From the UHGV virus genome UHGV-1361682: DNA of 47,597 nucleotides. The stretch is one strand, 5' to 3'. Positions within the stretch are counted from its first letter, which is position 1, and the number at the start of each line of letters is the position of its first letter. This DNA is from a virus. The translations under genes and the position numbers were made by a program. The notes beneath the pieces are model-generated. The model was not told where the DNA came from and made no database searches. It saw nothing but the letters and a program-made list of their open reading frames with translations. Positions 1-47,597 of the stretch are shown one piece after another.

Positions 1-54
1 ACCACCCGGTGTGTGGTCTGTGTGACCACCCGGTGTGTGGTCTGTGTGACCACC
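1..54. repeat. Left inverted terminal repeat: two tandem copies of a 24-mer ACCACCCGGTGTGTGGTCTGTGTG plus ACCACC
   Basis: Bases 1-54 are the exact reverse complement of bases 47544-47597. The internal 24-bp tandem duplication is read directly from the sequence. Confidence 0.9.
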
Positions 55-83
55 AGTGCTTGTCAGCACTACACCAGTGCTTT

Positions 84-270
84 GTGGTGGATACCACCAG
101 CGTCAGGTGGTGGATACCACCAGCGCTGTACCGTGGATACTCCGGGGATACCACCGCCATATGCCCGCGGATACCACCCGCCTATATAAGATATGTCTGA
201 TGCCACTGCACCCGCATGAGGCTGGGGATACGCTGGGATACCACAGGCTTTAGCCCGTGGATACCACACG
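84..270. repeat. Array of about 8 direct copies of GGATACCAC(C), including a 19-bp tandem pair GTGGTGGATACCACCAGCG at 84-102 and 107-125
   Basis: GGATACCAC occurs at 89, 112, 146, 169, 236 and 259, with variants GGATACTCC at 135 and GGATACGCT at 226. The GGTGGATACCACC core is quasi-palindromic. No ORF covers the array. Confidence 0.8.
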
Positions 271-350
271 TGCTTGACCAGCGGGATGCTGTGTCAACAC
301 CCGGGCTGTGGATATGCGGTGTTGTTTAACCATTGTCTACAAAATAGTGC

Positions 351-378
351 TTGACACCGGTGATAGCACGTGTACAAT
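351..378 (+). promoter_or_regulatory. Sigma70-type early promoter: TTGACA-16 nt-TACAAT
   Basis: TTGACA at 351-356 and TACAAT at 373-378. It lies upstream of the first gene (465) and carries the conserved TGTACAATG core. Confidence 0.6.
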
Positions 379-464
379 GCTCTCCATGGTGATCGATGAC
401 TGACGGGCCACCGGCCCTACGATCACCACACAACACAACACAACACACTTGAAGGAACCACATC

Positions 465-785
465 ATGTACACCCACGATAACGCCGTTGCCATCACCGCT
501 GAACTGGCTGAAGTCATCGTCAACACCGCCGACAAACACCACATCACCCGTGATGGGAATACTGTTCGTGCACTGGCATTCGGTGCTGATCGGAACCAAG
601 CCCGTATCGTCCGCATCGCTGGTGTCAACGGTGGTGCTGATCTGGTGTCAGTCACCGTGTCTGGTCCCGTGGTACGCCGTGTGCTGGACCGTGATGACTA
701 CATCATCATGGCTGGTATCGATGACACCGCCGACGTGAACGTTGAGGATGTTGCCAACCGTCTGATTGCTGCACTGGAAGCTTGA
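465..785 (+). CDS. Hypothetical early protein, 106 aa, strongly acidic (net about -10); first gene of the genome
   Basis: ORF track. RBS GAAGGAA is 7 nt upstream. The gene lies downstream of the promoter at 351-378. Confidence 0.6.
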   Translation: MYTHDNAVAITAELAEVIVNTADKHHITRDGNTVRALAFGADRNQARIVRIAGVNGGADLVSVTVSGPVVRRVLDRDDYIIMAGIDDTADVNVEDVANRLIAALEA

Positions 786-803
786 CACTCCCGACGAACG
801 GTA

Positions 804-831
804 TTGACACGGATTCTGACTGCTGTACAAT
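804..831 (+). promoter_or_regulatory. Sigma70-type early promoter: TTGACA-16 nt-TACAAT
   Basis: TTGACA at 804-809 and TACAAT at 826-831. The TGTACAATG core is identical to that of the 351-378 promoter. A second TTGACA lies at 782-787. Confidence 0.6.
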
Positions 832-883
832 GTTGATCATGGTAGTTGATACCACCGCCCCCAAACCCTCCTGGAGAACTGAC

Positions 884-1000
884 ATGGAACTCGATCTGAT
901 CACCGCCGCACTGCTGACCGTCTACGCTGTTGTGCTGGTTACCGTGTTGAGCATCTGCTTTGCTGCTGCTCGCTCGGATGACATGCACGGTGAACGTTGA
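884..1000 (+). CDS. Small hydrophobic membrane protein, 38 aa (MELDLITAALLTVYAVVLVTVLSICFAAARSDDMHGER)
   Basis: In frame within track ORF 782..1000. The start is moved to ATG 884, downstream of promoter 804-831, with GGAG 7 nt upstream. Confidence 0.45.
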   Translation: MELDLITAALLTVYAVVLVTVLSICFAAARSDDMHGER

Positions 1001-1049
1001 ACCCGGCTTTGCCACGTCTATAGCAACCGCACAACACAAGGACTGAATC

Positions 1050-1223
1050 ATGATCGCACAACAGACCAACCGTGGCAACAAGCTCTACAGCCCCGCTGCT
1101 ATGTACATCGCCGCCCGTGAAGGCCGTACCGGCAAGCGCACCCCGAAGGCTGCTGCTATCCGTGTTGCCAAAGCCGCTGCACATGAGCGTTTGACAATCT
1201 CCCACAAAACATTTACAAAATAA
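1050..1223 (+). CDS. Small basic protein, 57 aa (MIAQQTNRGNKLYSPAAMYIAAREGRTGKRTPKAAAIRVAKAAAHERLTISHKTFTK)
   Basis: Hand-translated; it falls below the 60-aa cut-off of the ORF track. AAGGA is 8 nt upstream of the ATG. Confidence 0.4.
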   Translation: MIAQQTNRGNKLYSPAAMYIAAREGRTGKRTPKAAAIRVAKAAAHERLTISHKTFTK

Positions 1224-1255
1224 TAACACCTGATCCCTTGACTTGATGTACAATG
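1191..1255 (+). promoter_or_regulatory. Possible third early promoter(s): TTGACA 1191-1196 with a weak -10, and a third TGTACAATG core at 1247-1255 lacking a good -35
   Basis: The conserved TGTACAATG nonamer occurs a third time here. The -35 match is poor, so this is a weaker call. Confidence 0.35.
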
Positions 1256-1704
1256 GCTTCACGGTGAACGAAACGGAGTAAGACACAAGACACACAACAC
1301 AGTACACATACACTGGGGCAGTGACAGTGCCCCACAATATGTGGACTTAGTGGACGCCGGCCTGATGGCCAGATGATCCAAATCAGACCACATAGCGGTA
1401 CCAGTACCATCTGACAGGTTGCTGTTCTTGGACCGGGAAAACACTGGAAGGGCTGCACGGCACGCCCGACAGATAGTGCCAACCACCGCCGCGGGAATGG
1501 GTTCTAATGCAACCCCCGGCCGCCCTCTAGAGGGTCTACCGGAAAGCGGACATCGCAAGCGCTCTGATGAGCCCCGATGAGATGCAAAGGATGCATACCA
1601 ATGAGTGCTGCACGGTGTTGACACCAGTGCCCGCCCTCATCGATCTGCGTCCTCTGACGCCGCAACCACCGCCCCAGCGAGGGGCACATCTCGGAGTAAA
1701 CATC

Positions 1705-2238
1705 ATGGCTAACATCATCACCGACACCAAACGTCTTGGTCAACTCATCCGCATCATCGGCCAGCGTGGTCCCCAGTGGACCGAGATGGTCCAGACTGCT
1801 GCTGTATCGGCAACGATCATCGCCCGCCAGCACGGTCAGATTGGACCGATCAACAGCTTGCTGAAAGCAATGGCCGGTGCCCCTGCCAACACCCACAAGC
1901 TTCTGACCGCATGGCTGTACCGCAACGCCCCGATTGCCCCGCTGTCCGACGCCCTGCGCAAGGACTATGAGGCAATGCAGCGCGGTGAGACTGTCAAGTT
2001 CAGCAAGCCCAGCGCCCGGAAGGTTGCCGAATGGACCCCCGATGCTGATCTGCTGAACGACAAATGGGACGCCAAGCCGGAGAAGGTCAAGGAAGCACCG
2101 GTGTCGTGGGACGCTGCCAAAGCCGTCGAGGGACTGGCTAAACGCCTAACCACGGCCGCCGAATCCGGCCTGACCATCATCCACAAGGACGAAGCAATCA
2201 AAGCGCTGGAAGCCCTTCTGGCCAGCCTGAAAGCCTGA
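1705..2238 (+). CDS. Hypothetical protein, 177 aa
   Basis: Track ORF 1567..2238. The start is moved to ATG 1705 (GGAG 8 nt upstream), because the 1224-1704 upstream region looks noncoding and carries promoter-like sequence. Confidence 0.5.
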   Translation: MANIITDTKRLGQLIRIIGQRGPQWTEMVQTAAVSATIIARQHGQIGPINSLLKAMAGAPANTHKLLTAWLYRNAPIAPLSDALRKDYEAMQRGETVKFSKPSARKVAEWTPDADLLNDKWDAKPEKVKEAPVSWDAAKAVEGLAKRLTTAAESGLTIIHKDEAIKALEALLASLKA

Positions 2239-2331
2239 TCCTGAACCACTGATCCCTGATCTGTAGCTCAACCGCCCCTGCTTGTCTTCTGATCGGCAGG
2301 GGCTTCGTCATGACCGACTGACTGAACAACC

Positions 2332-2565
2332 ATGAACACTACCACGAAGTTTGCACAAGTGCAAGAACGCCAATGGGTTGATCTGTGGCTGACTGGAACA
2401 CAGGCGTACCGGGGCAAGGCATTCCTCATGTCCAACCGCCCGGGCGAATCGGACACCGTCCTTGTACAGCTCCACCGCAAGGCCGGGCTGGTCATCGAAT
2501 CGCACCCGTACAGCCGTGTACGGTTCATGCAAGCCACCGAACGGCCCGGTTTCCGGTGGGCCTGA
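2332..2565 (+). CDS. Hypothetical protein, 77 aa
   Basis: ORF track. No strong SD is present. Confidence 0.35.
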   Translation: MNTTTKFAQVQERQWVDLWLTGTQAYRGKAFLMSNRPGESDTVLVQLHRKAGLVIESHPYSRVRFMQATERPGFRWA

Positions 2566-2703
2566 TGGGTTGAAACTGCAACTGCACCAACTGAATCCCT
2601 TGCCAATGCCCCTACGGCTTGAATACAGCCCCGTGGAGGCGTTTTCTGATCCGGGTAGGGTGATTGCCTTACCAGCCACTTCCAATCGATTCTAGAGGCT
2701 TCT

Positions 2704-3021
2704 ATGCGGTTTGACATCACACCGAGCGTACGGCACCTGATGAAAGCTATGGCTGCCCCAGCCACGGCCACCGAAATCGTGATGTCCGTGGGCCAGTGGC
2801 GGTTGTACTGGGGACAACAGCGTAAGCTACGCATGACCCTGACACCCGCCTATGGTGGCAAGTCATGCATCGTACGCGTTTCAGACAAAGGCTTGACGGC
2901 GTACAAGAATGAGATAAGTACCTGTTTTCCAACGGAAAAGGACTCTCTACTTCAAGTGCTGCATGAGCACTTCAACAGGCATGCACGCACCGCCTGTGAT
3001 GGCGCACTTGCAAAAGCGTAG
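2704..3021 (+). CDS. Hypothetical protein, 105 aa
   Basis: ORF track. AGAGG is 5 nt upstream of the ATG. Confidence 0.45.
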   Translation: MRFDITPSVRHLMKAMAAPATATEIVMSVGQWRLYWGQQRKLRMTLTPAYGGKSCIVRVSDKGLTAYKNEISTCFPTEKDSLLQVLHEHFNRHARTACDGALAKA

Positions 3022-3412
3022 ACGACGTGGCATACTCACGAATGCTAGAAGTGCGTAGTCAGACGATTCCATGTGGCTTACTGGTTTCAGCCCGCATCCC
3101 GTCTGGTCAGGCAACGGCCCCGCTCTTGGCCCACCTTGTGGCGGGAACTCCCCCTGACAAAACGCACCTTGACTTCCCTGTCGGAACGGGGAAGGGTCTA
3201 GAAATCCTTCACCGGGTGATGGGCAAGCGAAGCTTTGCCCTTAAGTCACTTGGGGGGGTAGGGGGGGTGTGTCCAAAAACAACGCCGTAGGCGTCCGTAT
3301 CGATCGTTGTTTGAGGTGCGGAGCACCGAGCGATCGAACAGGTACAAGGCCGGTGCAAACACCGGAACAACACAACCGAAGAACAGATCAAACACAATAC
3401 AAGGCACAGATC

Positions 3413-4015
3413 ATGGAAACAAAACACACGGTTGAAATCACCCCTGAAACACCAGTACAACACATCACCGTAGCAGAAGTGATAACACAACCCAACGGCT
3501 GTGTTAGAACCTATGTGGGCAGTATACCCACAGAGTGGGTGGAACGGATTCTGCAAAACGAAGAAGACACAGATCATCCAACACCCCTGCAGGCGTACTA
3601 CAAAGCCGTAGAACTGGATAACCCAATGGGTAGCAAGATCAGAATCTACAGTGCTAACAACAGCCTTGATGCGGTGTTGTTAGCACTTCAGTACCTGACT
3701 GAACCGGATGGAACACTGACTGCAGAAGCGGATGAACTGTGGAGTAAACACTTCTACAACACCGGGTACATTGATGGTACATGGGTGTTGTACGGCAGAA
3801 CCTTCGCTGATGATGAACGTGTTGGACAAGCTATTGCTGACAAGCTTGGCAACGGTTTTGACAGGTTCGATGGAATGGCTTTGCAACAGGTTATCTACGA
3901 ATCTACACAAGGCAGGGGTGTGTTGGGTACCAAAGCCAATCTGTTGGATTGGTACAGAAACAGAACCCGTGTAGGGTCCTTGGCTGAAGAACTTCGTGAT
4001 ACGTACCTGTTCTAA
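3413..4015 (+). CDS. Hypothetical protein, 200 aa
   Basis: Track ORF 3269..4015. The start is moved to ATG 3413, after a CA-rich leader, with AAGG 8 nt upstream. A hairpin follows the stop. Confidence 0.5.
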   Translation: METKHTVEITPETPVQHITVAEVITQPNGCVRTYVGSIPTEWVERILQNEEDTDHPTPLQAYYKAVELDNPMGSKIRIYSANNSLDAVLLALQYLTEPDGTLTAEADELWSKHFYNTGYIDGTWVLYGRTFADDERVGQAIADKLGNGFDRFDGMALQQVIYESTQGRGVLGTKANLLDWYRNRTRVGSLAEELRDTYLF

Positions 4016-4078
4016 CCGGGCAGTGATACGCCGCCGTGAGGCGGCACTTCACTGAACTGTTGTATGAGGATTGAACCA

Positions 4079-4288
4079 ATGAAAGACGTGATTGACACTG
4101 TAATGGCAACGGGTGCAGTCGTGCTGATGCTGGGCTTGGCCCTGTTGCTGAACCCGGTAACCATCGTTGTGATGTTCTTAATCAACCCATCGGTTGCTGT
4201 TCTGCTTCTGATCTTGGCACTTGTGCTGGGTCTGTTGGGCAGCCTGACTGGTGCAGTCCTTGGGGGTGTTTCGAAATGGATATCCTGA
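4079..4288 (+). CDS. Small membrane protein, 69 aa, two predicted TM helices
   Basis: In frame in track ORF 4064..4288. GAGGA is 8 nt upstream of ATG 4079. The sequence is very hydrophobic. Confidence 0.5.
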   Translation: MKDVIDTVMATGAVVLMLGLALLLNPVTIVVMFLINPSVAVLLLILALVLGLLGSLTGAVLGGVSKWIS

Positions 4289-4443
4289 TCGTCGTGGCGT
4301 CTGTGGGCGCCCTGATTGCATTTGAGTATGGCCGCAAGGCCAATGATCCCGCCCTCAAGGCGGATGCCCACGGTACAGCGGCTGGCCTGATAGCCATCGC
4401 CGCTGTGCTGGCTGTGTTGAACCTGTTCCTTTGCAATGCGTGA
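4276..4443 (+). CDS. Small membrane protein, 55 aa (MDILIVVASVGALIAFEYGRKANDPALKADAHGTAAGLIAIAAVLAVLNLFLCNA)
   Basis: Hand-translated; below the track cut-off. It overlaps the end of the previous gene. Confidence 0.4.
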   Translation: MDILIVVASVGALIAFEYGRKANDPALKADAHGTAAGLIAIAAVLAVLNLFLCNA

Positions 4444-4450
4444 GGCGAGT

Positions 4451-4555
4451 ATGTACCCGGATGACACACTCGAAGACACAGGCTTTGCAAGCCTGTTGAT
4501 CCTTGGCTTTGTTGTGCTGGTGTCGGTCTTGGCACTGGCCATCTTCGGAGAATGA
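4451..4555 (+). CDS. Tiny hydrophobic peptide, 34 aa (MYPDDTLEDTGFASLLILGFVVLVSVLALAIFGE)
   Basis: Hand-translated. It fills the gap between neighbouring genes. Low confidence because of its size. Confidence 0.3.
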   Translation: MYPDDTLEDTGFASLLILGFVVLVSVLALAIFGE

Positions 4556-4556
4556 C

Positions 4557-4868
4557 ATGAGAGCAGACAAAGACCCCGTGCAGGCACGGGCTTGGGACCT
4601 TTGGCAATGGGGCTACGACGTGTCAGAACGGCCTCTACGGCGTTTTCTGATCGAGCATGAGGGTGACACCATAGAGCTGTCCAAGGACGGCTTGTACGCC
4701 TTCCTGACGCTTTACATCAGCCGTGGTGAAGAGTTTCCACGGGTGTGGCGTATCCCCATGCAGTATTACTGGAACGATCAGAAGACGGCAATCGACTTGC
4801 TGGTGTCGGTGCTGAAGGATGTGGAACGCTTCGGTATCCCCGAAGACGCAGAGCGTGTTTACGAATGA
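4557..4868 (+). CDS. Hypothetical protein, 103 aa
   Basis: Track ORF 4503..4868. The start is moved to ATG 4557, with GGAG 6 nt upstream. Confidence 0.5.
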   Translation: MRADKDPVQARAWDLWQWGYDVSERPLRRFLIEHEGDTIELSKDGLYAFLTLYISRGEEFPRVWRIPMQYYWNDQKTAIDLLVSVLKDVERFGIPEDAERVYE

Positions 4869-5113
4869 GGTGGATCATGATCTGGACATTGCTTGGAAGC
4901 AGCGTGGGTTGCTGGCTGATCGCAGAGTATGCACACCATCTGGCAGAGCGTACTCGCAACGAAGCGGACTACACGTGGTCCGCACCGCGCCGCAAGGCGC
5001 TGTACCGCTTGGCAGCCAAGATGAACAACGCCGGACGGTTGGCCGTCGGCCTGCTTGCCGTTAACCTGTTGTGGGCGCTGTTTGAACTGTTGAAGCTTGG
5101 GGGGGTGCTGTGA
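4865..5113 (+). CDS. Small membrane protein, 82 aa (two hydrophobic segments)
   Basis: In frame in track ORF 4745..5113. An ATGA overlap with the previous stop suggests translational coupling. Confidence 0.45.
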   Translation: MRWIMIWTLLGSSVGCWLIAEYAHHLAERTRNEADYTWSAPRRKALYRLAAKMNNAGRLAVGLLAVNLLWALFELLKLGGVL

Positions 5114-5472
5114 GCAAGCTCATCGTACCGCGTAAAACGGCCCACAAGGCTATGGCACGGGGGTATAGTACCGACACCTTCGAGCACTTCAGAAAACGCG
5201 TCTACGGGGCTGTAAAGGCTTCTGAAGGGCATGTGCAGTACCTCGAAGTGGACGTGCCCGCCGAAATGGGCTACGCAGTGGCCCAAACGAAGGATGGCCT
5301 GATGTTCAGCCAAGGTGCTGGGAAGGTTGAACTGCGAGTCACCCTGCCCATGGCGCCCCCGGTTGCCCGTGTCATCCTGGAAGACTTGCAGAAGGTGGAG
5401 CGGGGCATCCCCCCTGCTCTGTGTCACATGTTCATCAAAGGCGTGCAGAACGCCATCCGGAGCGCATCGTGA
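5110..5472 (+). CDS. Hypothetical protein, 120 aa (GTG start)
   Basis: ORF track. The GTG overlaps the previous stop, and a G-rich SD lies upstream. Confidence 0.45.
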   Translation: MSKLIVPRKTAHKAMARGYSTDTFEHFRKRVYGAVKASEGHVQYLEVDVPAEMGYAVAQTKDGLMFSQGAGKVELRVTLPMAPPVARVILEDLQKVERGIPPALCHMFIKGVQNAIRSAS

Positions 5473-6089
5473 AGTTCGAGTTTAAGCACGACGATTACAG
5501 CACGTACACCTTCCGGGCGTACGAGACCAAGTATGACCTTGCTGACCCATCCTATGACCGTGAAGTCGTGCGCATCTACAAGCTTGACACGGACACCATG
5601 ACGCTGGCCATCAGCAAAGCGGAGTATGCGGAACCGACTGTATACCTGCTTGATCAGGATGAGCGGAAGTTCGCGACACATACCCAAGTGTTCGAGCACC
5701 TGTTCATGACGGCGTTCGATCAGTCAAGCCCACCGGCGGACATGGAGCTGTCAGCTGTGCTGAACAGCCAGCTGGGTCAGGTGAAGCTGGTCGGGAACAC
5801 CCTTGAATTCCCAGACGGTATCGAGGTGCATGTCACCATGACGGCGGTCGATGGGGAAGCCATCGTGGCATATAGCCGTAACGGCGATGTGTTCCACAGC
5901 ACAGACGTAACGTACGCCGGGTCTCCGATAGTAAAGAACGTCTGGGCAGCCCTGTTCCCCGAGCGCTTCCAGCGGGACGCTGAGGAAGAGAAAGCACTGG
6001 CGATTGCTGAGCTGGAGAATGCAGTCCGTGCAGCCCGGCTTACGCTAGAACTGAATACTGAAAAACTGAAGAGATTGCAGAATGGATGA
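5469..6089 (+). CDS. Hypothetical protein, 206 aa
   Basis: Track ORF 5421..6089. GTG 5469 is chosen (GGAG 9 nt upstream, GTGA overlap with the previous stop). ATG 5421 is an alternative. Confidence 0.45.
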   Translation: MKFEFKHDDYSTYTFRAYETKYDLADPSYDREVVRIYKLDTDTMTLAISKAEYAEPTVYLLDQDERKFATHTQVFEHLFMTAFDQSSPPADMELSAVLNSQLGQVKLVGNTLEFPDGIEVHVTMTAVDGEAIVAYSRNGDVFHSTDVTYAGSPIVKNVWAALFPERFQRDAEEEKALAIAELENAVRAARLTLELNTEKLKRLQNG

Positions 6090-6666
6090 CGAACTTGAAG
6101 TATTCGCCCAAGGGATTCTGAAGTTTGACACGCTGCGGGTAACCGAAGTTGGCGACGCAAGCCGTATGCCTGACGGCGTTGATATCACCGTTGGTGCCGG
6201 CAACCGCTGGTTTGGTATCGAGGTGTTGCGTCGCGGGCTTCTGTACTACAAACAGTTCGGAGACGCGGACACGGACCAGCCCAGCTTTGACGCCAAAGCT
6301 TGGGCGGACCGGGCAGAAGAGGTCCTCAACGGCTCAACTGCGCGGGCGCTTATGCTGCTGTTCCATTGCACAGCAGCTGTCAGCAGTATGAACGCGCAAG
6401 TGTACCAGATCGTTTACGAGAATATCGATTGGTATGAGGAGGAATATGGCGCACCGCCCGTAGCTGACCCCCATGACAAGTCCCTTGTAAGCCTATTTGA
6501 CACCACGAATGAGGCTTACCTGCTTCTGCAATTCAAGGAGCCTAAGTACGCCGACACCTTCAACATGGCGATGCAGCGTGCGGTGGAACACGGGCATGAC
6601 CTCAATGACGTGATCCAAGACCTTGGCATGTGCTTGAACATGCTTGACCAATACGATTTAGACTGA
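6082..6666 (+). CDS. Hypothetical protein, 194 aa
   Basis: ORF track. It overlaps the previous stop. Confidence 0.5.
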   Translation: MDDELEVFAQGILKFDTLRVTEVGDASRMPDGVDITVGAGNRWFGIEVLRRGLLYYKQFGDADTDQPSFDAKAWADRAEEVLNGSTARALMLLFHCTAAVSSMNAQVYQIVYENIDWYEEEYGAPPVADPHDKSLVSLFDTTNEAYLLLQFKEPKYADTFNMAMQRAVEHGHDLNDVIQDLGMCLNMLDQYDLD

Positions 6667-6678
6667 AAGAGGAAGATC

Positions 6679-7254
6679 ATGGCTGAACTGAAACTGACCC
6701 AAGAACAAGCCGCCTTCTACAAGGACATTGATGCCCACAAGTTGGCTGGCGATAAGCTGCGCCCACAGTTCGTCCACAACGGCCGCACCCTGCAGGTATA
6801 CCCCTATGAAACGTGGGATGCTGATGTGATTCTGATTGAAGGTGGCCAGGTTGCCCCATTCCATGAACTGGCTTTTCTCAACATCCCCGAAACCAAAGGG
6901 TTGAATGCTGCGGCGGTTCTGGCTAAGGTAGTGGCAGCGGCGAAGGCGCAGTACAAGTCCGCTGAAGATTCCCAGCGCTTCATCCTGCACTGGGCTCCGG
7001 ATGTGCCTTACTGGTCAGTGACTACTGCAAGCGACGCGTACACAAACCTCGAAGCTGCCAGCCCCGATGGGGAAATGCATATGGTGCTTGCTGCTACTGG
7101 TGACAGCACCAAAGTGCGTATCCACCTGCCGAAAGGTCGAGCCGGTGTCCAGATGACTGTAGGCGCCCCGCTGCGGTGTGATCCTATTGGCCTGTCTGGA
7201 ATCGTCCGCACTGCCCTGATCCGACTGGAAAAAGGCAGCTTCACCCACGTCTGA
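6679..7254 (+). CDS. Hypothetical protein, 191 aa
   Basis: ORF track. A strong RBS, AAGAGGAAG, lies 3 nt upstream of the ATG. Confidence 0.6.
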   Translation: MAELKLTQEQAAFYKDIDAHKLAGDKLRPQFVHNGRTLQVYPYETWDADVILIEGGQVAPFHELAFLNIPETKGLNAAAVLAKVVAAAKAQYKSAEDSQRFILHWAPDVPYWSVTTASDAYTNLEAASPDGEMHMVLAATGDSTKVRIHLPKGRAGVQMTVGAPLRCDPIGLSGIVRTALIRLEKGSFTHV

Positions 7255-7297
7255 TCAAAACCCAATCAAAACCTGAACTCAACAAGGAACCTGAATC

Positions 7298-8131
7298 ATG
7301 AATAAGACCATCATCGCCCTGACCCTGTCCCTGATCGCCACCGTTGCCAACGCCACCAATACCCCGGGCGCAGACTGCGTCGGCGTCAATGCCTGCAAGA
7401 CCAACTCGGACAACAAGACCTTCAACACCACCAACCAGCCCACGGCTTCTGTCAACGGCGTGCACTCGCAAGCACACAGCGACCAGACCCAAGGCCAGCA
7501 CCAAGGCCAGACGGCCACGGGCGGTTCTGTTGGAAGCTTCGGTGTGAACTCCCACACCAGCCTGGCCACCGGCGGGTACATGTACAACAACAAGTCCCTG
7601 AACATCAACCCTGTCACGGTGCCTGCTGCAGCGATGGTGGCCCCTTCGGCCGAGATCAGCCGTATGGCGGACCCGTACTGCGGTCCTCGCCAGCGCGTGA
7701 TGTCTACGGACGTCCAAGGCCGTGTGATCGGCCTGTTCGTGGACAGCAACGTCAAGCTTGGTGAGAACCAGTGGCTGGCCCCCGACTTCGACATGCCGTA
7801 CCGTCGGGTGGAAGTCATGCCCGGCCTTACCCAACTGATCGGCCACAAGGTGCACGAGACCACCACGGTCTTGACCGTGTCCACGTCAGGTGCCATGGCC
7901 TTCGGTGCCAACGGTAGTTCTGGTCAGGGCGGTTCCATCGGAGGGTCCCACGGAGGTGCCCTGCAGCGTATGGTGACAACGATTCGTGTCCAAGAGTGTG
8001 TGGCCTACGAAATCACGCCCGCTAAGGCCCCTAGCAGGCCCGTGGTGCCTTCCAAACCGAAAGCCAAGGTGGTTGCCCCAACCAGGGTGCAGAAAGCCTC
8101 CAAGGCCCTGAAATGCGATTGTGAGAAGTGA
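7298..8131 (+). CDS. Secreted/periplasmic protein, 277 aa, with an N-terminal signal peptide (MNKTIIALTLSLIATVANA), Gly/Ser/Thr/Gln-rich segments and a basic Pro/Lys-rich tail
   Basis: ORF track. The N-terminus has a basic n-region, a hydrophobic core and an AXA cleavage motif. AAGGAA is 8 nt upstream of the ATG. Confidence 0.6.
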   Translation: MNKTIIALTLSLIATVANATNTPGADCVGVNACKTNSDNKTFNTTNQPTASVNGVHSQAHSDQTQGQHQGQTATGGSVGSFGVNSHTSLATGGYMYNNKSLNINPVTVPAAAMVAPSAEISRMADPYCGPRQRVMSTDVQGRVIGLFVDSNVKLGENQWLAPDFDMPYRRVEVMPGLTQLIGHKVHETTTVLTVSTSGAMAFGANGSSGQGGSIGGSHGGALQRMVTTIRVQECVAYEITPAKAPSRPVVPSKPKAKVVAPTRVQKASKALKCDCEK

Positions 8132-8138
8132 GGTCTGT

Positions 8139-8660
8139 ATGATCCAAGTGAAGATGCATCCGGACATTCGGCGAGTCCGGGTGTCTGCAGATACCCAATG
8201 CATCGTGGCGTACTGGTACTGGTTCGACGGTGAGGTGTACCGGGGTGACATGGCCGGCACCTACGCCGAGCTACACCAATGGGTGGATGATGTGCTGTTC
8301 CGGCACGGCCCTGGTGCCAAGGGTGAGGTGTACTTCTGGATCAGGGATCAGAACCAGATATACCCACTACTCGCGAAGACTGGGCTGTACCTCAAGCCTG
8401 CGCTGAAGCAGTTCCTGCACTACCTGCACCCGGGCAAGTATGTCCAGCCCCAGTCGGTTGGCGGGTGCAAGGCGGTGCTGGCCCTGCGGAACTCCCGATC
8501 CCCTGCACTTCGGGAAGTCGGTGGGTACCCAAAGGAGAAGGCCGAAGCCGTGCTGGCCATGCTCGAGTTCAAGCACGGTGACCACCTGAACTGGTGGTCG
8601 GAGGGGATGATGGAAGAGCTGTACAAGGCGACGTTCTGCTACGAACACAGGAGTGAATGA
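8139..8660 (+). CDS. Hypothetical protein, 173 aa
   Basis: Track ORF 8121..8660. The start is moved to ATG 8139, with TGAGG 6 nt upstream. Confidence 0.45.
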   Translation: MIQVKMHPDIRRVRVSADTQCIVAYWYWFDGEVYRGDMAGTYAELHQWVDDVLFRHGPGAKGEVYFWIRDQNQIYPLLAKTGLYLKPALKQFLHYLHPGKYVQPQSVGGCKAVLALRNSRSPALREVGGYPKEKAEAVLAMLEFKHGDHLNWWSEGMMEELYKATFCYEHRSE

Positions 8661-9061
8661 TGCGTGACGAACTGATTGACTGGATTCTGGATGCCCTTGA
8701 AGAGTCGGTGCGGCATGACCTTCGGTACGCCGACGCCGACTTCGAGCTGCTCTGCGACACGTTCTCGGACGTGGCGCCGGACGATGTGGACGCCACCCTG
8801 TACCTTGAGGACAAGTACAGGGAATTGCCCTTCCCGGTATGGTTCCTTGACGCCACGTCATGTGGCGGGCGCTGGGGCGGTGTCCCCGATGCCAAGGGGT
8901 ATGACCTCATCACACGGGAAGACGGCGACCACGTGACCATCTACCTTGAGTACAGGGGCTTCGTGAAGCCTCTGTGGGGCGGCTTGAAGTCAGACGATAC
9001 GTCATGGGCTGAAATCTACGGAAGCGCATGCAAGGCACTGGAAGAACGGGAGCTGCCATGA
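8657..9061 (+). CDS. Hypothetical acidic protein, 134 aa
   Basis: ORF track. ATGA overlap with the previous stop, and AGGAG upstream. Confidence 0.55.
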   Translation: MMRDELIDWILDALEESVRHDLRYADADFELLCDTFSDVAPDDVDATLYLEDKYRELPFPVWFLDATSCGGRWGGVPDAKGYDLITREDGDHVTIYLEYRGFVKPLWGGLKSDDTSWAEIYGSACKALEERELP

Positions 9062-9303
9062 CTGTAAAGGATGTGCTGAAGGAACGGGGCGAACGGTATG
9101 GCACCTTCGCCCAGAACGGTGCCCTGTACCACGCCCTCAAGACCCTGCTGACAACCGAGAAGGCGTCCCCTGTACAGCAGATGTGCCTGGACATGATCGC
9201 CATGAAGCTGTCCCGGATGATCAACGGCGACGTCAACTACCGGGATAACTGGGTGGACATCATCGGGTACTGCAAAGGTGCCCTTGGGGAAGGCGATGAG
9301 TAA
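9058..9303 (+). CDS. Hypothetical protein, 81 aa
   Basis: In frame in track ORF 9028..9303. GGGAG is 5 nt upstream of ATG 9058. ATGA overlap with the previous stop. Confidence 0.45.
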   Translation: MTVKDVLKERGERYGTFAQNGALYHALKTLLTTEKASPVQQMCLDMIAMKLSRMINGDVNYRDNWVDIIGYCKGALGEGDE

Positions 9304-9736
9304 GAGTCTGTACCAGCGGATCAAGCAGTATGTCCGGCAGCTGACCAACTACCCCGGCACCCACCAGTGGATCAGCCACAACGGCACCGTGTGCATCACT
9401 TGGACATGCTGGCCGAACTTCAGCGCTATGGACGTGTCCGTAACGGCGTGTGGGTTTGGTGCCCGCGGACGTATGGGGTTTGGCAAGAAGGCCGCGCTGC
9501 CCGCTTCCTTCGACGTGTTCAAGGAAGTCCCACAAGGCACCATGCGCCGGCAGGTTGGGAAGGTACTGCGCCGGGGGTATGGGTATGTGACCTTCGAGTC
9601 TCGGGAGTACATCGTACTGCGGAACGAAGGTGCCCATCTGAGGCTGTCAGATGGCGGGTACCTGACGGACAAGGAACGTGCGCTGCCTGCGAACGTGGTG
9701 GCACACTGGCTGTTGTATGGCGTTTTGAGAGGATGA
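9296..9736 (+). CDS. Hypothetical protein, 146 aa
   Basis: Track ORF 9278..9736. The start is moved to ATG 9296, with GGGGAAGG upstream. Confidence 0.45.
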   Translation: MSKSLYQRIKQYVRQLTNYPGTHQWISHNGTVCITWTCWPNFSAMDVSVTACGFGARGRMGFGKKAALPASFDVFKEVPQGTMRRQVGKVLRRGYGYVTFESREYIVLRNEGAHLRLSDGGYLTDKERALPANVVAHWLLYGVLRG

Positions 9737-9739
9737 ACC

Positions 9740-10168
9740 ATGCGAGACTATGACAAGGGAGTATCGTTGGAGCTGGTGAAGAACGGTAAGGCAACCACAG
9801 TTCGGTACTTCCCGGAAGATGGCGTCGTCATCCGTACATCGGGCAGGCAGCGGATTGCGTACTTGGTTGACAAGGAACCGACGGATGAGGAGCTGTTCCT
9901 GTGGGTCACAAAGTGTGCCCTGCCCATTGGGGCTTTCCGGGTACGGCACTACCTGATCGACTTCAGTCACAAGGCAAAACGACTGTCGGACGGCTTGCTG
10001 TACCCGAACGGTGTACGTATGCAAATCTTCCCCGAGCTGATGGGCAAGCTCGATGTGTACCTGACCAAAGGCGATACGTACCTGGAAGAGTTCACGGTGA
10101 CCCCACGTCACACTGTGGACACCATGGACGATGCCATTGCGGAACTCGCCCACCGGGGCGTTCTTTGA
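9740..10168 (+). CDS. Hypothetical protein, 142 aa
   Basis: ORF track. GAGAGGA RBS is present. Confidence 0.55.
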   Translation: MRDYDKGVSLELVKNGKATTVRYFPEDGVVIRTSGRQRIAYLVDKEPTDEELFLWVTKCALPIGAFRVRHYLIDFSHKAKRLSDGLLYPNGVRMQIFPELMGKLDVYLTKGDTYLEEFTVTPRHTVDTMDDAIAELAHRGVL

Positions 10169-10204
10169 AGCTAAGACACGGAAGACGCCCCACCAATCGT
10201 GGGA

Positions 10205-10234
10205 CGCGTGGATTGAAACGAGGATATGAACATG
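10205..10234 (+). promoter_or_regulatory. Conserved 5' element, copy 1: hairpin plus GCGTGGATTGAAACGAGGATATGAACATG
   Basis: It shares about 25 of 30 positions with the copy at 10615-10646. It is preceded by a hairpin at 10185-10209. Confidence 0.45.
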
Positions 10235-10600
10235 TTCACGAAGCACAAAGCCTACCTGTCCAAACTGACCGATCGATTCGTTGACAAGCTGCCGAACGTG
10301 ATGACGGTAGAGGACGAGAACGGCGTTTATCAGTACCACGATGTGTTCTGCAGCTTCAAGGACGGTGCGTGCGGCTGGTCGGTGTACACCACCTATGATC
10401 ACGACGATGACCGTGGCACCCTGCACGTAGCCTTCACGGACATGGACCACATCATCACCCGTACCATCCGGATGAATGCGGAGTTTGACCGGGTTCTGCT
10501 GGAGCTGGTGGTGTACGACATGCTGTCGAACTACATGGCGCTACTGGACAAGCTGGCGGAAATCGCTGAAGTGCAACCCGAACTGGACCTTGGAGAATGA
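10232..10600 (+). CDS. Hypothetical protein, 122 aa
   Basis: Track ORF 10226..10600. The second ATG, 10232, is preferred because GAGGA lies 7 nt upstream. It is preceded by the conserved element GCGTGGATTGAAACGAGGA. Confidence 0.5.
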   Translation: MFTKHKAYLSKLTDRFVDKLPNVMTVEDENGVYQYHDVFCSFKDGACGWSVYTTYDHDDDRGTLHVAFTDMDHIITRTIRMNAEFDRVLLELVVYDMLSNYMALLDKLAEIAEVQPELDLGE

Positions 10601-10614
10601 CACGCACTGCAAAT

Positions 10615-10646
10615 GCGCGTGTGGATTGAAACGGAGAATGACCATG
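10615..10646 (+). promoter_or_regulatory. Conserved 5' element, copy 2: hairpin plus GCGTGTGGATTGAAACGGAGAATGACCATG
   Basis: See copy 1. It is preceded by the hairpin CACGCactgcaaatGCGTG (10600-10620). Confidence 0.45.
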
Positions 10647-10835
10647 CAACTGAAAGACACCTACCGCAGCATGTACTACTCGTTCGAGAAGGGCAAATGG
10701 GTTCCAGAAGAGGAGTTCTTCCGGGATGCCCCGTGCCGTTCCTGCCCCCCTGCTCCGGGCGTTGTGTACCAGACGGCCAACCCGGTTCCCGCTGCCCAGA
10801 ACGAGCCCCGCTTCATCCCGATCGAGGAGTGCTGA
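10644..10835 (+). CDS. Small protein, 63 aa
   Basis: In frame in track ORF 10476..10835. GGAG is 7 nt upstream of ATG 10644. It is preceded by a second copy of the conserved GTGGATTGAAACGGAG element. Confidence 0.45.
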   Translation: MQLKDTYRSMYYSFEKGKWVPEEEFFRDAPCRSCPPAPGVVYQTANPVPAAQNEPRFIPIEEC

Positions 10836-11620
10836 TGAACTGGTTGCGAGAAGCGCAGGCCCTGCCTGTCGGACGCAGCAAGTGGATACGGCACGGGCAC
10901 TGCAACAAGGATAACCTGATCTTGCACAACAAGCCTGACCGCTGGTCCGCGCTGTGCATGTGGTGCGGGTGGTATGCCCAGCAAATGAAGGAAGTACGTC
11001 AGGCGAAGCCCGTGGCCACGCCAAAGCCCCGTGAACTGCCTGTAGACCTGACGTTGGATGTTCCGGAAGATGTACTCGCAAGCAGGCTTTACCGGTACGG
11101 ACTGCAACCGTCATGGCTGTTCGACTGGAAGCTGAAGTACAGCCCCGGCCAACGGCGCCTGTACTTCATCAACCCAGTGACTGGTGAGTTCGCCAGCAGG
11201 GCCACCACCCCTGATGGCCAGCCTAAATGGCTGCATAGCACCACGAGTACGCTGCTGAAGGCACGGGCCAACGATGACTTCACCATCGTCTGCGAAGACC
11301 TGCTGTCGGCCTTCAAGCTGTATGCAGTGTGTGGCAAGACGGCCAACGTGCTGTGCAGCCACGGGGTTCTGATGAACCGCGAAGCCAAGCGTGTCCTGGT
11401 GCTGTTGGGATGCCCGGTAGTGCTGGCCTACGACGGTGACGATGCCGGACGGCAGGCGGTCCGACGGACCACGGCGGAAGTGTCCCCGTTCCTGGATGTA
11501 CGGGTGTTCAGGGTGCCTGAAGGCGCTGACCCCAAGGACATGTCCATGGACCACATCAACGAGGAGTATAAGCGTGTCATTGCAAACGACGATCCTGCAC
11601 CTTCTGCGCGATCGCGGTAA
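10835..11620 (+). CDS. DNA primase, 261 aa: N-terminal zinc-binding region (HGHC...CMWC) plus TOPRIM-like motifs (E in CEDLLSAF, DGDD in AYDGDDAGR)
   Basis: Track ORF 10613..11620, with the start moved to ATG 10835 (GAGGAG upstream). The motifs are recognised by eye. It sits immediately upstream of the helicase, matching the T7 gp4 / phiKMV primase arrangement. Confidence 0.75.
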   Translation: MNWLREAQALPVGRSKWIRHGHCNKDNLILHNKPDRWSALCMWCGWYAQQMKEVRQAKPVATPKPRELPVDLTLDVPEDVLASRLYRYGLQPSWLFDWKLKYSPGQRRLYFINPVTGEFASRATTPDGQPKWLHSTTSTLLKARANDDFTIVCEDLLSAFKLYAVCGKTANVLCSHGVLMNREAKRVLVLLGCPVVLAYDGDDAGRQAVRRTTAEVSPFLDVRVFRVPEGADPKDMSMDHINEEYKRVIANDDPAPSARSR

Positions 11621-12839
11621 GCTGAACCTGCTGGGTCCGACGATCCCCAAGGGTGATGGAATGGTCGAGACCCAGGCGATCATGGCCTGGTACCGGGCTT
11701 ACCTGAAGAGTAACCCCAGTGCTGAGGAGGTCAGCCTGCAGGCCATCCGTGAGATGATCGCGCTGCAGGCGGACAAAGACCCCGACGGCACAGCCCTGAT
11801 GCTGTCCCTGATCAAACAGCTTGAAGACAATCCACCGACCGAAGGTGAGCTGAGCGCTGTCAGCGACGTGCTGTACTCCAGGCGTCTGGCAGCACAAGCC
11901 CAGGGCATCATCGAGAAGTGGGACCAAGGCGAGGAAATCGACCTGGCCTTCGAGCTTCAAGCCGTTGCCCAGCATGCCATGAAGCTGGCCGGCATGGCAT
12001 CAGCCACGGACTACGAGCGCACACCGATCGAGGAGCTTCTGGAAGAAGCCGACCAGGATGTGGGCCTGAAGTTCAGACGATGGCCAGCCCTGCGGCACTC
12101 GATCCAAGGGGTTCTGGGCGGGATCAGCATCGCCATCGCAGCACGTCCTGACCGTGGGAAGACCAGCCTTGTGGCGGCCATCCTCACGGACTGGGCAGGG
12201 CAGGCGTTCAAGCTGTTCGGTCCGGATCGTCCCATCCTCTGGCTGAACAACGAGGGCAAGGGCAGACGCCTGATTCCTCGCCTGTACCAGTCGGCGCTTG
12301 GCATGACCATGGATGATCTGCAGAAGCTGTCCAAGGCCGGCAAGCTGAAGGAAGCCTACGAGAAGGCCCTGGGAACCCCGTCAGACTTCATCCGGATCAA
12401 GGACATGCACGGGGCCAGCATGGGGCAGATCGAGCGCGTAATCGACGCTGTGAAGCCTTCTGTGGTGGTTGCTGACATGCTGTCGAACTTCCACACCGGA
12501 GTGCCTGGTCAGGCAGCCCATGCCGAGACAGAGCGGGTGTGGGAACTGTGGCGGGAGATTCTGGCCAGGCACGACTGCGTGGGCATCGGTACGATCCAGA
12601 TCAGCCAGGAAGGTGCGAACATGCTGTATCCACCCCAGTCTGCGCTGAAGGAGTCCAAGACTGGTGTACAAGGCGCCGTTGACCTGATCCTGATGATGGG
12701 TAACTTCGATCAGGAAAGCCCAGAGCTGCGCGGCCTGAGTACCCCGAAGAACAAGCTGCAGCGTCCCCGATCACCAGGGTATGTTAAGTGTCAGCTTGTG
12801 TTTGACCCAACCAAATGTGAATTTGTGGAGATGTCATGA
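11574..12839 (+). CDS. Replicative DNA helicase, DnaB/T7 gp4 C-terminal family (Walker A AARPDRGKTSL, Walker B VVVADML)
   Basis: Track ORF 11436..12839. GTG 11574 is chosen (GAGGAG 7 nt upstream; it overlaps the primase end by 47 nt in another frame). ATG 11660 is an alternative start. Confidence 0.75.
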   Translation: MSLQTTILHLLRDRGKLNLLGPTIPKGDGMVETQAIMAWYRAYLKSNPSAEEVSLQAIREMIALQADKDPDGTALMLSLIKQLEDNPPTEGELSAVSDVLYSRRLAAQAQGIIEKWDQGEEIDLAFELQAVAQHAMKLAGMASATDYERTPIEELLEEADQDVGLKFRRWPALRHSIQGVLGGISIAIAARPDRGKTSLVAAILTDWAGQAFKLFGPDRPILWLNNEGKGRRLIPRLYQSALGMTMDDLQKLSKAGKLKEAYEKALGTPSDFIRIKDMHGASMGQIERVIDAVKPSVVVADMLSNFHTGVPGQAAHAETERVWELWREILARHDCVGIGTIQISQEGANMLYPPQSALKESKTGVQGAVDLILMMGNFDQESPELRGLSTPKNKLQRPRSPGYVKCQLVFDPTKCEFVEMS

Positions 12840-13219
12840 TCCCTGCACGAACGATTGAATCCCTGCTGACCACCGGCGACAAGCGCTTCAACGTCAAGCT
12901 CAACGCCGAGTACAAGGTGGGCTCTGCGATGGTCACCGTTGGCGTGTACAAGCCCAAGGGCAAGATATACGCCGCTGGTGCCATCCGGTACAAGGACAGG
13001 CCGGCGAACGATCTGGTGAACAATGTGGCGCTGGAGATCGTGGACCGCCTGCTGTACCACAAGGAAGACCTTGCCGGGGCATGGAGCTTCGACATCGACA
13101 CCTTGAAGGTAACCATCAACGGCGAGAAGTACGAGCTGACGTTTGATGCTCCGCTGCCCCCAACCCCGGATGTGGCGCTGCGGAACGGACTGGAAATAAT
13201 CCTGCAGAGGGGGTACTGA
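12836..13219 (+). CDS. Hypothetical protein, 127 aa
   Basis: ORF track. ATGA overlap with the helicase stop, and GGAG upstream. Confidence 0.55.
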   Translation: MIPARTIESLLTTGDKRFNVKLNAEYKVGSAMVTVGVYKPKGKIYAAGAIRYKDRPANDLVNNVALEIVDRLLYHKEDLAGAWSFDIDTLKVTINGEKYELTFDAPLPPTPDVALRNGLEIILQRGY

Positions 13220-14583
13220 TGTCTGTGATGATCTTGGACTTGGAGACTGAGACCACGGGGAACCCCAAGGACCCCGTCTCCAACCCGTGGAACCCCGAGC
13301 TGTACATCGTGGCTGCTGGCTGGTGCATCGAAGACGCCTACGGCAATGGCACGATCGAGGGCCGGTACTTCGACGGGCCCACAGATGAGGAGTGGCTGAC
13401 CATCCCCGATGAGGTGGACATGCTGGTTGGCCATAACCTCCAGTACGATGTAAAGTGGCTTATGCACCGCCAGCCCAAGGCCATGTGGGGGTTCCTGCAC
13501 CGGGGCGGACGGCTGTTCGACACCCAGACCGCAGAGTTCATCCTCGGCGGCATGACGGAGCTGTACCCCGGCCTGGACACCACTGCCCCACGGTACGGCG
13601 GTACGCAGAAGGTCGATGTGGTCAAGGCGCTGTGGAAGCAGGGCATCAAGACCAGCCAGATCGAGAAGCGGATACTGTTCGACGAGTACCTGCTCGGCCC
13701 ATCTGGGGACATCGAGAACACCCGGAAGGTCTTCTGGGGTCAGGTGCAGGCCCTGCAAGCCAAGGGCATGTGGGACATGTTCATGCTGCGAATGGGTGGA
13801 TACCTGTTCAATACCATGGCGACATACAACGGCATGCACATCGACATGAAGTTGGCGGCAGAGCACCTGGCTGAGCGCGAAGCAGAGTACGAAGAGCTGG
13901 ACAAGTTCGTGCACGAGTCCCTGAAGACACGGGCACCTGACCTGCCCGGCCTGGACTTCAAGGTGACGATCAGCACGAAGCCTGCGCTGCTGTACGGTGG
14001 GTACTACAAGGCCCGGTACAGGGGCTCGTACGACCCCCCGAAGTACGTCAAGGCGGACATGTACAAGGGCGCCGACGGGAAGTATTACCCCGCCGATGGC
14101 CCGGTGCCGGAGGGTGCAGTCACATGGGCCAGTGGGGTGAACAAAGGGGCACCTAAGGTGTTCCGTGTCGATACCGATGAGGAGAAGCTGCGATGGCTTG
14201 AAGCCGAGTACGAACTGCCGGGTATCATCCCGTGGGACCATCTGACTGACGCCTTCCGGGATCGGTTGGAGAACTACGAGACCACTATGACCCACGCCGA
14301 TGGGTCCAAGGTGTACCCGACCGGCAGAGAGTTCATCGAGGCATGGGCCGAACAGCCAAGCATGCCAGAGGAGTGGAAGCCTGTGGCGAAGGCCATGGTC
14401 CGCCTCTCCGAGCTGGACAAAGAGCTGGGCACGTACTACATGAGGACCAACGGTCAGGGCGAGCAGGTAGGTATGCTCACCTACGTAGACCCATACGACA
14501 ACATAGTGCACCATGAGCTGAACACGACATCGGTGAAGACTGGGCGCCTGTCCGGAACGAAGCCTAGAATGTTGGGCTTGTAA
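13219..14583 (+). CDS. Family-A (Pol I/T7 gp5-like) DNA polymerase, N-terminal part: 3'-5' exonuclease domain and start of the polymerase domain. It ends ...TGRLSGTKP followed by 5 non-conserved residues and a stop.
   Basis: Exo motifs are present: LDLETETTG (DxE) and HNLQYDVKW. The ORF terminates inside the conserved Pol I motif GRLSS..PNLQNIP. Confidence 0.8.
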   Translation: MSVMILDLETETTGNPKDPVSNPWNPELYIVAAGWCIEDAYGNGTIEGRYFDGPTDEEWLTIPDEVDMLVGHNLQYDVKWLMHRQPKAMWGFLHRGGRLFDTQTAEFILGGMTELYPGLDTTAPRYGGTQKVDVVKALWKQGIKTSQIEKRILFDEYLLGPSGDIENTRKVFWGQVQALQAKGMWDMFMLRMGGYLFNTMATYNGMHIDMKLAAEHLAEREAEYEELDKFVHESLKTRAPDLPGLDFKVTISTKPALLYGGYYKARYRGSYDPPKYVKADMYKGADGKYYPADGPVPEGAVTWASGVNKGAPKVFRVDTDEEKLRWLEAEYELPGIIPWDHLTDAFRDRLENYETTMTHADGSKVYPTGREFIEAWAEQPSMPEEWKPVAKAMVRLSELDKELGTYYMRTNGQGEQVGMLTYVDPYDNIVHHELNTTSVKTGRLSGTKPRMLGL

Positions 14584-15264
14584 AACCATGTGAAATCAGG
14601 GAACCCTTAGCTGGGAATCCTGAGTGCCGTGCATCATAGGAAAGGCTATGCGCACCATTGAAGATATGATCGAGAACACAACGCTCACTCTTAGCATGAT
14701 CGCTAAGGAACTGGGCGTTACGTTGAAGCAGGTTGGAAAGGTATGGCGGAAGTACCCGGCAGAGTTTCGTAAGCGCCGCAAGCATATTACGTACAGCCGG
14801 GCGCAGAAGATCCACACATGGATGATAGGACGGACTGGCGCCGATCACCCCAATTACAAAGGCGTGGTTGGGGACAACAAGGGGTATCTGATGATGCTCA
14901 AGCCTGATTGGTACACAGGACGCCGCGGTTCGAAGCATGTGTTTCTTCACAACATTGTAGTGTGCGAGCGCCTCAAGATTACTGAAATTCCGAGAGGCTG
15001 GTGTGTCCACCATGTGGATTTCGACCCGCATAACAATGAGTTTGACAACCTTGTCCTGATGACAACATCCGATCATGGTAAGTTACATCAATGGATGAAA
15101 CGGCATGCAACGACTATCTCGAAAGAGAGTACACTCAAGTGGGTGGAAGCGCATGGCACACCCTTCCAAAAAGAAGGTGCTGTGAAGATATAGTCTGATC
15201 TGCATGGAAACATGCAGCTGCCGAAAGGCGGGGCAGGGAGTAACGAACCTGCCCGAACACAATG
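14566..15264 (+). mobile_element. 699-bp insertion splitting the DNA polymerase gene exactly inside the GRLSxxxP|NLxNxP motif. It carries an HNH endonuclease ORF and is a candidate group I intron or homing-endonuclease insertion.
   Basis: The upstream exon would end at U14565 and the element ends in G15264, as expected for a group I intron. The 3' flank 15194-15264 folds into three hairpins, two of them with GAAA tetraloops. The HNH ORF is internal. Confidence 0.55.
14648..15193 (+). CDS. HNH homing endonuclease, 181 aa (HHVDFDPHNNEFDNLVLMTTSDH motif)
   Basis: Track ORF 14624..15193. The start is moved to ATG 14648, with AGGAAAGG upstream. The H-N-H catalytic motif is clear. The gene sits between the two DNA polymerase halves. 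Confidence 0.85.
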   Translation: MRTIEDMIENTTLTLSMIAKELGVTLKQVGKVWRKYPAEFRKRRKHITYSRAQKIHTWMIGRTGADHPNYKGVVGDNKGYLMMLKPDWYTGRRGSKHVFLHNIVVCERLKITEIPRGWCVHHVDFDPHNNEFDNLVLMTTSDHGKLHQWMKRHATTISKESTLKWVEAHGTPFQKEGAVKI

Positions 15265-16272
15265 AATCTCACTAACGTACCGCGTGGAGACACGGCACGT
15301 GTGAAGCTGCTGTTCACCAGCCGGTTCAACGACAGGCTGTGGCTGGACAAACATCGACACGAGATTGGCGATGAGGTCTACCAGTATTGCTTGGAGGGGC
15401 TGGAGGCTGGCGAACCCCGGGGTCGGATGATCGAGATCGACTACTCGGCCCTTGAAGTGGTGGTTCTGGCTGCGTTCAGCAAGGACAAGAACCTGATTGA
15501 CGCTCTGGTCAAGGGTACCGACATGCACTGCATGCGTCTGGCGTCCTCCCTTGGTGAGCCGTACGAGGACGTGCTACGGAAGTGCAAGGACGAGAACGAC
15601 CCTCAGCACGCTGAGTACAAGAAGCTGCGGACCCTAACGAAGCCCAAAGCCTTCCAGTACCAGTACGGGGGCACTGCCTACGGCATGGCGTTCAACCTTG
15701 GATGTACAGTGGAAGAGGCCCAGGAGTTCATTGACAATGAACGGAGGCTGTTCCCCGGGGTTGAGCGCTGGTATGAGCGGAAGGTGTACCCGGAGATCGA
15801 AGGCACTTCGCACACCGTGAAGCTGGCCTACGACGATGGGGAACGCGCTGTGTTCAGGGGCACATGGACCAGCCCTGGCGGCACGGTGTACACCTTCGAG
15901 AAGAGACCCAAGGACGTGTGGATCAACGGCACCAAGACCGTTCAGATGCAGTTCCACACGCCACACATGCGTAACTTCCCGATCCAAGGGGAAGGCAGCT
16001 TCTTCGTCCAAGCCATGGCCGGGGAAGTGATGTGGGCCATCCTGGCCCGCAAGAAATGGCGGAATCTGGTGTACGCGGTCAATCAGGTGCATGACGCCCT
16101 GTACTTCGACACGCTTGACCGACTGGTCACACCTGTGGTAAAAGTAGTGAAGCCGATCATGGAATCCATCCCGGACTTCATGGCGGACTACGGGTACCAA
16201 CTGCCCGTTCCATTCCCGACAGAAGCAGAGGCCGGGGCAAACCTGTTTGAGAAACATCACGTAACCCTGTGA
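15262..16272 (+). CDS. Family-A DNA polymerase, C-terminal part (palm/fingers): motif A DYSALEVVVLA, motif B RTLTKPKAFQYQYGG, motif C QVHDALYFD
   Basis: The ORF begins MNLTNVP, which continues the PNLQNIP motif broken off in the upstream ORF. The conserved Pol I motifs are recognised by eye. Confidence 0.8.
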   Translation: MNLTNVPRGDTARVKLLFTSRFNDRLWLDKHRHEIGDEVYQYCLEGLEAGEPRGRMIEIDYSALEVVVLAAFSKDKNLIDALVKGTDMHCMRLASSLGEPYEDVLRKCKDENDPQHAEYKKLRTLTKPKAFQYQYGGTAYGMAFNLGCTVEEAQEFIDNERRLFPGVERWYERKVYPEIEGTSHTVKLAYDDGERAVFRGTWTSPGGTVYTFEKRPKDVWINGTKTVQMQFHTPHMRNFPIQGEGSFFVQAMAGEVMWAILARKKWRNLVYAVNQVHDALYFDTLDRLVTPVVKVVKPIMESIPDFMADYGYQLPVPFPTEAEAGANLFEKHHVTL

Positions 16273-16282
16273 GGACACGACA

Positions 16283-17191
16283 ATGGCACTGAACAAAGCA
16301 CTGCTCGCCCAACTGGCCGCCAACACCGAAGGCGTTGACCAAACCGTTGCCACCCAGAACGAAGGTGGTAACTTCAGCGTACCCCCGGGCCGGGCATTCG
16401 TCCGTTGCAACGGGTACATCGAGCTGGGCACCCAGATGCGCCAGGACTTCAACACCAAACAGCAGAAGCCGGTGGATAACCAGTTCGTCTGGACGTTCGA
16501 GGTGTTCCCGCTGTCCAAGAAGGCGGACCCGGCACAGTTTGTCAACGCCGACGGATCCCCGAAGGAAGAGAGGACCTTCATGCTGAAGATCAGCACCGGC
16601 GCCAAGTCCACTGCCTTCAAGGCGTTCAGCAAGCTGCGCAACGACGACCAGAAGGCGTTCCCGGAGCTGATCGGCAACCCGTACATCGCGAACTTCCTGC
16701 AGTCCGACAAGGACCCCAAAGCCGGTCAGTTCCGACTGGACGAGGTTGGCCCGGCCATCAACCCGATCACCGACGAGCCGTACGATGTTCCCGAGATGGT
16801 GAACATCCGGTACTTCAGCTGGCAGAAGCCCAGCATCGAGCAGTGGGAATCGCTGTACAACAGCACGAAGGAAGGCCCGGTTCTGTCGTACTCGCAACGG
16901 CTGATTCTCGGTGCTGTGAACTTCGAAGGTTCCCCTGCTGAGCACATGCTGAAGCAGGCAGGCATCCTTGAGAAGGTACAGGCAGAAGCAGCTGCCGCTG
17001 CTGCCCGGAAGGCACAGAAGGCTGCTGGCGATGCCCCCCGCCTGGCCCTGCCGGAAGGCGAGGATGCTGAGGCTGAGATGATCCAGCACGAGGATGAGGA
17101 GGTGAAGGCTGCTGTGGTTAAGAAGGCTGCCTCAGCTCTCCCGAAGGTTCCGAAACGCATGCTGGCTGTACCTGAAGATGACGAAGAGTGA
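16283..17191 (+). CDS. Hypothetical protein, 302 aa, with an Ala/Lys-rich segment and a strongly acidic C-terminal tail (...PEDDEE). Possible ssDNA-binding or recombination protein; function not assignable.
   Basis: ORF track. GAGGA is 6 nt upstream of the ATG. It lies in the replication module between the polymerase and the exonuclease. Confidence 0.5.
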   Translation: MALNKALLAQLAANTEGVDQTVATQNEGGNFSVPPGRAFVRCNGYIELGTQMRQDFNTKQQKPVDNQFVWTFEVFPLSKKADPAQFVNADGSPKEERTFMLKISTGAKSTAFKAFSKLRNDDQKAFPELIGNPYIANFLQSDKDPKAGQFRLDEVGPAINPITDEPYDVPEMVNIRYFSWQKPSIEQWESLYNSTKEGPVLSYSQRLILGAVNFEGSPAEHMLKQAGILEKVQAEAAAAAARKAQKAAGDAPRLALPEGEDAEAEMIQHEDEEVKAAVVKKAASALPKVPKRMLAVPEDDEE

Positions 17192-18071
17192 CCTGCTCAA
17201 GCAGATCGCCGAGTACGAGGGTCCGGGTATCGTCCCGGACCAGGTGCCAGGCCGGGTCTTGATCCTCGATGGTGATGGGCTGTGCTACGACGCCGCATAC
17301 ACCGTCGAGACACTTGATGCTGGAATCCTGCACATCCAGTCGGCGGTGGCCAGTCTGATGCGAATGACTGGCTGCACCAGTGCCCGGGTCCACCTGACTG
17401 CCAAGGACAGCAAGAAGGCAGGCAGGCTTGAAATCCGGGCCTACAAGCCCTATCAGGCCCACCGTAAGGGGAAGCCAAAGCCCCCCTTGCTAGAGCCGCT
17501 CAAGGAGGCCATTACGGGCCTGCAAACGGCATCCACTGCTGTGTCGTACCACCTGCACCATGATGTCGAGGCGGATGATGCGATCGTCATGGATTCGGAG
17601 CGTCTCGGACAGCAGGGTTTGGTTGCCTCTGTGGACAAAGACCTGCGTCAAGTCCGTGGCCCATACCTGGACATGAGCACCTTCGAGATCGACAATGGTG
17701 CAGGGCCTGGGTGGTTGAAGCTGGAGCGGACATCTGCCGGGGCCTGGAAGCTGATCGGCCGTGGGATGGTGTTCTTCTGGGCGCAGATGCTGATGGGCGA
17801 CCAGGCAGACAACATCCAGGGCCTGGCCCCGGCACCCGGCAAGACGCGTGCCTGTGGCCCTGCCAAGGCGTTCAAGCTGCTGGAAGCGGCCAACGAGGCT
17901 GATGCTGTACGGATCGTGCTGGAGTGTTACCGGGAGATTGGCCAAGACCCACTGCCCGAAGCCCAGCTGCTGTACCTTCTCAGACATCCTGATGACAACG
18001 TTTTGGAGTACCTGAATGGACTCGACCTTCCCCCAGAACTCAAACGATACCTCGAAGACTGCGGGGCCTGA
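17178..18071 (+). CDS. 5'-3' exonuclease / flap endonuclease (T7 gene 6-like, FEN family), 297 aa
   Basis: The N-terminal LILDGDGLCYDAAY metal-binding motif is typical of T7 gp6 and Pol I 5' nucleases. Its position after the DNA polymerase fits phiKMV order. Confidence 0.7.
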   Translation: MTKSDLLKQIAEYEGPGIVPDQVPGRVLILDGDGLCYDAAYTVETLDAGILHIQSAVASLMRMTGCTSARVHLTAKDSKKAGRLEIRAYKPYQAHRKGKPKPPLLEPLKEAITGLQTASTAVSYHLHHDVEADDAIVMDSERLGQQGLVASVDKDLRQVRGPYLDMSTFEIDNGAGPGWLKLERTSAGAWKLIGRGMVFFWAQMLMGDQADNIQGLAPAPGKTRACGPAKAFKLLEAANEADAVRIVLECYREIGQDPLPEAQLLYLLRHPDDNVLEYLNGLDLPPELKRYLEDCGA

Positions 18072-18261
18072 GACTGGTACACCGGCGCGTAGCTTCCTGG
18101 ACCTGTCCGGTGTGACTCAGTGCGCTGTGGAGTACCAGCAGGCTGTGCAGGAGCTGGCCCACGCAGTGAAGTGGTGCGCTGAGCGGATGAGCTACGGGGA
18201 TTCCCCAGAAGCTGCAGCTGAGGCGTACATCGAGATGTTCGCAGTGAGGAGTCAGGAATGA
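18016..18261 (+). CDS. Hypothetical protein, 81 aa
   Basis: ORF track. GGAG is 8 nt upstream. It overlaps the end of the exonuclease gene. Confidence 0.4.
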   Translation: MDSTFPQNSNDTSKTAGPETGTPARSFLDLSGVTQCAVEYQQAVQELAHAVKWCAERMSYGDSPEAAAEAYIEMFAVRSQE

Positions 18262-18767
18262 CAGACGAGACTCCCAAGAGGCGTATCAAGCTGCCCCGCA
18301 GCCAGATGGAATCGTTTCAGCGAAAGCTGTGGATCGAGCAGGGTAAGCTGTGCGCCATCTGCCAGAAGCCCATTGACCTGTCGGTGAAAGGAGAGGGTGT
18401 GTTGGACCATGACCACGACTCAGGGTGGATCAGGGGTCTTCTGCACCGGTCCTGCAACGCTGCGGAGGGAAAGGTGGCCAACGCCGCTGCCCAATGGGGC
18501 GCCAAGGCCACCGACTACCCAAGCATCATCAAGTGGCTGACGCAGCTGTTGGCCTACTACGACAAACCCCATCAGAAGTTCATCTACCCGTACCACGAGG
18601 ACAAAGACAATGAAGGCCGTTCAGCACGCAAGACGCGCACTCGCCAAAACTCGGCAGCTTCCCGTGCCCGAAAACTTCTGGCCCAGCGTCGTGCACGACG
18701 GGCCGAAGATTCTGGTGCTGGACATCGAGACGAGCCCGATGCTGGGCATGACGTTCGGGATGTATGA
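18258..18767 (+). CDS. Endonuclease VII-like Holliday-junction resolvase (T4 gp49 family): CxxC...DHDHDSGWIRGLLHRSCNAAEG
   Basis: The zinc-binding CAICQ motif and the DHDH..RGLL..CN..EG catalytic signature match T4 endo VII. GAGGAG RBS is present. The last ~50 aa are low-complexity and overlap the next gene. Confidence 0.7.
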   Translation: MTDETPKRRIKLPRSQMESFQRKLWIEQGKLCAICQKPIDLSVKGEGVLDHDHDSGWIRGLLHRSCNAAEGKVANAAAQWGAKATDYPSIIKWLTQLLAYYDKPHQKFIYPYHEDKDNEGRSARKTRTRQNSAASRARKLLAQRRARRAEDSGAGHRDEPDAGHDVRDV

Positions 18768-19473
18768 CCAGTCCCTGTCACTGAAGCATGTGCTGCAGCA
18801 CTCTGGCATCATCAGCTACTGCGGCATGTGGCTGCACGACGGCAAGCCCTTCTACCAAGACCTGCGAGATCGTGACCCCTACGATGACAAGGAGCTGGTC
18901 GAGCAGCTGTACACACTTCTGGACACCTGCGATGTCCTGGTGACGATCAACGGCAAGAAGTTCGATGTCCGGAAGATTCACTACCGGTGCATTGCCCATG
19001 GCCTGGGCCGGCCCAGCAACTACCAGCACTGCGACGCACAGCGCCTGTCCCGGACCTACAGCATGCCGGACAGCCACAAGCTGGAGCACATCTCCAAGAT
19101 TTACGGACACAGCCACAAGGAAGGCCATGGGAAGTTCCCAGGCATCGAGCTGTGGCGTGAGTGCCTTCAAGGCAACATCGAAGCCTGGAAGGAGATGGAG
19201 ACGTACAACAAGCAGGACGTCGTAGCCACGGCTGAGGTGTACAAGAAGATTCGGGGCTGGGGCTACCCCGGTGTGGACCTGTCCAAGTTCTACGCAGACC
19301 AGAAGCGTTGCCCGCACTGCGGTGGTCAGCAGGTCCAGCGCATCCCCGGTGATGTGCACATGCAGGTCAACAGCTACAGACAGTACCGCTGCATGGGATG
19401 CCAAGGCATCCTTCGCGGCAATCGTTCCATTGCAAGCAACAAAGAGGATACCGGATATGTCCGCATCGTATGA
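18610..19473 (+). CDS. DEDD-family (RNase H-like) 3'-5' exonuclease with a C-terminal zinc ribbon (CPHCGG...CMGCQG), 287 aa
   Basis: Contains LVLDIETSP (exo motif I) and YNKQDVVAT (motif III). A strong RBS, GAGGA, is 8 nt upstream of ATG 18610. Its first 158 nt overlap the endo VII ORF in another frame. Confidence 0.6.
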   Translation: MKAVQHARRALAKTRQLPVPENFWPSVVHDGPKILVLDIETSPMLGMTFGMYDQSLSLKHVLQHSGIISYCGMWLHDGKPFYQDLRDRDPYDDKELVEQLYTLLDTCDVLVTINGKKFDVRKIHYRCIAHGLGRPSNYQHCDAQRLSRTYSMPDSHKLEHISKIYGHSHKEGHGKFPGIELWRECLQGNIEAWKEMETYNKQDVVATAEVYKKIRGWGYPGVDLSKFYADQKRCPHCGGQQVQRIPGDVHMQVNSYRQYRCMGCQGILRGNRSIASNKEDTGYVRIV

Positions 19474-19672
19474 TCGCAAGTGGGAAGACATCTTCTACGA
19501 CGAGCTGGCCGTGTGCGCTGAGACTGGCGCAGTCGGGCTCATGAAAGAACGGTACCACAGGCGGAAGCAGGCATTCGCTGAGCTATGGGCCGGGTCCGAC
19601 CACTGGGATGTGGTCAAGGCCAAGCTGGACCGCATCTACCGGGAAGTCAAGCAAGACTACAGGATCGAGTGA
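19457..19672 (+). CDS. Hypothetical protein, 71 aa
   Basis: In frame in track ORF 19271..19672. AAAGAGGA is upstream of ATG 19457. Its stop overlaps the RNAP start (ATGA). Confidence 0.45.
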   Translation: MSASYDRKWEDIFYDELAVCAETGAVGLMKERYHRRKQAFAELWAGSDHWDVVKAKLDRIYREVKQDYRIE

Positions 19673-22152
19673 TGAACTTCGATGAACTGCGAGCAGCAGA
19701 GCGGGTTCGTGAGATTACAACAGACCACGAAGCCCGCACGAAGGCATTGGAGAAGCTCAGCTCCGACATGGATGCAGGCCGGTCGAACTACGGCGCTGCC
19801 CGTGTCTGGCTGGCCGTGCACCACAGCACGGTGCTGGAAGCCCTGAAGGTGGTGTTCCAGGACATTGGCCGACGGGACTGGCGGTACCGTCTGTACGAGC
19901 GTATCGGCCTCTCTGAAGTGGCTGCCATCGCCATGACCACCCTTCTGGAAGTCACCGTCCCCCACGGTGGTAGCCATACCCTGGCTGGGTACCTGGTCAG
20001 GACTGGCCGGAACATCCAGGACGAGGAGAACGTCGGCCTGTACCGCGAAGCGTTCCCACTCGACTTCGAAGACTCTGCAGAGCAGTCCCGTGTCGGTCGG
20101 AACATGGTGATGAAGGATGCCCAGAAGAAGCTGGGCTCGATGCTCTCCAGCCGGTCTTCCAAGGAGCTGGCCCAGCTGGGGTTCTGGTGCTACGTGGCCA
20201 TGGACAGCTGCGGGCTCCTGCGTACCCTGAAATACCCCCGTAAAGCCACGAGAGTGGCCCTTGAAGGCGATGTCCTGCAGTTCCTGGGTGATTACCTCGA
20301 CAGTGATCTGGATCGCGTCTGGAACCGCCAGGAGAGCCGGATGCTGGCGCCGCCTGACCCATGGACGAACAGCATGGACGGTGGTTACCTGACGCCGAAC
20401 CGCAAGGCACAGGCCCCACTGCTGAAGCTCCACAGTGTCCGTAAGAGCCTGCGTGAGGAGTGGGGCCAGAACTGGTCAGCCCAACGGATGCCGAAGGTGT
20501 TCGCTGCAGTGAACTACCTGCAGTCCACTCCCTTCACAATCCATGAGCCCACCAGGAAGGCCATAACGGCCCTCTGGGACGCTGGAGGTGGTACCCTGGG
20601 TGTTCCCCTTACCCGACCCCCGATCGAGCCGCCATGGCCCTGGGAAGGGGCGCAGCGGCCGGATACGGATGAGGCGAATGCGCTGTTCCATGAATGGAAG
20701 GTCAAGAAGGCGAAATGGCACGTCCAACACGCCGAATGGCTGCAGCGTGTTCGTGAGGTAGGCGGACTGATCCAGGCCACCCGGGACATCGGAAAGCCGA
20801 TCTGGTTCCCCATGTACCTTGACTACCGGGGTCGAATGTACTACCGGGGCATCCCCAATCCCCAAGGCACGGACATGGCCAAAGGCGCCATCCACTTCTG
20901 GGAGAAGAAGCCCCTTGGTAAGCGTGGTGTGTATTGGCTGAAGGTGCACATCGCCAACAGCTACGGATACGACAAGGCCCGGAACGATGATCGGGCAAGG
21001 TGGACTGATGAGCACTGGAACGACATTGAACGGGCTCTTGATTGCCCAGCCGATGCTCCCGAAGTTTTCGGGGATGCGCCTTGGCAAATGTTCTCTGCGG
21101 CTTGGGAACTCCGGGAAGCCTACCGCTCCGGAGACCCCGAAAGCTACCTCTGCGGAGTCCCCTGCGGCGGTGATGCCACATGCAGTGGCTTGCAGCACTA
21201 CTCAGCCATACTCCTCGACGAGCACGGGGGGCCTATGGTCAACCTGGACAACGGTGACGGACTTGGGAACAAGGCCGACATCTACACCGGAGTCAGAGAC
21301 TGGGCCGTACGTGCTCTAGAATCCGACTACAGCCCCGTAGAGCGTTCGGACGATGGGACTGGTGTCATCACCCTACCCAGCGGAGAAATCGTCTCTAAAG
21401 ACCTGTACGAGTCTCGTAGGGCCACTGCCACGTGGTGGCTTGGGCGGGACATCACTCGGAGCATGGCGAAGAAGCCTGTGATGACCTACTCATACTCGGC
21501 AACCACCCGATCCGCCGGTGAGCATGTCTTCAACGAGCTGGTCGAGGAGTTCAAGAAGACTGGCGGGCAGTTCCGGATGAAGGGTGAAGGTTTCCGGGAC
21601 AGTCTGTTCCTGGGCCGGTACCTGTTCCGTGGGGTTGAGTCGAAGTTCCCTGGTGCAGCCCGGGCCATGGACTGGCTGAAGGGGCTGGTGAAGTCCTGCG
21701 GGGACAAGCCCACCAGCTGGACCACACCGTCAGGCTTCATGGTCTACCAGGATGTCCGGAAGGACAAAGCGGAGCAGCTCAGGCTGTACGCCAGACAGGA
21801 GCTGTTCAAGGTGGTTGTCCAAGGGGCGGTAGACGAGACCGATCCCCATGGCACGGAGATGGCCATGGCCCCCAACGTCATCCACAGCCTGGATGCCAGC
21901 CACCAGGTGCTGACGATCCACCGGATGATCGAGCAGGGGCTGAGCTTCATGGGCGTCCATGACTGCTTCTATACCCATGCTGGTGACATGGACTACATGC
22001 ACCGGGTACTGCGTGAGGAGTTTGTGGCCATGTACTCGGGCGACTTCCTGCGCCAACTCCGGGACCAGCTGAACCCGGAGTACGAAGACCCTCCGGAGCA
22101 AGGCGGCTTCGATCTTGGCCAAGTCTTGGATTCGGAGTTCTTCTTCTGCTGA
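19672..22152 (+). CDS. Single-subunit DNA-dependent RNA polymerase (T7 gene 1 family), 826 aa
   Basis: Motif A-like DATCSGLQHYSAIL (T7 DGSCSGIQHYSAML), motif B-like RSMAKKPVMTYSYS, motif C VHDCFYTH (T7 IHDSFGT), and C-terminus ...SEFFFC (T7 ...SDFAFA). The track ORF is longer (from 19585), but the start is set at ATG 19672, overlapping the previous stop. Confidence 0.9.
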   Translation: MNFDELRAAERVREITTDHEARTKALEKLSSDMDAGRSNYGAARVWLAVHHSTVLEALKVVFQDIGRRDWRYRLYERIGLSEVAAIAMTTLLEVTVPHGGSHTLAGYLVRTGRNIQDEENVGLYREAFPLDFEDSAEQSRVGRNMVMKDAQKKLGSMLSSRSSKELAQLGFWCYVAMDSCGLLRTLKYPRKATRVALEGDVLQFLGDYLDSDLDRVWNRQESRMLAPPDPWTNSMDGGYLTPNRKAQAPLLKLHSVRKSLREEWGQNWSAQRMPKVFAAVNYLQSTPFTIHEPTRKAITALWDAGGGTLGVPLTRPPIEPPWPWEGAQRPDTDEANALFHEWKVKKAKWHVQHAEWLQRVREVGGLIQATRDIGKPIWFPMYLDYRGRMYYRGIPNPQGTDMAKGAIHFWEKKPLGKRGVYWLKVHIANSYGYDKARNDDRARWTDEHWNDIERALDCPADAPEVFGDAPWQMFSAAWELREAYRSGDPESYLCGVPCGGDATCSGLQHYSAILLDEHGGPMVNLDNGDGLGNKADIYTGVRDWAVRALESDYSPVERSDDGTGVITLPSGEIVSKDLYESRRATATWWLGRDITRSMAKKPVMTYSYSATTRSAGEHVFNELVEEFKKTGGQFRMKGEGFRDSLFLGRYLFRGVESKFPGAARAMDWLKGLVKSCGDKPTSWTTPSGFMVYQDVRKDKAEQLRLYARQELFKVVVQGAVDETDPHGTEMAMAPNVIHSLDASHQVLTIHRMIEQGLSFMGVHDCFYTHAGDMDYMHRVLREEFVAMYSGDFLRQLRDQLNPEYEDPPEQGGFDLGQVLDSEFFFC

Positions 22153-22156
22153 CACA

Positions 22157-22200
22157 AGGCCCATCTGGGGTTCAGGCCCCGGGTGGGCCTTTGTCGTTTG
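22157..22200 (+). terminator. Rho-independent-type terminator after the RNAP gene
   Basis: AGGCCCATCTGGGG-ttcag-CCCCGGGTGGGCCT forms a 14-bp stem (two G-U pairs in RNA), followed by TTTGTCGTTTG. Confidence 0.55.
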
Positions 22201-22216
22201 CGTGGTCCAAACTGGA

Positions 22217-22238
22217 TGCCCACTAGTAGGAGAAGAAA
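22217..22238 (+). promoter_or_regulatory. Phage-RNAP promoter candidate P1: TGCCCACTAGTAGGAGAAGAAA
   Basis: A 22-mer that recurs at 22294 and 23035. CACTAGTAGGAGA resembles the T7 promoter core CACTATAGGGAGA. No ORF follows it, so it is not an RBS. Confidence 0.55.
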
Positions 22239-22293
22239 TCCGATTCCAATCCTTCACTGATCATCCACCTGTGGCTTCACAGCCACAAGTAGG

Positions 22294-22315
22294 TGCCCAG
22301 TAGTAGGAGAAGAAA
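22294..22315 (+). promoter_or_regulatory. Phage-RNAP promoter candidate P2: TGCCCAGTAGTAGGAGAAGAAA
   Basis: Matches P1 at 21 of 22 positions, 77 bp downstream of it. This gives a tandem pair immediately after the RNAP gene. Confidence 0.55.
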
Positions 22316-22339
22316 CCATCTCGGAACTGTTCAACGTTG

Positions 22340-23034
22340 TAGCGTTTCGGCGCCAGACGCGTTGGGCAGGGGTTCGCCCCCCTGATCCTCCCCGCCTTTG
22401 ACCGTTCGGCCCCCATACCGGTCTTAGGCCCAGTCCCAGCGATAGCTCACCTTATCCGCACGTGGTGTATGTGTTGATGATGTATGCTGTTGTACCGGTT
22501 CAGACCCGGTGCCTCCTGGTGTTGACCTCCTGTCCTTCTCTATCAGACCCAATCCCGGGTTCTGGATTGAAGAGTACCCATAGGGTGCTTGTACAGGGTG
22601 GTACTGTCCTTGTGGACGGTTAAGACATAGCCAGGTGGTAAGGATAGATCACCTATCAGGTGCTCATCAGTGTTGTTCTCTTCTGTACGGTGTTGTACCA
22701 GTACAGCACTATCCTTGTGTCTATGCTCTTGTAGGCATACACAAGGATAGTGTTTGTATTGTTATATACCACAGCGGAAAGGATAGACTGAGCGGGTTCT
22801 GGTACGGGGAAGGAAGGGGGCGCGTTTTATATATATATAGAGGGGTCTGAAGACAAGCGCTAAGTGCTTGATTTTAAGGGGTTTTTTCTGTCAAAAATGG
22901 TGTCTTGCTCAGAGCTCGCACAGATTGTGAAGATTGTAACAGCGTCTAAGTACTTGATTCCATTGAAGATTTCGCATTGTGGAACAGGATCGGGTGCTGG
23001 TGTCCATCCTAGCCAAGGATCATGCCAAACTGGG
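22340..23034. other. Candidate primary replication origin and control region: low-GC noncoding DNA with AAGGATAG repeats, a 13-bp perfect inverted repeat, a (TA)n tract and an 85-bp-spaced direct repeat
   Basis: No convincing ORF. AAGGATAG occurs at 22640, 22743 and 22779, with inverted copies near 22710. TTTTATATATATATAG lies at 22826-22840. AGCGCTAAGTGCTTGATT (22857) and AGCGTCTAAGTACTTGATT (22941) are near-repeats. The position matches the T7 origin, which lies downstream of gene 1 behind tandem promoters. Confidence 0.45.
22707..22752. repeat. Perfect 13-bp inverted repeat CACTATCCTTGTG ... CACAAGGATAGTG separated by 20 bp (cruciform/hairpin-capable)
   Basis: Read directly from the sequence: arms at 22707-22719 and 22740-22752. 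The spacer contains the smaller palindrome TATGC..GCATA. Confidence 0.8.
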
Positions 23035-23055
23035 TGCCCAGTAGTAGGAAGAGGA
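23035..23055 (+). promoter_or_regulatory. Phage-RNAP promoter candidate P3: TGCCCAGTAGTAGGAAGAGGA, 10 bp upstream of the first post-RNAP gene
   Basis: The first 16 nt are identical to P2. The 3' part doubles as the SD for ATG 23066. Confidence 0.5.
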
Positions 23056-23065
23056 CCCCATCCCG

Positions 23066-23500
23066 ATGAACCTGAACTACCACTACAACTCCCCCGAATG
23101 GCTGACCCTGACAGGGATAGCCTGCAACCTACTGACTGAGGCGAGAAGCCGGTACCCGAGGTGGGCAGAGTCATGGACCGATGACGAGCACTGCCAGTAC
23201 CTCGAAGCACTCCTGCTGGAAGACTGTGACCAATGGGTGCTTGTGGCTGTGGATGACAAGACTGAGGAAGTCACGTCCATGGCTATCGTGACCAAAGACA
23301 TCGATGCCCATGTGGGGCACTGCTTCAGTGTCCTTGCGAACTTCAACCGGACCGACGCTGTGGACACACGCTTCCAGCGGTACGTCCACCGGTTCGTTCA
23401 GCGACTGTCCCGGGATGCGCAGCGTCCCTACTACTGCTACACACACATGCTCCCTGATGGGTCTGGGTGTGTGACCAAACACATGAAGGTACCCTCATGA
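23066..23500 (+). CDS. Hypothetical protein, 144 aa
   Basis: ORF track. It is immediately downstream of P3. Confidence 0.55.
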   Translation: MNLNYHYNSPEWLTLTGIACNLLTEARSRYPRWAESWTDDEHCQYLEALLLEDCDQWVLVAVDDKTEEVTSMAIVTKDIDAHVGHCFSVLANFNRTDAVDTRFQRYVHRFVQRLSRDAQRPYYCYTHMLPDGSGCVTKHMKVPS

Positions 23501-23850
23501 AGAGCAAACTCATCCGGAAGCCCCTGCACGCGGTTGCCAAGCCCCTTGGGCTGTCTGGCGTGACCGACCAGCTCACTGGCATGGCCAAGCCACAAGTCCC
23601 CGACGCTGCCACGGCGGCTGTCAACAACGGCCCGTCGCCTGTCGAGCAGTCGCAGATCGCTGCCAACAACGCCATCGCTGCGGCGCAGGCTGCGGCCACG
23701 AACCTTCAGCGGAACTTCTCCCAGAACCTCCAGAACCAGAACGTGTCCCAGGTGGTCCCCGGCGGTGACGCCGCTGTGACCAGTTCCGGCACGTCTGATC
23801 CCCGCCGGAAGCGGGGTCTGCAAGGCGTCTGGTCTTCACTCGGATTCTGA
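23497..23850 (+). CDS. Hypothetical protein, 117 aa, Ala/Gln/Asn-rich (possible virion or assembly protein)
   Basis: In frame in track ORF 23467..23850. ATGA overlap with the previous stop. GAAGG is 9 nt upstream. Confidence 0.5.
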   Translation: MKSKLIRKPLHAVAKPLGLSGVTDQLTGMAKPQVPDAATAAVNNGPSPVEQSQIAANNAIAAAQAAATNLQRNFSQNLQNQNVSQVVPGGDAAVTSSGTSDPRRKRGLQGVWSSLGF

Positions 23851-23853
23851 ACC

Positions 23854-25404
23854 ATGTCTGGCACGTACCTCACCCCAGATGCCGCCTTCACCGAACTGCA
23901 GGATGGCGCTGCGCTGCAGGCGGCCAGAACATACGCCAAGTATACCATCCCGTCCCTCGTACCCCGCCAGGTAGAGGTCGGGACGCGGGAGTCTACACGT
24001 ACGTGTGCTCCCAGCATCGGAGCTACGCTGGTGAACAACCTCGTAGCCAAACTCGTCGATCTCCTCTTTCCAGTCCAAACGCCCTTCTTCTCGCTCTCAT
24101 TCTCTCCGGAGATGATCAAGCGGATTCAAGATGATGGCCTGATATCGCAGGCTGAGGCTGAGGACCGCCTGGTGGAGTTGGCGAGGGCAGCCAAGAGACG
24201 TCTTGATGCCAACCAGGGACGGGCCAGGATGATGCTGGCCCTGTCCCACCTCATCATTGCAGGGAACTGCGCCATCCACCGGGACCAGAAGGCGAACACG
24301 CTTCGGGTGCTGGGGATGGGTAACTTCGTGGTCCAGCGGGACAACATCGGTCGGGTCATCCAGGCCGTGGTCAAGGAGCAGAACTTCTACAAGGCGCTGC
24401 CACCGGACATCAAAGAGGCCCTGGCAGGCACTGGGAAGTCCTACAACGACCGATCGAAGGTGGACATGTACCAGTGGATCGACCTGGAGTGGAGGCCCAA
24501 GCAGGCCGGCTACAGGGTCTCCTACTGGGTGGACTCTGTGCAGTACAAGCCGTCGGAGTGGTACCCGGAGAAGACCTGCCCATGGTTCTTCCCCGTGTGC
24601 AACCTGATCCCGGGCGAGCACTATGGGCGTGGCTACGTCGAGCACTATGGCCCAGACTTCCAGATGTTGGCCGAGCTGTCAGCTGCCCAGCTGTCGTACG
24701 CGCTGAAGATGCTGGAGGTCAGGTGGTTTGCTGACCCCGCCTCCGGTACCCGGATCGACGACCTTGCCAAGTCCGTGGACGGGTCGGTGCTGTCAGGTGC
24801 TCCGAACATGGTAGCCCCTGTGGAGCTGCCTGGTGGGCAGAAGCTGTCGGTGGTCATGGACCTGGTCCAACAGGCACTGATACGACTCCAGAAGCCGTTC
24901 ATGTACACCGGCGAGGTTCGAGCTGCGGACCGCGTGACAGCCTACGAGCTTCAGCGGGATGACCGGGAAGCCGGTCAGCTCCTCGGTGGCGTGTACAGCA
25001 CCTTGGCCTCTGAAGTGCAGGAACCCCTGGCCTACCTTCTGGTATCGGAAGTTGACAAGGCTTTCGAAGTCCATGTCATCTCCGGGAACATTCAAGCGTC
25101 CGTCGTGACGGGGAGTCCTGCCCTTGGCGCCAGCACTGAAGTCGATTCGCTTCTCGAAGCAACGCAGCAGATTGCAGCGGCTATACCTGTCGCTCAGCTT
25201 GATGCTCGTGTGGATTCTAAGCGAGTTGTTGATGTGATCCTGCGTGGGAAGTCCATCCCGCCAAGCCTCATCATGTACACACCGGAAGAGCAGCGTGCCA
25301 ACGAAGAGGCCGCAGCCGCCCAGCAACAGGCCCAGGCCGCTCAGCTTGAAGCCTCAACCGCGGTGGATCAAGCCGCAGCACTTGGACAAGTCTTAGGACA
25401 ATGA
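23854..25404 (+). CDS. Portal (head-tail connector) protein, 516 aa
   Basis: Its size and position as the first large gene of the structural module match T7 gp8 / phiKMV portal. Residue-level homology cannot be verified without a search. Confidence 0.65.
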   Translation: MSGTYLTPDAAFTELQDGAALQAARTYAKYTIPSLVPRQVEVGTRESTRTCAPSIGATLVNNLVAKLVDLLFPVQTPFFSLSFSPEMIKRIQDDGLISQAEAEDRLVELARAAKRRLDANQGRARMMLALSHLIIAGNCAIHRDQKANTLRVLGMGNFVVQRDNIGRVIQAVVKEQNFYKALPPDIKEALAGTGKSYNDRSKVDMYQWIDLEWRPKQAGYRVSYWVDSVQYKPSEWYPEKTCPWFFPVCNLIPGEHYGRGYVEHYGPDFQMLAELSAAQLSYALKMLEVRWFADPASGTRIDDLAKSVDGSVLSGAPNMVAPVELPGGQKLSVVMDLVQQALIRLQKPFMYTGEVRAADRVTAYELQRDDREAGQLLGGVYSTLASEVQEPLAYLLVSEVDKAFEVHVISGNIQASVVTGSPALGASTEVDSLLEATQQIAAAIPVAQLDARVDSKRVVDVILRGKSIPPSLIMYTPEEQRANEEAAAAQQQAQAAQLEASTAVDQAAALGQVLGQ

Positions 25405-25721
25405 GCGTAACTCTGACTCAAGATCAGGTCTCTGCGATCCTGCAGGGCGTGCAAGCCATCGCGAGTGCCCTTCAGAGCCCCGTAAATGCCTCCCAGGAGG
25501 CCATAGAGGCACCCCAGAGCGCTCCGGAACCCGAGGTGGTGCAATCACCTTACCTCGGGTACGAAGAGCGTGTAAGCCCTTCTGGGGCCTTTGCGATGCG
25601 TACCTACGTGAACACGGGGGCAGCACCGAACTGGGATAACCAGGATTCGTCACTGACCGTAAACCTCGCCGGCCTGCCGGCTCATGCTGTTTCTACGTTT
25701 GGAAACCTCTATGTCCAATGA
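25401..25721 (+). CDS. Hypothetical protein, 106 aa
   Basis: ORF track. ATGA overlap with the portal stop. Confidence 0.45.
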   Translation: MSVTLTQDQVSAILQGVQAIASALQSPVNASQEAIEAPQSAPEPEVVQSPYLGYEERVSPSGAFAMRTYVNTGAAPNWDNQDSSLTVNLAGLPAHAVSTFGNLYVQ

Positions 25722-26550
25722 AGACCTCGAACTCGACACAGCTCCGGAGACAAGCAGCGTTCCGGAGAGCCCAGACGTTGCTCCGGTTGCAGAGCCTCAG
25801 CCTGCTGCACCCCAGCCTGCGGCTGAACCGCAACGGGAGGCTCTCGGTAAGCTTGAAGTACCTGGCAAGATCGCTGGATACTCGACCCGAGACGTTGATC
25901 CCCTGACCAGCTCTCTGCTCCAGTCCCTCGTGGCTATGACCCCGGGTGTGAACCTGGACGAGATAATGGGAGACGCTCTGGACTACCTGGACCCGAGTCG
26001 GATCAATGAGCATACGCTGAACCGGCTCCTGCCGGGCCGTAGTGCTGCTGTGAAGGGCATCATCACCCAGATCATCGACTCGGTCGGCAAGCACTACGAG
26101 GGAACGGTAAACGGCATCCTGAACAAGTTCGGTGGCCAGGAGGCGTACCAATCGTACCATCAGCAGTTCACCCAGCACGCACCGAAGTCCATCCAGGACC
26201 AGGTCCAGCAACTCTTCGACAAGAAGACAGTCAAAGGAGCCGAGCAGGCAGCTCAGATCATGTTCGATTTCGTCCAGATGGCCGGCCTGGTGCCGGATGG
26301 GACTGGAAAGACCACCCCAGTCAATGTGAACCCGGTTCCCGCAGGTGGTGGCGGTGCAGGTGGCGCGGGTACGTCGTACGCAGAGATGAAGGAAGCCCTG
26401 CACAAGGCACTGAATGAAGGCAAGCTGGACGCCTTCGACTTCAACGAGGACAGTGAGCAGCTGCTGAAGACCATCCTGGCCCAGCGAGTCCGTGGCAAGG
26501 CACAGGGCCGCCCCGGCAACCTGGCATCCCGCGACATCAACAGGCACTGA
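25711..26550 (+). CDS. Scaffolding protein candidate, 279 aa: acidic, Pro/Ala/Glu-rich N-terminus, Gln-rich
   Basis: Track ORF 25684..26550, with the start moved to ATG 25711. Composition and position between the portal and capsid genes match T7 gp9-type scaffolds. Confidence 0.55.
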   Translation: MSNEDLELDTAPETSSVPESPDVAPVAEPQPAAPQPAAEPQREALGKLEVPGKIAGYSTRDVDPLTSSLLQSLVAMTPGVNLDEIMGDALDYLDPSRINEHTLNRLLPGRSAAVKGIITQIIDSVGKHYEGTVNGILNKFGGQEAYQSYHQQFTQHAPKSIQDQVQQLFDKKTVKGAEQAAQIMFDFVQMAGLVPDGTGKTTPVNVNPVPAGGGGAGGAGTSYAEMKEALHKALNEGKLDAFDFNEDSEQLLKTILAQRVRGKAQGRPGNLASRDINRH

Positions 26551-26551
26551 C

Positions 26552-26737
26552 ATGGCGTACATCATCATCAAGGCCAAGGACCAGGCTGTGCCCCGCAAGA
26601 CTGGGGGCCTCAGCCGGGAACAGGCCAGCGAGTTCATCACGAGCATCAACCCCAAATCGTCCGACCTGAACGCCCAGTTCAAGGAAGTGTACGAAGCCCG
26701 CCATTACGGTAAACTCTCGGAACAAAGGAGCCGATAA
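26552..26737 (+). CDS. Small protein, 61 aa
   Basis: In frame in track ORF 26492..26737. It lies between the scaffold and capsid genes. Its RBS is weak. Confidence 0.35.
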   Translation: MAYIIIKAKDQAVPRKTGGLSREQASEFITSINPKSSDLNAQFKEVYEARHYGKLSEQRSR

Positions 26738-26739
26738 CC

Positions 26740-27735
26740 ATGGCATTCTACTCGAACCAAGAAGCAAACTCTCGTGCTCACTGGGCTGGCGCCAACGCGT
26801 CGGTCGATGTGCACAACGAAATGCTGGAAGCGCTGATCGAACACGGTGTTCGTCAGAACTCCCAGTTCACGCAGAACAAGTGGACCCAGGTGAAGTACAC
26901 CGAGGGTAACACGAACACGATCGGTCACCGGATGATCGGCGGAACCACGACTGGTGTCCGTCAGTACGGCGAGCTGCTGGAACCGAAGCGCATCGTGAAC
27001 GAGAAGGTCATCATGAAGGTTGACCGAGCCGTTTACACGCAGGTCCAGACTGACTTCTTCGATGACTGGACGGCACCGTCCTTCTCGGTGGAGTATGCTG
27101 CCGAGGCTGGCCATGCACAGGCCAAGGAGTATGACACCCTGCACATGCGGATGCTGATCAAGGCCCCGAGCTGGGCGCCCCCGGCATCGCTGACAACCCG
27201 CTTCCCGGTGGGCCAGGCCACGAACATGAACGGCTACAATGCCCTGACTACTCGTGAAGCCAAGGCCAAGATGATCGCCGATCAGCACAGCGAGGCCATC
27301 CTGCGTCTGACGAAGAACGACATTGATCGTTCGGGCCTGATCACGCTGGTGTCCCCGGACATCTACCACGTGCTGTCCTCGTACTGGGATGGTCAGAACG
27401 CTCTGTGGCAAGCCACGGGGGCGGTCAACGACGCGGCTCGTCGTAAGCTGGTACATCTGAACGGCATCCCTGTCTATGAGACGAACCTGTTCCCGACTGG
27501 TGCCGTGGCGTCCAGCCCGATGGGTTCGCAATTCAACCTGTCGTCCGACGAGGCCCGTGGCCAGATCGTGATCTTCGACCCGCGCAAGGTGCTGATCACC
27601 CCGACGGCCAAGGAGCTGTATGGCTTCACTGAGACGTTCCCGTCCCAGCTGCACACCCTGATGACCACAATCCGGATGTTCAACGTGGGTCACAAGAACG
27701 GCGGCTCGGTGCAAGTCCTGCGCCCGGCAGCCTGA
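26740..27735 (+). CDS. Major capsid protein, 331 aa
   Basis: AAGGAG RBS is present. Its size and position match T7 gp10 / phiKMV capsid. A strong hairpin terminator follows, as after T7 gene 10. Confidence 0.75.
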   Translation: MAFYSNQEANSRAHWAGANASVDVHNEMLEALIEHGVRQNSQFTQNKWTQVKYTEGNTNTIGHRMIGGTTTGVRQYGELLEPKRIVNEKVIMKVDRAVYTQVQTDFFDDWTAPSFSVEYAAEAGHAQAKEYDTLHMRMLIKAPSWAPPASLTTRFPVGQATNMNGYNALTTREAKAKMIADQHSEAILRLTKNDIDRSGLITLVSPDIYHVLSSYWDGQNALWQATGAVNDAARRKLVHLNGIPVYETNLFPTGAVASSPMGSQFNLSSDEARGQIVIFDPRKVLITPTAKELYGFTETFPSQLHTLMTTIRMFNVGHKNGGSVQVLRPAA

Positions 27736-27750
27736 TGTAGGCTAACCCGT

Positions 27751-27780
27751 CCCTGCCCTTCGGGGCAGGGGCTCTTCCAA
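27751..27780 (+). terminator. Hairpin terminator after the capsid gene: CCCTGCCCC-TTCG-GGGCAGGG plus GCTCTTCC
   Basis: A 9-bp GC stem with a UUCG tetraloop, read from the sequence. Its position is analogous to the T7 T-phi terminator. Confidence 0.55.
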
Positions 27781-27787
27781 TGAGACT

Positions 27788-28390
27788 ATGGACTTCCTCG
27801 TAGCCGTCAACACGGTGCTCAATCGTCTCGGTGAGGACTCTGTGGCCTCATTGGACGAGTCAAACTCTTCAGTCCCTACTGTACTGCCCCTGTTTGAGAT
27901 GTACAGGGAGCAGCTCCTGCAGCAGGGATGGTACTTCAACAAGTTTCAGATCGAGGTGCCTAAGGACATCGTGTCCAATGGGTACAACCTCGGTCCCCAA
28001 GCGCTGGCCTTCGAACCGACTACGCCTGTCAAGGGCGTACTGTCCAGAGGTGGGCAGTATCTGGTCGATCCCCACTGGGGGAGCATCCAGCACCGTGACA
28101 TGCCGGACAAGATCACAGGTTGGGTCACGACGGACATGAACTGGGAAGAGCTTCCGGTTCTGGCCCAGCAGTGGGTGCTGTGGTCCGTGGCTGCGGACAT
28201 GTGCACCCAGCGCTTCGGTGACCAGTCTGCCCAGACCCAGTTCTGCCTGTCCAAGGTGCAACAGCTTGAGCCCCAGATGCACCTCGACCATGCTCGCTCG
28301 AAGCAGTACAGACTGACGTCCCACCGGGCCTTCGCCTGCGGTGGGGACATCCTGGAATTCAACGGATCGAACTATGTATTTAGAGGATAG
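27788..28390 (+). CDS. Tail tubular protein A (T7 gp11-like), 200 aa
   Basis: The N-terminus (AVNTVLNRLGEDSVASLDESNSS...QQGWYFNKF) follows the T7 gp11 N-terminal pattern. Size and position also fit. Confidence 0.75.
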   Translation: MDFLVAVNTVLNRLGEDSVASLDESNSSVPTVLPLFEMYREQLLQQGWYFNKFQIEVPKDIVSNGYNLGPQALAFEPTTPVKGVLSRGGQYLVDPHWGSIQHRDMPDKITGWVTTDMNWEELPVLAQQWVLWSVAADMCTQRFGDQSAQTQFCLSKVQQLEPQMHLDHARSKQYRLTSHRAFACGGDILEFNGSNYVFRG

Positions 28391-28391
28391 C

Positions 28392-30740
28392 ATGCCCCCG
28401 CTGTGGCAGGGGGTCACCCAGCAAGACCCACAGTTCCACAAGCCTGGGCAGGTGCCAAACCTCGTCAACATGTTGTGCGATCCTGTCACCGGCCTGCGCA
28501 GGCGTCCTGGGATCAGGTCCACTGCGGACTACGCCTTCAACGGCGGCTTCACGAACGACAGCCTGTTCCACCAGGTGGTCGAGGTCTCTGGTACCCAGGT
28601 AATCGTTGGGGTGAACACCCACACTGGCCAGCTGTACCTGTGTGCCCCGACCACTGGGGACGTCTTCACCCAGTGGGGTACGCACGACTACTTCAAGGCT
28701 ACGAACCGGTACTACATCCAGACGGCCATCGTCGGGGACAAGCTGTTCGTGGCCAACCTGGAAAAGAAGCCCACAGTCGAGCGGAACACCACCACACAGT
28801 CCCTGCGTGAGTCCGGCTTTGCCTACGTGGCCTCCGGGGCCTTTGGCAAGACGTTCCAGCTGCAGGTGTCCTTCGCTGGGCCTTCAGTAGGCCGTTCAGT
28901 ATGGTCTGAGTACAAGACCCCTGATGGTTCCCAGCCGGGGGATGCCGAGAAGGCCACGCCCGAGTACATCGCTCACCAGCTGGTGACGAACCTCCAGAAC
29001 ATCGTAATCAACTCCGGCCCCTGGAATGGCAAGAAGGTGTCGGAGATGATTCACATCGCCAACGAGGGTGGGTACATCGCCTTCCGGGCCAACCGTGGGT
29101 CAGGCACAGACCAAATCACATCGGTGACCTCCACCACGGGGGTCACATGGATCGTGACATCAGGTACCGGACATGTGCTTAACTCCGGAATGCTCCCCGG
29201 GGTGAACCACTGGCTGCTGAACGGTGCCGTGTTCCGTGTGGGTTCTGGCGACTCTGCCCCGTACTTCCGGTGGGATGAGAACCGTAAGGCTTGGCTGGAG
29301 ACGGCTGCCCCTGGCAGCATCACAAAGATCAACAACGCTCCCGTGGCTGTCTGGTGGAATGGCACCACGTGGCTGCACAACGCTCCAAACTTCTTCTACG
29401 GCCGGAAGGCTGGGGACGATACGTCGAACCCCGAGTTTGCTTGGCTGACTGAGGGAATCTCAGGCATCTTCGGCTACCAAGGCCGTCTGGGCATCTTGTC
29501 CGGCTCCAAGGTGGCCCTGAGTGCCTCTGGGAAGCCCGACGTGTGGTTCAGGACAACTGTGACTGAGCTGCTGGACTCTGACCCAATCGAGGTGGCCACA
29601 AGCTCCCAGAGCGCCGCTACATACACCCAGGCCATCCAGTACCGCAAGGACGTGCTCATGTTCAGCTCCCAGCACCAGGCTTACATGCCGGGTGCCAACC
29701 GGGTGCTGACCCCGAGGACAGCCACGGTGCAGGGTATCGACCAGTACGGTGCCAACTCCAGGGTAGCTCCACAGGTCGTGGGGCCGACCCTGATGTTCTG
29801 CAGAGACCTGCCAGGTGGGTACACCGGTGTCATGGAGATCAACCCTGCCACCCAGGTGGAGGGTGAGTACCAAATCTTCGACAGCACACCACACCTGCCC
29901 CGCTACTTCAAGGGCAAGGCCCGGTTCTTCCGCGCATCCGCGAATGCCCCGATGGCCGTGATGGCCACGGACAACGACTACACTGAGCTGTTCGTGTATG
30001 AGTACGCCTTCGACGGCCAGGAGCGTATGCAATCTGCCTGGCACAGATGGGTGTTCCGTCACACGATCGTCGATGCCTTCTGGGTTGGGCCTACGCTCTT
30101 TATCGTGCAGGCTGAGGGTGACCGTGTGTTCTATGGGACCATCGACCCCCGCGGGGACGCTGTGGCCTTCCACCTGGACCACTGGAAGAAGATGCACTGG
30201 GATGGCCGCTGGTGGGTCATCCACAACACGAGTGCTCCCAGCTCCCCGTCAGGCGACCAGACGTACTTCTATGCCTCACCGACTGACCCAATGTATGGAT
30301 CTGAGATCATCGGTTCCCCTGCTGTGGGGACGGTGGCAGCAGCTGGTCTAGCCTACATCTCTCGGGTGACTCTGCCAGAGGTTGCCGTGACAGGTACTGA
30401 CGGCCGGCCTGTACCCCTACGGGACAGCACGGTGTTGCGGTATGACATCGGGCTGAACGATGCCTATGCCGTCTGGGCTTACCTTGGACGTGGGCAGTGG
30501 GGCAACCGCAGGACAGACATCCCGACTAAGATCATGACCCTGCAGCCTAGACGGTTCACCAATGGCCGTCTGCAGCTGGGCAGGTCCTGGGTGGTCCCGA
30601 GGGCATATTGTCAGCTCATCACCAGAGTAAAGGCGAACGACCACTACGTCACCCTGGAAGCAGTCTCGGGGTACCGGATGAACATCACCGGTGTGACTTA
30701 TGCATTGCAGTACACACCTCTGTATCCAAGGAGACAGTAA
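28392..30740 (+). CDS. Tail tubular protein B (T7 gp12-like), 782 aa
   Basis: Track ORF 28341..30740. The start is moved to ATG 28392, with AGAGGA 6 nt upstream and adjacent to the previous stop. The N-terminus (GVTQQDPQ...GLRRRP) resembles T7 gp12 (GISQQP...GLQKRP). Confidence 0.75.
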   Translation: MPPLWQGVTQQDPQFHKPGQVPNLVNMLCDPVTGLRRRPGIRSTADYAFNGGFTNDSLFHQVVEVSGTQVIVGVNTHTGQLYLCAPTTGDVFTQWGTHDYFKATNRYYIQTAIVGDKLFVANLEKKPTVERNTTTQSLRESGFAYVASGAFGKTFQLQVSFAGPSVGRSVWSEYKTPDGSQPGDAEKATPEYIAHQLVTNLQNIVINSGPWNGKKVSEMIHIANEGGYIAFRANRGSGTDQITSVTSTTGVTWIVTSGTGHVLNSGMLPGVNHWLLNGAVFRVGSGDSAPYFRWDENRKAWLETAAPGSITKINNAPVAVWWNGTTWLHNAPNFFYGRKAGDDTSNPEFAWLTEGISGIFGYQGRLGILSGSKVALSASGKPDVWFRTTVTELLDSDPIEVATSSQSAATYTQAIQYRKDVLMFSSQHQAYMPGANRVLTPRTATVQGIDQYGANSRVAPQVVGPTLMFCRDLPGGYTGVMEINPATQVEGEYQIFDSTPHLPRYFKGKARFFRASANAPMAVMATDNDYTELFVYEYAFDGQERMQSAWHRWVFRHTIVDAFWVGPTLFIVQAEGDRVFYGTIDPRGDAVAFHLDHWKKMHWDGRWWVIHNTSAPSSPSGDQTYFYASPTDPMYGSEIIGSPAVGTVAAAGLAYISRVTLPEVAVTGTDGRPVPLRDSTVLRYDIGLNDAYAVWAYLGRGQWGNRRTDIPTKIMTLQPRRFTNGRLQLGRSWVVPRAYCQLITRVKANDHYVTLEAVSGYRMNITGVTYALQYTPLYPRRQ

Positions 30741-31453
30741 TGGTATGGTGGATGGCAGCCGCCTTTGCGGCGTCGGCGGCCACGTCGATCCTGGGCAGTC
30801 GGAAGCAGGCCAAGCAGGCCCAGGCTGCTGAGGATTGGCAGAACAGGTCCAATGCCGAGGCTGAGTCCAAGCAGATCATCAAGGATCGGTTGGCCGCATC
30901 GGTGAGGAACGCGTACGCTACGGCTGCCCGGGCTTCGGCCCTGGCAGTCCAGAAGCAGCAGCTGGCCAATGGCCAAGCCAACACGAGGGCCGCAGCTCTG
31001 GCGGCAACTGGGACGGCTCGGGCCAACAATGCTGCAACAGGGACTGAGGGGGCCTCGGCACAAGCCGTGGCCACAGACATCCAGATGAAGATGCAGGCCG
31101 ATATCGATCAGCAGAACCTGAACTACAGTCAGGCTGTTGACGATACGAACCAGGAGCTTGAGACCCAGCTGATGAACACCAGGATTGGCGCTCCTGATGG
31201 TGTCCGGAACTACTACTCCTCTGGGGTGGGCAAGTCCTGGAAGCAAGGTGCCTGGCTTGGCCTGGCCAACGCTGCGATTGGCTTCGGCATGCAGTACATG
31301 AACGCCAAGGCCAGCCTGGGGGCTGGTGCTGCGGACAACACACCCAAGAACCTGGGATCGGGCCTGAGGGCTTCTGTGAACAGGGCTGGGGGCTTCTCAA
31401 CGAACGCTGGTACCGGCCTGAAGATGGGCGGTGGTACTGGCCTACGACTGTAA
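30740..31453 (+). CDS. Internal virion protein A (gp14-like), 237 aa, Ala/Gln-rich
   Basis: In frame in track ORF 30608..31453. ATG 30740 overlaps the TAA of the previous gene, with AAGGAGA upstream. It is the first of three consecutive internal-core-sized genes. Confidence 0.6.
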   Translation: MVWWMAAAFAASAATSILGSRKQAKQAQAAEDWQNRSNAEAESKQIIKDRLAASVRNAYATAARASALAVQKQQLANGQANTRAAALAATGTARANNAATGTEGASAQAVATDIQMKMQADIDQQNLNYSQAVDDTNQELETQLMNTRIGAPDGVRNYYSSGVGKSWKQGAWLGLANAAIGFGMQYMNAKASLGAGAADNTPKNLGSGLRASVNRAGGFSTNAGTGLKMGGGTGLRL

Positions 31454-31456
31454 AAC

Positions 31457-34252
31457 ATGGCAATCCTGCGAGACTCTGAGCCGTTCCGTCGGCAAACCGA
31501 TGACACCCGTAAAGCGGGGCAGTGGTCTGGTATTGGCCAGGCTGGGGCCTCGCAGGGTGCATCGCAAAAGCGCTTCCACAACAACGAAGGCTTTTACAAT
31601 GCACTGGACCGATTGGGGGATACCCTCCACAAGGGTCTGCTGAAGCGACAGCAGATCGACTTCGACAACGCCTACCTGGCTGGCCAAGCCAAGGCTGGGA
31701 TTATCCAGGCTGAGGATGAGATTCAGAACGACCCGCTGACCCGGGACTTCGAGGTGGCTGGGTACCGCCAGGCCATGGCCAAGCTGGCTCTGGCTGAGGA
31801 GCAGCAGCGCTTCAAGGAAGACCTGCCGTACCTTCGGACCCTCGACGCAGAGGGCCTGGAAGGGTACATGACCCGCAGACGGAACACCCTGAACCCGATG
31901 CTGGCCGGACTGGCTGTGAAGGACCGTGCTGCTGCTGCTCAGCAGATGGCCGACCTCGACTTCAGTCACACCGTGCAGTGGAAGACCGAACGGCAGAAGT
32001 ACATCATCGATGAGAAGATGGCTGCCACCACCACCCAGCTGGCTGCGTTCCTTCAGGACATGCACGAAGCTCAGGTGCAGTTCGACACTGGTCAGATTGA
32101 CGAGCGCTCCTACCTGACCCGGATGGGCAGCTTCACCGAGGTGCTGAAAGCAACCTGGGATGATGACTCCCTGCCCCGCCAGGTGAAGGAGCAGTTCACT
32201 GCCCAGGCATTCCAGTCTGCGCTGCAGCAGGGTAACACCCAGCTGTATGACATCCTGACGTCCCAGAAGTTCGACAACAACATCGGCTCGGAAGAGGTGG
32301 ACGGCCCGAACTACCGGGAAGCCAGTACCTTCCTGGCACGTCTGCCCCAAGAGACTCAGAACCAGCTGGCTGGCATGTATGCCCAGGCTGAGCAGAAGCG
32401 CTCCTGGATGAAGAACTTCCAGGGCATCCAGACTGTGGCTGACCTGCGCGCACAGATTCACAACGAAGCCTACACCGGGAACCTGCAGGACTTCGACAGG
32501 CTTACCAAACCCCTGATCCACTCTGGGGCCATGTCTGTTGACGAGTATCAGCAGATGCGTGCCCAGCTTCAGTACGTCCGCAAGACTGCTGATGAGAAGG
32601 CTTTCAGCCCAGCCCCGTTCCTGTCGGGTAACCTGATGGAGCTGCTGGCCAACGGCACCACACCTGAGAAGGCTGCCCAGGCCACAGTGCAACAGATGGC
32701 TGCATCTGGGGCATCCCCTGCCCAGATTCTCGATGCCATGACCACCGCGGCCAAGAACGGTATGGTGGCTGCAGCCGGGAAGCAGATCGGGCAGATGGCT
32801 GATGTGGCCATGCAATCCGTGCTGTCCAACGATGGCAAGGTGCTGTCCCAGCACAAGGAGATGCTGGACTCGATCATCCAGAAGATGGACGATGAGGACA
32901 AGTCAGGCAATGTGTACTACCGGCAGACCATCATGGCTGGGATGTCCCCGGAGATGCGTGGTCAGTTCGAGGGGTACATGAAGAAGCTGAAGGCTGGTAA
33001 GTCAGTCGAGGTTGCTCTGTCGGAGATCGCTAAGGACGAGGCTGCTGCCAAGGCCATGCCTGCAGAGGCCCGTGCTGCCCGTGCTGCACAGCTACAGGAC
33101 GTGTACAGCAAGGCTGATGCAATGGTCCGGGATCACCGGGGCCTGTTCGCCACCATGTGGCTGAAGGCGGGTGCCCTGCTTGGTGGTGAGCAGTCTGCTG
33201 CTGAGCTGAAGCTCCGGACATCAGATTGGGCCTTCGAGGACAACCACTTCAAGACCCGCATCTACCAGAACGCAATCCAGGGTGAAGTTCGTGAGGCCAT
33301 CAAGAACATCGCCATGGCCAATCCGTCCTACGACGGTGACTCGGTGATGGACCTGGCCCTGGCCGATGTGGCTTCGCGCACCATCGAGACGAAGTGGGGT
33401 CCGGTTCCTCTGCCCCAGGGATTCTACGACACCTTTGCTTCCAAGACAGGGCTTGGCCCAGGCCAGCAGTCCATGCTGGGCAAGGCCATCGATAACCTGA
33501 CCCGTGCTGGCCATGAGGACGGTTATGTCCATGTCAAGGTGGATAGCAACGGCCGTCTGATGGCTGACTCGTACGACAAGTCCGGGAACATGGATGCTCT
33601 GGAATCCCACGAGCTGTCCCCCGAGCTAATCCGGGATGAGGTCAAGCGACTGACAGATGCCGAGGCCAAGTACAACAACGCCGTCTACGGTGATGGGTAC
33701 AAGGCTGATGGCAAAGGTGGGTCGGTGATCTTCAACGGCGCCAACGCCGCCGGTGTTCCGCACCCGGTGATGTTCGCCGTGCGGTGGGTGCTGTCCAAGT
33801 TCGAGGGAGTCACAGACACCCCGTACCAGGATGGCAAGTTCAAGTCCGTGGGTGTTGGGATCAATGAGCAGAACCCACACTACCCCGAGTCCGCCCGGAA
33901 GACCGGCAAGGCCAGCCCAGAGGACATCAACAAGTCCTTCGCCGCCGCGTCGGAGGCTGCTGTGAAGTCCGCCAAGAACATCCTCGAAGGTCTGGGGATG
34001 AACGTAGGCAACTCTGCCCTGCTGGAGATGGCATCGTCCATGGCCTATCAGGGTGGTGAAGGCTTTGCGATCGGCAAGACCCCATCGGCGAAAGCTGGCA
34101 GGGCTATGCTGGAAGCAGTGAAGGAAGGCGACTACGACAAGGCCCTGGCCGAGTTCAAGAAGACCGCAGTGTACAAGGTGAGTCCCGAGGACCGCCGTCG
34201 GTACTATGTAGCACGGCTGCACACAGCAGCCACATCATCGAAGGTTCAGTAA
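31457..34252 (+). CDS. Internal virion protein B (gp15-like), 931 aa
   Basis: ORF track. Size and position are as in T7-like phages. Confidence 0.65.
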   Translation: MAILRDSEPFRRQTDDTRKAGQWSGIGQAGASQGASQKRFHNNEGFYNALDRLGDTLHKGLLKRQQIDFDNAYLAGQAKAGIIQAEDEIQNDPLTRDFEVAGYRQAMAKLALAEEQQRFKEDLPYLRTLDAEGLEGYMTRRRNTLNPMLAGLAVKDRAAAAQQMADLDFSHTVQWKTERQKYIIDEKMAATTTQLAAFLQDMHEAQVQFDTGQIDERSYLTRMGSFTEVLKATWDDDSLPRQVKEQFTAQAFQSALQQGNTQLYDILTSQKFDNNIGSEEVDGPNYREASTFLARLPQETQNQLAGMYAQAEQKRSWMKNFQGIQTVADLRAQIHNEAYTGNLQDFDRLTKPLIHSGAMSVDEYQQMRAQLQYVRKTADEKAFSPAPFLSGNLMELLANGTTPEKAAQATVQQMAASGASPAQILDAMTTAAKNGMVAAAGKQIGQMADVAMQSVLSNDGKVLSQHKEMLDSIIQKMDDEDKSGNVYYRQTIMAGMSPEMRGQFEGYMKKLKAGKSVEVALSEIAKDEAAAKAMPAEARAARAAQLQDVYSKADAMVRDHRGLFATMWLKAGALLGGEQSAAELKLRTSDWAFEDNHFKTRIYQNAIQGEVREAIKNIAMANPSYDGDSVMDLALADVASRTIETKWGPVPLPQGFYDTFASKTGLGPGQQSMLGKAIDNLTRAGHEDGYVHVKVDSNGRLMADSYDKSGNMDALESHELSPELIRDEVKRLTDAEAKYNNAVYGDGYKADGKGGSVIFNGANAAGVPHPVMFAVRWVLSKFEGVTDTPYQDGKFKSVGVGINEQNPHYPESARKTGKASPEDINKSFAAASEAAVKSAKNILEGLGMNVGNSALLEMASSMAYQGGEGFAIGKTPSAKAGRAMLEAVKEGDYDKALAEFKKTAVYKVSPEDRRRYYVARLHTAATSSKVQ

Positions 34253-37200
34253 TGGCGAAATACTCTGTCCCAATGCCCGGCCGCTTCGGTGGCCTGCCTG
34301 AGATTCCCCAGGAAACCCTTGGCCCTGGCAAGGCATCTGCTCATACCGGTCCGGGCTGGGCAGAGTATGGTGACTACACAGTCCATGTCACTGACAAGTC
34401 CGAGCAGAACATCACCCCTGCTCGGGAGTCCAGAGCCCAGCGTGCCCAGCGCCGCGACGCTCTGGACCACAGCATGTGGGAGTCGTTCCAGGCCGGCCTC
34501 ATGGAGACCATCCCTGCCAAGGTGTTGGCAGCGACGTGGTACGGCCGTCCGGACTTCAAGGACGACACCACAATCAACCATCACACTTACCTGCAGAACA
34601 CCCCCCTGTCCCTGACTGAGGCTGAGCGGGAGTTCTTCATGGACAACGCCCGTGGGCAGAAGTCTGCCGAGTGGGCACTGGAACGAATCAAGGACTGGCG
34701 TCGTGTCCGGGAGACCGAGTCGTCCCACGCCGTGACAGCCTTCGGTGCCTCGATGCTGGACCCGGTGAACGTGGTCCCCGGTGGTGCTGCAGTCAGATAT
34801 GCCGGTGGTATCCGGAATCGCCTGATCGCTGGTGCCGTAACAGGGGCTGCCAACGCAGGGCTGGAATCAGTCATGAGCCCACTGGGTGCCAACCCAGTCG
34901 AGTCTGACGAGGTGCTGTCCGCTGGTATCCTCGGTGGGATCACAGGGATGTTCTACCGTGCCAGGGTACGGCCTGCCAAGGCCACGCCAGACAAGCCGGT
35001 GGATACCCCGGATGCCCCGCAGGCGCCCACCCCCGCAGGAGCCCCCACAAGCCCTTCTACGGCCCTCGCAGCCCCTGGTAAGGCAACCACCCCAGCCCTG
35101 TCCCCAGAGTTCCCTACAGGCCACTCTAGAGGCCCTGTAGCCGGTTTGCTGGAGTCGCCTTCGGGTGACCTGCCCCCATACTACTGGGGGGTCCCTCGGC
35201 TGCCTGCTCCAGAAGTCAAACCAGTGGCCCTGCCTGACCCAAACATCACGCTGAGGCTGGAAGGTCCGGCTACTGGTGTGGTGGGCCGTGCCCAAGTGAT
35301 CCCAATCCGGGAACCTGAGCTGCAGGTAATCGAAGGCCCGGCTCTGCTGGAAGCTCCTCAACGCGATCTGCAGAAGGCCCTGTTCTACGACAAGAACGCT
35401 GATGCTGAGGATGTGTACTTCAAGGATGTTGATCCGAAGACCTCCCCTGTGGTACACCTGACCCAGGATGAGATTGACAGCCTGGGACTCCCCCCGGACA
35501 TCAAAATGCCCGTGGAGAATCCGGAGATCGTCGCCAAGTACCTCAAGGCTTCAGCCAATGACGAGCTTGGTGGGATCAAGTCTGGGGAACCTCTGCGGTT
35601 CGGCAAGCGCAAGGTCGAAGCTGTCAACGCCGAGTCCATAGGGCACCGTGGTGCTGCCAACGACGATGTGGCCGGTAGGCACCTGCACGACACCGCATCC
35701 GCCAACGACGCCGACTTCGGTAACCCGAATCCCTGGGAACACACATCCCACTTCACTGATTCTGCCAACGATGTAGAATACACCCGACCGGCCCTTCCGG
35801 CCCCTGTACGCGCCAAGCTGTTGGAGTACAAGGCAAGAAATTCTTTTGCTGTTAATGAGAATCAATTGCGTTTGGGGTACACGAAGGCTGATGTCGAGTC
35901 GATCGAAGCCCAGAAGCACCCACGCAACGCCGAGAAGCGCATAGCTGCTGCTGCCCACAAGGCTGCTGTAGAGGCACGGAAGAAGGCCACTGCTGAAGCC
36001 CGTGCTGCTGCTCGGGAACAGCGTGAGGCCCACCAGGCTGCTCTGAAGGCTGCCAATGAGGCCACGCGAGCTGCCAAGGCTGCTGAGGCGAAGGCCAAAG
36101 CTGCCGAAGCCAAAGCCAAGCTTCAGGCTGAGCGTGCTGCTAAGCGTGCTGAGGCCAAGGCTGCTGCTGCCCAGCGCAAGGCTGATCAGGCTGTCTTCAA
36201 GGCCAAGCAGGCACAAGCTGCTCAGAAAGCCTCTCAGAAGGCTTCAAACGGGCCTACAACGGCTTCAGTGAGTCAGGGTAGTACAACCCCTTCGGGGATG
36301 TCTCCGAACGATCCTGCGGTCCAACAGGCGGCTCAGCACACTGCTTCCCAGCAGGCCGCTGCAGCTGGTGGGGGGTCTGGTAAGCCTCCGACACAGCCCC
36401 CGGCTGGCCAGTCGGCTGCTGCCCAGCCCCCGAGTCCTCCCCCAGGACCGAACGCCACCCTGGCACAAATCCTGCAGGGCAGTGGGCCGAACACCCTTGG
36501 GCACATCCCCGACCACGTCGGCAAGACGGTCGCGTCGAAGCTGGCCTGGAACATGCACAAGACAATGTCGAGCTGGGGAAAAGCCGGGCAGCTGGTCGCT
36601 GACCTGCTGTACGATGATGTGCTCAGCCCGGGCAAGGTGTCTGTGGAGTCCGAGCGTGCAGCGGCACTGGCCCAGCTGAGGCAACACCAGCACAAGTTCA
36701 CGGACATGTTCCGTGAGCGGATGAAGCAGGATGGCTGGGGTACATGGGAGCAGATGACACAAGGCCGTGGGTACTACAATGCCCAGCGCAAGCTGGAGCA
36801 AGACCTGTACGCCGAGATGGCTGCGCGGCAGAATGCCACCGCCACTGGCGCGCCTCATGTCAGCACCCGGCCTGATCTGAAGGAGCTGGCTGACCAGCTG
36901 GACCTTATCCACCGCGAGGCCCTGGATGAGCTGAAGCGTGCTGGTGTCGAGAACGCTGCTGATCTGAAGGAGTCCTCTGGCTACCTGTCCCGCAAGTGGG
37001 ACATGTACGGGATGGAGCAGACCATTCAGCGTCTGGACGGTATGGGACTGGATGGGAAGCAAGCTGTGGCTGATATGCTGCAGAAGTCGATCCTGGCCAG
37101 GACACCGCTGCTGCCCGCTGACGTTGCGATGGAGATGGCCAAAGCCATCCGGGACCGTACGCTCCGGAAGGGCTACTTCGAGGACAACATCGGGCAGGGA

Positions 37201-38688
37201 GTCCCTGACGCCGTGAAGGCTACGGTGATCGATGGGATGAACAAGGCTGGTGTCCCCGACAGTGTGCAGAAGGCTGTGCTGGATGCTCTGGATGGTACAC
37301 AGGACGCCAACTCGGGTCCGAAGTATCTAAAGTCCCGGATCGGCATGGACCTTCTGTCTGAGGTCACCCTGCCCAATGGGGAGAAGCTCAGGCCAATCGA
37401 TCTGCTGGACACGAGCATCAATCGGAATGTGGACCAGTACCTTCAGAAGGTGGCCACGGACGCAGCTCTGGCCCGTAAGGGTCTTGGCAAGACGTCAGAC
37501 ATCATGAAGGTCCGGGCACACCTGCTGCACAACATCGACCCTAAGCATCGGGCTGATGCTGCGGAGCTGTTCGACAACACTATGGCCTACTACAAGGGCA
37601 TGCCCTCGGGTGCCAAGGTGAACGAGAACTTCCGCAGGGTCCGTGCGCTGGGCAGCATGACTGCCCTGTCGGCATCGGGTCTGTGGCAGCTGACTGAGAT
37701 GGCTACCGTGCTGGGCAAGTTCGGTCTGGGGGCATCGCTGAAGGTCATGGCATCCAAGATGCCGGGATTCAGGTCGTTGCTGGCACCTCAGAACGCCACT
37801 GCTCTGGAGCACCTGCTGTCGGATCACTCCGCAGGTAGCATCCGTCTGCAGCCGTTCCTTCGTCGGTGGGAAGACCTGCATGACATGTCCATCGGAAGCC
37901 AGGCCAACAGGTTCGATCTGTTCCTGGAAGCCGGTCAGAACCTGGTGCCCTACGCCAACGGCATGAAGTTCATCCACCACATGCAGGCCAAGCTGGTTGC
38001 CAACCTGATGACCCAGCAGTTGGAGAACGCTGCCAAGGGGAACAAGAAGGCCCGTACCTTGCTGCAGAAGCTGGGTGTGGACGACGCTGCCATGTACCGA
38101 CTCGAAGCTGCCTATGCAAAGCATGGGCTGGACATCGATGCCTGGGATGATGCAGACTTCGACGCCATCCGTCCTGCACTCATCCGGGGTATGGACGACT
38201 TCGTACTGAAGCAACGTCTCGGGGGGACTCCGGCCTTCGTGGCCTTCAACCCCGTGGGCAAGCTGTTGTTCACGTACCGAAACTTCGTCATCTCGGCACA
38301 CAACCAAATCCTGGTGCAGAACCTTGCGTCCAAGGACGGCGGTGCTCTTATGATGATGATGCTGTACCAGTACCCGCTGGCAGTGGTGGCTGCTCAGGCA
38401 AATGCTACGCTGAGGGGGCAGGATGATGCTGACCCGCTCAAGGATGCTCTGGGACAGATGGGGGCCTTGGGCCTGCTGTCTGAACCGGTGCGCTGGGCTA
38501 CGGGACAAGCCAATGCGTTTGGTTCCCCGGCCCTGATCCCGATCGACACTGGGATCAAACTGGGCCAGCAGCTATTGCACGGTGAAGCGTACAAGGCGGC
38601 TGGGACTGCAATCAAGGCCGCTCCCCTGATCAGCATCCTTCCGGGGGTGAAGGGTCTGGGTGCAGCAGTCTCGAATCTGGAAGAGTAA
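34252..38688 (+). CDS. Internal virion protein C (gp16-like), 1478 aa, with a Pro-rich segment (aa ~245-300) and a long Ala/Lys/Glu/Arg-rich coiled-coil-like tract (aa ~560-650)
   Basis: ORF track. It is the largest gene and directly precedes the tail fibre gene, as T7 gp16 does. ATGG overlap with the previous stop. Confidence 0.7.
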   Translation: MAKYSVPMPGRFGGLPEIPQETLGPGKASAHTGPGWAEYGDYTVHVTDKSEQNITPARESRAQRAQRRDALDHSMWESFQAGLMETIPAKVLAATWYGRPDFKDDTTINHHTYLQNTPLSLTEAEREFFMDNARGQKSAEWALERIKDWRRVRETESSHAVTAFGASMLDPVNVVPGGAAVRYAGGIRNRLIAGAVTGAANAGLESVMSPLGANPVESDEVLSAGILGGITGMFYRARVRPAKATPDKPVDTPDAPQAPTPAGAPTSPSTALAAPGKATTPALSPEFPTGHSRGPVAGLLESPSGDLPPYYWGVPRLPAPEVKPVALPDPNITLRLEGPATGVVGRAQVIPIREPELQVIEGPALLEAPQRDLQKALFYDKNADAEDVYFKDVDPKTSPVVHLTQDEIDSLGLPPDIKMPVENPEIVAKYLKASANDELGGIKSGEPLRFGKRKVEAVNAESIGHRGAANDDVAGRHLHDTASANDADFGNPNPWEHTSHFTDSANDVEYTRPALPAPVRAKLLEYKARNSFAVNENQLRLGYTKADVESIEAQKHPRNAEKRIAAAAHKAAVEARKKATAEARAAAREQREAHQAALKAANEATRAAKAAEAKAKAAEAKAKLQAERAAKRAEAKAAAAQRKADQAVFKAKQAQAAQKASQKASNGPTTASVSQGSTTPSGMSPNDPAVQQAAQHTASQQAAAAGGGSGKPPTQPPAGQSAAAQPPSPPPGPNATLAQILQGSGPNTLGHIPDHVGKTVASKLAWNMHKTMSSWGKAGQLVADLLYDDVLSPGKVSVESERAAALAQLRQHQHKFTDMFRERMKQDGWGTWEQMTQGRGYYNAQRKLEQDLYAEMAARQNATATGAPHVSTRPDLKELADQLDLIHREALDELKRAGVENAADLKESSGYLSRKWDMYGMEQTIQRLDGMGLDGKQAVADMLQKSILARTPLLPADVAMEMAKAIRDRTLRKGYFEDNIGQGVPDAVKATVIDGMNKAGVPDSVQKAVLDALDGTQDANSGPKYLKSRIGMDLLSEVTLPNGEKLRPIDLLDTSINRNVDQYLQKVATDAALARKGLGKTSDIMKVRAHLLHNIDPKHRADAAELFDNTMAYYKGMPSGAKVNENFRRVRALGSMTALSASGLWQLTEMATVLGKFGLGASLKVMASKMPGFRSLLAPQNATALEHLLSDHSAGSIRLQPFLRRWEDLHDMSIGSQANRFDLFLEAGQNLVPYANGMKFIHHMQAKLVANLMTQQLENAAKGNKKARTLLQKLGVDDAAMYRLEAAYAKHGLDIDAWDDADFDAIRPALIRGMDDFVLKQRLGGTPAFVAFNPVGKLLFTYRNFVISAHNQILVQNLASKDGGALMMMMLYQYPLAVVAAQANATLRGQDDADPLKDALGQMGALGLLSEPVRWATGQANAFGSPALIPIDTGIKLGQQLLHGEAYKAAGTAIKAAPLISILPGVKGLGAAVSNLEE

Positions 38689-40331
38689 TGGCGACATTCG
38701 TCCGTGTCACATCGGATGGATCGCTGCGGACTATCGTCCTGCCCTTTACGTCACAGTACAGTGGGCAGGACGTTTCCGTCACGGCGATCACGGGCAGCAT
38801 CCCCAACTGGGGGCTGTCCGGGAACACAGTGGTCTTTGGGGCCAATGTGCCTGCTGGTACCGTAGTGCAGGTAGCCCGAAAGACACCGGTGAACATCCGG
38901 TACAAGTTCAGCCAGGGGGCTGCCTTCACGGCAGGCAACCTGGACTTCGACCTGCAACAGCTTCTGAACATCTCAGAAGAAGCCCGAGACCTTGCCTCCG
39001 CAGGGATCGTCGGGAACCTGAATATGCAGGCCAACAGGATCATCAACCTGGGTGCCCCTCGGGACCTGTCCGACGCTGCTACCAAGCAGTACGTAGATGA
39101 CGCAGTGAGTGCTGTTCGTGGGCAGGACTACTCGAACACGCTCCGGACTCTGGAGACTCGGGTTACCGTGGCTGAGGGTCGTATCCAGGCCCACAGCTCT
39201 GCTGTCGAGTCCCTGTCTACACGGGTGCGCACGCTCGAAGGTATTCAGTCACCGCTGCCCAATGGGTTCTTCCAGAATGGCAAGGTGAACCCTGATTTTC
39301 TACCAGACAGCAGGCCGGGTGGCGGGCAGGCACCAGCCCAGACATGGCGGTACGGATTTGTGCCTAGGACTGTGACCGCGCTGAGTGGTGCTCCAGTACA
39401 TTACGACCTGTGGATGCATGACTCTGGCGATCTGCAGGACCGTAAGCGATTCCGCGCCATGTGGTTCCTGGACGAAACCTACACTCAGGGGAGTCCATCA
39501 AGTACCACCACTACTTACCTGATGGACTATCGGGTATGGGAAGAGAATCCGACCATTCACCAGGGAAAGTCCCGTCTGACGTTCTACAAAGAGCTGACCG
39601 ATGTCAAGGCCGAGCTGACTGAGGCTACTGATACACTGCGCAACCGCGTCCGTGCTCTGGAGAACGGTGGGTCCGGTGGTGGTGGTGGTGGCACCGGCCT
39701 CTCGGTGAACAACCTGGGGGTTGCTGACCTGGGTGGGGCTACCCTGCGTAACATCGGTGCCCCGATCCGTACCACGGATGCGGTGAACCTCGGTACACTG
39801 CAGGAGATCATCGCTACTGACCATGCTGTGCTGGAGGAGAAGGCCAACACCTTCGTCCGGGCACTTGGTGTGGAGTTCCGCGATCGTGTACTGCAGACAG
39901 AGAAGGCCGTAGACGCCCTTAGCGGGGTCGTAGAGCAGCTGAAGAGTCGGGGTGGGGGTACAACCCAGCCGAGCCCCTCTCCGGCGCCTGGAGGCTCTGC
40001 AGGCGGTCTGAGCATGGGTGTGATTGCCCTGCCTCGATCGACTCCACGGGTATTCACCTCTGGGGTGGCCAATCCCGGCAAGGGAGTATCTGGGGGTGCA
40101 ACGTCCTATACCTTCGGCCTGACGCCGGGCATGTGGGAGTTCCGTATCCATGCCAAGGGTGGTAACGTGGTGGACGTGTCCTTTGTAGGGAATGGTACCA
40201 TGACCAGCTCCTTCGCCGAGTACACGATTCACACTGTTCAGAACTGCAGCCAAGTGACTATGACCCTGCCTTCCCCAGGCACCTGGTCCTTCAGTATCAC
40301 TGGCGTCTACATTGGAGCACAAGTTGGCTGA
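38688..40331 (+). CDS. Tail fibre protein with a T7 gp17-like N-terminal tail-attachment domain, 547 aa
   Basis: The N-terminal region, ending ...QLLNISEEARD, matches the conserved T7 gp17 N-domain (...HVAEEARD). The C-terminal part is divergent and contains a Gly-rich stretch. Confidence 0.75.
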   Translation: MATFVRVTSDGSLRTIVLPFTSQYSGQDVSVTAITGSIPNWGLSGNTVVFGANVPAGTVVQVARKTPVNIRYKFSQGAAFTAGNLDFDLQQLLNISEEARDLASAGIVGNLNMQANRIINLGAPRDLSDAATKQYVDDAVSAVRGQDYSNTLRTLETRVTVAEGRIQAHSSAVESLSTRVRTLEGIQSPLPNGFFQNGKVNPDFLPDSRPGGGQAPAQTWRYGFVPRTVTALSGAPVHYDLWMHDSGDLQDRKRFRAMWFLDETYTQGSPSSTTTTYLMDYRVWEENPTIHQGKSRLTFYKELTDVKAELTEATDTLRNRVRALENGGSGGGGGGTGLSVNNLGVADLGGATLRNIGAPIRTTDAVNLGTLQEIIATDHAVLEEKANTFVRALGVEFRDRVLQTEKAVDALSGVVEQLKSRGGGTTQPSPSPAPGGSAGGLSMGVIALPRSTPRVFTSGVANPGKGVSGGATSYTFGLTPGMWEFRIHAKGGNVVDVSFVGNGTMTSSFAEYTIHTVQNCSQVTMTLPSPGTWSFSITGVYIGAQVG

Positions 40332-43300
40332 CGTAACCATCAATGCTGGGACAGACGACATCTGGTCCAGTGAAACACAAGCGAAGATTCGTGCCACCGA
40401 GACTGGGGACACGATTACCCTGGTTGGGAACTTCACCCTGCGGGATCAGTTCCAGATCATTGGTGGTGCCACCACACTGGACCTGACTGGCTGTAACATC
40501 GAGGTTGCCCCAGGGGAAGGCCAGACGGCCTGCCTGCTGCTGAGGAACACCGATGGCCAGCCCCGCAAGGAGACCCTGTGGGTCAAGGCCAAGGGATGTG
40601 AGATCACGTACAACCCCGGTGCTAAGGCTAACACGGCCACCGCTGTCCTGTACATCATCGACATCCCAAATGTCCGTGTGGATGGCCTTACCATCAAGGA
40701 CGTGGACAAGTGCAACGGTATCGTGGTCGAGGCACGGTCTGAGATCGTCAGCCCGGTGTTCACGAACTGCTCTGTGAAGTTCAAGGACGGCAGTGACTAC
40801 GCTCACTCTGAGCACGTGGCCTGGAGGTTCAAGTCGAAGCTGCTGTTTGCTTCGGGCACGGACAACCAGAACGACAGTACCCGTGCTGGCCGTATCGCAG
40901 GCCCATCAGGCCATGCTCAGGTGGAGTACCTGTACCTGACGAACTGCACAGCAGATGGTGGGTACTATGGCTTTGACCTGTCCGGTGTAGTCCGTGGACG
41001 CATCCTGAACTGTGTGGTCTCGAACAACATGCGTGGTATGTCCCTGCAGGACAAGACCTACGCTGTCTCGGTCGAGCACTGCCGGGTGTACGAGAACGAG
41101 TCGGCTGGTATCCACCTGGCCTACGGCTCTGAGTATTGCCTCATCGCCAACTGCCTGGTGTGGAGCACTCGTGCCACTGGTGAAGCCCTGATGCAAGCCT
41201 ATGTGGGCACGAAGTCCAATACCTTCCGGAACAATGCTGTGTTCAGCTCCGGGAACCCCACCCACGCCTTCCAGGGCGCTTTGGGCGAGTTCCTGTGGGT
41301 GGAGAACTGCACTGCCCGTGTAAGCTCCGTAGCACACGCTGTGGTGGCTTCTGAGGCCCAGTGGGACACCAATGTGAACGGTACGTGGCACTCGCGGTCC
41401 CGTGCAGCTTCGAACCAGAACGGGCTGAACCAGAACCTGGACAACTACGTCTCGGTGAAGAACAGCACCCTGCTTCTGGAGAGCGGTATCCCCCTGATGT
41501 CCGTGACCTCAGCCGTCCTGGCGGATGGCCCAGGGAAGGCTACCACGAAGTTCGACAATGCTACCCTGGCCCAGCCCGGGCTGAGTCAGCTTGTCCGTGT
41601 CCAAGCCAAGGATGGTCAGACTCTGCCCATGCCTGGTGGTATGCATGGTCCGATCCCCCAGGAAGCTGGTGGTTCGATGAACATCGTGGTGACTGGCCGG
41701 ACTGGGAACGACTTCGAGACTCGGGCTACCGGTCTGCATCGGTTCGGCTTCAAGCCTGTGGGTGGTGGGACTCCTGCACCTCAGCCTCCGACTCCCCAGC
41801 CTGGGCCGACACCTCAGCCGCAACCGCCTACACCGCAACCCCAGCCACCGACACCGCCAGACCCCGGCATCTCCGAGGAGTCTACCCTGGCAGGGCTCAA
41901 GGGTACAAACCTGGTGGCCGTCATCACCTACCCAGAGGAAGCTGGTATCCAGACCCGTCAGTGGGCAGACTGGGTTGCCTTCTTCGAGGTTACCGATGGC
42001 GAGGTCACGAAGTGGCCGGACAACATCACTGTTCCGCAGTGGAGTGGTTCCCGTGGGTTCCCTGCAGTGATCCTGCCGAAGAACGGCACCGTCAAGGCAG
42101 AGTGGAAGAACCTGACCCGTACCTTCGTCGAACTCGACGGCGGTCTTGGATACGTGGGCTCACACAGCACCATAAGTGGTGTCCAGTGGTACGCTCGTGG
42201 ACCTGGCATGAAGATCGCCAACCCGGCTATCGCCAAGGACCGTGCCACAGGCAAGGCTGTCGAGGTCACCGAGTCTCCGGTTACCCTGCCCAACACCGTC
42301 GGTAGTGTTGCCCCCTCGGGCTACGCTACATTCGTGTGGGTCAAGGACCTGGCTACCAAGACCTTCCAGTTTGTGGCCATCCGGAACGGTGAGGCTGTGC
42401 CTATCCCTGCTGGTGACTTCTTCACGAAGTCCATCACGTTCACCGATCCCAAGAACTTCCCGTGCATCGTCTGGGATGGCGATGGGTTCCCGAACGACTC
42501 TAAGCTGCGTGACATGGCCTACACCTGGGCTACGGTCCCGGTCGAGTTCAGTGGTCGTGTAGGCCCCCACAATGCTGGTGACAAGCTGAGTCTCGCCAAC
42601 CCTGCCCGTACGAAGCTGATGACCAGTGGCGGCACGACTGTGGACATCGTTGAGTCCTCGGTAACGGACTGGTTCCCGCAGGCACCTAGTGCCGGCGGTG
42701 GTAGCGGTAGCAGCGGAGGTTCTGGTGGTGGTGGTAACGTTCCGTCAAACCCTAGCGCTCGGGGGCGTGTAGCACGGGCTATCCGTGGTGTGGGCAAGGG
42801 GCATGAGCTGAATGGGGCTGTACCTATCCCATGGTTCACGGACACCGCAGGCCGTAACCTGCGGCCTGGCTCTCCCCAGCCTGGGGTGCATGCACAGGCG
42901 GACGGAGGCTCCACCCAGCTCGGGGGTGTTCAGAAGTTCTCGGACGTTACCGGTGGCTCTCTGTACAACCACAATGGGAAGTTCCTGTGGGGTGGTGCTC
43001 CGGTGAGCATGCGTGGTTCAGACAAGGTGCTTGACCTGTTCAACACCTGGTATGTGCTCCTGCCGTGCTATGGCTGGACCTACAACCCGAACACCCATGT
43101 CCACATCAGGGAAGCTCGTGTGTATGTCCTGCCGAAGGGTCAAACCCGTTGGGTGCTGGCTGCCAAGCAGACAGGCAGGGCCATTGGTAACTGGGCCAAT
43201 GACTTCCTGAACGACATGCACAGTGGCCAGTCCCCGTGGAGGATCGGTACGAACACCAATGAGTACGCAGACATCCTGTGCCCGACGGTGCCTCAGAACA

Positions 43301-43632
43301 TCACCCACGGTGGGTCCACAGACTTCCCGGGTTCTGACTACCTGAAGACTGGTAGCTGGGATGGTCTGCTGTACGAGGTGGATGCACGTCTGGCCCCGGG
43401 AACACCGAGCAATGCTAAGGTGGCCATCCAGGTCGGCCTCGACCGTAAGGCTACGGGTGTGGGCAAGGGTCCGGACGACTTCTTCCCCGGTGCGTACCTG
43501 TCCAACCTCAGACTGCTGTCCACTGAATGGCAGACGTTCTCGTGCGTCAACGCCGTCTCTGGCCAGGACTCCAACGCTGGTGGTAAGCAGGTGGACGATG
43601 CCCGTCTGCTGAACACAACCTTCCCCGACTGA
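40324..43632 (+). CDS. Tailspike-like receptor-binding protein (~1100 aa) with parallel beta-helix-like repeats, a Pro-rich PQPPTPQP linker, a Gly/Ser linker and C-terminal domain(s)
   Basis: Track ORF 40312..43632. There is no in-frame ATG or GTG near the 5' end. Candidate TTG starts are 40312 and 40324, the latter with GGAG 6 nt upstream. The start is uncertain. Repetitive NxV/CxV rungs (NCVVSNNMRGMS, EHCRVYENESAGI, ANCLVWSTRA) suggest a pectate-lyase-like beta-helix. Confidence 0.6.
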   Translation: MADVTINAGTDDIWSSETQAKIRATETGDTITLVGNFTLRDQFQIIGGATTLDLTGCNIEVAPGEGQTACLLLRNTDGQPRKETLWVKAKGCEITYNPGAKANTATAVLYIIDIPNVRVDGLTIKDVDKCNGIVVEARSEIVSPVFTNCSVKFKDGSDYAHSEHVAWRFKSKLLFASGTDNQNDSTRAGRIAGPSGHAQVEYLYLTNCTADGGYYGFDLSGVVRGRILNCVVSNNMRGMSLQDKTYAVSVEHCRVYENESAGIHLAYGSEYCLIANCLVWSTRATGEALMQAYVGTKSNTFRNNAVFSSGNPTHAFQGALGEFLWVENCTARVSSVAHAVVASEAQWDTNVNGTWHSRSRAASNQNGLNQNLDNYVSVKNSTLLLESGIPLMSVTSAVLADGPGKATTKFDNATLAQPGLSQLVRVQAKDGQTLPMPGGMHGPIPQEAGGSMNIVVTGRTGNDFETRATGLHRFGFKPVGGGTPAPQPPTPQPGPTPQPQPPTPQPQPPTPPDPGISEESTLAGLKGTNLVAVITYPEEAGIQTRQWADWVAFFEVTDGEVTKWPDNITVPQWSGSRGFPAVILPKNGTVKAEWKNLTRTFVELDGGLGYVGSHSTISGVQWYARGPGMKIANPAIAKDRATGKAVEVTESPVTLPNTVGSVAPSGYATFVWVKDLATKTFQFVAIRNGEAVPIPAGDFFTKSITFTDPKNFPCIVWDGDGFPNDSKLRDMAYTWATVPVEFSGRVGPHNAGDKLSLANPARTKLMTSGGTTVDIVESSVTDWFPQAPSAGGGSGSSGGSGGGGNVPSNPSARGRVARAIRGVGKGHELNGAVPIPWFTDTAGRNLRPGSPQPGVHAQADGGSTQLGGVQKFSDVTGGSLYNHNGKFLWGGAPVSMRGSDKVLDLFNTWYVLLPCYGWTYNPNTHVHIREARVYVLPKGQTRWVLAAKQTGRAIGNWANDFLNDMHSGQSPWRIGTNTNEYADILCPTVPQNITHGGSTDFPGSDYLKTGSWDGLLYEVDARLAPGTPSNAKVAIQVGLDRKATGVGKGPDDFFPGAYLSNLRLLSTEWQTFSCVNAVSGQDSNAGGKQVDDARLLNTTFPD
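41767..41876 (+). repeat. In-frame Pro-rich imperfect tandem repeats (PQPPTPQPGPTPQPQPPTPQPQPPTPPDPG) inside the tailspike gene
   Basis: Read directly from the nucleotide sequence (cctcagcc / ccgcaacc repeats) and the translation. Confidence 0.7.
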
Positions 43633-43643
43633 TAGGAGAAGCA

Positions 43644-43943
43644 ATGGAAGCATCCCTGCAGCAGCAGCTGCAGGATGCCCTCTGGAAAGTAGCCGAGCTG
43701 CAGGTCAAGTCCTTTCAGGACCGCCTGCAGCAGGATATGGCAGATGGCATCCCGACAGACGCTGCAACCCTCACAGCAATCACTTCTGCCCTGAAGCTCC
43801 ACGGAGTGCACCTGGGTGCTTCCCAGCCGGCTGTCGAAGACCCCGTATCGGATGTCCGCGGACAGCTGGATGAGCTGAAGGCCAGACTGGCACAGCGCAG
43901 ACAGTCCCTCACCGCTGAGACCGTGTCAAGGGTTCTGCAATGA
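43644..43943 (+). CDS. Terminase small subunit candidate, 99 aa
   Basis: AGGAG RBS is present. It is a small coiled-coil-like protein immediately upstream of, and overlapping (ATGA), the large terminase, as in phiKMV-like phages. Confidence 0.55.
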   Translation: MEASLQQQLQDALWKVAELQVKSFQDRLQQDMADGIPTDAATLTAITSALKLHGVHLGASQPAVEDPVSDVRGQLDELKARLAQRRQSLTAETVSRVLQ

Positions 43944-45709
43944 TTCGTTCTGAAGAAGAACGTCTGAGGATTGCCTTGGAGACATCCGAGGCATTCCCGG
44001 AGTTCCTGGACTTCGCATGGCTTGCTGCCGAGAAGTACATCCCCGGCTTCCATGTCATGTCTGCTGTGCAGGAGGACATGTGCCGGTACCTACAGTATGG
44101 CCCACAGAAGCGCATGCTTCAGGCCCAGCGTGGTGAAGGCAAGTCGTACATCACGGCATTCTATGTCGTGTGGAGACTGATCCAAGACCCGAAGGAGATC
44201 ATCCTGGTGATGTCCGCGGGTAAGGAGCTGGCTGAGCAGATGTCCCACCTGCTTACCCAGATGATCATGAGCTGGGACATCCTCGAATACATGGCCCCGT
44301 CGGCCAACGACGGTGACCGTACTGGGGTGAAGTCCTTCGACATCCACCGGATGCTGAAGGGTCTTAACAAGTCCCCCTCCATCTCTATCGTGTCATCCCG
44401 CACAGCTCTGCCTGGCCGTCGTGCCTCTGTGGTGCTGGCTGATGACGTGGAGTCGGATGAGAACGCCCTCACGGCTGCAACCCGTGAGAAGCTGTTGAAC
44501 AAGTGCCGTGAGCTGTCCCGCATCTGTACCCATGGGGATGTGATCTTCCTGGGCACGCCACAGACCAAGGACTCGATCTACAACTCCCTGGAGCGGATGG
44601 GGTACGATGTCCGTGTGTGGCCTGGTCGTTACCCTGCCCAGGGTGAGGACATCTACGGGTACAAGCTGGCCCCGATGATCCGCGAAGCCATGGACGCCGA
44701 TCCCAGTCTCCGGACAGGTGGTGGGATGTCTGGGCGGATGGGCAAGCCTACAGACCCGACTCGGTACACCGAGCAGGAGCTGCAGGACAAGGAGCTGGCA
44801 GATGGCCCAGAGCAGTTCGCTCTGAACTACCTGCTGGACACCAGCCTGTCGGATGAGATCCGTCTGCAGCTGAAGGTCCGTGATCTGATCGTTGGTGCCT
44901 ACCCCACAGACCATGTGCCGGATCAGCTGATCTGGAACAGGGACAACCAGAACCGTGTGCCTCTCGATCCGCTCTTCCCCCTGGTGGGGGTGGAGCTGTA
45001 CTACGGCATCCGGACTGGGGAGCGTTTCGAAGTGCCAAGCACCGTGTGGTGCACCATTGACCCATCGGGTGAGGGGGCTGACGAAACGGCCCTTACAGCC
45101 GCGTGTGCCGTGGGTGACAACATCCATATCCTCGGCATCGATGCGTTCCGTGGTGGGCTTTCTGAGGCCAACCAGGACCGTTTCCTGGGCTTCTTCAGGA
45201 AGTACAAGGTGACACACATCCGTGTGGAGTCCAACATGGGGCATGGCCTGTTCGAGCTTGGGCTCAGGAACCTGCTGAAAGGTACTGACCTGGCCCACCT
45301 GGCCAGCTGTGTCTCAGGTGACTACAGCACTGGTCAGAAGGAGCGTCGGATCATCAACACTATCCGGCCTGTCCTGGAACGGCACCGCCTCGTGATCCAT
45401 GAGGATGTGCTGAAGCAGGATGCCCAGTGCTGTATGGCATACGGTGTGGGTGAGCGAGCAAGCTTCAGCCTGTTCCACCAGATGTCGAACATCACCACAG
45501 ATAGAGAATCTCTATCCCACGATGACAGGCTGGACTCGCTGGCTATGGCTGTGCAGCTACTGGCCCCCGCCATCATGACAGACCCTCAAAAGCTTGCCGA
45601 AGAGCGGGAAGCGCAACAATGGAAGGAGTGGGTAGACTCCCTATTCAACCCCAAATGGAAAGACAAAGCACATTCTGGACTTGGTGGTCCTACACCGTGG
45701 GATCGATAA
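43940..45709 (+). CDS. Terminase large subunit, 589 aa (Walker A-like QRGEGKSY; nuclease domain)
   Basis: Size and the P-loop-like motif match the T7 gp19 family. Position is at the right end of the structural module. Confidence 0.8.
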   Translation: MIRSEEERLRIALETSEAFPEFLDFAWLAAEKYIPGFHVMSAVQEDMCRYLQYGPQKRMLQAQRGEGKSYITAFYVVWRLIQDPKEIILVMSAGKELAEQMSHLLTQMIMSWDILEYMAPSANDGDRTGVKSFDIHRMLKGLNKSPSISIVSSRTALPGRRASVVLADDVESDENALTAATREKLLNKCRELSRICTHGDVIFLGTPQTKDSIYNSLERMGYDVRVWPGRYPAQGEDIYGYKLAPMIREAMDADPSLRTGGGMSGRMGKPTDPTRYTEQELQDKELADGPEQFALNYLLDTSLSDEIRLQLKVRDLIVGAYPTDHVPDQLIWNRDNQNRVPLDPLFPLVGVELYYGIRTGERFEVPSTVWCTIDPSGEGADETALTAACAVGDNIHILGIDAFRGGLSEANQDRFLGFFRKYKVTHIRVESNMGHGLFELGLRNLLKGTDLAHLASCVSGDYSTGQKERRIINTIRPVLERHRLVIHEDVLKQDAQCCMAYGVGERASFSLFHQMSNITTDRESLSHDDRLDSLAMAVQLLAPAIMTDPQKLAEEREAQQWKEWVDSLFNPKWKDKAHSGLGGPTPWDR

Positions 45710-45732
45710 CGACCGTCATAGGAGCGATTGAC

Positions 45733-45876
45733 ATGCAGACTGTTGCCGTGGTCGTGGGTATCCTCGCTACCCTCGGCACATGGCTTGTGAACTGGTGGTA
45801 CAGAAGGAAGGAGGACCGAAGGGCAGCTGAGTCCCACGAGTGGGAACGTCAGGCCCGCTTCGGTCTGATGAAGTGA
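45733..45876 (+). CDS. Holin-like small membrane protein, 47 aa (one TM helix, charged C-terminus)
   Basis: In frame in track ORF 45619..45876. TAGGAG RBS is upstream of ATG 45733. It is the first gene of the lysis-like cluster after the terminase. Confidence 0.45.
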   Translation: MQTVAVVVGILATLGTWLVNWWYRRKEDRRAAESHEWERQARFGLMK

Positions 45877-46283
45877 TGGGAACATGGATACTGAGGCTGG
45901 CGGGCTTCGCTGTACCGAGGAAGTTGCTAGCCATCCTTGGCCTTGGGGCTGTGGTGGCCGTAGGAGCCTCCTACAGCCTCTACAAGGCTTCGGTGAACAC
46001 GGATAAGGTGATTGCCCTATCCAAAGCATTGGAACGCTCTGAGGCCCGTATAGGGGCTCTGGAAGGCATTGTGGCTGAACAGGCTGAGGTGCTGAAGCGT
46101 CATGCTCAGGTGAAGGAGAAGCAGAATGCTGCGCAGACCAAAGTACGGCAGGCTGCTGCTGGTTCTGGCCCTGTTGATCATGCCCGGGTGCAGCGTGCTG
46201 CAGAAGAGGCCCGTAGAGCCCTCAGGAGCCTCTCAGAGTCTCGGCAAGGTAGTTCCCCCACCCGTGTGTCTGGAACGCCCTGA
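45876..46283 (+). CDS. Rz-like inner-membrane spanin (i-spanin), 135 aa: N-terminal TM helix plus coiled-coil periplasmic domain
   Basis: In frame in track ORF 45840..46283. ATGA overlap with the previous stop. It has a TM segment followed by Ala/Glu/Lys/Arg-rich heptad-like sequence. Confidence 0.55.
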   Translation: MGTWILRLAGFAVPRKLLAILGLGAVVAVGASYSLYKASVNTDKVIALSKALERSEARIGALEGIVAEQAEVLKRHAQVKEKQNAAQTKVRQAAAGSGPVDHARVQRAAEEARRALRSLSESRQGSSPTRVSGTP

Positions 46284-46428
46284 AGGGCCTCCTGACGCGC
46301 CTGAGGGGGATCCTTGGGGATCTGCTCTGCAGTTCCTGCTGTGGGGGAATGAACAAGCGCTTGCCAGGGAGCTGTGCAGGCTGGAGATACAAAGGAGTCT
46401 AGATGGACCTGGGAACGCTGCCAAGTGA
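46126..46428 (+). CDS. Rz1-like outer-membrane lipoprotein spanin (o-spanin), 100 aa. It starts inside Rz in the +1 frame and extends beyond it (overlapped architecture).
   Basis: Lipoprotein-type signal MLRRPKYGRLLLVLALLIMPGC, then a Pro-rich mature region (PPPVCLERPEGPPDAPEGDP). A strong RBS, GAAGGAGAAG, is upstream. Confidence 0.55.
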   Translation: MLRRPKYGRLLLVLALLIMPGCSVLQKRPVEPSGASQSLGKVVPPPVCLERPEGPPDAPEGDPWGSALQFLLWGNEQALARELCRLEIQRSLDGPGNAAK

Positions 46429-47542
46429 TGACCCAAAGTACAAGAAGCGTGTGGGTAAGGGCTGGGTACAGATGCACGGCCTGTACAACCTTCGGATCGG
46501 AGCATCTGGGAACCAGGTGGCTGTACGGTTCCGGTCTGAGCTGACTGGGAACCTGCAGGCCATTGGGTTCTATGCCCAGTCGGGTAGTGGGTATGCCCTG
46601 GGGAATGGTGGGAGTGCCACCATCACGCTGAGGGGAGACGCTGGTGGGAAGCTGGGTACCATCCTGGGGACCAGCAACCACAGCTTCAAAGATGATGGAC
46701 ACTCAGCAGCGTCTGGGAAGGCCATCCAGACCCGTGTGAACCTGACTGGCCACATGATTGCTGGCCGGCACTACTGGGTGGTCTTCGAGAATGGGGACCC
46801 GGGGAACTACACGAGCTTCAACAATGCAGGCCTTCGGAAGGACATGGGATCCCAGCCTCATGTCTGGCAAGACCCTAACGACTGGTCTGTTTGGTACGGC
46901 CCGCTGAACAACCTCCAGAATTACAGCACTGGTGCGCATCCACAGCTGAAGGCTTACCCCATCCTGGCCCTGCACACCGATAAGGGCACCTTCGGGTACA
47001 CACCCATTGAGGGTGGTGCTGTGCAGAGGAATACCACCCGGAAGGGACCGCTGACATGCTACGAGGGGAAGAAGATCGCTCAGGTCTTCCACAACGTCAT
47101 GGGACAGCTGGAGGGGCTCTCCGTGGCCCTGGGACCGTCTGTTCAGGATCAGGTGTTCCGGATCACCATCAAGGGCGTCAACACCGTAGGCATGGAAGTC
47201 ACCTGCCTGTGGAAGGAACCACAGGAGCGTGAAGCCCTGACCACGAACTACTACGCCAGGGTCTACCCATGGTGGCACTGGTTCATGCCGTCCGCTGTCT
47301 TCGCCTCTGGGGATGTGACTGTCACCATCGAGTCTGATCAGATGTTTGGGTGCAACCCCATCCGCTGGGGTGGTCCATTCCAGTATGGTGGGAAGCCTGT
47401 CTACACCGCTGATGGGCAGGACACAGGCTATGCCATAGCCCTGATGCCCAATGGACAGTTCCTGCCTATCAACCACAATGCATGGCAGAGCAATGGGTCC
47501 AACAAGGAGTCTCAGTGGCCCATGACGCTTCACCTACGGTAA
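46403..47542 (+). CDS. Hypothetical protein, 379 aa, last gene of the genome (Gly/Asn/Trp-rich; function unknown; could be a structural, receptor-binding or lysis-associated protein)
   Basis: ORF track. AAAGGAG RBS is 5 nt upstream. It ends 2 nt before the right ITR. Confidence 0.55.
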   Translation: MDLGTLPSDDPKYKKRVGKGWVQMHGLYNLRIGASGNQVAVRFRSELTGNLQAIGFYAQSGSGYALGNGGSATITLRGDAGGKLGTILGTSNHSFKDDGHSAASGKAIQTRVNLTGHMIAGRHYWVVFENGDPGNYTSFNNAGLRKDMGSQPHVWQDPNDWSVWYGPLNNLQNYSTGAHPQLKAYPILALHTDKGTFGYTPIEGGAVQRNTTRKGPLTCYEGKKIAQVFHNVMGQLEGLSVALGPSVQDQVFRITIKGVNTVGMEVTCLWKEPQEREALTTNYYARVYPWWHWFMPSAVFASGDVTVTIESDQMFGCNPIRWGGPFQYGGKPVYTADGQDTGYAIALMPNGQFLPINHNAWQSNGSNKESQWPMTLHLR

Positions 47543-47543
47543 T

Positions 47544-47597
47544 GGTGGTCACACAGACCACACACCGGGTGGTCACACAGACCACACACCGGGTGGT
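47544..47597. repeat. Right inverted terminal repeat (reverse complement of 1-54)
   Basis: GGTGGTCACACAGACCACACACCGGGT x2 + GGT is the exact reverse complement of the left end. It begins 2 nt after the stop codon of the last gene. Confidence 0.9.

Follow-up and report, generated by a model that had tools for sequence, protein, structure and literature searches.

Apparent terminal inverted repeats on a contig of a T7-like oral phage and the inverted repeat pair around its endolysin gene

Described systems with repeated or inverted ends

Repeated or inverted sequence that bounds a map or one of its segments is known from: (i) phages of the T7 group, including phiKMV and other Autographiviridae, which have direct terminal repeats, host-type early promoters at the left and repeat arrays in non-coding end DNA, (ii) protein-primed replicons, such as phi29 (Salasmaviridae), PRD1 (Tectiviridae) and Cp-1, which carry inverted terminal repeats (ITRs) at their physical ends together with a family B polymerase and a terminal protein, (iii) hairpin-telomere replicons (N15-like), which use a protelomerase and a palindromic resolution site, (iv) the invertible segments of Mu (G) and P1 (C), in which a short unique segment with tail-fibre genes lies between inverted repeats (~0.6 kb in P1 C), is turned by a Gin/Cin-type serine invertase and occurs in both orientations, and (v) the quadripartite chloroplast map, in which a large and a small unique segment are each bounded by one inverted repeat and flip-flop isomers occur. 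Contigs of de Bruijn-graph assemblers (e.g., SPAdes and MEGAHIT) add a further source, since their ends can overlap by k bases. The usual k-length overlap is direct and is found on a circular genome; its inverted counterpart occurs in chloroplast assemblies, at single-copy contigs that stop within the inverted repeat. The consequence for completeness calls is documented: in CheckV, only 33.2% of ITR-flagged contigs were of high quality (PMC8116208), and incomplete genomes with repeats on both sides are known to give false positives (bioRxiv 10.1101/2022.09.02.506393).

The stretch of DNA analysed here (the window, 47,597 bp, UHGV virus genome UHGV-1361682) is best explained, with a probability of roughly 0.88, as an incomplete contig of a phiKMV-like (Autographiviridae-type) oral phage, the ends of which are overlaps into an internal 619-bp inverted repeat. 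The full map is reconstructed as a large unique segment (U; 47,487 bp), the repeat (IR; 619 bp), a short unique segment with the endolysin gene (W; 664 bp) and the inverted copy of the repeat (IR'; 619 bp), which together make 49,389 bp (~49.4 kb). In nothing essential does the window differ from de Bruijn-graph overlaps, with which it shares a k-long end repeat (55, 119 or 127 nt, depending on the assembly) and sequence that continues beyond it; here, the k-mer falls in a 24-nt tandem duplication and thereby mimics a designed terminus. With T7 and phiKMV the phage shares gene content and order, early promoters of host type at the left and repeat arrays in its non-coding end, but its end junction holds an inverted duplication of 0.6-0.8 kb with the endolysin gene at the centre, an arrangement that, to our knowledge, is described for no other T7/phiKMV member. 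The likeness to phi29, PRD1 and Cp-1 is limited to inverted sequence at the ends of the record. By contrast with these protein-primed replicons, the ends are not physical termini (they are internal in other assemblies), the polymerase is of family A, a primase and a DnaB-like helicase are present, no family B polymerase or terminal protein is detected in the ORFs scanned, the genome is 47-49 kb and the packaging genes are of the T7 type. For the hairpin-telomere class, the ORFs scanned give no protelomerase or recombinase match, and at the centre of the inverted structure, where a palindromic resolution site would be expected, lies a non-palindromic coding segment of 664 bp. The topology is that of the chloroplast map, yet the scale is that of a phage (47.5, 0.62 and 0.66 kb for large segment, repeat and small segment), the virion DNA of this lytic phage is linear, the repeat is non-coding and flip-flop isomers are seen in 0/7 contigs. 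The layout likewise matches that of Mu G and P1 C (a short unique segment between inverted repeats of ~0.6 kb), with the differences that no Gin/Cin-type serine invertase is detected, the cargo is an endolysin gene rather than tail-fibre genes and a single orientation is observed.

Gene content and end sequences of the window

The first-pass annotation had described the window as a T7-like genome with a family A polymerase and without a terminal protein or protelomerase, and had set its inverted ends against the direct terminal repeats of T7-group phages. The points on direct terminal repeats and on the family A polymerase are correct, and Pfam and PHROG matches confirm a phiKMV-type gene set. 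The main features of the window are as follows.

1..55, + strand: inner 55 nt of IR', the left copy of the 619-bp inverted repeat (identical to the last 55 nt of the reverse-complemented IR from contig L014)
56..47542, + strand: U, the large single-copy segment of 47,487 bp, with all genes on the + strand
72..270, + strand: non-coding left-end repeat arrays (repeat search, TRF)
351..378, + strand: sigma-70-like early promoter, TTGACA-16-TACAAT (11/12 matches)
13219-14583 and 15262-16272, + strand: family A DNA polymerase in two ORFs (Pfam/PHROG)
14624-15193, + strand: HNH endonuclease gene between the polymerase halves
19585..22152, + strand: single-subunit (T7-type) RNA polymerase in a phiKMV-like position (PF00940, E = 1e-88; phrog_414)
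43644-43943, + strand: small terminase
43940..45709, + strand: large terminase of T7 type (PF22530, phrog_17672/38)
45733..45876, + strand: pinholin (P21 S-type holin) of 47 aa (PF16080, PF04971)
46403..47542, + strand: last ORF, 379 aa, with no Pfam or PHROG match
47543..47597, + strand: inner 55 nt of IR, the right copy of the 619-bp inverted repeat, which continues in other assemblies

The single-subunit RNA polymerase, the family A polymerase (PF00476, phrog_9556/2573), the T7-type terminase and the one-strand gene order place the phage among the T7/phiKMV-like viruses. Further T7-like genes encode a primase, a DnaB-like helicase, an exonuclease and endonuclease VII, and the structural set comprises portal, scaffold, capsid, tail tube proteins, internal virion proteins and tail fibre. 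For many early ORFs, Pfam and PHROG return nothing. Among the 39 ORFs scanned (a few small and structural ORFs fell outside this set), none matches a family B polymerase, recombinase, protelomerase or terminal protein in Pfam or PHROG, the last being a class of proteins that is hard to recognise by sequence. The 379-aa ORF is kept at the right end in all related contigs and in the relative NODE_99. The large terminase is at most 45% identical to those of cultured phages (Sphaerotilus, Macromonas, Pseudomonas and Ralstonia phages), and megablast of half of the window against GenBank phages returns only short polymerase, HNH and exonuclease matches and no close relative. The DNA at ~15106-15270 is 75-97% identical to the HNH/polymerase junctions of many unrelated Autographiviridae (Acinetobacter, Escherichia and Klebsiella phages), which suggests that the HNH gene is a mobile (homing) endonuclease cassette. 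Within the gene for the 1478-aa internal virion protein (34252-38688), imperfect tandem repeats (GCCAAGGCTGCTGAG-like) at 36073-36184 encode an alanine/lysine-rich stretch.

The two ends of the window are reverse complements at 100% identity over 55 nt (1-55 versus 47543-47597), and base 56 mismatches its counterpart. The perfect inverted repeat reported in the first-pass annotation is thus present in the orientation given, with a length one base above the 54 bp stated there. The tandem duplication of a 24-mer within each end is likewise borne out, at 2.3 copies per arm; TRF reports for the terminal repeat a period of 24, 2.2 copies and a 100% match. The 24-mer, ACCACCCGGTGTGTGGTCTGTGTG, occurs four times in the whole window, twice at each end and nowhere else, and with up to 3 mismatches allowed it has no match in 100 shuffles. 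An exact search for it in IMG/VR gave no match. The duplication is merely the innermost stretch of IR in the window strain: it is confined to that strain, and contig comparison finds near-identical strains with a single copy. In ENA scaffold_92 (L001, 11197-11306), a run of N separates two copies of the initial part of IR, both with one 24-mer, and shows either that the copy number (1 or 2) differs among near-identical strains or that scaffolders were confused.

The two ends differ in what lies inside the repeat. At the right, the repeat starts one base after the stop codon of the 379-aa ORF, so the non-coding DNA of this end is the repeat alone. At the left, ~400 nt of non-coding DNA follow, with arrays of three 23-nt repeats (72-140) and six GGATACC motifs (core GTGGATACCAC) in one orientation. 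In other strains, the stretch equivalent to 72-270 belongs to the inverted repeat. The near-palindromic GTGGATACCAC arrays with their GGATACC core span 87-270 of the window and return inverted in IR (L014, 295-619); GGATACC occurs 13 times in IR' plus the left part of U, and GGTATCC, the opposite orientation, seven times in IR. NODE_99 has GGTACTACTGGTAC-type arrays at the matching place. The GTGGATACCAC and GGTACTACTGGTAC arrays may, as their form suggests, be lineage-specific sites for a DNA-binding protein.

Beyond the arrays, the sigma-70-like promoter at 351-378 and a second, identical one at 804-831 flank the first gene (465-785) and mark this end as the true left, early side of a T7-like genome. 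The leader of the first gene includes a (CACAA)n tract at 424-447. Further along the window, a 29-nt element (core GGTGCCCASTAGTAGGAR) occurs three times, at 22210-22238, 22287-22315 and 23028-23056 (consensus hits at 22215, 22292 and 23033), just 3' of the RNA polymerase gene and 5' of the structural genes. These elements are probably promoters for the phage RNA polymerase. A search of IR and W for phage-promoter-like repeats of the GGTGCCCASTAGTAGGAR consensus found none, and a scan of the same two segments for sigma-70 promoters and terminators was also negative.

Repeat length and continuation past the window in other assemblies

Through the exact proteins of the last and first genes of the window, the same phage was found in several human oral metagenome assemblies. 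The inverted end repeat recurs in assemblies that are 99.97-100% identical to the window, and its length differs: 55 nt in the window, 119 nt in k119_81992 and 127 nt in k127_159878, the values of k for the two MEGAHIT contigs being taken from the contig names. The k127_159878 contig (L003/L004) is 47,741 bp, or 47,487 plus 2x127, and shows 100% identity to the window in the 22 kb that were compared. At either side it reaches 72 nt beyond the window, and the inverted repeat at its termini measures exactly 127 nt. For k119_81992 (L005), the contig starts precisely 119 nt before the unique sequence begins. Each of the three left ends (window, L004 and L005) equals the reverse complement of IR over its last 55, 127 and 119 nt, respectively. 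The repeat length therefore equals k and shifts with it, as in contig-end artefacts of de Bruijn graphs. The largest default k of SPAdes and metaSPAdes is 55, and the assembler of the window presumably used this value.

Sequence also continues past the apparent terminus. At the right end, ENA scaffold_92, JGI Ga0495776_158730 and k119_78080 (L001, L002/L013 and L012) run 1,277-1,447 nt further. At 99.97-99.99% identity to the window, they carry, after the last gene, 619 nt of non-coding DNA followed by a gene of the Phage_lysozyme family (180 aa). The same lysozyme and the 379-aa protein also occur together on a contig of 53,043 bp. After the stop codon of the 379-aa gene, L002 is identical to IR over all 619 nt and L003 over 127 nt. 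A shorter contig, L014 (1,342 bp), consists of IR (619 nt), W (664 nt) and the first 59 nt of IR'; its first base is the base right after the stop codon of the 379-aa gene. W is also found alone as a 664-bp contig (L009, L017), and in two k127 assemblies as a 918-bp contig (664 plus 2x127; L015, L016), the two ends of which are exact inverted copies over 127 nt. In another strain, one sample yields IR and W on two scaffolds of their own (L048, 789 bp, and L020, 693 bp, respectively), the ends of which coincide exactly with the IR/W and IR/stop-codon boundaries.

The proposed origin of the apparent ITR is as follows. U would meet one repeat, in opposite orientations, at both of its ends, and a de Bruijn-graph assembler would halt the U edge at the branching vertex. 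The unique edge would keep exactly k bases of the adjoining repeat at each end. A circular genome would give a k-bp direct overlap by this route, and a segment between inverted repeat copies would give a k-bp inverted overlap; at k = 55, the window would carry a perfect 55-bp inverted repeat. With k-base remnants of IR on both ends of U, the apparent ITR would be an edge overlap, neither a terminus nor a mis-oriented direct repeat. Of the explanations offered in the first-pass annotation, an assembly artefact is thus upheld as a class but not in the form proposed: the orientation is genuine, with U flanked by two copies of a real 619-bp inverted repeat, and no direct repeat was turned around.

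If the inverted ends were accepted as they stand, true ITRs on a T7-like phage that has a polymerase of family A would imply a new mode of linear-DNA replication or packaging; the evidence shows otherwise for this phage, and the terminal inverted repeat is not real as a feature of the genome ends. Contig ends that carry an inverted repeat with a length of exactly k instead mark a cut at an internal inverted repeat, not a complete genome. Under ITR-based rules (CheckV-style, at least 20 nt), the window would be miscalled complete. It is functionally incomplete: the pinholin is present, its partner endolysin is absent and is encoded in W (L014:741-1283; PF00959, E = 1e-34), and the window is ~1.9 kb short, endolysin included. 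The hydrophobic N-terminus of the W endolysin, read from its sequence, suggests a signal-anchor-release type.

The inverted repeat pair around the endolysin gene

The two arms of the reconstructed map are documented to different extents. IR is covered in full, whereas for the left arm the directly documented parts are 127 nt on the inner side and 127 nt (210 nt in another strain) on the outer side, and the middle 365 nt are inferred to complete a full IR copy. Among the contigs seen, none spans the end of W, the full IR' and the left part of U. Contigs that join W to the rest of the genome do so at the right end of U in 7/7 cases and at the left end in 0, a bias not expected from a fully symmetric graph. 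It could stem from physical ends in the left arm or, equally, from breaks in the strain-variable, repeat-rich left end (cf. L006-L008, L045-L047); in every assembly seen, contigs break within the repeat-rich end region. By analogy with T7 and phiKMV, the virion DNA may have a direct terminal repeat between W and the early promoters, i.e., in the left arm, which would explain why the endolysin segment is attached to the right side only.

Contig tips beyond the end of W were considered as a separate indication of a physical end. Five long contigs stop 33-59 nt past the lysozyme gene, which raised the possibility of a terminus right after this gene. Four of the tips (33, 33, 39 and 59 nt) are k-ladder values of metaSPAdes or MEGAHIT; those of 37 nt (L019) and 90 nt (L032) correspond to no standard k. 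Other contigs run 127-210 nt further, and a physical end at this place is rejected as the main reading.

The same order (379-aa gene, IR, lysozyme, IR') is found in at least four further strains (L019/L048, L021-L030, L031-L033, L036 and L040). In all five strains examined, an inverted repeat pair of 575-789 bp encloses the endolysin gene, at the junction from the last gene of the map to the first. IR is about 80-93% identical between strains. Strains are internally consistent: wherever the two flanks of W can be compared, they are identical (127 nt per boundary in two strains and 117 nt in a third). The inner boundary of IR is variable in form, with a single 24-mer, an 11-mer in five copies or a (CA)n array in other strains, and in some strains the right arm also includes an inverted copy of 56-140, which is unique left-end sequence in the window. 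Elements common to the strains are a C7ACG6 element, a conserved 50-nt core, ATTGCCAGTGCAG repeats and many GGATACC-type motifs. The predicted folding energy of the conserved C7/G6 element is no better than that of shuffled sequence (z = 0.12). A metagenome scan with a conserved 34-mer of IR recovered one contig, L036, in which the right part of U, IR and W follow one another.

Several readings other than an edge overlap at an internal repeat have been weighed. If the genome truly ended at the 24-mers, with short real ITRs (~55 bp) and protein-primed or some other non-T7 end replication, the perfect 55-nt inverted repeat at the contig ends and the tidy look of a right copy that abuts a stop codon would be expected. 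Assemblies 99.97-100% identical to the window nevertheless go 64-72 nt (k119, k127) or ~1.4 kb further, the repeat length varies with k, the window is without its endolysin and the family A polymerase and T7-type terminase are accompanied by no detectable terminal protein or family B polymerase. The continuation of these assemblies past the window ends effectively refutes short true ITRs, and leaves unsupported both the genuinely unusual end structure and the ends set by a novel packaging mechanism that the first-pass annotation had entertained. Linear virion DNA with long true ITRs of at least 1.4-1.9 kb (IR, W and part of IR'), in which the endolysin gene would be present twice in opposite orientations, is a different matter, as the graph alone cannot tell it from a circular or concatemeric map. 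Such ITRs predict that a reversed W is joined through IR' to the left part of U as often as W is joined through IR to the right part, against an observed 0 versus 7; the T7-type terminase and gene order favour packaging from concatemers with direct repeats; and the end region of NODE_99 is single and in one orientation, with the lysozyme gene in a normal lysis cassette. Long true ITRs are therefore judged highly improbable.

The remaining alternative is that IR-W-IR' actively flips and that both orientations of the endolysin segment coexist, as in Mu G, P1 C and chloroplast flip-flop. The inverted pair of 575-789 bp is maintained around a short unique segment in all five strains even though the repeat has diverged between them, and the flanks sampled match within strains (127 nt per boundary in two, 117 nt in the third). 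The ORFs scanned include no match to an invertase or recombinase, though, and a flipped endolysin gene would be antisense to late transcription in a genome with all genes on one strand. Because W is co-oriented with the other genes in 7/7 long contigs that cross IR, frequent flipping is unlikely. The reading of the window ends as k-base overlaps into an internal inverted repeat is retained.

The relative NODE_99 (47,950 bp) gives an indication of how the duplication may have arisen. Its lysozyme gene is in the usual place after the terminase and it has a single copy of the end region, oriented like IR'; no repeat, direct or inverted, is common to its two ends. The single end region and the usual lysozyme site make the right arm and the relocated endolysin gene of the window lineage look like an inverted duplication of an ancestral end region. 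The left end of this contig (L037 1-55; ERZ21659585 NODE_99_length_47950) consists of GTAGTAGTAGG in five copies, exactly 55 nt, and is another k = 55 break, here inside a tandem array.

The large inverted end-region duplication around the endolysin gene is real and kept in this oral lineage, and is of modest note as a mildly unusual feature for T7-like phages. Whether the 1.9-2.3 kb quasi-palindrome formed by IR, the endolysin gene and IR' has a function at the right/left junction of a T7-like genome is a more speculative matter, and such a role is considered possible but doubtful. Were the left arm to hold the direct terminal repeat, virion DNA would have its left terminus repeated in inverted form ~1.3 kb from the right end. 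In that case, the inverted copy could serve concatemer processing, duplication of the terminal repeat or, by fold-back, origin function.

Searches that bear on the host were made with two proteins. A scan of a genome collection with the lysozyme recovered only an unrelated Rhodobacterales match at 33% identity, which gives no host clue. The 277-aa early protein (7298-8131) has homologues of 75-83% identity on very many contigs of ~38-39 kb (Logan, ENA), the carriers of which look like a separate, abundant phage group. One of these homologues is labelled as from an uncultured Actinomyces sp., a possible clue to the host.

Follow-up and report, generated by a model that had tools for sequence, protein, structure and literature searches.

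The SRL and SRR arrays of short repeats have been known in T7 since its genome was sequenced, and to our knowledge their function was never established. Word counts over the first 1 kb recover eleven copies of CCTAAAG in T7, all on one strand, of which three lie in the 160-bp terminal repeat and eight at 175-340, followed by the promoters phiOL (405) and A1 (498); more copies of the same word are found just before the right-hand repeat. The corresponding counts yield CCTAAAG and CTTAAAG in T3 and 13 copies of CTTAGT, partly in a 12-bp phase, in SP6, while phiKMV carries CTCCCTGG, CCTGGCT and TGGTCCTG at 470-800, between its 414-bp repeat and the promoters that begin at 897. Each of these four phages possesses its own one-strand motif in the region running from the terminal repeat to the early promoters, so that the analogy with the T7 short repeats, which the initial annotation of the present locus had drawn, holds and describes a general property of the group.

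Two further kinds of system invite comparison. The lambda cosB R sites, SPP1 pacL/pacR and the P1 pac hexamers are short phased repeats at a comparable location in the concatemer junction, lying by the cutting site and cooperatively bound by a small DNA-binding subunit; we know of no T7-type small terminase subunit that reads such repeats. The iterons of plasmid and lambda origins and centromere repeats such as R1 parC, on the other hand, are direct repeats with a phase of ~11 or 22-23 bp adjoined by an AT-rich stretch, and are bound cooperatively on one helix face; one polarity combined with a 23-bp phase is typical of iterons.

A one-strand 9-mer array in the left leader

The window, i.e., the whole 47,597-bp stretch of DNA that was analysed, is an incomplete contig of a podophage that by its gene content is phiKMV-type (Autographivirales). 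Its long reading frames are all on the + strand, and profile searches of its proteins matched portal, capsid and tail tube B, together with a single-subunit RNA polymerase (19585-22152; phrog_414, E 3e-176) encoded just before the structural genes. It further encodes a small terminase subunit (43644-43943, phrog_891), a T7-type large terminase (43940-45709) and a DNA polymerase of family A, alongside a primase and a DnaB-like helicase. The best GenBank matches of the RNA polymerase are to phiKMV-like phages of Burkholderiales and Pseudomonas, at 35-43% identity, and nucleotide searches of GenBank phages for near as well as distant matches, run with the leftmost 6 kb, the leftmost 1.2 kb and the junction segment, were negative. 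Exact protein matches come from human oral metagenomes (ENA PRJEB6997 and others, and JGI sample 3300045988), the JGI sample being the source of the only close relatives found in IMG/VR. The relevant features of the window are as follows, in order of position.

1-55, no strand assigned: left end of the window, 2.3 copies of the 24-bp unit ACCACCCGGTGTGTGGTCTGTGTG; reverse complement of 47543-47597
53-83, + strand: 1.5 copies of the 21-bp unit CCAGTGCTTGTCAGCACTACA, of which a relative has three copies
84-102 and 107-125, + strand: the 19-bp pair GTGGTGGATACCACCAGCG, containing sites 1 and 2
89-97 and 112-120, + strand: sites 1 and 2, exact copies, fully palindromic GGTGG-ATA-CCACC
135-143, + strand: site 3, variant GGATACTCC
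146-154, + strand: site 4, exact copy
169-177, + strand: site 5, exact copy
181-199, + strand: AT-rich block CCTATATAAGATATGTCTG, between array 1 and array 2
226-234, 236-244 and 259-267, + strand: array 2, comprising site 6 (variant GGATACGCT), site 7 (exact) and site 8 (exact)
307-315, + strand: TGTGGATAT, with a GGATA core; on the - strand it matches a DnaA box at 8/9 positions
325-338, + strand: TTTAACCATTGTCT, invariant in relatives; 13/14 identical to T7 nt 370-383
351-378, + strand: first early sigma-70-type promoter, TTGACA, 16 nt, TACAAT; 11/12 match
465-785, + strand: first early gene, 106 aa, no family match; marker of the leftmost early module
804-831, + strand: second promoter, of identical score
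1050-1223, + strand: very basic early protein of 57 aa with 12 K+R; speculative candidate ligand
46403-47542, + strand: last gene, its stop codon directly before 47543
47543-47597, no strand assigned: 1-55 repeated in inverted form at the right end, immediately past the last gene's stop codon

A pattern search of the window places exact copies of GGATACCAC on the + strand at 89, 112, 146, 169, 236 and 259, and the two variants, at 135 and 226, retain GGATAC. The eight sites that the initial annotation had counted in ~190 bp as copies or variants of a quasi-palindromic motif are thereby borne out as six exact copies and two variants, and all eight motif sites in 89-267 are on the + strand. From base composition, ~0.21 exact copies are expected on the + strand of the whole window and ~0.16 on the - strand (~0.4 in total), and the window has just one further exact copy, which lies within a gene, on the - strand at 34805; a Poisson estimate for at least six exact copies within 187 bp is ~5e-22. 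The 19-bp pair had been described as tandem: the pair is present, but with 23 bp from one start to the next it is not tandem in the strict sense. From site 2 to site 5 the start-to-start spacings are 23, 11 and 23 bp.

The absence of coding potential in the array, also noted at the outset, agrees with its location upstream of the first sigma-70-type promoter and with insertions and deletions in relatives that are not multiples of 3. No Rfam family was matched in 1-1500, and a structured nucleic acid was rejected on the basis of the single-strand folding of 80-275, which is weakly better than that of shuffled sequences (z -2.25). An array of phage promoters was likewise rejected, as the rest of the genome makes no use of the motif and a search for repeated promoter-like words came up empty. 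In the literature on the 9-mer the motif is mentioned inside primers only, and nothing specific was found on the 9-mer and the T7 arrays.

Set against the systems described above, the array is very probably, by its sequence and setting, of the SRL/SRR type, i.e., the lineage-specific counterpart of the T7 arrays. As in T7, the carrier is a podophage with a single-subunit RNA polymerase and all its genes on one strand, and the repeats occupy a non-coding leader that follows an end block with a C-run/G-run palindrome (see below) and precedes the first strong host promoters. As in T7, T3, SP6 and phiKMV, the copies lie on one strand and comprise ~8-13 occurrences of a 6-9-bp core among unrelated spacers, with a regular phase of 13 bp in T7, 12 bp in SP6 and ~11.5 bp here. 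Unlike the motifs of the T7 arrays, the present one is unrelated to them, longer (9-11 bp) and quasi-palindromic. The array is real, conserved and constrained, and presents a fresh example of a feature known in T7-like phages.

Constraint on the motif and its surroundings

A frequency matrix built from 64 sites, drawn from 11 junction regions in this phage and related ones, has the consensus G(T/g)GGATACCAC(C/a), i.e., GTGG-ATA-CCAC, in keeping with the earlier description as a quasi-palindrome, and the flanks beyond +/-2 nt carry zero information. The centre of all 64 sites is ATA and never TAT, which gives the near-palindrome a direction. In pairwise comparisons of the six exact copies in the window the 9-mer is 100% identical, whereas the flanks are 31-38% identical as against 25% for random sequence; an identical 9-mer within near-random flanks indicates that the copies are not recent duplicates and that the core is maintained. 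Judging from these alignments, the 9-mer is kept by selection while the spacers and the copy number drift. Across all strains, neighbouring sites are spaced by 10-12 bp (15 cases), 20-24 bp (22), 34-35 bp (4) or 55-57 bp (2), and these classes are multiples of ~11.5 bp. Such phasing is as would be expected of proteins that bind cooperatively and follow one side of the helix or wind around it in a shallow spiral.

This pattern bears on the view that the array has no sequence-specific function and is either a by-product of slippage or unequal crossing-over in a spacer of which only the length matters, or acts through DNA shape alone. Such a view would sit well with a leader full of variable-number tandem repeats and with the wholesale replacement of the motif between close relatives (see below). 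However, decaying tandem duplicates would lose core and spacer alike, whereas here the 9-mer is intact in six copies with near-random flanks and conserved across diverged strains, a contrast that contradicts neutral slippage; the strict strand polarity and the 11.5-bp phasing also point to constraint. An array devoid of sequence-specific function is, on this evidence, quite improbable.

The order of the elements in the leader is kept in every relative that possesses the first early gene, down to 73-78% amino acid identity of its product (gp1), and the search for the motif in related phages, which had been suggested as a check, found the 9-mer and its clusters kept over the same range. The leader of these relatives begins with the end block and its palindrome, followed by a variable tandem repeat (24-mer, 21-mer or GT-rich, depending on the strain); the stretch at 53-83 belongs to this variable zone between the end block and the array. 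Array 1, with two to five sites mostly 23 bp apart, comes next and is succeeded by a nearly invariant block, CCCGCCTATATAAGATATG; the AT-rich block at 181-199 differs by at most one or two substitutions in close relatives with sequence extending that far. Some strains have another variable-number tandem repeat at this point. Array 2 has three sites, which are 10-11 bp apart in most relatives and 10 and 23 bp apart in the window, and ends in GGATACCACACGTGC or a close variant, site 8 and its ACGTGC being kept as GGATACCA(C/a) in all relatives but L053, which has GGATACTCT. The leader is completed by the block TGTGGATATGC...TTTAACCATTGTCT, whose second part has the same relative position as the matching T7 nt 370-383, and by the first promoter, TTGACA-16-TACAAT. 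The leader tandem repeats (24-mers, 21-mers, 20-mers) differ in copy number between samples, and the tandem repeats and spacers around the motif are replaced between relatives, whereas the motif and its two clusters are kept. A scan of IMG/VR for two phased copies returned 50 loci, those outside this clade being tandem repeats within coding sequence, their periods divisible by 3, and a scan of bacterial genomes for three phased copies returned 24-bp-period repeats in unrelated MAGs only.

The above layout could also be read as a replication origin of the iteron type, in which the repeats would bind an initiator and the AT-rich stretch at 181-199 would melt, as in plasmid and lambda origins or in the secondary origins of T7, which lie near the end promoters phiOL and phiOR. 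The direct repeats of one polarity in a 23-bp phase, the nearly invariant AT-rich block between the two clusters, the near-consensus DnaA box at 307-315 and the presence of arrays on both sides of the end block in its inverted copy (see below) are all consistent with such an origin. However, the conserved core extends over only 9-11 bp and the AT-rich block over only ~13-19 bp, there is a single DnaA-like box, and none of the early genes was recognised as initiator-like. Further, replication in T7-type phages starts from RNA-polymerase transcripts and dispenses with an initiator protein. The difference from iterons and parC thus lies in a 9-bp core, in the lack of a recognised initiator or partition gene and in the lytic, T7-like nature of the phage, and we regard an origin of this type as unlikely.

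Contig ends, inverted end module and predicted left terminus

The initial annotation had placed the array immediately inside a left terminal repeat, an assignment that has to be given up. The ends of the window form a perfect 55-bp inverted, not direct, repeat starting with ACCACC, and a MEGAHIT contig of the same phage assembled at k=127 (47,741 bp, with 0 mismatches over the first 6 kb) ends in a perfect inverted repeat of exactly 127 bp. As the length of the end repeat tracks the assembler k, the contig stops at an internal inverted repeat and there is no physical terminal repeat at this point; the 55 bp represent the margin of a larger inverted repeat, truncated at the k-mer length of the assembler.

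Independent assemblies extend the right 'end' by 1.4 kb. ENA scaffold_92 and a JGI contig, which have an identical last gene, continue beyond the right end of the window, first through inverted 24-bp repeats with an N gap, next through the reverse complement of the 72 nt left of position 1 in the k=127 contig, then through ~500 bp of non-coding DNA with more repeats and ~seven GGTATCC(AC) sites, and then through an endolysin gene (PF00959), before stopping after another 33 nt, in which the stretch immediately 5' of the endolysin gene recurs as its reverse complement. Three more strains have an identical layout beyond the last gene. One strain has a left leader whose first 186 nt, including array 1, match the reverse complement of the DNA directly after the last gene at 99.5% identity, and close relatives have a mirror-image array directly 3' of the last gene, with motif polarity mirror-symmetric on either side of the endolysin segment. 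The earlier remark that the right end has no equivalent array is correct within the window but does not extend to the other assemblies, which add the ~seven inverted copies of the motif.

These data also decide against taking the window for a complete linear genome with true terminal repeats, or for a protein-primed genome with inverted ones. The perfect 55-bp inverted repeat is superficially like the ends of protein-primed genomes. However, its length equals the assembler k (55 vs 127), other assemblies read through the right end, the window has a holin and an Rz-like spanin yet no endolysin, and the polymerase is of family A and the terminase T7-like, so that a complete genome of either description can be given almost no credence. 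The protein-primed type (phi29, PRD1, adenovirus) was rejected in its own right, given the artefactual nature of the inverted repeat and a family A polymerase accompanied by a primase and a DnaB-like helicase. A scan of IMG/VR for the 24-bp terminal unit gave zero matches. For genome scans more generally, an exact 55- or 127-bp inverted repeat at the contig ends is to be taken as a warning, being an assembler signature rather than a genome terminus, and contigs that end in this way can miss genes, as the endolysin was missed here.

The simplest map consists of the main body (the window), an inverted repeat R', the endolysin, R and the main body again, with an R of ~0.7 kb, of which the left copy is seen at both ends and presumed in the middle. 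A metagenome scan for the 3' end of the endolysin found one more assembly, which breaks ~60 nt past the gene, so that no contig was found to cross from the endolysin into the left leader. In T7 the motif is also present beyond the end block; here, motif clusters beyond the end block are seen in the inverted copy only (L121, 7568-7890), and from their occurrence on both sides of the block in that copy, together with the two visible ends of the inverted repeat, we infer, rather than directly see, that they are present in direct orientation in the left copy as well. In two relatives with other array motifs, NODE_99 and L156, the endolysin is in its usual place after the terminase and such an inverted repeat is absent, which indicates that the inverted endolysin arrangement is derived in this clade; the partial duplication of the module in inverted form around a relocated endolysin gene distinguishes it from T7 as well as from L156 and NODE_99. 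This duplication is in itself more unusual than the array.

The location of the physical terminus can be predicted by comparison with phages whose left end is established by position. A TTCCCCC-RTR-GGG palindrome lies 24 nt from the physical left terminus in T7, 24 nt in phiKMV and 22 nt in RSB3, and T3 and SP6 have similar C-run elements near their left termini. The matching palindrome, TTCCCCCCGTGGGGGGG, of the form TTCCCCCC-GTG-GGGGGG, lies just left of the window and is preceded by TCGACATCCAGGCGTCAT, an RSB3-like TCGAC...GGCG block similar to the terminus of RSB3, TCCGACCCCAAGGCGCTCGCA, and to the corresponding block in L156. By this resemblance, the left terminus of the DNA would fall ~69 bp before position 1, at or near TCGACATCCAGG. 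The array would then occupy nt 153-339 from the predicted end, as compared with 175-340 for the T7 array; its description as flanking the terminal repeat derives from homology to these other phages.

Replacement of the motif between relatives and candidate readers

The late proteins of NODE_99 are 75-89% identical to those of the window, with 86% for the tailspike, and it has the same palindrome. However, GGATACCAC is absent from it, and instead there is a TGCCCGT array after the palindrome and ~30 copies of GGTAC in the leader. L156, which has an uninterrupted junction, bears GATAG/CTATAGG arrays. The motifs of these two phages are 10- to 90-fold enriched over the rest of the respective genome and are strand-biased. 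The array motif is lineage-specific, differing by phage at the same place.

This replacement is pertinent to the question of whether the sites serve a host factor, either as Chi-like stops against RecBCD-type nucleases entering from DNA ends or as a cluster of weak DnaA boxes. Sites 1 and 2 carry CCACCAGC, the reverse complement of E. coli Chi, oriented for an enzyme entering from the left, and the L133 clade retains CCACCAGC just before its array. The mirror-symmetric polarity around the endolysin segment would be compatible with this, as would the motif copies preceded by TGT, which read TGTGGATAC and match a DnaA box at 8/9 positions. However, CCACCAGC is found in only 2/8 sites, and the invariant part, GGATACCAC, is neither Chi nor a DnaA box; further, the T7, T3 and SP6 arrays are not Chi, and no such arrays were found in the bacterial genomes scanned. 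A tailspike 86% identical to that of the window suggests that the host of NODE_99 is probably the same or close, and the use of quite different motifs by phages with nearly the same tailspike makes a host protein such as Chi-reading enzymes or DnaA an unlikely reader. Chi as the conserved element was accordingly rejected on its 2/8 occurrence and on the difference in motif at 86% tailspike identity, and a DnaA-box cluster on the single box at 307-315; a host factor as a whole appears very improbable. The initial annotation had also offered the alternative that a phage protein or a host protein binds the sites: protein binding is compatible with the spacing of the 9-mer and with its strict conservation, and of the two a host protein is unlikely, given a motif that differs at similar tailspike.

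Of the phage proteins, the terminase would be the reader by analogy with the pac and cos repeats. The large subunit of the window is 75% identical to that of NODE_99 and the small subunit 81% overall, with residues 1-59 being 100% identical. As NODE_99 has unrelated arrays, this part of the small subunit is unlikely to be the reader, and the resemblance to the pac/cos repeats breaks down where an identical N-terminal 59 residues accompany completely different arrays. The array sequence fails to co-vary with subunit residues 1-59, contrary to what recognition repeats for the DNA-binding part of a small terminase (pac/cos-type) would show. If the terminase reads the arrays at all, the large subunit or the C-terminal part of the small subunit would be the possible reader.

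A second source of phage proteins is the leftmost early module, which, as marked by the first early gene, is invariably found together with the GGATACCAC arrays. Homologues of the first early gene, a 38-aa gene, the 57-aa basic protein and others are absent from NODE_99, which makes a ligand encoded in that module possible. The gene lists read for motif-bearing relatives all include the 57-aa protein, and a homologue of it is lacking from the first 18 kb of NODE_99. On this basis, the sites might be an operator array for a protein of the adjacent early module, e.g., the 57-aa one, and might act in the shut-off or tuning of the early promoters, or in protecting or organising the DNA that enters first. 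The change of the motif together with the leftmost early genes, while the late genes and the tailspike stay 75-89% identical, is consistent with this proposal, as is the position of array 2 and the GGATA block at 307-315, 35-125 bp upstream of the first promoter, and the distribution of the small, very basic protein, for which two helices are predicted. However, the co-variation may be mere adjacency, i.e., linkage of neighbouring DNA, and many copies of the motif lie far from the early promoters, after the last late gene and around the endolysin, which makes a role purely in promoter control unlikely. Additionally, neither Pfam nor PHROGs matched any of the early proteins to a DNA-binding family, and the AlphaFold2 single-sequence model of the 57-aa protein, with a disordered N-terminus and then two helices, is of low confidence (pLDDT 69). 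An operator array serving the early module is on the whole unlikely.

We therefore return to the SRL/SRR-type reading, under which the array would consist of phased protein-binding sites for recognition of the concatemer junction, an explanation that, taken whole and argued from the analogy with T7, we place a little short of an even chance. The 9-bp sites, situated in the non-coding leader between the predicted genome end and the first host-type early promoters, would be bound cooperatively by a phage-specified protein, which would cover the DNA flanking the terminal-repeat core on either side, along one of its faces or in a shallow spiral. The resulting complex would direct the recognition and processing of the concatemer junction and so provide packaging specificity. 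As the mechanism within this explanation we tentatively favour sites that mark both flanks of the terminal repeat for junction processing, which seems possible though somewhat doubtful. The conserved end block TCGACATCCAGGCGTCAT-TTCCCCCCGTGGGGGGG would be a likelier cutting or terminase site than the array. In T3/T7 hybrids, according to the summary in PMC3276506 (citing Yamagishi 1985), packaging specificity maps to gp19 and to DNA less than 5% from the termini.

A bolder version combines the junction with the early module, such that the arrays would be operators of a small phage DNA-binding protein encoded in the same exchangeable left-end cassette, for which the 57-aa basic early protein may be a candidate, and would confer a lineage-specific identity on the junction. 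Under this version, array and reader would be swapped together between otherwise near-identical phages, and the terminal repeat would be flanked on either side by a phased protein-DNA filament, from which each T7-like lineage would derive its concatemer-junction identity. Such a cassette is decidedly unlikely; if true, it would show what the SRL/SRR arrays of T7 bind and what they are for.

Arrays of short motifs by the terminal repeats are a recurrent T7-type feature, and the natural variation in this clade could make their function testable: near-identical late regions are combined with three array motifs, and the N-terminus of the small terminase is identical across two motif types while the early modules differ. 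That the array motif is exchanged outright between near-identical phages is, as an observation in its own right, more unusual than the array itself.

Conserved elements of the left end and early leader

The 14-mer TTTAACCATTGTCT at window positions 325-338 is invariant in all three of the close relatives checked (L124, L133 and L141), and it is identical at 13 of 14 positions to TTTAATCATTGTCT at nt 370-383 of T7 (L146). The T7 sequence also occupies the same relative position, being situated 3' of the short-repeat array and directly 5' of the first promoters. Matches at 12 and 11 of the 14 positions were recovered, respectively, in L156 (4377-4390), a relative with another array motif, and in phiKMV, and no match was found in T3, SP6, RSB3 or NODE_99, a further relative with a different array motif.

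Closer to the terminus, T7, phiKMV and RSB3 share a TTCCCCC-RTR-GGG palindrome whose distance from the physical left end is fixed at 22-24 nt, and the oral clade has this element too. It is possible that this palindrome constitutes a general landmark by which the termini of T7-like phages might be predicted in metagenomic contigs.

Positions of the TTCCCCC-RTR-GGG palindrome
T7: 24-38
phiKMV: 24-35
RSB3: 22-33
Oral clade, contig L124: 1-40, immediately left of window position 1

Downstream, in the first gene's 5' leader (window 404-447), there is a GC hairpin, GGGCCACCGGCCC, at 405-417, and a CAACA repeat in four copies at 428-447; the relative L051 is without the hairpin. By analogy with the RNase III site located 5' of gene 0.3 in T7, this element may function in RNA processing or stability.

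Separately, variable-number tandem repeats were observed in the leader of the window (1-83) and in those of the relatives L133-L140, the units being 24 and 21 bp long in the former and 21 and 20 bp long in the L133 clade. Samples differ in the number of copies, and assembly breaks fall at these repeats.

An endolysin gene between probable inverted repeats

A holin and a spanin are both present in the window and no endolysin was found within it. The clade's endolysin gene (PF00959), whose product has a signal-anchor-like N-terminus, has moved out of the lysis cassette and is bounded on both sides by inferred inverted repeats of ~0.7 kb, both of which include the putative left-end block with its palindrome. 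Possibly the segment between the repeats is invertible; alternatively, it could supply two end-recognition sites in opposite orientation.

Location of the endolysin segment in contigs of the clade
Window: 47543-47597 and beyond
L121: 7141-8587
L054, L056 and L152: right parts

Terminase divergence, a mobile early gene and Chi octamers

Comparison of the small terminase subunit (window 43644-43943) with that of a relative (L131, 7827-8123) reveals complete identity over residues 1-59, as against ~50% over the C-terminal 40 residues, with the large subunits of the two phages being 75% identical. This pattern in the sequences suggests that the C-terminal part has co-evolved with the large subunit in a modular fashion.

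The 277-aa early protein (window 7298-8131) has homologues, 75-83% identical, in a second, very abundant group of contigs (~38-39 kb; >80 clusters), which is probably also from the oral cavity. That group differs in gene content, with a DEAD helicase and a PD-(D/E)XK nuclease among its genes, and the gene for the 277-aa protein is thus one that is exchanged between separate groups of phages.

With the array set aside, six copies of the E. coli-type Chi octamer GCTGGTGG lie on the + strand and a single copy on the - strand, where ~1.2 would be expected per strand; the + strand excess may stem from codon usage or may be a true bias in orientation.

Chi octamers outside the array
+ strand: 10504, 30208, 36364, 41665, 43576, 46640
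Minus (-) strand: 21710

Follow-up and report, generated by a model that had tools for sequence, protein, structure and literature searches.

The window analysed here is a 47,597-nt stretch of viral DNA (UHGV-1361682) in which a DNA polymerase gene is spread over two ORFs, with an HNH endonuclease gene between them. Is the intervening segment an intron that is spliced from the RNA, or has a free-standing gene broken the polymerase into two proteins? A first-pass annotation had preferred a group I intron with an HNH homing endonuclease and had offered gene fission as the alternative. We conclude, with a probability of about 0.93, that a mobile IA2-type group I intron occupies 14566–15264 in the family A polymerase gene of a phiKMV-like podophage. 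This reading, which was also the leading one of that annotation, is strongly supported by a covarying group I core, an exact empty site in related contigs, homology to the self-splicing intron of phage Pf-WMP3 and a spliced protein that aligns without gaps to intron-less polymerases. Coordinates are given in Table 1.

Table 1. Features of the interrupted polymerase gene and predicted elements of its intron (window coordinates)
Feature	Position	Strand	Details
polA exon 1	13219..14565	+	449 codons; 3'-5' exonuclease domain and N-terminal part of polymerase domain; ends ...GRLSGTKP
Group I (IA2-type) intron	14566..15264	+	699 nt; Rfam Intron_gpI, covariation in 16 homologs, exact empty site
polA exon 2	15265..16272	+	335 codons + stop; starts NLTNVPRGD; Pfam DNA_pol_A E=2.8e-22
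HNH homing-endonuclease gene	14648..15193	+	181 aa; ATG 14648, stop 15191-15193; I-PfoP3I / phiL7 gp45 family
P1	14560..14579	+	exon AAGCCU (14560-14565) x internal guide sequence GGGCUU (14574-14579); loop AGAAUGUU
P3 5' strand	14586..14592	+	CCAUGUG; partner 15150-15156; long-range helix (RNAalifold)
P4 enclosing P5	14596..14623	+	P4 14596-14601/14618-14623; P5 14604-14606/14613-14615
P6/P6a 5' strands	14624..14635	+	GUGCCGU (14624-14630) x 15100-15106; CAUC (14632-14635) x 15094-15097
P6a'/P6' 3' strands	15094..15106	+	GAUG (15094-15097); ACGGCAU (15100-15106)
P7 5' strand	15112..15116	+	GACUA; partner UAGUC 15191-15195
P7.1-GUA-P7.2	15117..15145	+	P7.1 UCUC-GAAA-GAGA 15117-15128; P7.2 CACUC-AAGU-GGGUG 15132-15145
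P3 3' strand	15150..15156	+	CGCAUGG
P8 hairpin	15157..15184	+	15157-15160/15181-15184 and 15162-15166/15173-15177; also in single-sequence fold
J8/7 + P7 3' strand	15185..15195	+	AAGAUA + UAGUC; exact match to Rfam consensus AAGAUAUAGUC
P9	15200-15217	+	GAAA loop; compensatory changes 5/7 pairs
P9.1	15218-15231	+	GAAA loop
P9.2	15232-15253	+	conserved UAACGA loop; compensatory changes 5/7 pairs; P9-P9.2 region 15200..15254
Terminal (omega) G	15264	+	3' splice site; empty-site comparison

Joining of two exons restores the polymerase

In the ORF list, the upstream ORF (13219–14583) ended in ...SVKTGRLSGTKP followed by RMLGL and a stop, and the downstream ORF (15262–16272) opened with M-NLTNVPRGD. 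Joining of 14565 to 15265 gave GRLSGTKP/NLTNVP (slash, junction) and a 784-aa protein with no internal stops, confirming the ORF ends and the restored Pol I motif described in the first-pass annotation. Exon 1 was colinear with intron-less alleles of the same gene, and the motif A (DYSALEV) and motif C (HDA) regions were found in exon 2. The spliced protein aligned as one HSP with the intron-less polymerase of phage SnaP-R1 (residues 3–782, 43.7% identity) and as one HSP with that of phage Bertil (41.4% identity), both without a gap at the junction; that is, the match to intron-less family A polymerases was continuous once the exons were joined. The polymerase is almost certainly made as a single protein by RNA splicing.

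Intron-less alleles and the intron boundaries

Four closely related metagenomic phage contigs (L034–L037), 93% identical at the nucleotide level, carried an uninterrupted polymerase gene of exactly 784 codons and read ..GGAACGAAACCG/AAT.. across the insertion site. Comparison with this empty site gave an intron length of 699 nt. The DNA comparison alone left the boundary ambiguous by one base (A14566 equals A15265), and 14566–15264 was chosen because the rule of U at −1 and a terminal G resolved the ambiguity. As had been claimed for the 699-bp segment, it directly follows T14565 (U in the RNA) and its last base is G15264; a terminal G before the restored exon frame was found in all 18 family members. 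Searches for direct repeats and tRNAs within the window found none, so nothing pointed to an element of the transposon or integrase type.

Predicted RNA structure

The modelled structure is a full group IA2 helix set, comprising P1, P3–P9, P7.1-GUA-P7.2, P9.1 and P9.2, with P2 absent. P1 placed a wobble pair, U14565.G14574, at the 5' splice site. By RNAduplex, each exon end paired with its own internal guide sequence (IGS) and kept the terminal U.G in the window and 17 homologs, and the two strands covaried (AAGCCU/GGGCUU, AACCCU/GGGGUU, GAACCU/GGGUUC, GAGACCU/GGGUCUC and AACCUU/GGAGGUU). In the window, P10 had a maximum of 3 bp (AAU x GUU) and did not exceed shuffled controls; some homologs had a clear P10, of 7 bp in BF25/12 and of 6 bp in contig L031. 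Evaluation of P10 by duplex energy against shuffled exons gave no information and was dropped.

The ORF lies in a loop closed by P6 and P6a (RNAduplex, −15.3 kcal/mol for the window sequence), and equivalent pairing was found in 18 of 18 family members. The 5' side of P7 agreed with the Rfam consensus (...CAaAGACUA / AAGAUAUAGUC) and was invariant in 16 homologs; UGCAACGACUA and GAAGAUAUAGUCU, the J6/7-P7 and J8/7-P7' elements, agreed with it exactly. J8/7 with the 3' strand of P7 is the most conserved element of the group I core. By analogy, G15112-C15195 is presumed to be the guanosine-binding pair, with C15111 as a bulge. P7.1 and P7.2 between P7 and P3', joined by a G-U-A linker, are the IA2 signature (PMC3428280), and UCUCGAAAGAGA-GUA-CACUCAAGUGGGUG was found at 15117–15145. 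Consecutive 3' hairpins with GAAA tetraloops, noted in the first-pass annotation, were indeed present, three GAAA loops being counted (P7.1, P9 and P9.1). The P9, P9.1 and P9.2 hairpins recurred with differing sequences in most family members (RNAfold); phiL7 had just two hairpins in this region. Folding of 15100–15264 gave z = −3.6 against shuffles.

The Rfam alignment had placed P1–P3 within the HNH ORF (CACCAUGUGG at 15007–15016). This placement was rejected because the second CCAUGUG simply codes for H-H-V in the HNH motif and is missing in most homologs; the upstream CCAUGUG was preferred as P3 because it covaries with the P3' strand.

Covariation and substitution pattern

With 16 homologous introns from other phages as input (ORF removed), RNAalifold recovered the long-range P3, P4, P5, P7.1, P7.2, P8, P9 and P9.2, with compensatory changes in 23 of 46 pairs. 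When P7 was added, 98.4% of cells were paired and 23 of 51 pairs had compensatory changes across the 16 homologs, compared with 30–46% of cells paired in a control with slid partners; none of 500 shuffles reached any of the pairing measures. P3 was paired in 100% of cells, with compensatory changes at three of its seven pairs. Helix 2, in the P4/P5 segment, was 98% paired, helix 3 had compensatory changes in two of three pairs, and all six aligned pairs of P8 had them. Covariation supports the P3–P8 core with its P3/P7 pseudoknot, but P7 and most of P4 are invariant, so that covariation gives no test of these helices.

An intron-bearing relative of the window (L038) differed from it at 39 intron sites, 35 of them in the part that is ORF only and four in the ~250 nt of ribozyme segments; intron positions 467 to 602 had no differences. 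The exons of the two differed by 7%.

The Rfam scan

A scan with Rfam group I models had been called for in the first-pass annotation. Rfam Intron_gpI (RF00028) matched with 32.8 bits (E=2.7e-6 locally, 1.1e-4 window-wide) and was the sole intron-type match across the whole window, but the score lay below the 50-bit gathering threshold, at which the whole window gave no match; the intron surfaced only under E-value thresholds. The gathering threshold is a curation cut-off and not a structural defining feature. The score fell below it because the ~470-nt ORF loop in P6 splits the ribozyme. The ORF-containing family members scanned (phiL7, PPWS1, PhAPEC5 and L023) were likewise under the threshold, and a phiKZ relative without the ORF scored 87.6 bits. 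This case illustrates why covariance-model scans at the Rfam threshold miss phage introns with ORFs.

The intron-encoded HNH endonuclease

The claim that the segment encodes an HNH endonuclease proved right: Pfam HNH_3 matched at residues 113–144 (E=6.9e-7) and phrog_7545 matched with E=3e-42. A sequence search of the PDB with the protein found no match at E<=1. Its gene is preceded by a Shine-Dalgarno sequence (SD), AGGAAAGG, at 14638–14645. The protein was 60% identical to the PPWS1 intron ORF, 53% to phiL7 gp45 and 42% to I-PfoP3I of Pf-WMP3. I-PfoP3I recognises a 14-bp sequence and nicks 4 nt upstream of the insertion site (PMC3428280).

The ORF occupies the P6 loop and continues into the core, so that its final ~95 nt double as P6a', P6', P7, P7.1, P7.2, P3' and P8. 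Its UAG stop falls within the J8/7-P7' element, and the ORF ended at J8/7 in all homologs. It is conceivable, though unlikely, that this overlap acts as a switch, endonuclease translation and ribozyme folding then being mutually exclusive.

One polypeptide or two

If a free-standing HNH gene had split polA, the halves would be translated separately, the second from the ATG at 15262, into a two-subunit polymerase. Phage genes split by free-standing endonucleases exist (T4-like nrdA/mobE), two separate ORFs can be called here, and many GenBank records of homologs are annotated in this way. The first-pass annotation was right that the downstream half begins exactly with an ATG and has no obvious SD: the sequence preceding 15262 is CCUGCCCGAACACA. 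However, this ATG is merely the last three bases of the intron and is not conserved. Homologous introns end in AAAG, AACG, CAGG, AAGG or CAAG, most homologs lack an ATG at this place, and in PPWS1 no in-frame ATG occurs until after motif A. A free-standing gene would also have no reason to retain a complete covarying ribozyme with exon-IGS pairing, nor would it account for ribozyme parts that evolve far slower than the ORF. Fission is therefore disfavoured and, in our judgement, extremely improbable. We propose that the polymerase be annotated as a single joined CDS (13219..14565 + 15265..16272), interrupted by an intron that encodes an endonuclease, and not as two polymerase fragments, an error that stands in many database relatives.

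A decayed intron, or one that depends on host factors, would self-splice poorly, so that the polymerase would be under-produced or would need a chaperone or other factor. The weak P10, a C.C mismatch in the P8 of the window and the ORF-core overlap, in which translating ribosomes could disturb folding, point in this direction, and in one family member (L027) the frame is apparently not restored. But the overlap is common to Pf-WMP3, whose intron self-splices (PMC3428280), the core elements and both splice-site nucleotides are all intact, and L038 has kept the same intron, with only the four ribozyme-segment differences, despite the divergence of its exons. The polymerase is, moreover, essential in this type of phage. 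Decay or host-factor dependence is very unlikely, and a functional group I intron is the preferred reading.

Relatives of the intron

Knowledge of group I introns at this polymerase site goes back to SPO1 (1990). The locus had been rated notable; with intron type and insertion site both known, that rating was not upheld. The biology is well established, a known kind of mobile element at a known site.

The Pf-WMP3 polymerase intron self-splices in vitro and in vivo in a GTP-dependent manner, and its ORF product I-PfoP3I is a site-specific nickase (PMC3428280). It shares with the window intron the insertion site at E. coli Pol I 674, after the P of ..KP/N.., both P1 strands (AAGCCU/GGGCUU), the absence of P2, P7.1-GUA-P7.2, and an ORF that starts in the P6 region and continues through P7–P7.2; 70 of 90 bases of the 5' ribozyme part were identical. 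Both endonucleases have a C-terminal HNH motif, and their 42% identity extended over 87% of the length. This C-terminal motif of the I-PfoP3I family is unconventional, most other HNH matches being N-terminal (PMC3428280). Unlike that of Pf-WMP3, the window intron carries P9.1 and P9.2 as additional 3' hairpins and has other P7.2 and P8 sequences, and its ORF extends through P3' and P8 to J8/7. The hosts also differ, Pf-WMP3 being a cyanophage and the window belonging to a phiKMV-like proteobacterial podophage.

The polymerase intron of Xanthomonas phage phiL7, which reportedly splices in vivo, belongs to the same family, being alignable over the whole ribozyme with compensatory changes and sharing the ORF-in-P6 layout and the similar HNH protein gp45. 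It is inserted 6 nt downstream (after ..PNL/Q.., site 676), with GGAGGUU as its IGS and no P9.1. This intron with its HNH gp45 is attributed to Lee et al. 2009, as cited in PMC3428280.

The closest database relatives were the polymerase introns of PPWS1, BF25/12, PhAPEC5/7, Moonfish, Providencia PS3, and Friunavirus and Drulisvirus phages of Acinetobacter and Klebsiella. They were 67–70% identical in nucleotides to the window over the 3' half of the ORF and the ribozyme, with endonucleases at 55–65%, and most shared with it an identical 45-nt stretch in the P7–P3' segment. The P5 and P6 sequences of the window intron are peculiar to it, and its SD context differs as well, AGGAAAGG standing where most of these homologs have AGGAGG in a small hairpin. 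Introns of this group are annotated but uncharacterised. No phage nearly identical to the window was found in the INPHARED collection.

The polymerase introns of SPO1, SP82 and Bastille (I-HmuI, I-HmuII and I-BasI) also lie at position 674, are of IA2 type and encode HNH nicking endonucleases (PMC3428280); they are from Gram-positive myophages, and the comparison with them covered site, subgroup and type of endonuclease. The introns of T7-like PhiI and W31 (I-TslI), again group IA2, contain an HNH ORF and interrupt family A polymerase genes of podophages, but are inserted at E. coli 881 (PMC3428280).

Proposed splicing and homing

Under the canonical group I mechanism, a single pre-mRNA would be transcribed from the polymerase gene, and its intron would fold into the group I core (P3-P7 pseudoknot, P4–P6, P7.1/P7.2, P8 and P9–P9.2), with the 5' splice site offered by P1 in the form of a U.G pair. 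Free guanosine held in P7 would attack after U14565, and the freed 3'-OH of exon 1 would then attack after the terminal G15264, so that in-frame ligation (..GTKP/NLTNVP..) would yield one 784-aa polymerase. In a mixed infection the endonuclease would nick intron-less polymerase alleles near the insertion site, and repair would copy the intron into the nicked allele. For the window copy, both self-splicing and nicking are what we infer from its characterised homologs.

Alleles of this polymerase with and without the intron coexisted in one metagenome. At the site they differed by two synonymous bases (AAGCCU with the intron, AAACCG without), at exon positions −4 and −1. Both positions are part of the P1 exon strand and, judging from I-PfoP3I, would also fall inside the recognition sequence of the endonuclease. 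The intron-less alleles might represent cleavage-resistant, unspliceable 'immune' sites, caught in the course of an ongoing homing arms race, although we consider this unlikely. The coexisting alleles are ready material for studies of homing-site specificity, as are the introns of this family that occur in nrdD and at two sites separated by 6 nt.

Polymerase locus

The window is the genome of a phiKMV-like (Autographiviridae-type) podophage, with no near-identical genome record in the phage collection compared with it. As shown in the table, ORF calls placed an HNH ORF between two polymerase ORFs, whose end and start were as described in the first-pass annotation. Joining 14565 to 15265, which had been proposed to recreate the polymerase motif, gave a 784-aa protein with no stops, reading GRLSGTKP/NLTNVP (slash, junction). 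Because the ORF ends and starts and this stop-free join check out, all factual statements of that annotation were confirmed. Compared with intron-less polymerases, the spliced protein gave a single HSP (SnaP-R1, 43.7%; Bertil, 41.4%), gap-free at the junction. Nothing that came up suggested that a 601-aa antisense ORF opposite polA exon 1 (12784..14589, minus strand) is a gene; it most likely reflects the sense-strand codon composition.

Features of the polymerase locus and predicted intron structure (window coordinates)
Feature	Position	Remarks
Primase/helicase	11436..12839	5′ neighbour in gene order around polymerase
Polymerase N-half ORF	13219..14583	Ends GRLSGTKP, then RMLGL and stop
HNH ORF	14648..15193	Between polymerase halves; ATG 14648, AGGAAAGG just 5′ of ATG; stop 15191-15193
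Polymerase C-half ORF	15262..16272	Begins M-NLTNVPRGD
phrog_862 protein, then 5′-3′ exonuclease		3′ of polymerase C-half in gene order
P1	14560-14565/14574-14579	Exon AAGCCU/guide GGGCUU; U14565.G14574 at splice site
P2		Absent
P3	14586-14592/15150-15156	
P4	14596-14601/14618-14623	
P5	14604-14606/14613-14615	
P6	14624-14630/15100-15106	With P6a, closes ORF-holding loop
P6a	14632-14635/15094-15097	
P7	15112-15116/15191-15195	
P7.1	15117-15128	GAAA loop
Linker P7.1 to P7.2		GUA
P7.2	15132-15145	
P8	15157-15184	
P9	15200-15217	GAAA loop
P9.1	15218-15231	GAAA loop
P9.2	15232-15253	
Terminal G of intron	15264	

Empty-site alleles

When viral contigs were scanned with the spliced protein as query, five relatives were returned, all from one metagenome (IMG 3300045988). 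Four of them (contigs L034-L037; 3001-5352) carried an uninterrupted polymerase gene of exactly 784 codons, with 93% nucleotide identity to the joined exons of the window, the site reading GGAACGAAACCG followed directly by AA(T/C)CTCACTAAC. The fifth (L038, the same as L023; 3001-6050) had a 698-nt intron copy at the same position. Intron presence is thus polymorphic among ~93%-identical phage contigs of a single metagenome. The empty alleles fix the insert length at 699 nt and boundary ambiguity was limited to a one-base slide (A14566 = A15265), settled by the rule of U at -1 and a terminal G.

The exons of the window and L038 differed by 7.2%, and their introns at 39 sites, 35 in ORF-only sequence and 4 in ribozyme segments, with none at intron positions 467-602 (the overlapped core); such a pattern would be expected under selection on RNA structure. 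The exon before the site ended AAGCCT in both intron-bearing alleles and AAACCG in all four intron-less ones. These two differences (exon -1 and -4) are synonymous, lie in the P1 exon strand (14560-14565) and are likely within the endonuclease recognition region; we infer that co-conversion with the intron, or else selection because P1 needs them, accounts for these bases.

Ribozyme structure and covariation

Folded alone, the 3′ half of the intron gave the structure in the table (z = -3.6). The consecutive 3′ hairpins noticed at first pass, two of them with GAAA loops, were recovered; P7.1, P9 and P9.1 have GAAA loops, and the U preceding the segment and the G ending it are U14565 and G15264. 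The HNH ORF starts in the P6 loop, continues through P6a′, P6′, P7, P7.1, P7.2, P3′ and P8, and has its stop codon within J8/7-P7′, so that ~95 nt (15094-15193) are both coding and ribozyme core. Sequence 15106-15165 in this overlap was ~97% identical to Acinetobacter phage copies (rest of the ORF, ~69%), and the encoded tail, ATTISKESTLKWVEAHG, was correspondingly conserved.

Homologous introns were found in many phages by BLAST and a pattern scan, among them those of PPWS1, BF25/12, PhAPEC5/7, Moonfish, LLY, AbpL, phiB1_1, phiL7 and IMG/VR contigs. Sixteen distinct copies, with P6 and the ORF removed, were aligned with MAFFT. RNAalifold, unguided, recovered P3, P4, P5, P7.1, P7.2, P8, P9 and P9.2, with compensatory changes in 23 of 46 pairs. 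When P7 was added, standard pairs occupied 98.4% of 812 cells, falling to 30-46% when partners were offset by 1-3 columns; no pair measure was equalled in any of 500 shuffles. The long-range P3, bridging both sides of the ORF, changed from CCAUGUG/CGCAUGG to CCGUGUG/CGCACGG, CUCCGUG/CGCGGAG and CUACGUG/CGCGUAG, and P8 varied at 6 of 6 aligned pairs. P1 followed the exon (AAGCCU/GGGCUU, AACCCU/GGGGUU, GAACCU/GGGUUC, GAGACCU/GGGUCUC and GACCCU/GGGGUC; AACCUU/GGAGGUU in copies 6 nt downstream), its terminal U.G being retained throughout. P9, P9.1 and P9.2 reappeared as hairpins of differing sequence, and the ORF ended in J8/7 in all copies.

The alternative raised at first pass was that a free-standing HNH gene had split polA, the second half being translated from ATG 15262. 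The downstream ORF does begin at this ATG, as had been noted, with no Shine-Dalgarno sequence before it. The ATG is just the last three bases of the intron. Homologous introns end in AAAG, AACG, CAGG, AAGG or CAAG, and the PPWS1 reading frame has no ATG until after polymerase motif A. Nor would a free-standing endonuclease gene be expected to keep an exon-guide pairing and a covarying ribozyme. The covarying core, the empty site and the gap-free spliced protein indicated that the preferred reading of the first-pass annotation was right, and we consider 14566..15264 a group I intron in polA with a probability of about 0.93.

The segment has everything that a group I ribozyme requires in sequence and structure, the exon junction is in frame, and the endonuclease gene is intact and of a characterised family. 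Guanosine-initiated two-step transesterification at U14565 and G15264 would yield one polymerase mRNA, with GGAACGAAGCCU ligated to AAUCUCACUAAC, and nicking of intron-less alleles by the endonuclease would drive homing.

The family occupied two polymerase sites 6 nt apart, P/NLQ and PNL/Q (BF25/12, phiB1_1, phiL7, L015 and L030, versus 14565/15265 in the window), the guide being retargeted from GGG(G/C)UU to GGAGGUU. In another contig (L016, IMGVR_UViG_3300045988_015752; about 7052-7818), a 767-nt intron with the same core, including an identical 45-nt P7-P3′ segment, interrupted nrdD (anaerobic ribonucleotide reductase), whose joined exons gave a continuous Pfam NRDD match. Its 5′ exon again ended AACCCU, suggesting ectopic spread to a guide-fitting site. 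In one family member, L027 (IMGVR_UViG_3300042991_000128), which reads ACAAG and then TACAGAACC, no terminal G restored the polymerase frame; a sequencing error or decay of this copy may be the cause.

Rfam matches

In the Rfam scan suggested at first pass, Intron_gpI matched at 14952-15217 with 32.8 bits; the window gave no match at gathering thresholds. This was the only intron-type match in the whole window under E-value reporting (E = 2.7e-6, local search; 1.1e-4, whole window), and was exact at the two most conserved core elements, UGCAACGACUA (J6/7-P7) and GAAGAUAUAGUCU (J8/7-P7′). Sub-threshold matches were also obtained for phiL7, PPWS1, PhAPEC5 and L023, all ORF-containing, and an ORF-less phiKZ relative with the same core scored 87.6 bits; low scores are characteristic of the family members that contain the ORF.

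Unable to span the ORF, the model set P1-P3 inside it, on a second CCAUGUG (15007-15016), likewise able to pair with P3′. This placement was rejected because the second copy, which encodes His-His-Val of the HNH motif (VHHVD), is absent from most homologs, and the upstream CCAUGUG (14586-14592) covaries with P3′. Only L023 and Moonfish share this second copy with the window, so its pairing is probably coincidental. A weak match to sX6, a proteobacterial sRNA (35992-36202, plus strand; 23.4 bits, E = 0.042; gathering score 40), within a large ORF (34252..38688) is probably due to chance.

Relation to known polymerase introns

The polymerase intron of cyanophage Pf-WMP3 is of group IA2, with every helix but P2 and with P7.1 and P7.2 joined by G-U-A; its ORF begins in P6a and contributes to P6-P7.2, the exon-terminal U pairs with G, and the 3′ terminal base is G (PMC3428280). 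The protein encoded by this ORF, I-PfoP3I, introduces a nick 4 nt upstream of the insertion site in the gene lacking the intron (PMC3428280). In E. coli numbering, polymerase introns lie at 674 (SPO1, SP82, Bastille and Pf-WMP3), 676 (phiL7) and 881 (PhiI and W31) (PMC3428280). The window intron, directly after P of KP/N, is at site 674. It has exactly the P1 strands of Pf-WMP3, and the 5′ parts of the two introns agree at 70 of 90 bases. For the endonuclease, identity was 42% with I-PfoP3I, 53% with phiL7 gp45 and as high as 65% with Friunavirus copies. The element is an ordinary representative of a class already well documented, mobile IA2 introns that carry HNH nickases and interrupt phage family A polymerases at position 674; it is new only as a variant in sequence, from a phage not previously described.

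What makes it useful in practice is correct annotation, together with the natural set of plus and minus alleles. Many GenBank phage genomes (L001, L002, L005, L006, L007, L011, L012 and others) give each polymerase exon a "DNA polymerase" CDS of its own, in some records with the second starting from a downstream ATG, so that conserved residues are lost; a joined CDS is given in only a few (Providencia PS3 and Pf-WMP3).

Follow-up and report, generated by a model that had tools for sequence, protein, structure and literature searches.

In the Pseudomonas phage LUZ19, phage promoters are few overall, and two of them lie directly behind the RNA polymerase (RNAP) gene (PMC10914365). The KP34 promoter, which also stands directly behind the RNAP gene, ends in AGTA, and initiation occurs at the next base (PMC6834552). 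The locus analysed here, part of a viral genome of 47,597 nt (hereafter the window), compares closely with both. As for LUZ19 P007, P008 and P009 (PMC10914365) and the KP34 motif T(A/G)ATGTTACAGGAGTA (PMC6834552), a motif of ~20 nt is present in 3–4 copies per genome, with one or two copies directly behind the RNAP gene and before the structural genes, and the copies of the window share with KP34 an AGTA end presumably followed by initiation at the next base. The predicted promoters nonetheless differ in sequence (GGNTGCCCASTAGTA followed by GGAG), their third copy lies just 740 nt downstream, before the first late gene and not deep in the structural region, and an antisense copy was not found in the window.

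In T7, no origin of replication works without a phage promoter, and the two promoters downstream of gene 1 constitute the primary origins (PMC8373140). The tandem promoters behind the RNAP gene and the lowered intergenic GC content of the present locus recall this arrangement in T7, where phi1.1A and phi1.1B are accompanied by an AT-rich region (PMC8373140). However, the DNA right after the promoters is GC-rich here, with the low-GC part about 350–500 nt downstream, the gene order is phiKMV-like, and a module of ~550 nt with a conserved fold intervenes. In ColE1, RNA II is a folded transcript of ~550 nt in which a G-rich segment, together with downstream A/T-rich DNA, defines the primer site. 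The distance of 524 nt between the second promoter copy (P2) and the (TA)n tract of our locus is comparable, whereas no antisense regulator is present and the replicon, a lytic T7-type phage, brings its own replisome. IHF sites, with the consensus WATCAANNNNTTR, occur at oriC, at lambda attP and cos, and at IHF-dependent promoters. The boxes of the present locus resemble them by a perfect 13-nt consensus match and by A/T-rich DNA 5' of the core, but they are more specific than the consensus (AATCAAGNACTTAG), so that another protein could be their ligand.

Large 'ornate' RNAs such as ROOL (~580 nt) and GOLLD (~800 nt) have been linked to phages and prophages (PMC5737381, PMC12286853). Like them, the module is non-coding, rich in helices, associated with a phage and of the same size class, with no assigned function, but it has no Rfam match, stands under a predicted T7-type promoter and has thin covariation support. 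Non-coding RNAs that arise from 5' leaders by premature termination have also been described in Pseudomonas phages (PMC10914365), and the RNA proposed here would likewise start from a phage promoter 5' of a gene and stop short of that gene. Those RNAs are shorter than 250 nt, whereas the present module is 2–3 times longer and has a separate promoter on its 3' side.

Results

A gene-free gap behind the RNA polymerase gene

An earlier note on this DNA had described the gap between the RNAP gene and the first late gene as the longest noncoding stretch of the genome, and it is indeed the largest gap in a crude ORF map (913 nt, 22153–23065; Table 1). No gene was called inside it in seven public assemblies, its ORFs matched no PHROG family, and a scan of 21500–23600 for host-type sigma-70 promoters returned none. 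Public gene callers start the RNAP gene at 19672 (826 aa), and its terminator hairpin is retained in relatives, with equivalents in the lineages L177 and L180. Downstream, the first late gene is followed by a virion protein and then by the portal (PHROG 3112 and 449).

Each of the elements listed in the note was recovered, with minor corrections. The T7-like location proposed in the same note holds insofar as the gap sits directly behind the RNAP gene, but the gene order is of phiKMV type and not that of T7, the RNAP gene closing the DNA-metabolism block at ~47% along the genome. The gap lies near the midpoint of a seemingly complete linear genome, the ends of which map elsewhere. The reported drop in GC content was also recovered, 22501–23000 being the lowest-GC 500-nt segment of the genome (0.472 versus ~0.59) and the lowest 300-nt segment starting at 22676 (0.43). 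In INPHARED, close relatives were absent and weak RNAP similarity only was detected. Most relatives carry a gene of ~60 aa with a 'YFGxQ' motif behind the RNAP gene; a tblastn search with ten of these proteins found no remnant in the window, and a decayed copy of this small gene was set aside.

Table 1. Coordinates of the genes, predicted signals and modelled structures in and around the gap
Feature	Position	Strand	Sequence or basis
RNAP gene, single-subunit (T7-type)	19585..22152	+	PHROG 414 RNA polymerase, E 2.9e-176; Pfam RNA_pol in public gene calls
Intrinsic terminator of the RNAP gene	22156..22201	+	16-bp G+C-rich hairpin, then TTTGTCGTTTG; terminator scan
Predicted promoter copy P1	22210..22238	+	AACTGGATGCCCACTAGTA, then GGAGAAGAAA; predicted start G22229
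Hairpin between P1 and P2, overlapping the upstream part of P2	22256..22301	+	inverted repeat I2
Predicted promoter copy P2	22287..22315	+	AAGTAGGTGCCCAGTAGTA, then GGAGAAGAAA; predicted start G22306
Core of the non-coding structured module, putative RNA	22306..22824	+	constraint, folding excess, compensatory changes, L180 homologue
C-rich strand of long-range helix	22375..22393	+	RNAalifold helix 5, 17 pairs, invariant; pairs with 22806-22824
Invariant hairpin, 22 pairs (7 G·U)	22439..22493	+	consensus fold
Long irregular hairpin	22660..22795	+	-64.1 kcal/mol, z = -6.9; one compensatory pair, G-C to U-A
3' strand of long-range helix	22806..22824	+	GGGGAAGGAAGGGGGCGCG, G-tract 22806-22820; pairs with 22375-22393
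TTTT(AT)n microsatellite	22825..22840	.	unpaired in the model; just 3' of the module
Small hairpin, possible 3' end or terminator of the RNA	22854..22889	+	CAAGCGC-TAA-GTGCTTG, then AUUUUAAGGGGUUUUUUCU
IHF-consensus box 1	22861..22873	-	AATCAAGCACTTA; perfect WATCAANNNNTTR match
Conserved 26-mer between the IHF-type boxes	22909..22934	.	TCAGAGCTCGCACAGATTGTGAAGAT; 25/26 positions identical in L180, same relative place
IHF-consensus box 2	22947..22959	-	AATCAAGTACTTA; perfect WATCAANNNNTTR match
Predicted promoter copy P3	23028..23056	+	AACTGGGTGCCCAGTAGTA, then GGAAGAGGAC; predicted start G23047
First late gene, 144 aa, no assigned function	23066..23500	+	PHROG 3986

Three predicted promoter copies, all in the gap

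The 22-mers TGCCCA(C/G)TAGTAGGAGAAGAAA are exact at 22217 and 22294, for a chance expectation of 0. Of the third copy reported upstream of the first late gene, the 13-nt core CCCAGTAGTAGGA is present, at 23037, while the whole 29-nt unit (23028–23056) is shared at 79%. The resemblance of this core to the T7 promoter was likewise recovered, with 10 of 13 positions, by our own count, in agreement with CACTATAGGGAGA (T7 -7 to +6). The three copies are the only ones in 47.6 kb, and all are on the + strand within this gap. A search of both strands of the window gave no further convincing copy (the next best agreeing at 19 of 27 positions), and the promoter 15-mer was found elsewhere in IMG/VR only as chance singletons. 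P1 and P2 are located 58 and 135 nt past the RNAP stop codon, with a spacing of 77 nt. P3 ends 10 nt before gene 23066, its predicted start being 19 nt from this gene, and its transcribed part includes the ribosome-binding site of the gene.

When the 22-mer was sought in related phages, as the earlier note had suggested, lineage-specific repeated motifs were found at the homologous position, each lineage carrying its own motif twice (CYCAGTAGTAGG in L177–179, CCGYCCAATAGGAGAAAG in L180 and GGCACCCATRTTGGGTACA in L008). In L177 and L180, equivalents of P3 stand directly 5' of the first late gene. The P2 core is almost invariant across 14 sequences, and in L001 and L132 P1 and P2 are fused to one copy by a deletion mediated by the 29-mers. 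In L004, the hairpin that separates P1 from P2 keeps its stem, with the loop flipped from TCAC to GTGA. The most satisfactory reading of the 22-mers is as promoters recognised by the single-subunit RNAP of the phage, with predicted start sites at G22229, G22306 and G23047 assigned after the KP34 initiation site.

A constrained module with strand-specific folding

From 22306 to about 22895, the gap is occupied by a gene-free module of ~520–590 nt that is under purifying selection and displays strand-specific excess folding. Diversity is 0.00–0.06 over 22350–22900 versus 0.11–0.21 at fourfold sites of the flanking genes, so that the module is ~7-fold less diverse than neutral sites; it climbs to 0.09–0.12 beyond 22900, the strong sequence constraint stopping at about this position. 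The ORFs without PHROG match, the lack of public gene calls and the indels of 2 and 17 nt observed among relatives indicate that the module is non-coding. Rfam 15 at gathering score (large phage RNAs, introns, ribozymes, riboswitches) matched nothing in the window, a permissive E-value returned generic hairpin (miRNA-precursor) matches only, far under threshold, and a tRNA/tmRNA scan found none. An enrichment in GTAC, striking by eye, was discarded, this motif occurring 7 times per kb genome-wide with other segments equalling the count.

Folded as RNA, the + strand of 22306–23070 reaches -299.5 kcal/mol (z = -5.4) versus -248.5 kcal/mol (z = -2.8) for the minus strand, which is thus 51 kcal/mol weaker, and 22300–22899 shows an MFE excess of -49 kcal/mol (z = -5.7), the top value among 54 segments of the genome. 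Under DNA energy parameters, the two strands fold similarly well (z = -6.3 and -5.7), so that the module could also act as single-stranded DNA. The model comprises 215 predicted pairs (G·U in 35 cases) and includes a long-range helix between a C-tract and a G-tract, with a duplex energy of -33.8 kcal/mol (-36.3 for the L180 equivalent). The basal stem of the invariant hairpin reads GCGAUAGC/GCUGUUGU here versus GCGAGAC/GUCUUGU in L180, with pairing preserved.

The AAGGATAG repeats listed in the earlier note were found at 22640, 22743 and 22779 on the + strand and at 22709 on the minus strand, these being all four copies of the window. The inverted repeat proved to be perfect, but with arms of 14 nt (22707–22720 and 22739–22752) instead of 13. 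The long irregular hairpin includes both this repeat and the AAGGATAG copies at 22709, 22743 and 22779, the copy at 22640 lying just 5' of it in its own small hairpin. The small hairpin with its U-tract at the 3' side of the module fell under the threshold of the terminator scan.

Among within-lineage sequences that are ~95% identical and recombine in blocks, 5–6 pairs are altered on both sides and still paired, against 0–1 in shifted-register controls. The observed count of compensatory cells, or the covariation score, was reached in none of 500 shuffles, whereas 24–76 of them matched the number of pairs with changes on both sides; in total, two of five covariation measures exceed all 500 shuffles, for a fold derived from the same sequences used to test it. 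Columns were variable at 9% of paired versus 21% of unpaired positions (p = 2e-4). In L004 and L005, 2–3 changes in the left arm of the perfect 14-bp inverted repeat are left uncompensated.

(TA)n tract and IHF-type boxes

The TA tract TTTTATATATATATAG exists as described but spans 22825–22840, beginning one base earlier than previously given, and counts 2–8 units among 14 close relatives. The pair of near-repeats is also present, 86 bp apart, although at 22860–22873 and 22946–22959 and with 93% identity over 14 nt, not 19. These repeats fit the IHF consensus and are candidate IHF sites, the two boxes that they contain being the only perfect WATCAANNNNTTR matches in 47.6 kb (0.32 expected). 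An IHF-type box was found behind the RNAP gene in eight lineages, in both orientations among relatives, and is absent from phiKMV itself.

The module in related lineages

The lineage L180, the RNAP of which is 69% identical, has a gap of 836 nt in which the blocks keep their order and are flanked by a promoter at either end. There, the + strand folds with z = -7.8 and the minus strand with z = -3.3, and the C-tract/G-tract helix is retained together with the conserved block of the G-tract. A hairpin of unlike sequence (z = -5.7) occupies the position of the long hairpin, for which a covariance model (R1) found its best L180 match at the corresponding place, at a non-significant E = 0.49 and lost with default filters. 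The 3' layout of a hairpin plus a U-rich tract recurs, but the stem sequence does not; the helix joining the 5' and 3' ends of the RNA is not clearly retained, and only one AAGGATAG copy is kept. A sequence-based alignment of L180 with the window misplaced the conserved blocks and its covariation counts were therefore unreliable; the cross-lineage helices are conserved but hand-aligned. Furthermore, since C-tract/G-tract duplexes formed across lineages roughly equal the cognate ones in stability in this low-complexity helix, the cross-lineage duplex test does not discriminate, and the helix is conserved with its covariation unproven.

The sister lineage L177–179 (RNAP 80% identical) has the terminator, one IHF box and two promoters only, without the module, the (TA)n tract, the G-tract or the 26-mer. 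Exact-word scans of IMG/VR recovered the module in the same six contigs only; to date it is known from two lineages within a single phage clade.

Discussion

On balance, the gap is probably the late-transcription control region of a phiKMV-like phage, supplemented with a large structured RNA as an accessory. In this proposed organization, the RNAP gene would end at its intrinsic terminator, and the phage RNAP would initiate at the tandem P1 and P2 and at P3. The P1/P2 transcript of the accessory module may fold into a multi-helix RNA of ~520–590 nt, with a 3' end probably formed by the hairpin and U-rich tract near 22854–22889, so that P3 would then be required to drive the late genes. Upstream of P3, the two IHF-type sites flanking the 26-mer would probably act on the DNA by bending. 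The firing of the 22-mers and their start sites, the action of the module as RNA, the position of its 3' end and the binding of IHF are what we infer from these comparisons. Most likely, the ~550 bases of the module are a new large RNA, and we favour an abundant late RNA that acts in trans, in counter-defence or host takeover, rather than a leader with cis effects only.

The earlier note had regarded the region as a candidate primary origin of replication. T7 origins require a phage promoter, and the P1/P2 pair could therefore also prime replication, but the other features listed in favour of an origin are better explained otherwise, and the region does not look like a classical replication origin. 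A transcription-primed origin, where P1/P2 transcripts would serve as primers for DNA synthesis on the model of the T7 primary origin and where, in a ColE1 RNA II-like elaboration, the folded ~520-nt transcript sets its G-tract beside (TA)n with IHF bends aiding the opening, is in our view doubtful. The precedent of promoter-dependent primary origins behind gene 1 in T7 (PMC8373140) is echoed by the tandem promoters that recur behind the RNAP gene in LUZ19, L008, L177 and here, yet a T7-type AT-rich region is absent, the 150 nt past P2 having GC contents of 0.46, 0.72 and 0.64 (50-nt steps); the lowest-GC stretch of the genome does fall in this gap, but low GC begins from ~22650. Two IHF-consensus sites adjoin the (TA)n tract, and L180 aligns (TA)3, two perfect DnaA boxes and an IHF box within 60 bp, whereas the window holds no exact DnaA box (TTATCCACA), its one-mismatch box at 22452 being one of 12 genome-wide. 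The (TA)n tract itself, a candidate DNA-unwinding element, is a hypervariable microsatellite of unconstrained length (2–8 units), and the near-repeats match the IHF consensus. The supposed iterons and the inverted repeat both sit in helices of a strand-specific fold with modest covariation support, and the repeats failed as iterons, being 8–12 nt long with one inverted, where iterons are typically regularly spaced repeats of 17–22 bp; the AAGGATAG copies are 8-mers at irregular spacing (103 and 36 nt), paired in the fold, with one kept in L180. The gap is close to the middle of an apparently complete linear genome, but no initiator gene stands beside it, its neighbours being the RNAP and virion genes. 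Cumulative GC skew was uninformative because it is dominated by one-strand coding. All the listed origin features except one IHF box are missing from the sister lineage L177–179, a weak point against an origin because T7 tolerates the loss of its primary origin. A long 5' leader or attenuator, tuning the timing, processing or stability of the late P1/P2 transcripts, for instance through conditional termination at ~22890 or RNase III cleavage, and having no function of its own, we consider unlikely. Such a role would suit a structured region located between promoters and late genes, and leaders in which premature termination gives short RNAs are common in Pseudomonas phages, LUZ19 included (PMC10914365); the leader of the L008 group is strongly folded too (z = -6.7), and purine-rich tracts lie 3' of late promoters in L008, L011, L013 and phiKMV. 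However, P3 bypasses the leader wholly from 19 nt before the first gene, the promoter-module-promoter layout shared by L180 suggests a separate transcription unit, 520–590 nt of strong constraint is far above the needs of known attenuators, and these late genes are expressed in the sister lineage in spite of its lacking the module.

Two further readings would dispense with a functional RNA. An element acting as double- or single-stranded DNA (protein-binding arrays, cruciforms, phiKMV-like nick sites, a recombination or packaging signal) is very unlikely, even though both strands fold well beyond shuffles with DNA parameters, all genomic AAGGATAG copies are concentrated here, the 29-mers mediated a deletion in L001 and L132, and the IHF-type box stands in both orientations among relatives, as a DNA site would predict. 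The 35 G·U pairs and several switches from G·U to G-C or A-U are neutral only for an RNA of the + strand, which is also the more stable of the two by 51 kcal/mol, while matches to the phiKMV nick consensus CGACNNNNNCCTACTCCGG carry three mismatches and are at chance level (9 found, 5 expected), and the genome ends map away from the gap. The absence of the module from a close sister lineage and that of the small gene found in most relatives would fit neutral filler, that is a decayed gene or a junk insertion between duplicated promoters; such an account is extremely improbable, given the ~7-fold lower diversity than at fourfold sites, the conservation of the fold and of the order of the blocks in L180 (RNAP 69% identical), and the fruitless search for a remnant of the small gene.

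With the preferred reading of a late-transcription control region carrying an accessory RNA, a more ambitious proposal can be formulated. The module may represent an undescribed family of multi-helix RNAs of ~550 nt, in the size class of ROOL and expressed as its own T7-type-RNAP unit in a phiKMV-like phage widespread in metagenomes of human-associated, probably oral, origin and, in the boldest version, could be a ColE1 RNA II-like primer handed to the replisome at an IHF-bent (TA)n tract. We consider this proposal quite unlikely.

Conclusions

If true, the boldest version would provide an RNA-structure-controlled origin in a lytic T7-type phage. For the replication start site of phiKMV-like phages, the present analysis names one candidate locus that can be tested. 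The IHF-type box found in eight lineages hints at an unrecognised host-factor input to late transcription or replication. In addition, the three related RNAP/promoter pairs, with their unlike promoter sequences, may serve as orthogonal expression parts. The window and L180 on one side and L177 on the other constitute a natural deletion control for the module, and the putative RNA, placed under a predicted T7-type promoter in a phage present in dozens of public metagenome assemblies, would be easily made in vitro and probed. Bacteria and phages seldom carry large structured RNAs, the biochemistry of which tends to be unusual.

A gene-free gap downstream of the RNA polymerase gene

The window is a 47.6-kb phiKMV-like podophage genome (59% GC) in which the portal, capsid, tail and terminase genes come after a T7-type single-subunit RNA polymerase (RNAP) gene. 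No close relative was found in the INPHARED phage collection; many metagenome assemblies hold near-identical contigs. Independent contigs share an end 24.5 kb downstream of gene 23066, the first late gene, which is also the end of the window, so that the latter is probably a complete linear genome. At ~47% of its length lies a 913-nt gap without genes, according to our own ORF map and to seven public gene calls, which includes the lowest-GC stretch of the genome. Other low-GC patches (0.39-0.47) at 1151-1310, 3351-3700 and 14926-15130, the first two poorly coding and close to the left end, in a part of negative GC skew that reaches ~3.5 kb, could hold early promoters or another origin. In most relatives (L008, 8786-8971; L011, L012, L013, L014, L016, L017, L055 and others), the RNAP gene is directly followed by one for a small conserved protein of ~55-65 aa (F..Q...LE..FP ... 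YFG.Q.V), missing from the window and from the L177 and L180 lineages.

The earlier note had proposed a candidate replication origin in this gap, and every element that it listed is present in the sequence.

Features of the gap and their counterparts in related phages (L-numbers)
Feature	Position or locus	Remarks
RNAP gene	19585/19672-22152	Last gene of the DNA-metabolism block
Strong intrinsic terminator	22156-22201	Upstream of the first 22-mer
22-mer	22217, 22294	Exact in both places
29-nt unit (P1, P2, P3)	22210, 22287, 23028	AACTGGrTGCCCAsTAGTAGGAgaaga; includes the third copy; none elsewhere on either strand
Iteron-like repeats	22640-22787	Every AAGGATAG copy of the genome (four)
Inverted repeat		Perfect arms, 14 nt each
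TA tract	22825-22840	
Near-repeats (boxes 1 and 2)	22860-22873, 22946-22959	
Repeated motifs	L177-179	TCCCCCAGTAGTA/GGGG and TACCTCAGTAGTA/GGAGG; RNAP 80% identical
Repeated motif	L180	GCCGCGAAGTTACCGYCCAATA/GGAGAAAGA, two copies; RNAP 69% identical
Repeated motif	L008 group	GGCACCCATrTTGGGTACA, two copies; RNAP 43% identical
Box AATCAAGNACTTAG	Window 22861-22873 and 22947-22959; L007-9, L012, L018-20, L023, L144, L177, L180, L182-183	Just after the RNAP gene
Purine-rich tracts	L008 8550-8670; L011 3630-3670; L013 8130-8180; phiKMV (L186) 2030-2090	

Predicted late promoters

Mapped precedents, a ribosome-binding site and the relatives all lend support to the 22-mers, which are best read as promoters. 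Long-read 5' end mapping identified four phage-specific promoters in LUZ19 (PMC10914365), while KP34 has a strong promoter, T(A/G)ATGTTACAGGAGTA, directly behind its RNAP gene, with the next base as transcription start (PMC6834552). By analogy with KP34, transcription would start at G22229, G22306 and G23047 (...CCCAsTAGTA/GG). Within the third copy, the stretch predicted to be transcribed (GGAAGAGGA) is also the ribosome-binding site of gene 23066, and each lineage (L177-179, L180, L008 group) carries its own repeated motif at the equivalent place. P1-P3 putatively add to the known class of phiKMV-type late promoters. The P1/P2 duplication is dispensable, since both are merged into a single copy in L001 and L132.

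The number of TAG units before the predicted start varies among relatives (CAGTAGTAGTAGG, CAGTAGTAGG, CAATAGG; L177 3935-3950 vs L178/L179 3938-3950; L180 5563-5572), which would alter the spacing between the promoter recognition region and the start site. With 80% complementarity, the final 30 nt of RNAP coding sequence (22121-22150) and the first part of the P1 transcript (22225-22254) enclose the terminator, and in read-through RNA they might pair into a long stem, a possible processing site; L001 and L132 lack this segment through a deletion. Purine-rich, G-run-rich tracts come after the late promoters of several lineages, phiKMV among them, and folding of the L008 leader has a z-score of -6.7. 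The phiKMV nick consensus was looked for and not found.

A constrained, non-coding and probably structured module between P2 and P3

ORFs between P2 and P3 matched none of the phage protein families, and close relatives show indels of 2 and 17 nt there and differ in their number of TA units. Fourfold-degenerate sites in the flanking genes have a pairwise diversity of 0.11-0.21; over 22350-22900 it is 0.00-0.06 and climbs to 0.09-0.12 beyond, so that the functional element would end near 22900. The stretch from box 2 to P3 (22946-23027; diversity 0.09-0.12), with a hypervariable patch at 22930-22945, evolves near-neutrally and looks like a spacer.

On its transcribed strand, this module (22306 to ~22895) has the appearance of a structured RNA. 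Folded as RNA, 22306-23070 reaches -299.5 kcal/mol (z = -5.4) on the + strand vs -248.5 (z = -2.8) on the complementary strand. Among 54 genome windows of 600 nt, 22300-22899 exceeds its dinucleotide shuffles most in folding energy (-49 kcal/mol, z = -5.7); the scan's lowest z (-6.1) belongs to the coding window 30601-31200, with an energy excess (-25 kcal/mol) half that of the module. The consensus fold, built from 8 and later 14 distinct sequences, comprises 215 pairs (35 G·U), 5-6 of which are altered on both sides with pairing kept (C-G/U-A to A-U/C-G in one hairpin, A-U to G-C, G-C to U-A, and a G·U/C-G/A-U series), vs 0-1 in shifted-register controls. None of 500 shuffles attained the observed covariation score or number of compensated cells, and 24-76 of 500 reached the count of compensated pairs. 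At several sites, G·U alternates with G-C or A-U, a change that is neutral in + strand RNA alone, and 9% of paired vs 21% of unpaired columns are variable. Less favourable to this reading are uncompensated changes that two relatives carry in the 14-bp repeat (left arm), and the similar folding of both strands with DNA energy parameters. The module matched no Rfam family.

In L180, an 836-nt gap without genes, with a promoter at either side, retains the order of the window's blocks: a C-tract, the CCCAGCGA hairpin, a long hairpin, AGGATAGA-GAGCGGGTT-CTGG and a G-tract, then TTTT(TA)n-TAGAGGGG, box, GGGTTTT, a 26-mer and box. It folds with z = -7.8 on the + strand vs -3.3 on the minus strand. 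The long hairpin differs in sequence and is alike in place, size and stability (z = -6.9 in the window and -5.7 in L180); the best L180 match of covariance model R1 falls exactly there, below significance. The 22439-22493 hairpin keeps its pairing at a base of different sequence, and the C-tract/G-tract helix is retained (-34 kcal/mol in the window, -36 in L180), its low complexity leaving covariation unproven.

Origin of replication, leader or dedicated RNA

In T7, a pair of promoters behind gene 1 makes up the primary origins, any origin requires a phage promoter, and secondary origins replace deleted primary ones (PMC8373140); tandem promoters could therefore also prime replication here. 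In favour of this idea are the predicted IHF sites and the TA tract, and L180 has, to the same effect, two perfect tandem DnaA boxes (ACTTATCCACAG x2; 6079-6099) between a (TA)3 tract and an IHF-type box, within an 11-12-nt insertion relative to the window and the only ones in its 8.5-kb locus. Against a transcription-primed origin, no DnaA box was found in the window, GC-rich sequence follows the promoters, and the TA tract is hypervariable. It also counts against an origin that the "iterons" are short, lie at uneven distances and form pairs in the predicted fold, and that L177-179 lack almost all the supposed origin features. The elements are real, but they speak poorly for an origin, which we consider unlikely; a purely cis-acting leader seems to us about equally unlikely, and a dedicated structured RNA is the reading that we moderately favour.

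On the minus strand, the near-repeats read AATCAAGCACTTA and AATCAAGTACTTA and both match the IHF consensus; they are the only two perfect WATCAANNNNTTR matches of the window, vs 0.32 expected. Eight divergent lineages have the perfect-consensus box AATCAAGNACTTAG behind the RNAP gene, usually as the sole such match per 8-14 kb and in either orientation. This conservation, rarity and free orientation argue for a DNA site, putatively bound by IHF. A 26-mer between both boxes is conserved in the window and in L180; the box was not found in phiKMV itself. Near an IHF-type box downstream of the RNAP gene, L018 (9290-9570; also L019 and L020) carries a gene-free array of about two dozen TAGTA-containing units phased at ~11 nt, far more iteron-like than any element of the window.

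The putative RNA recalls ROOL and GOLLD in size and phage context (PMC5737381, PMC12286853) and, in position, the far shorter RNAs that Pseudomonas phages derive from leaders (PMC10914365), but differs from all of them in sequence, predicted T7-type promoter and promoter-module-promoter layout. In L177-179 (three independent contigs), it is absent and 133 nt hold a terminator, one box and two promoters. Carried by L180 and missing from these phages, the module is thus old, under selection where present and dispensable for such phages, and the direct promoter repeats that flank it make it easily lost by recombination.
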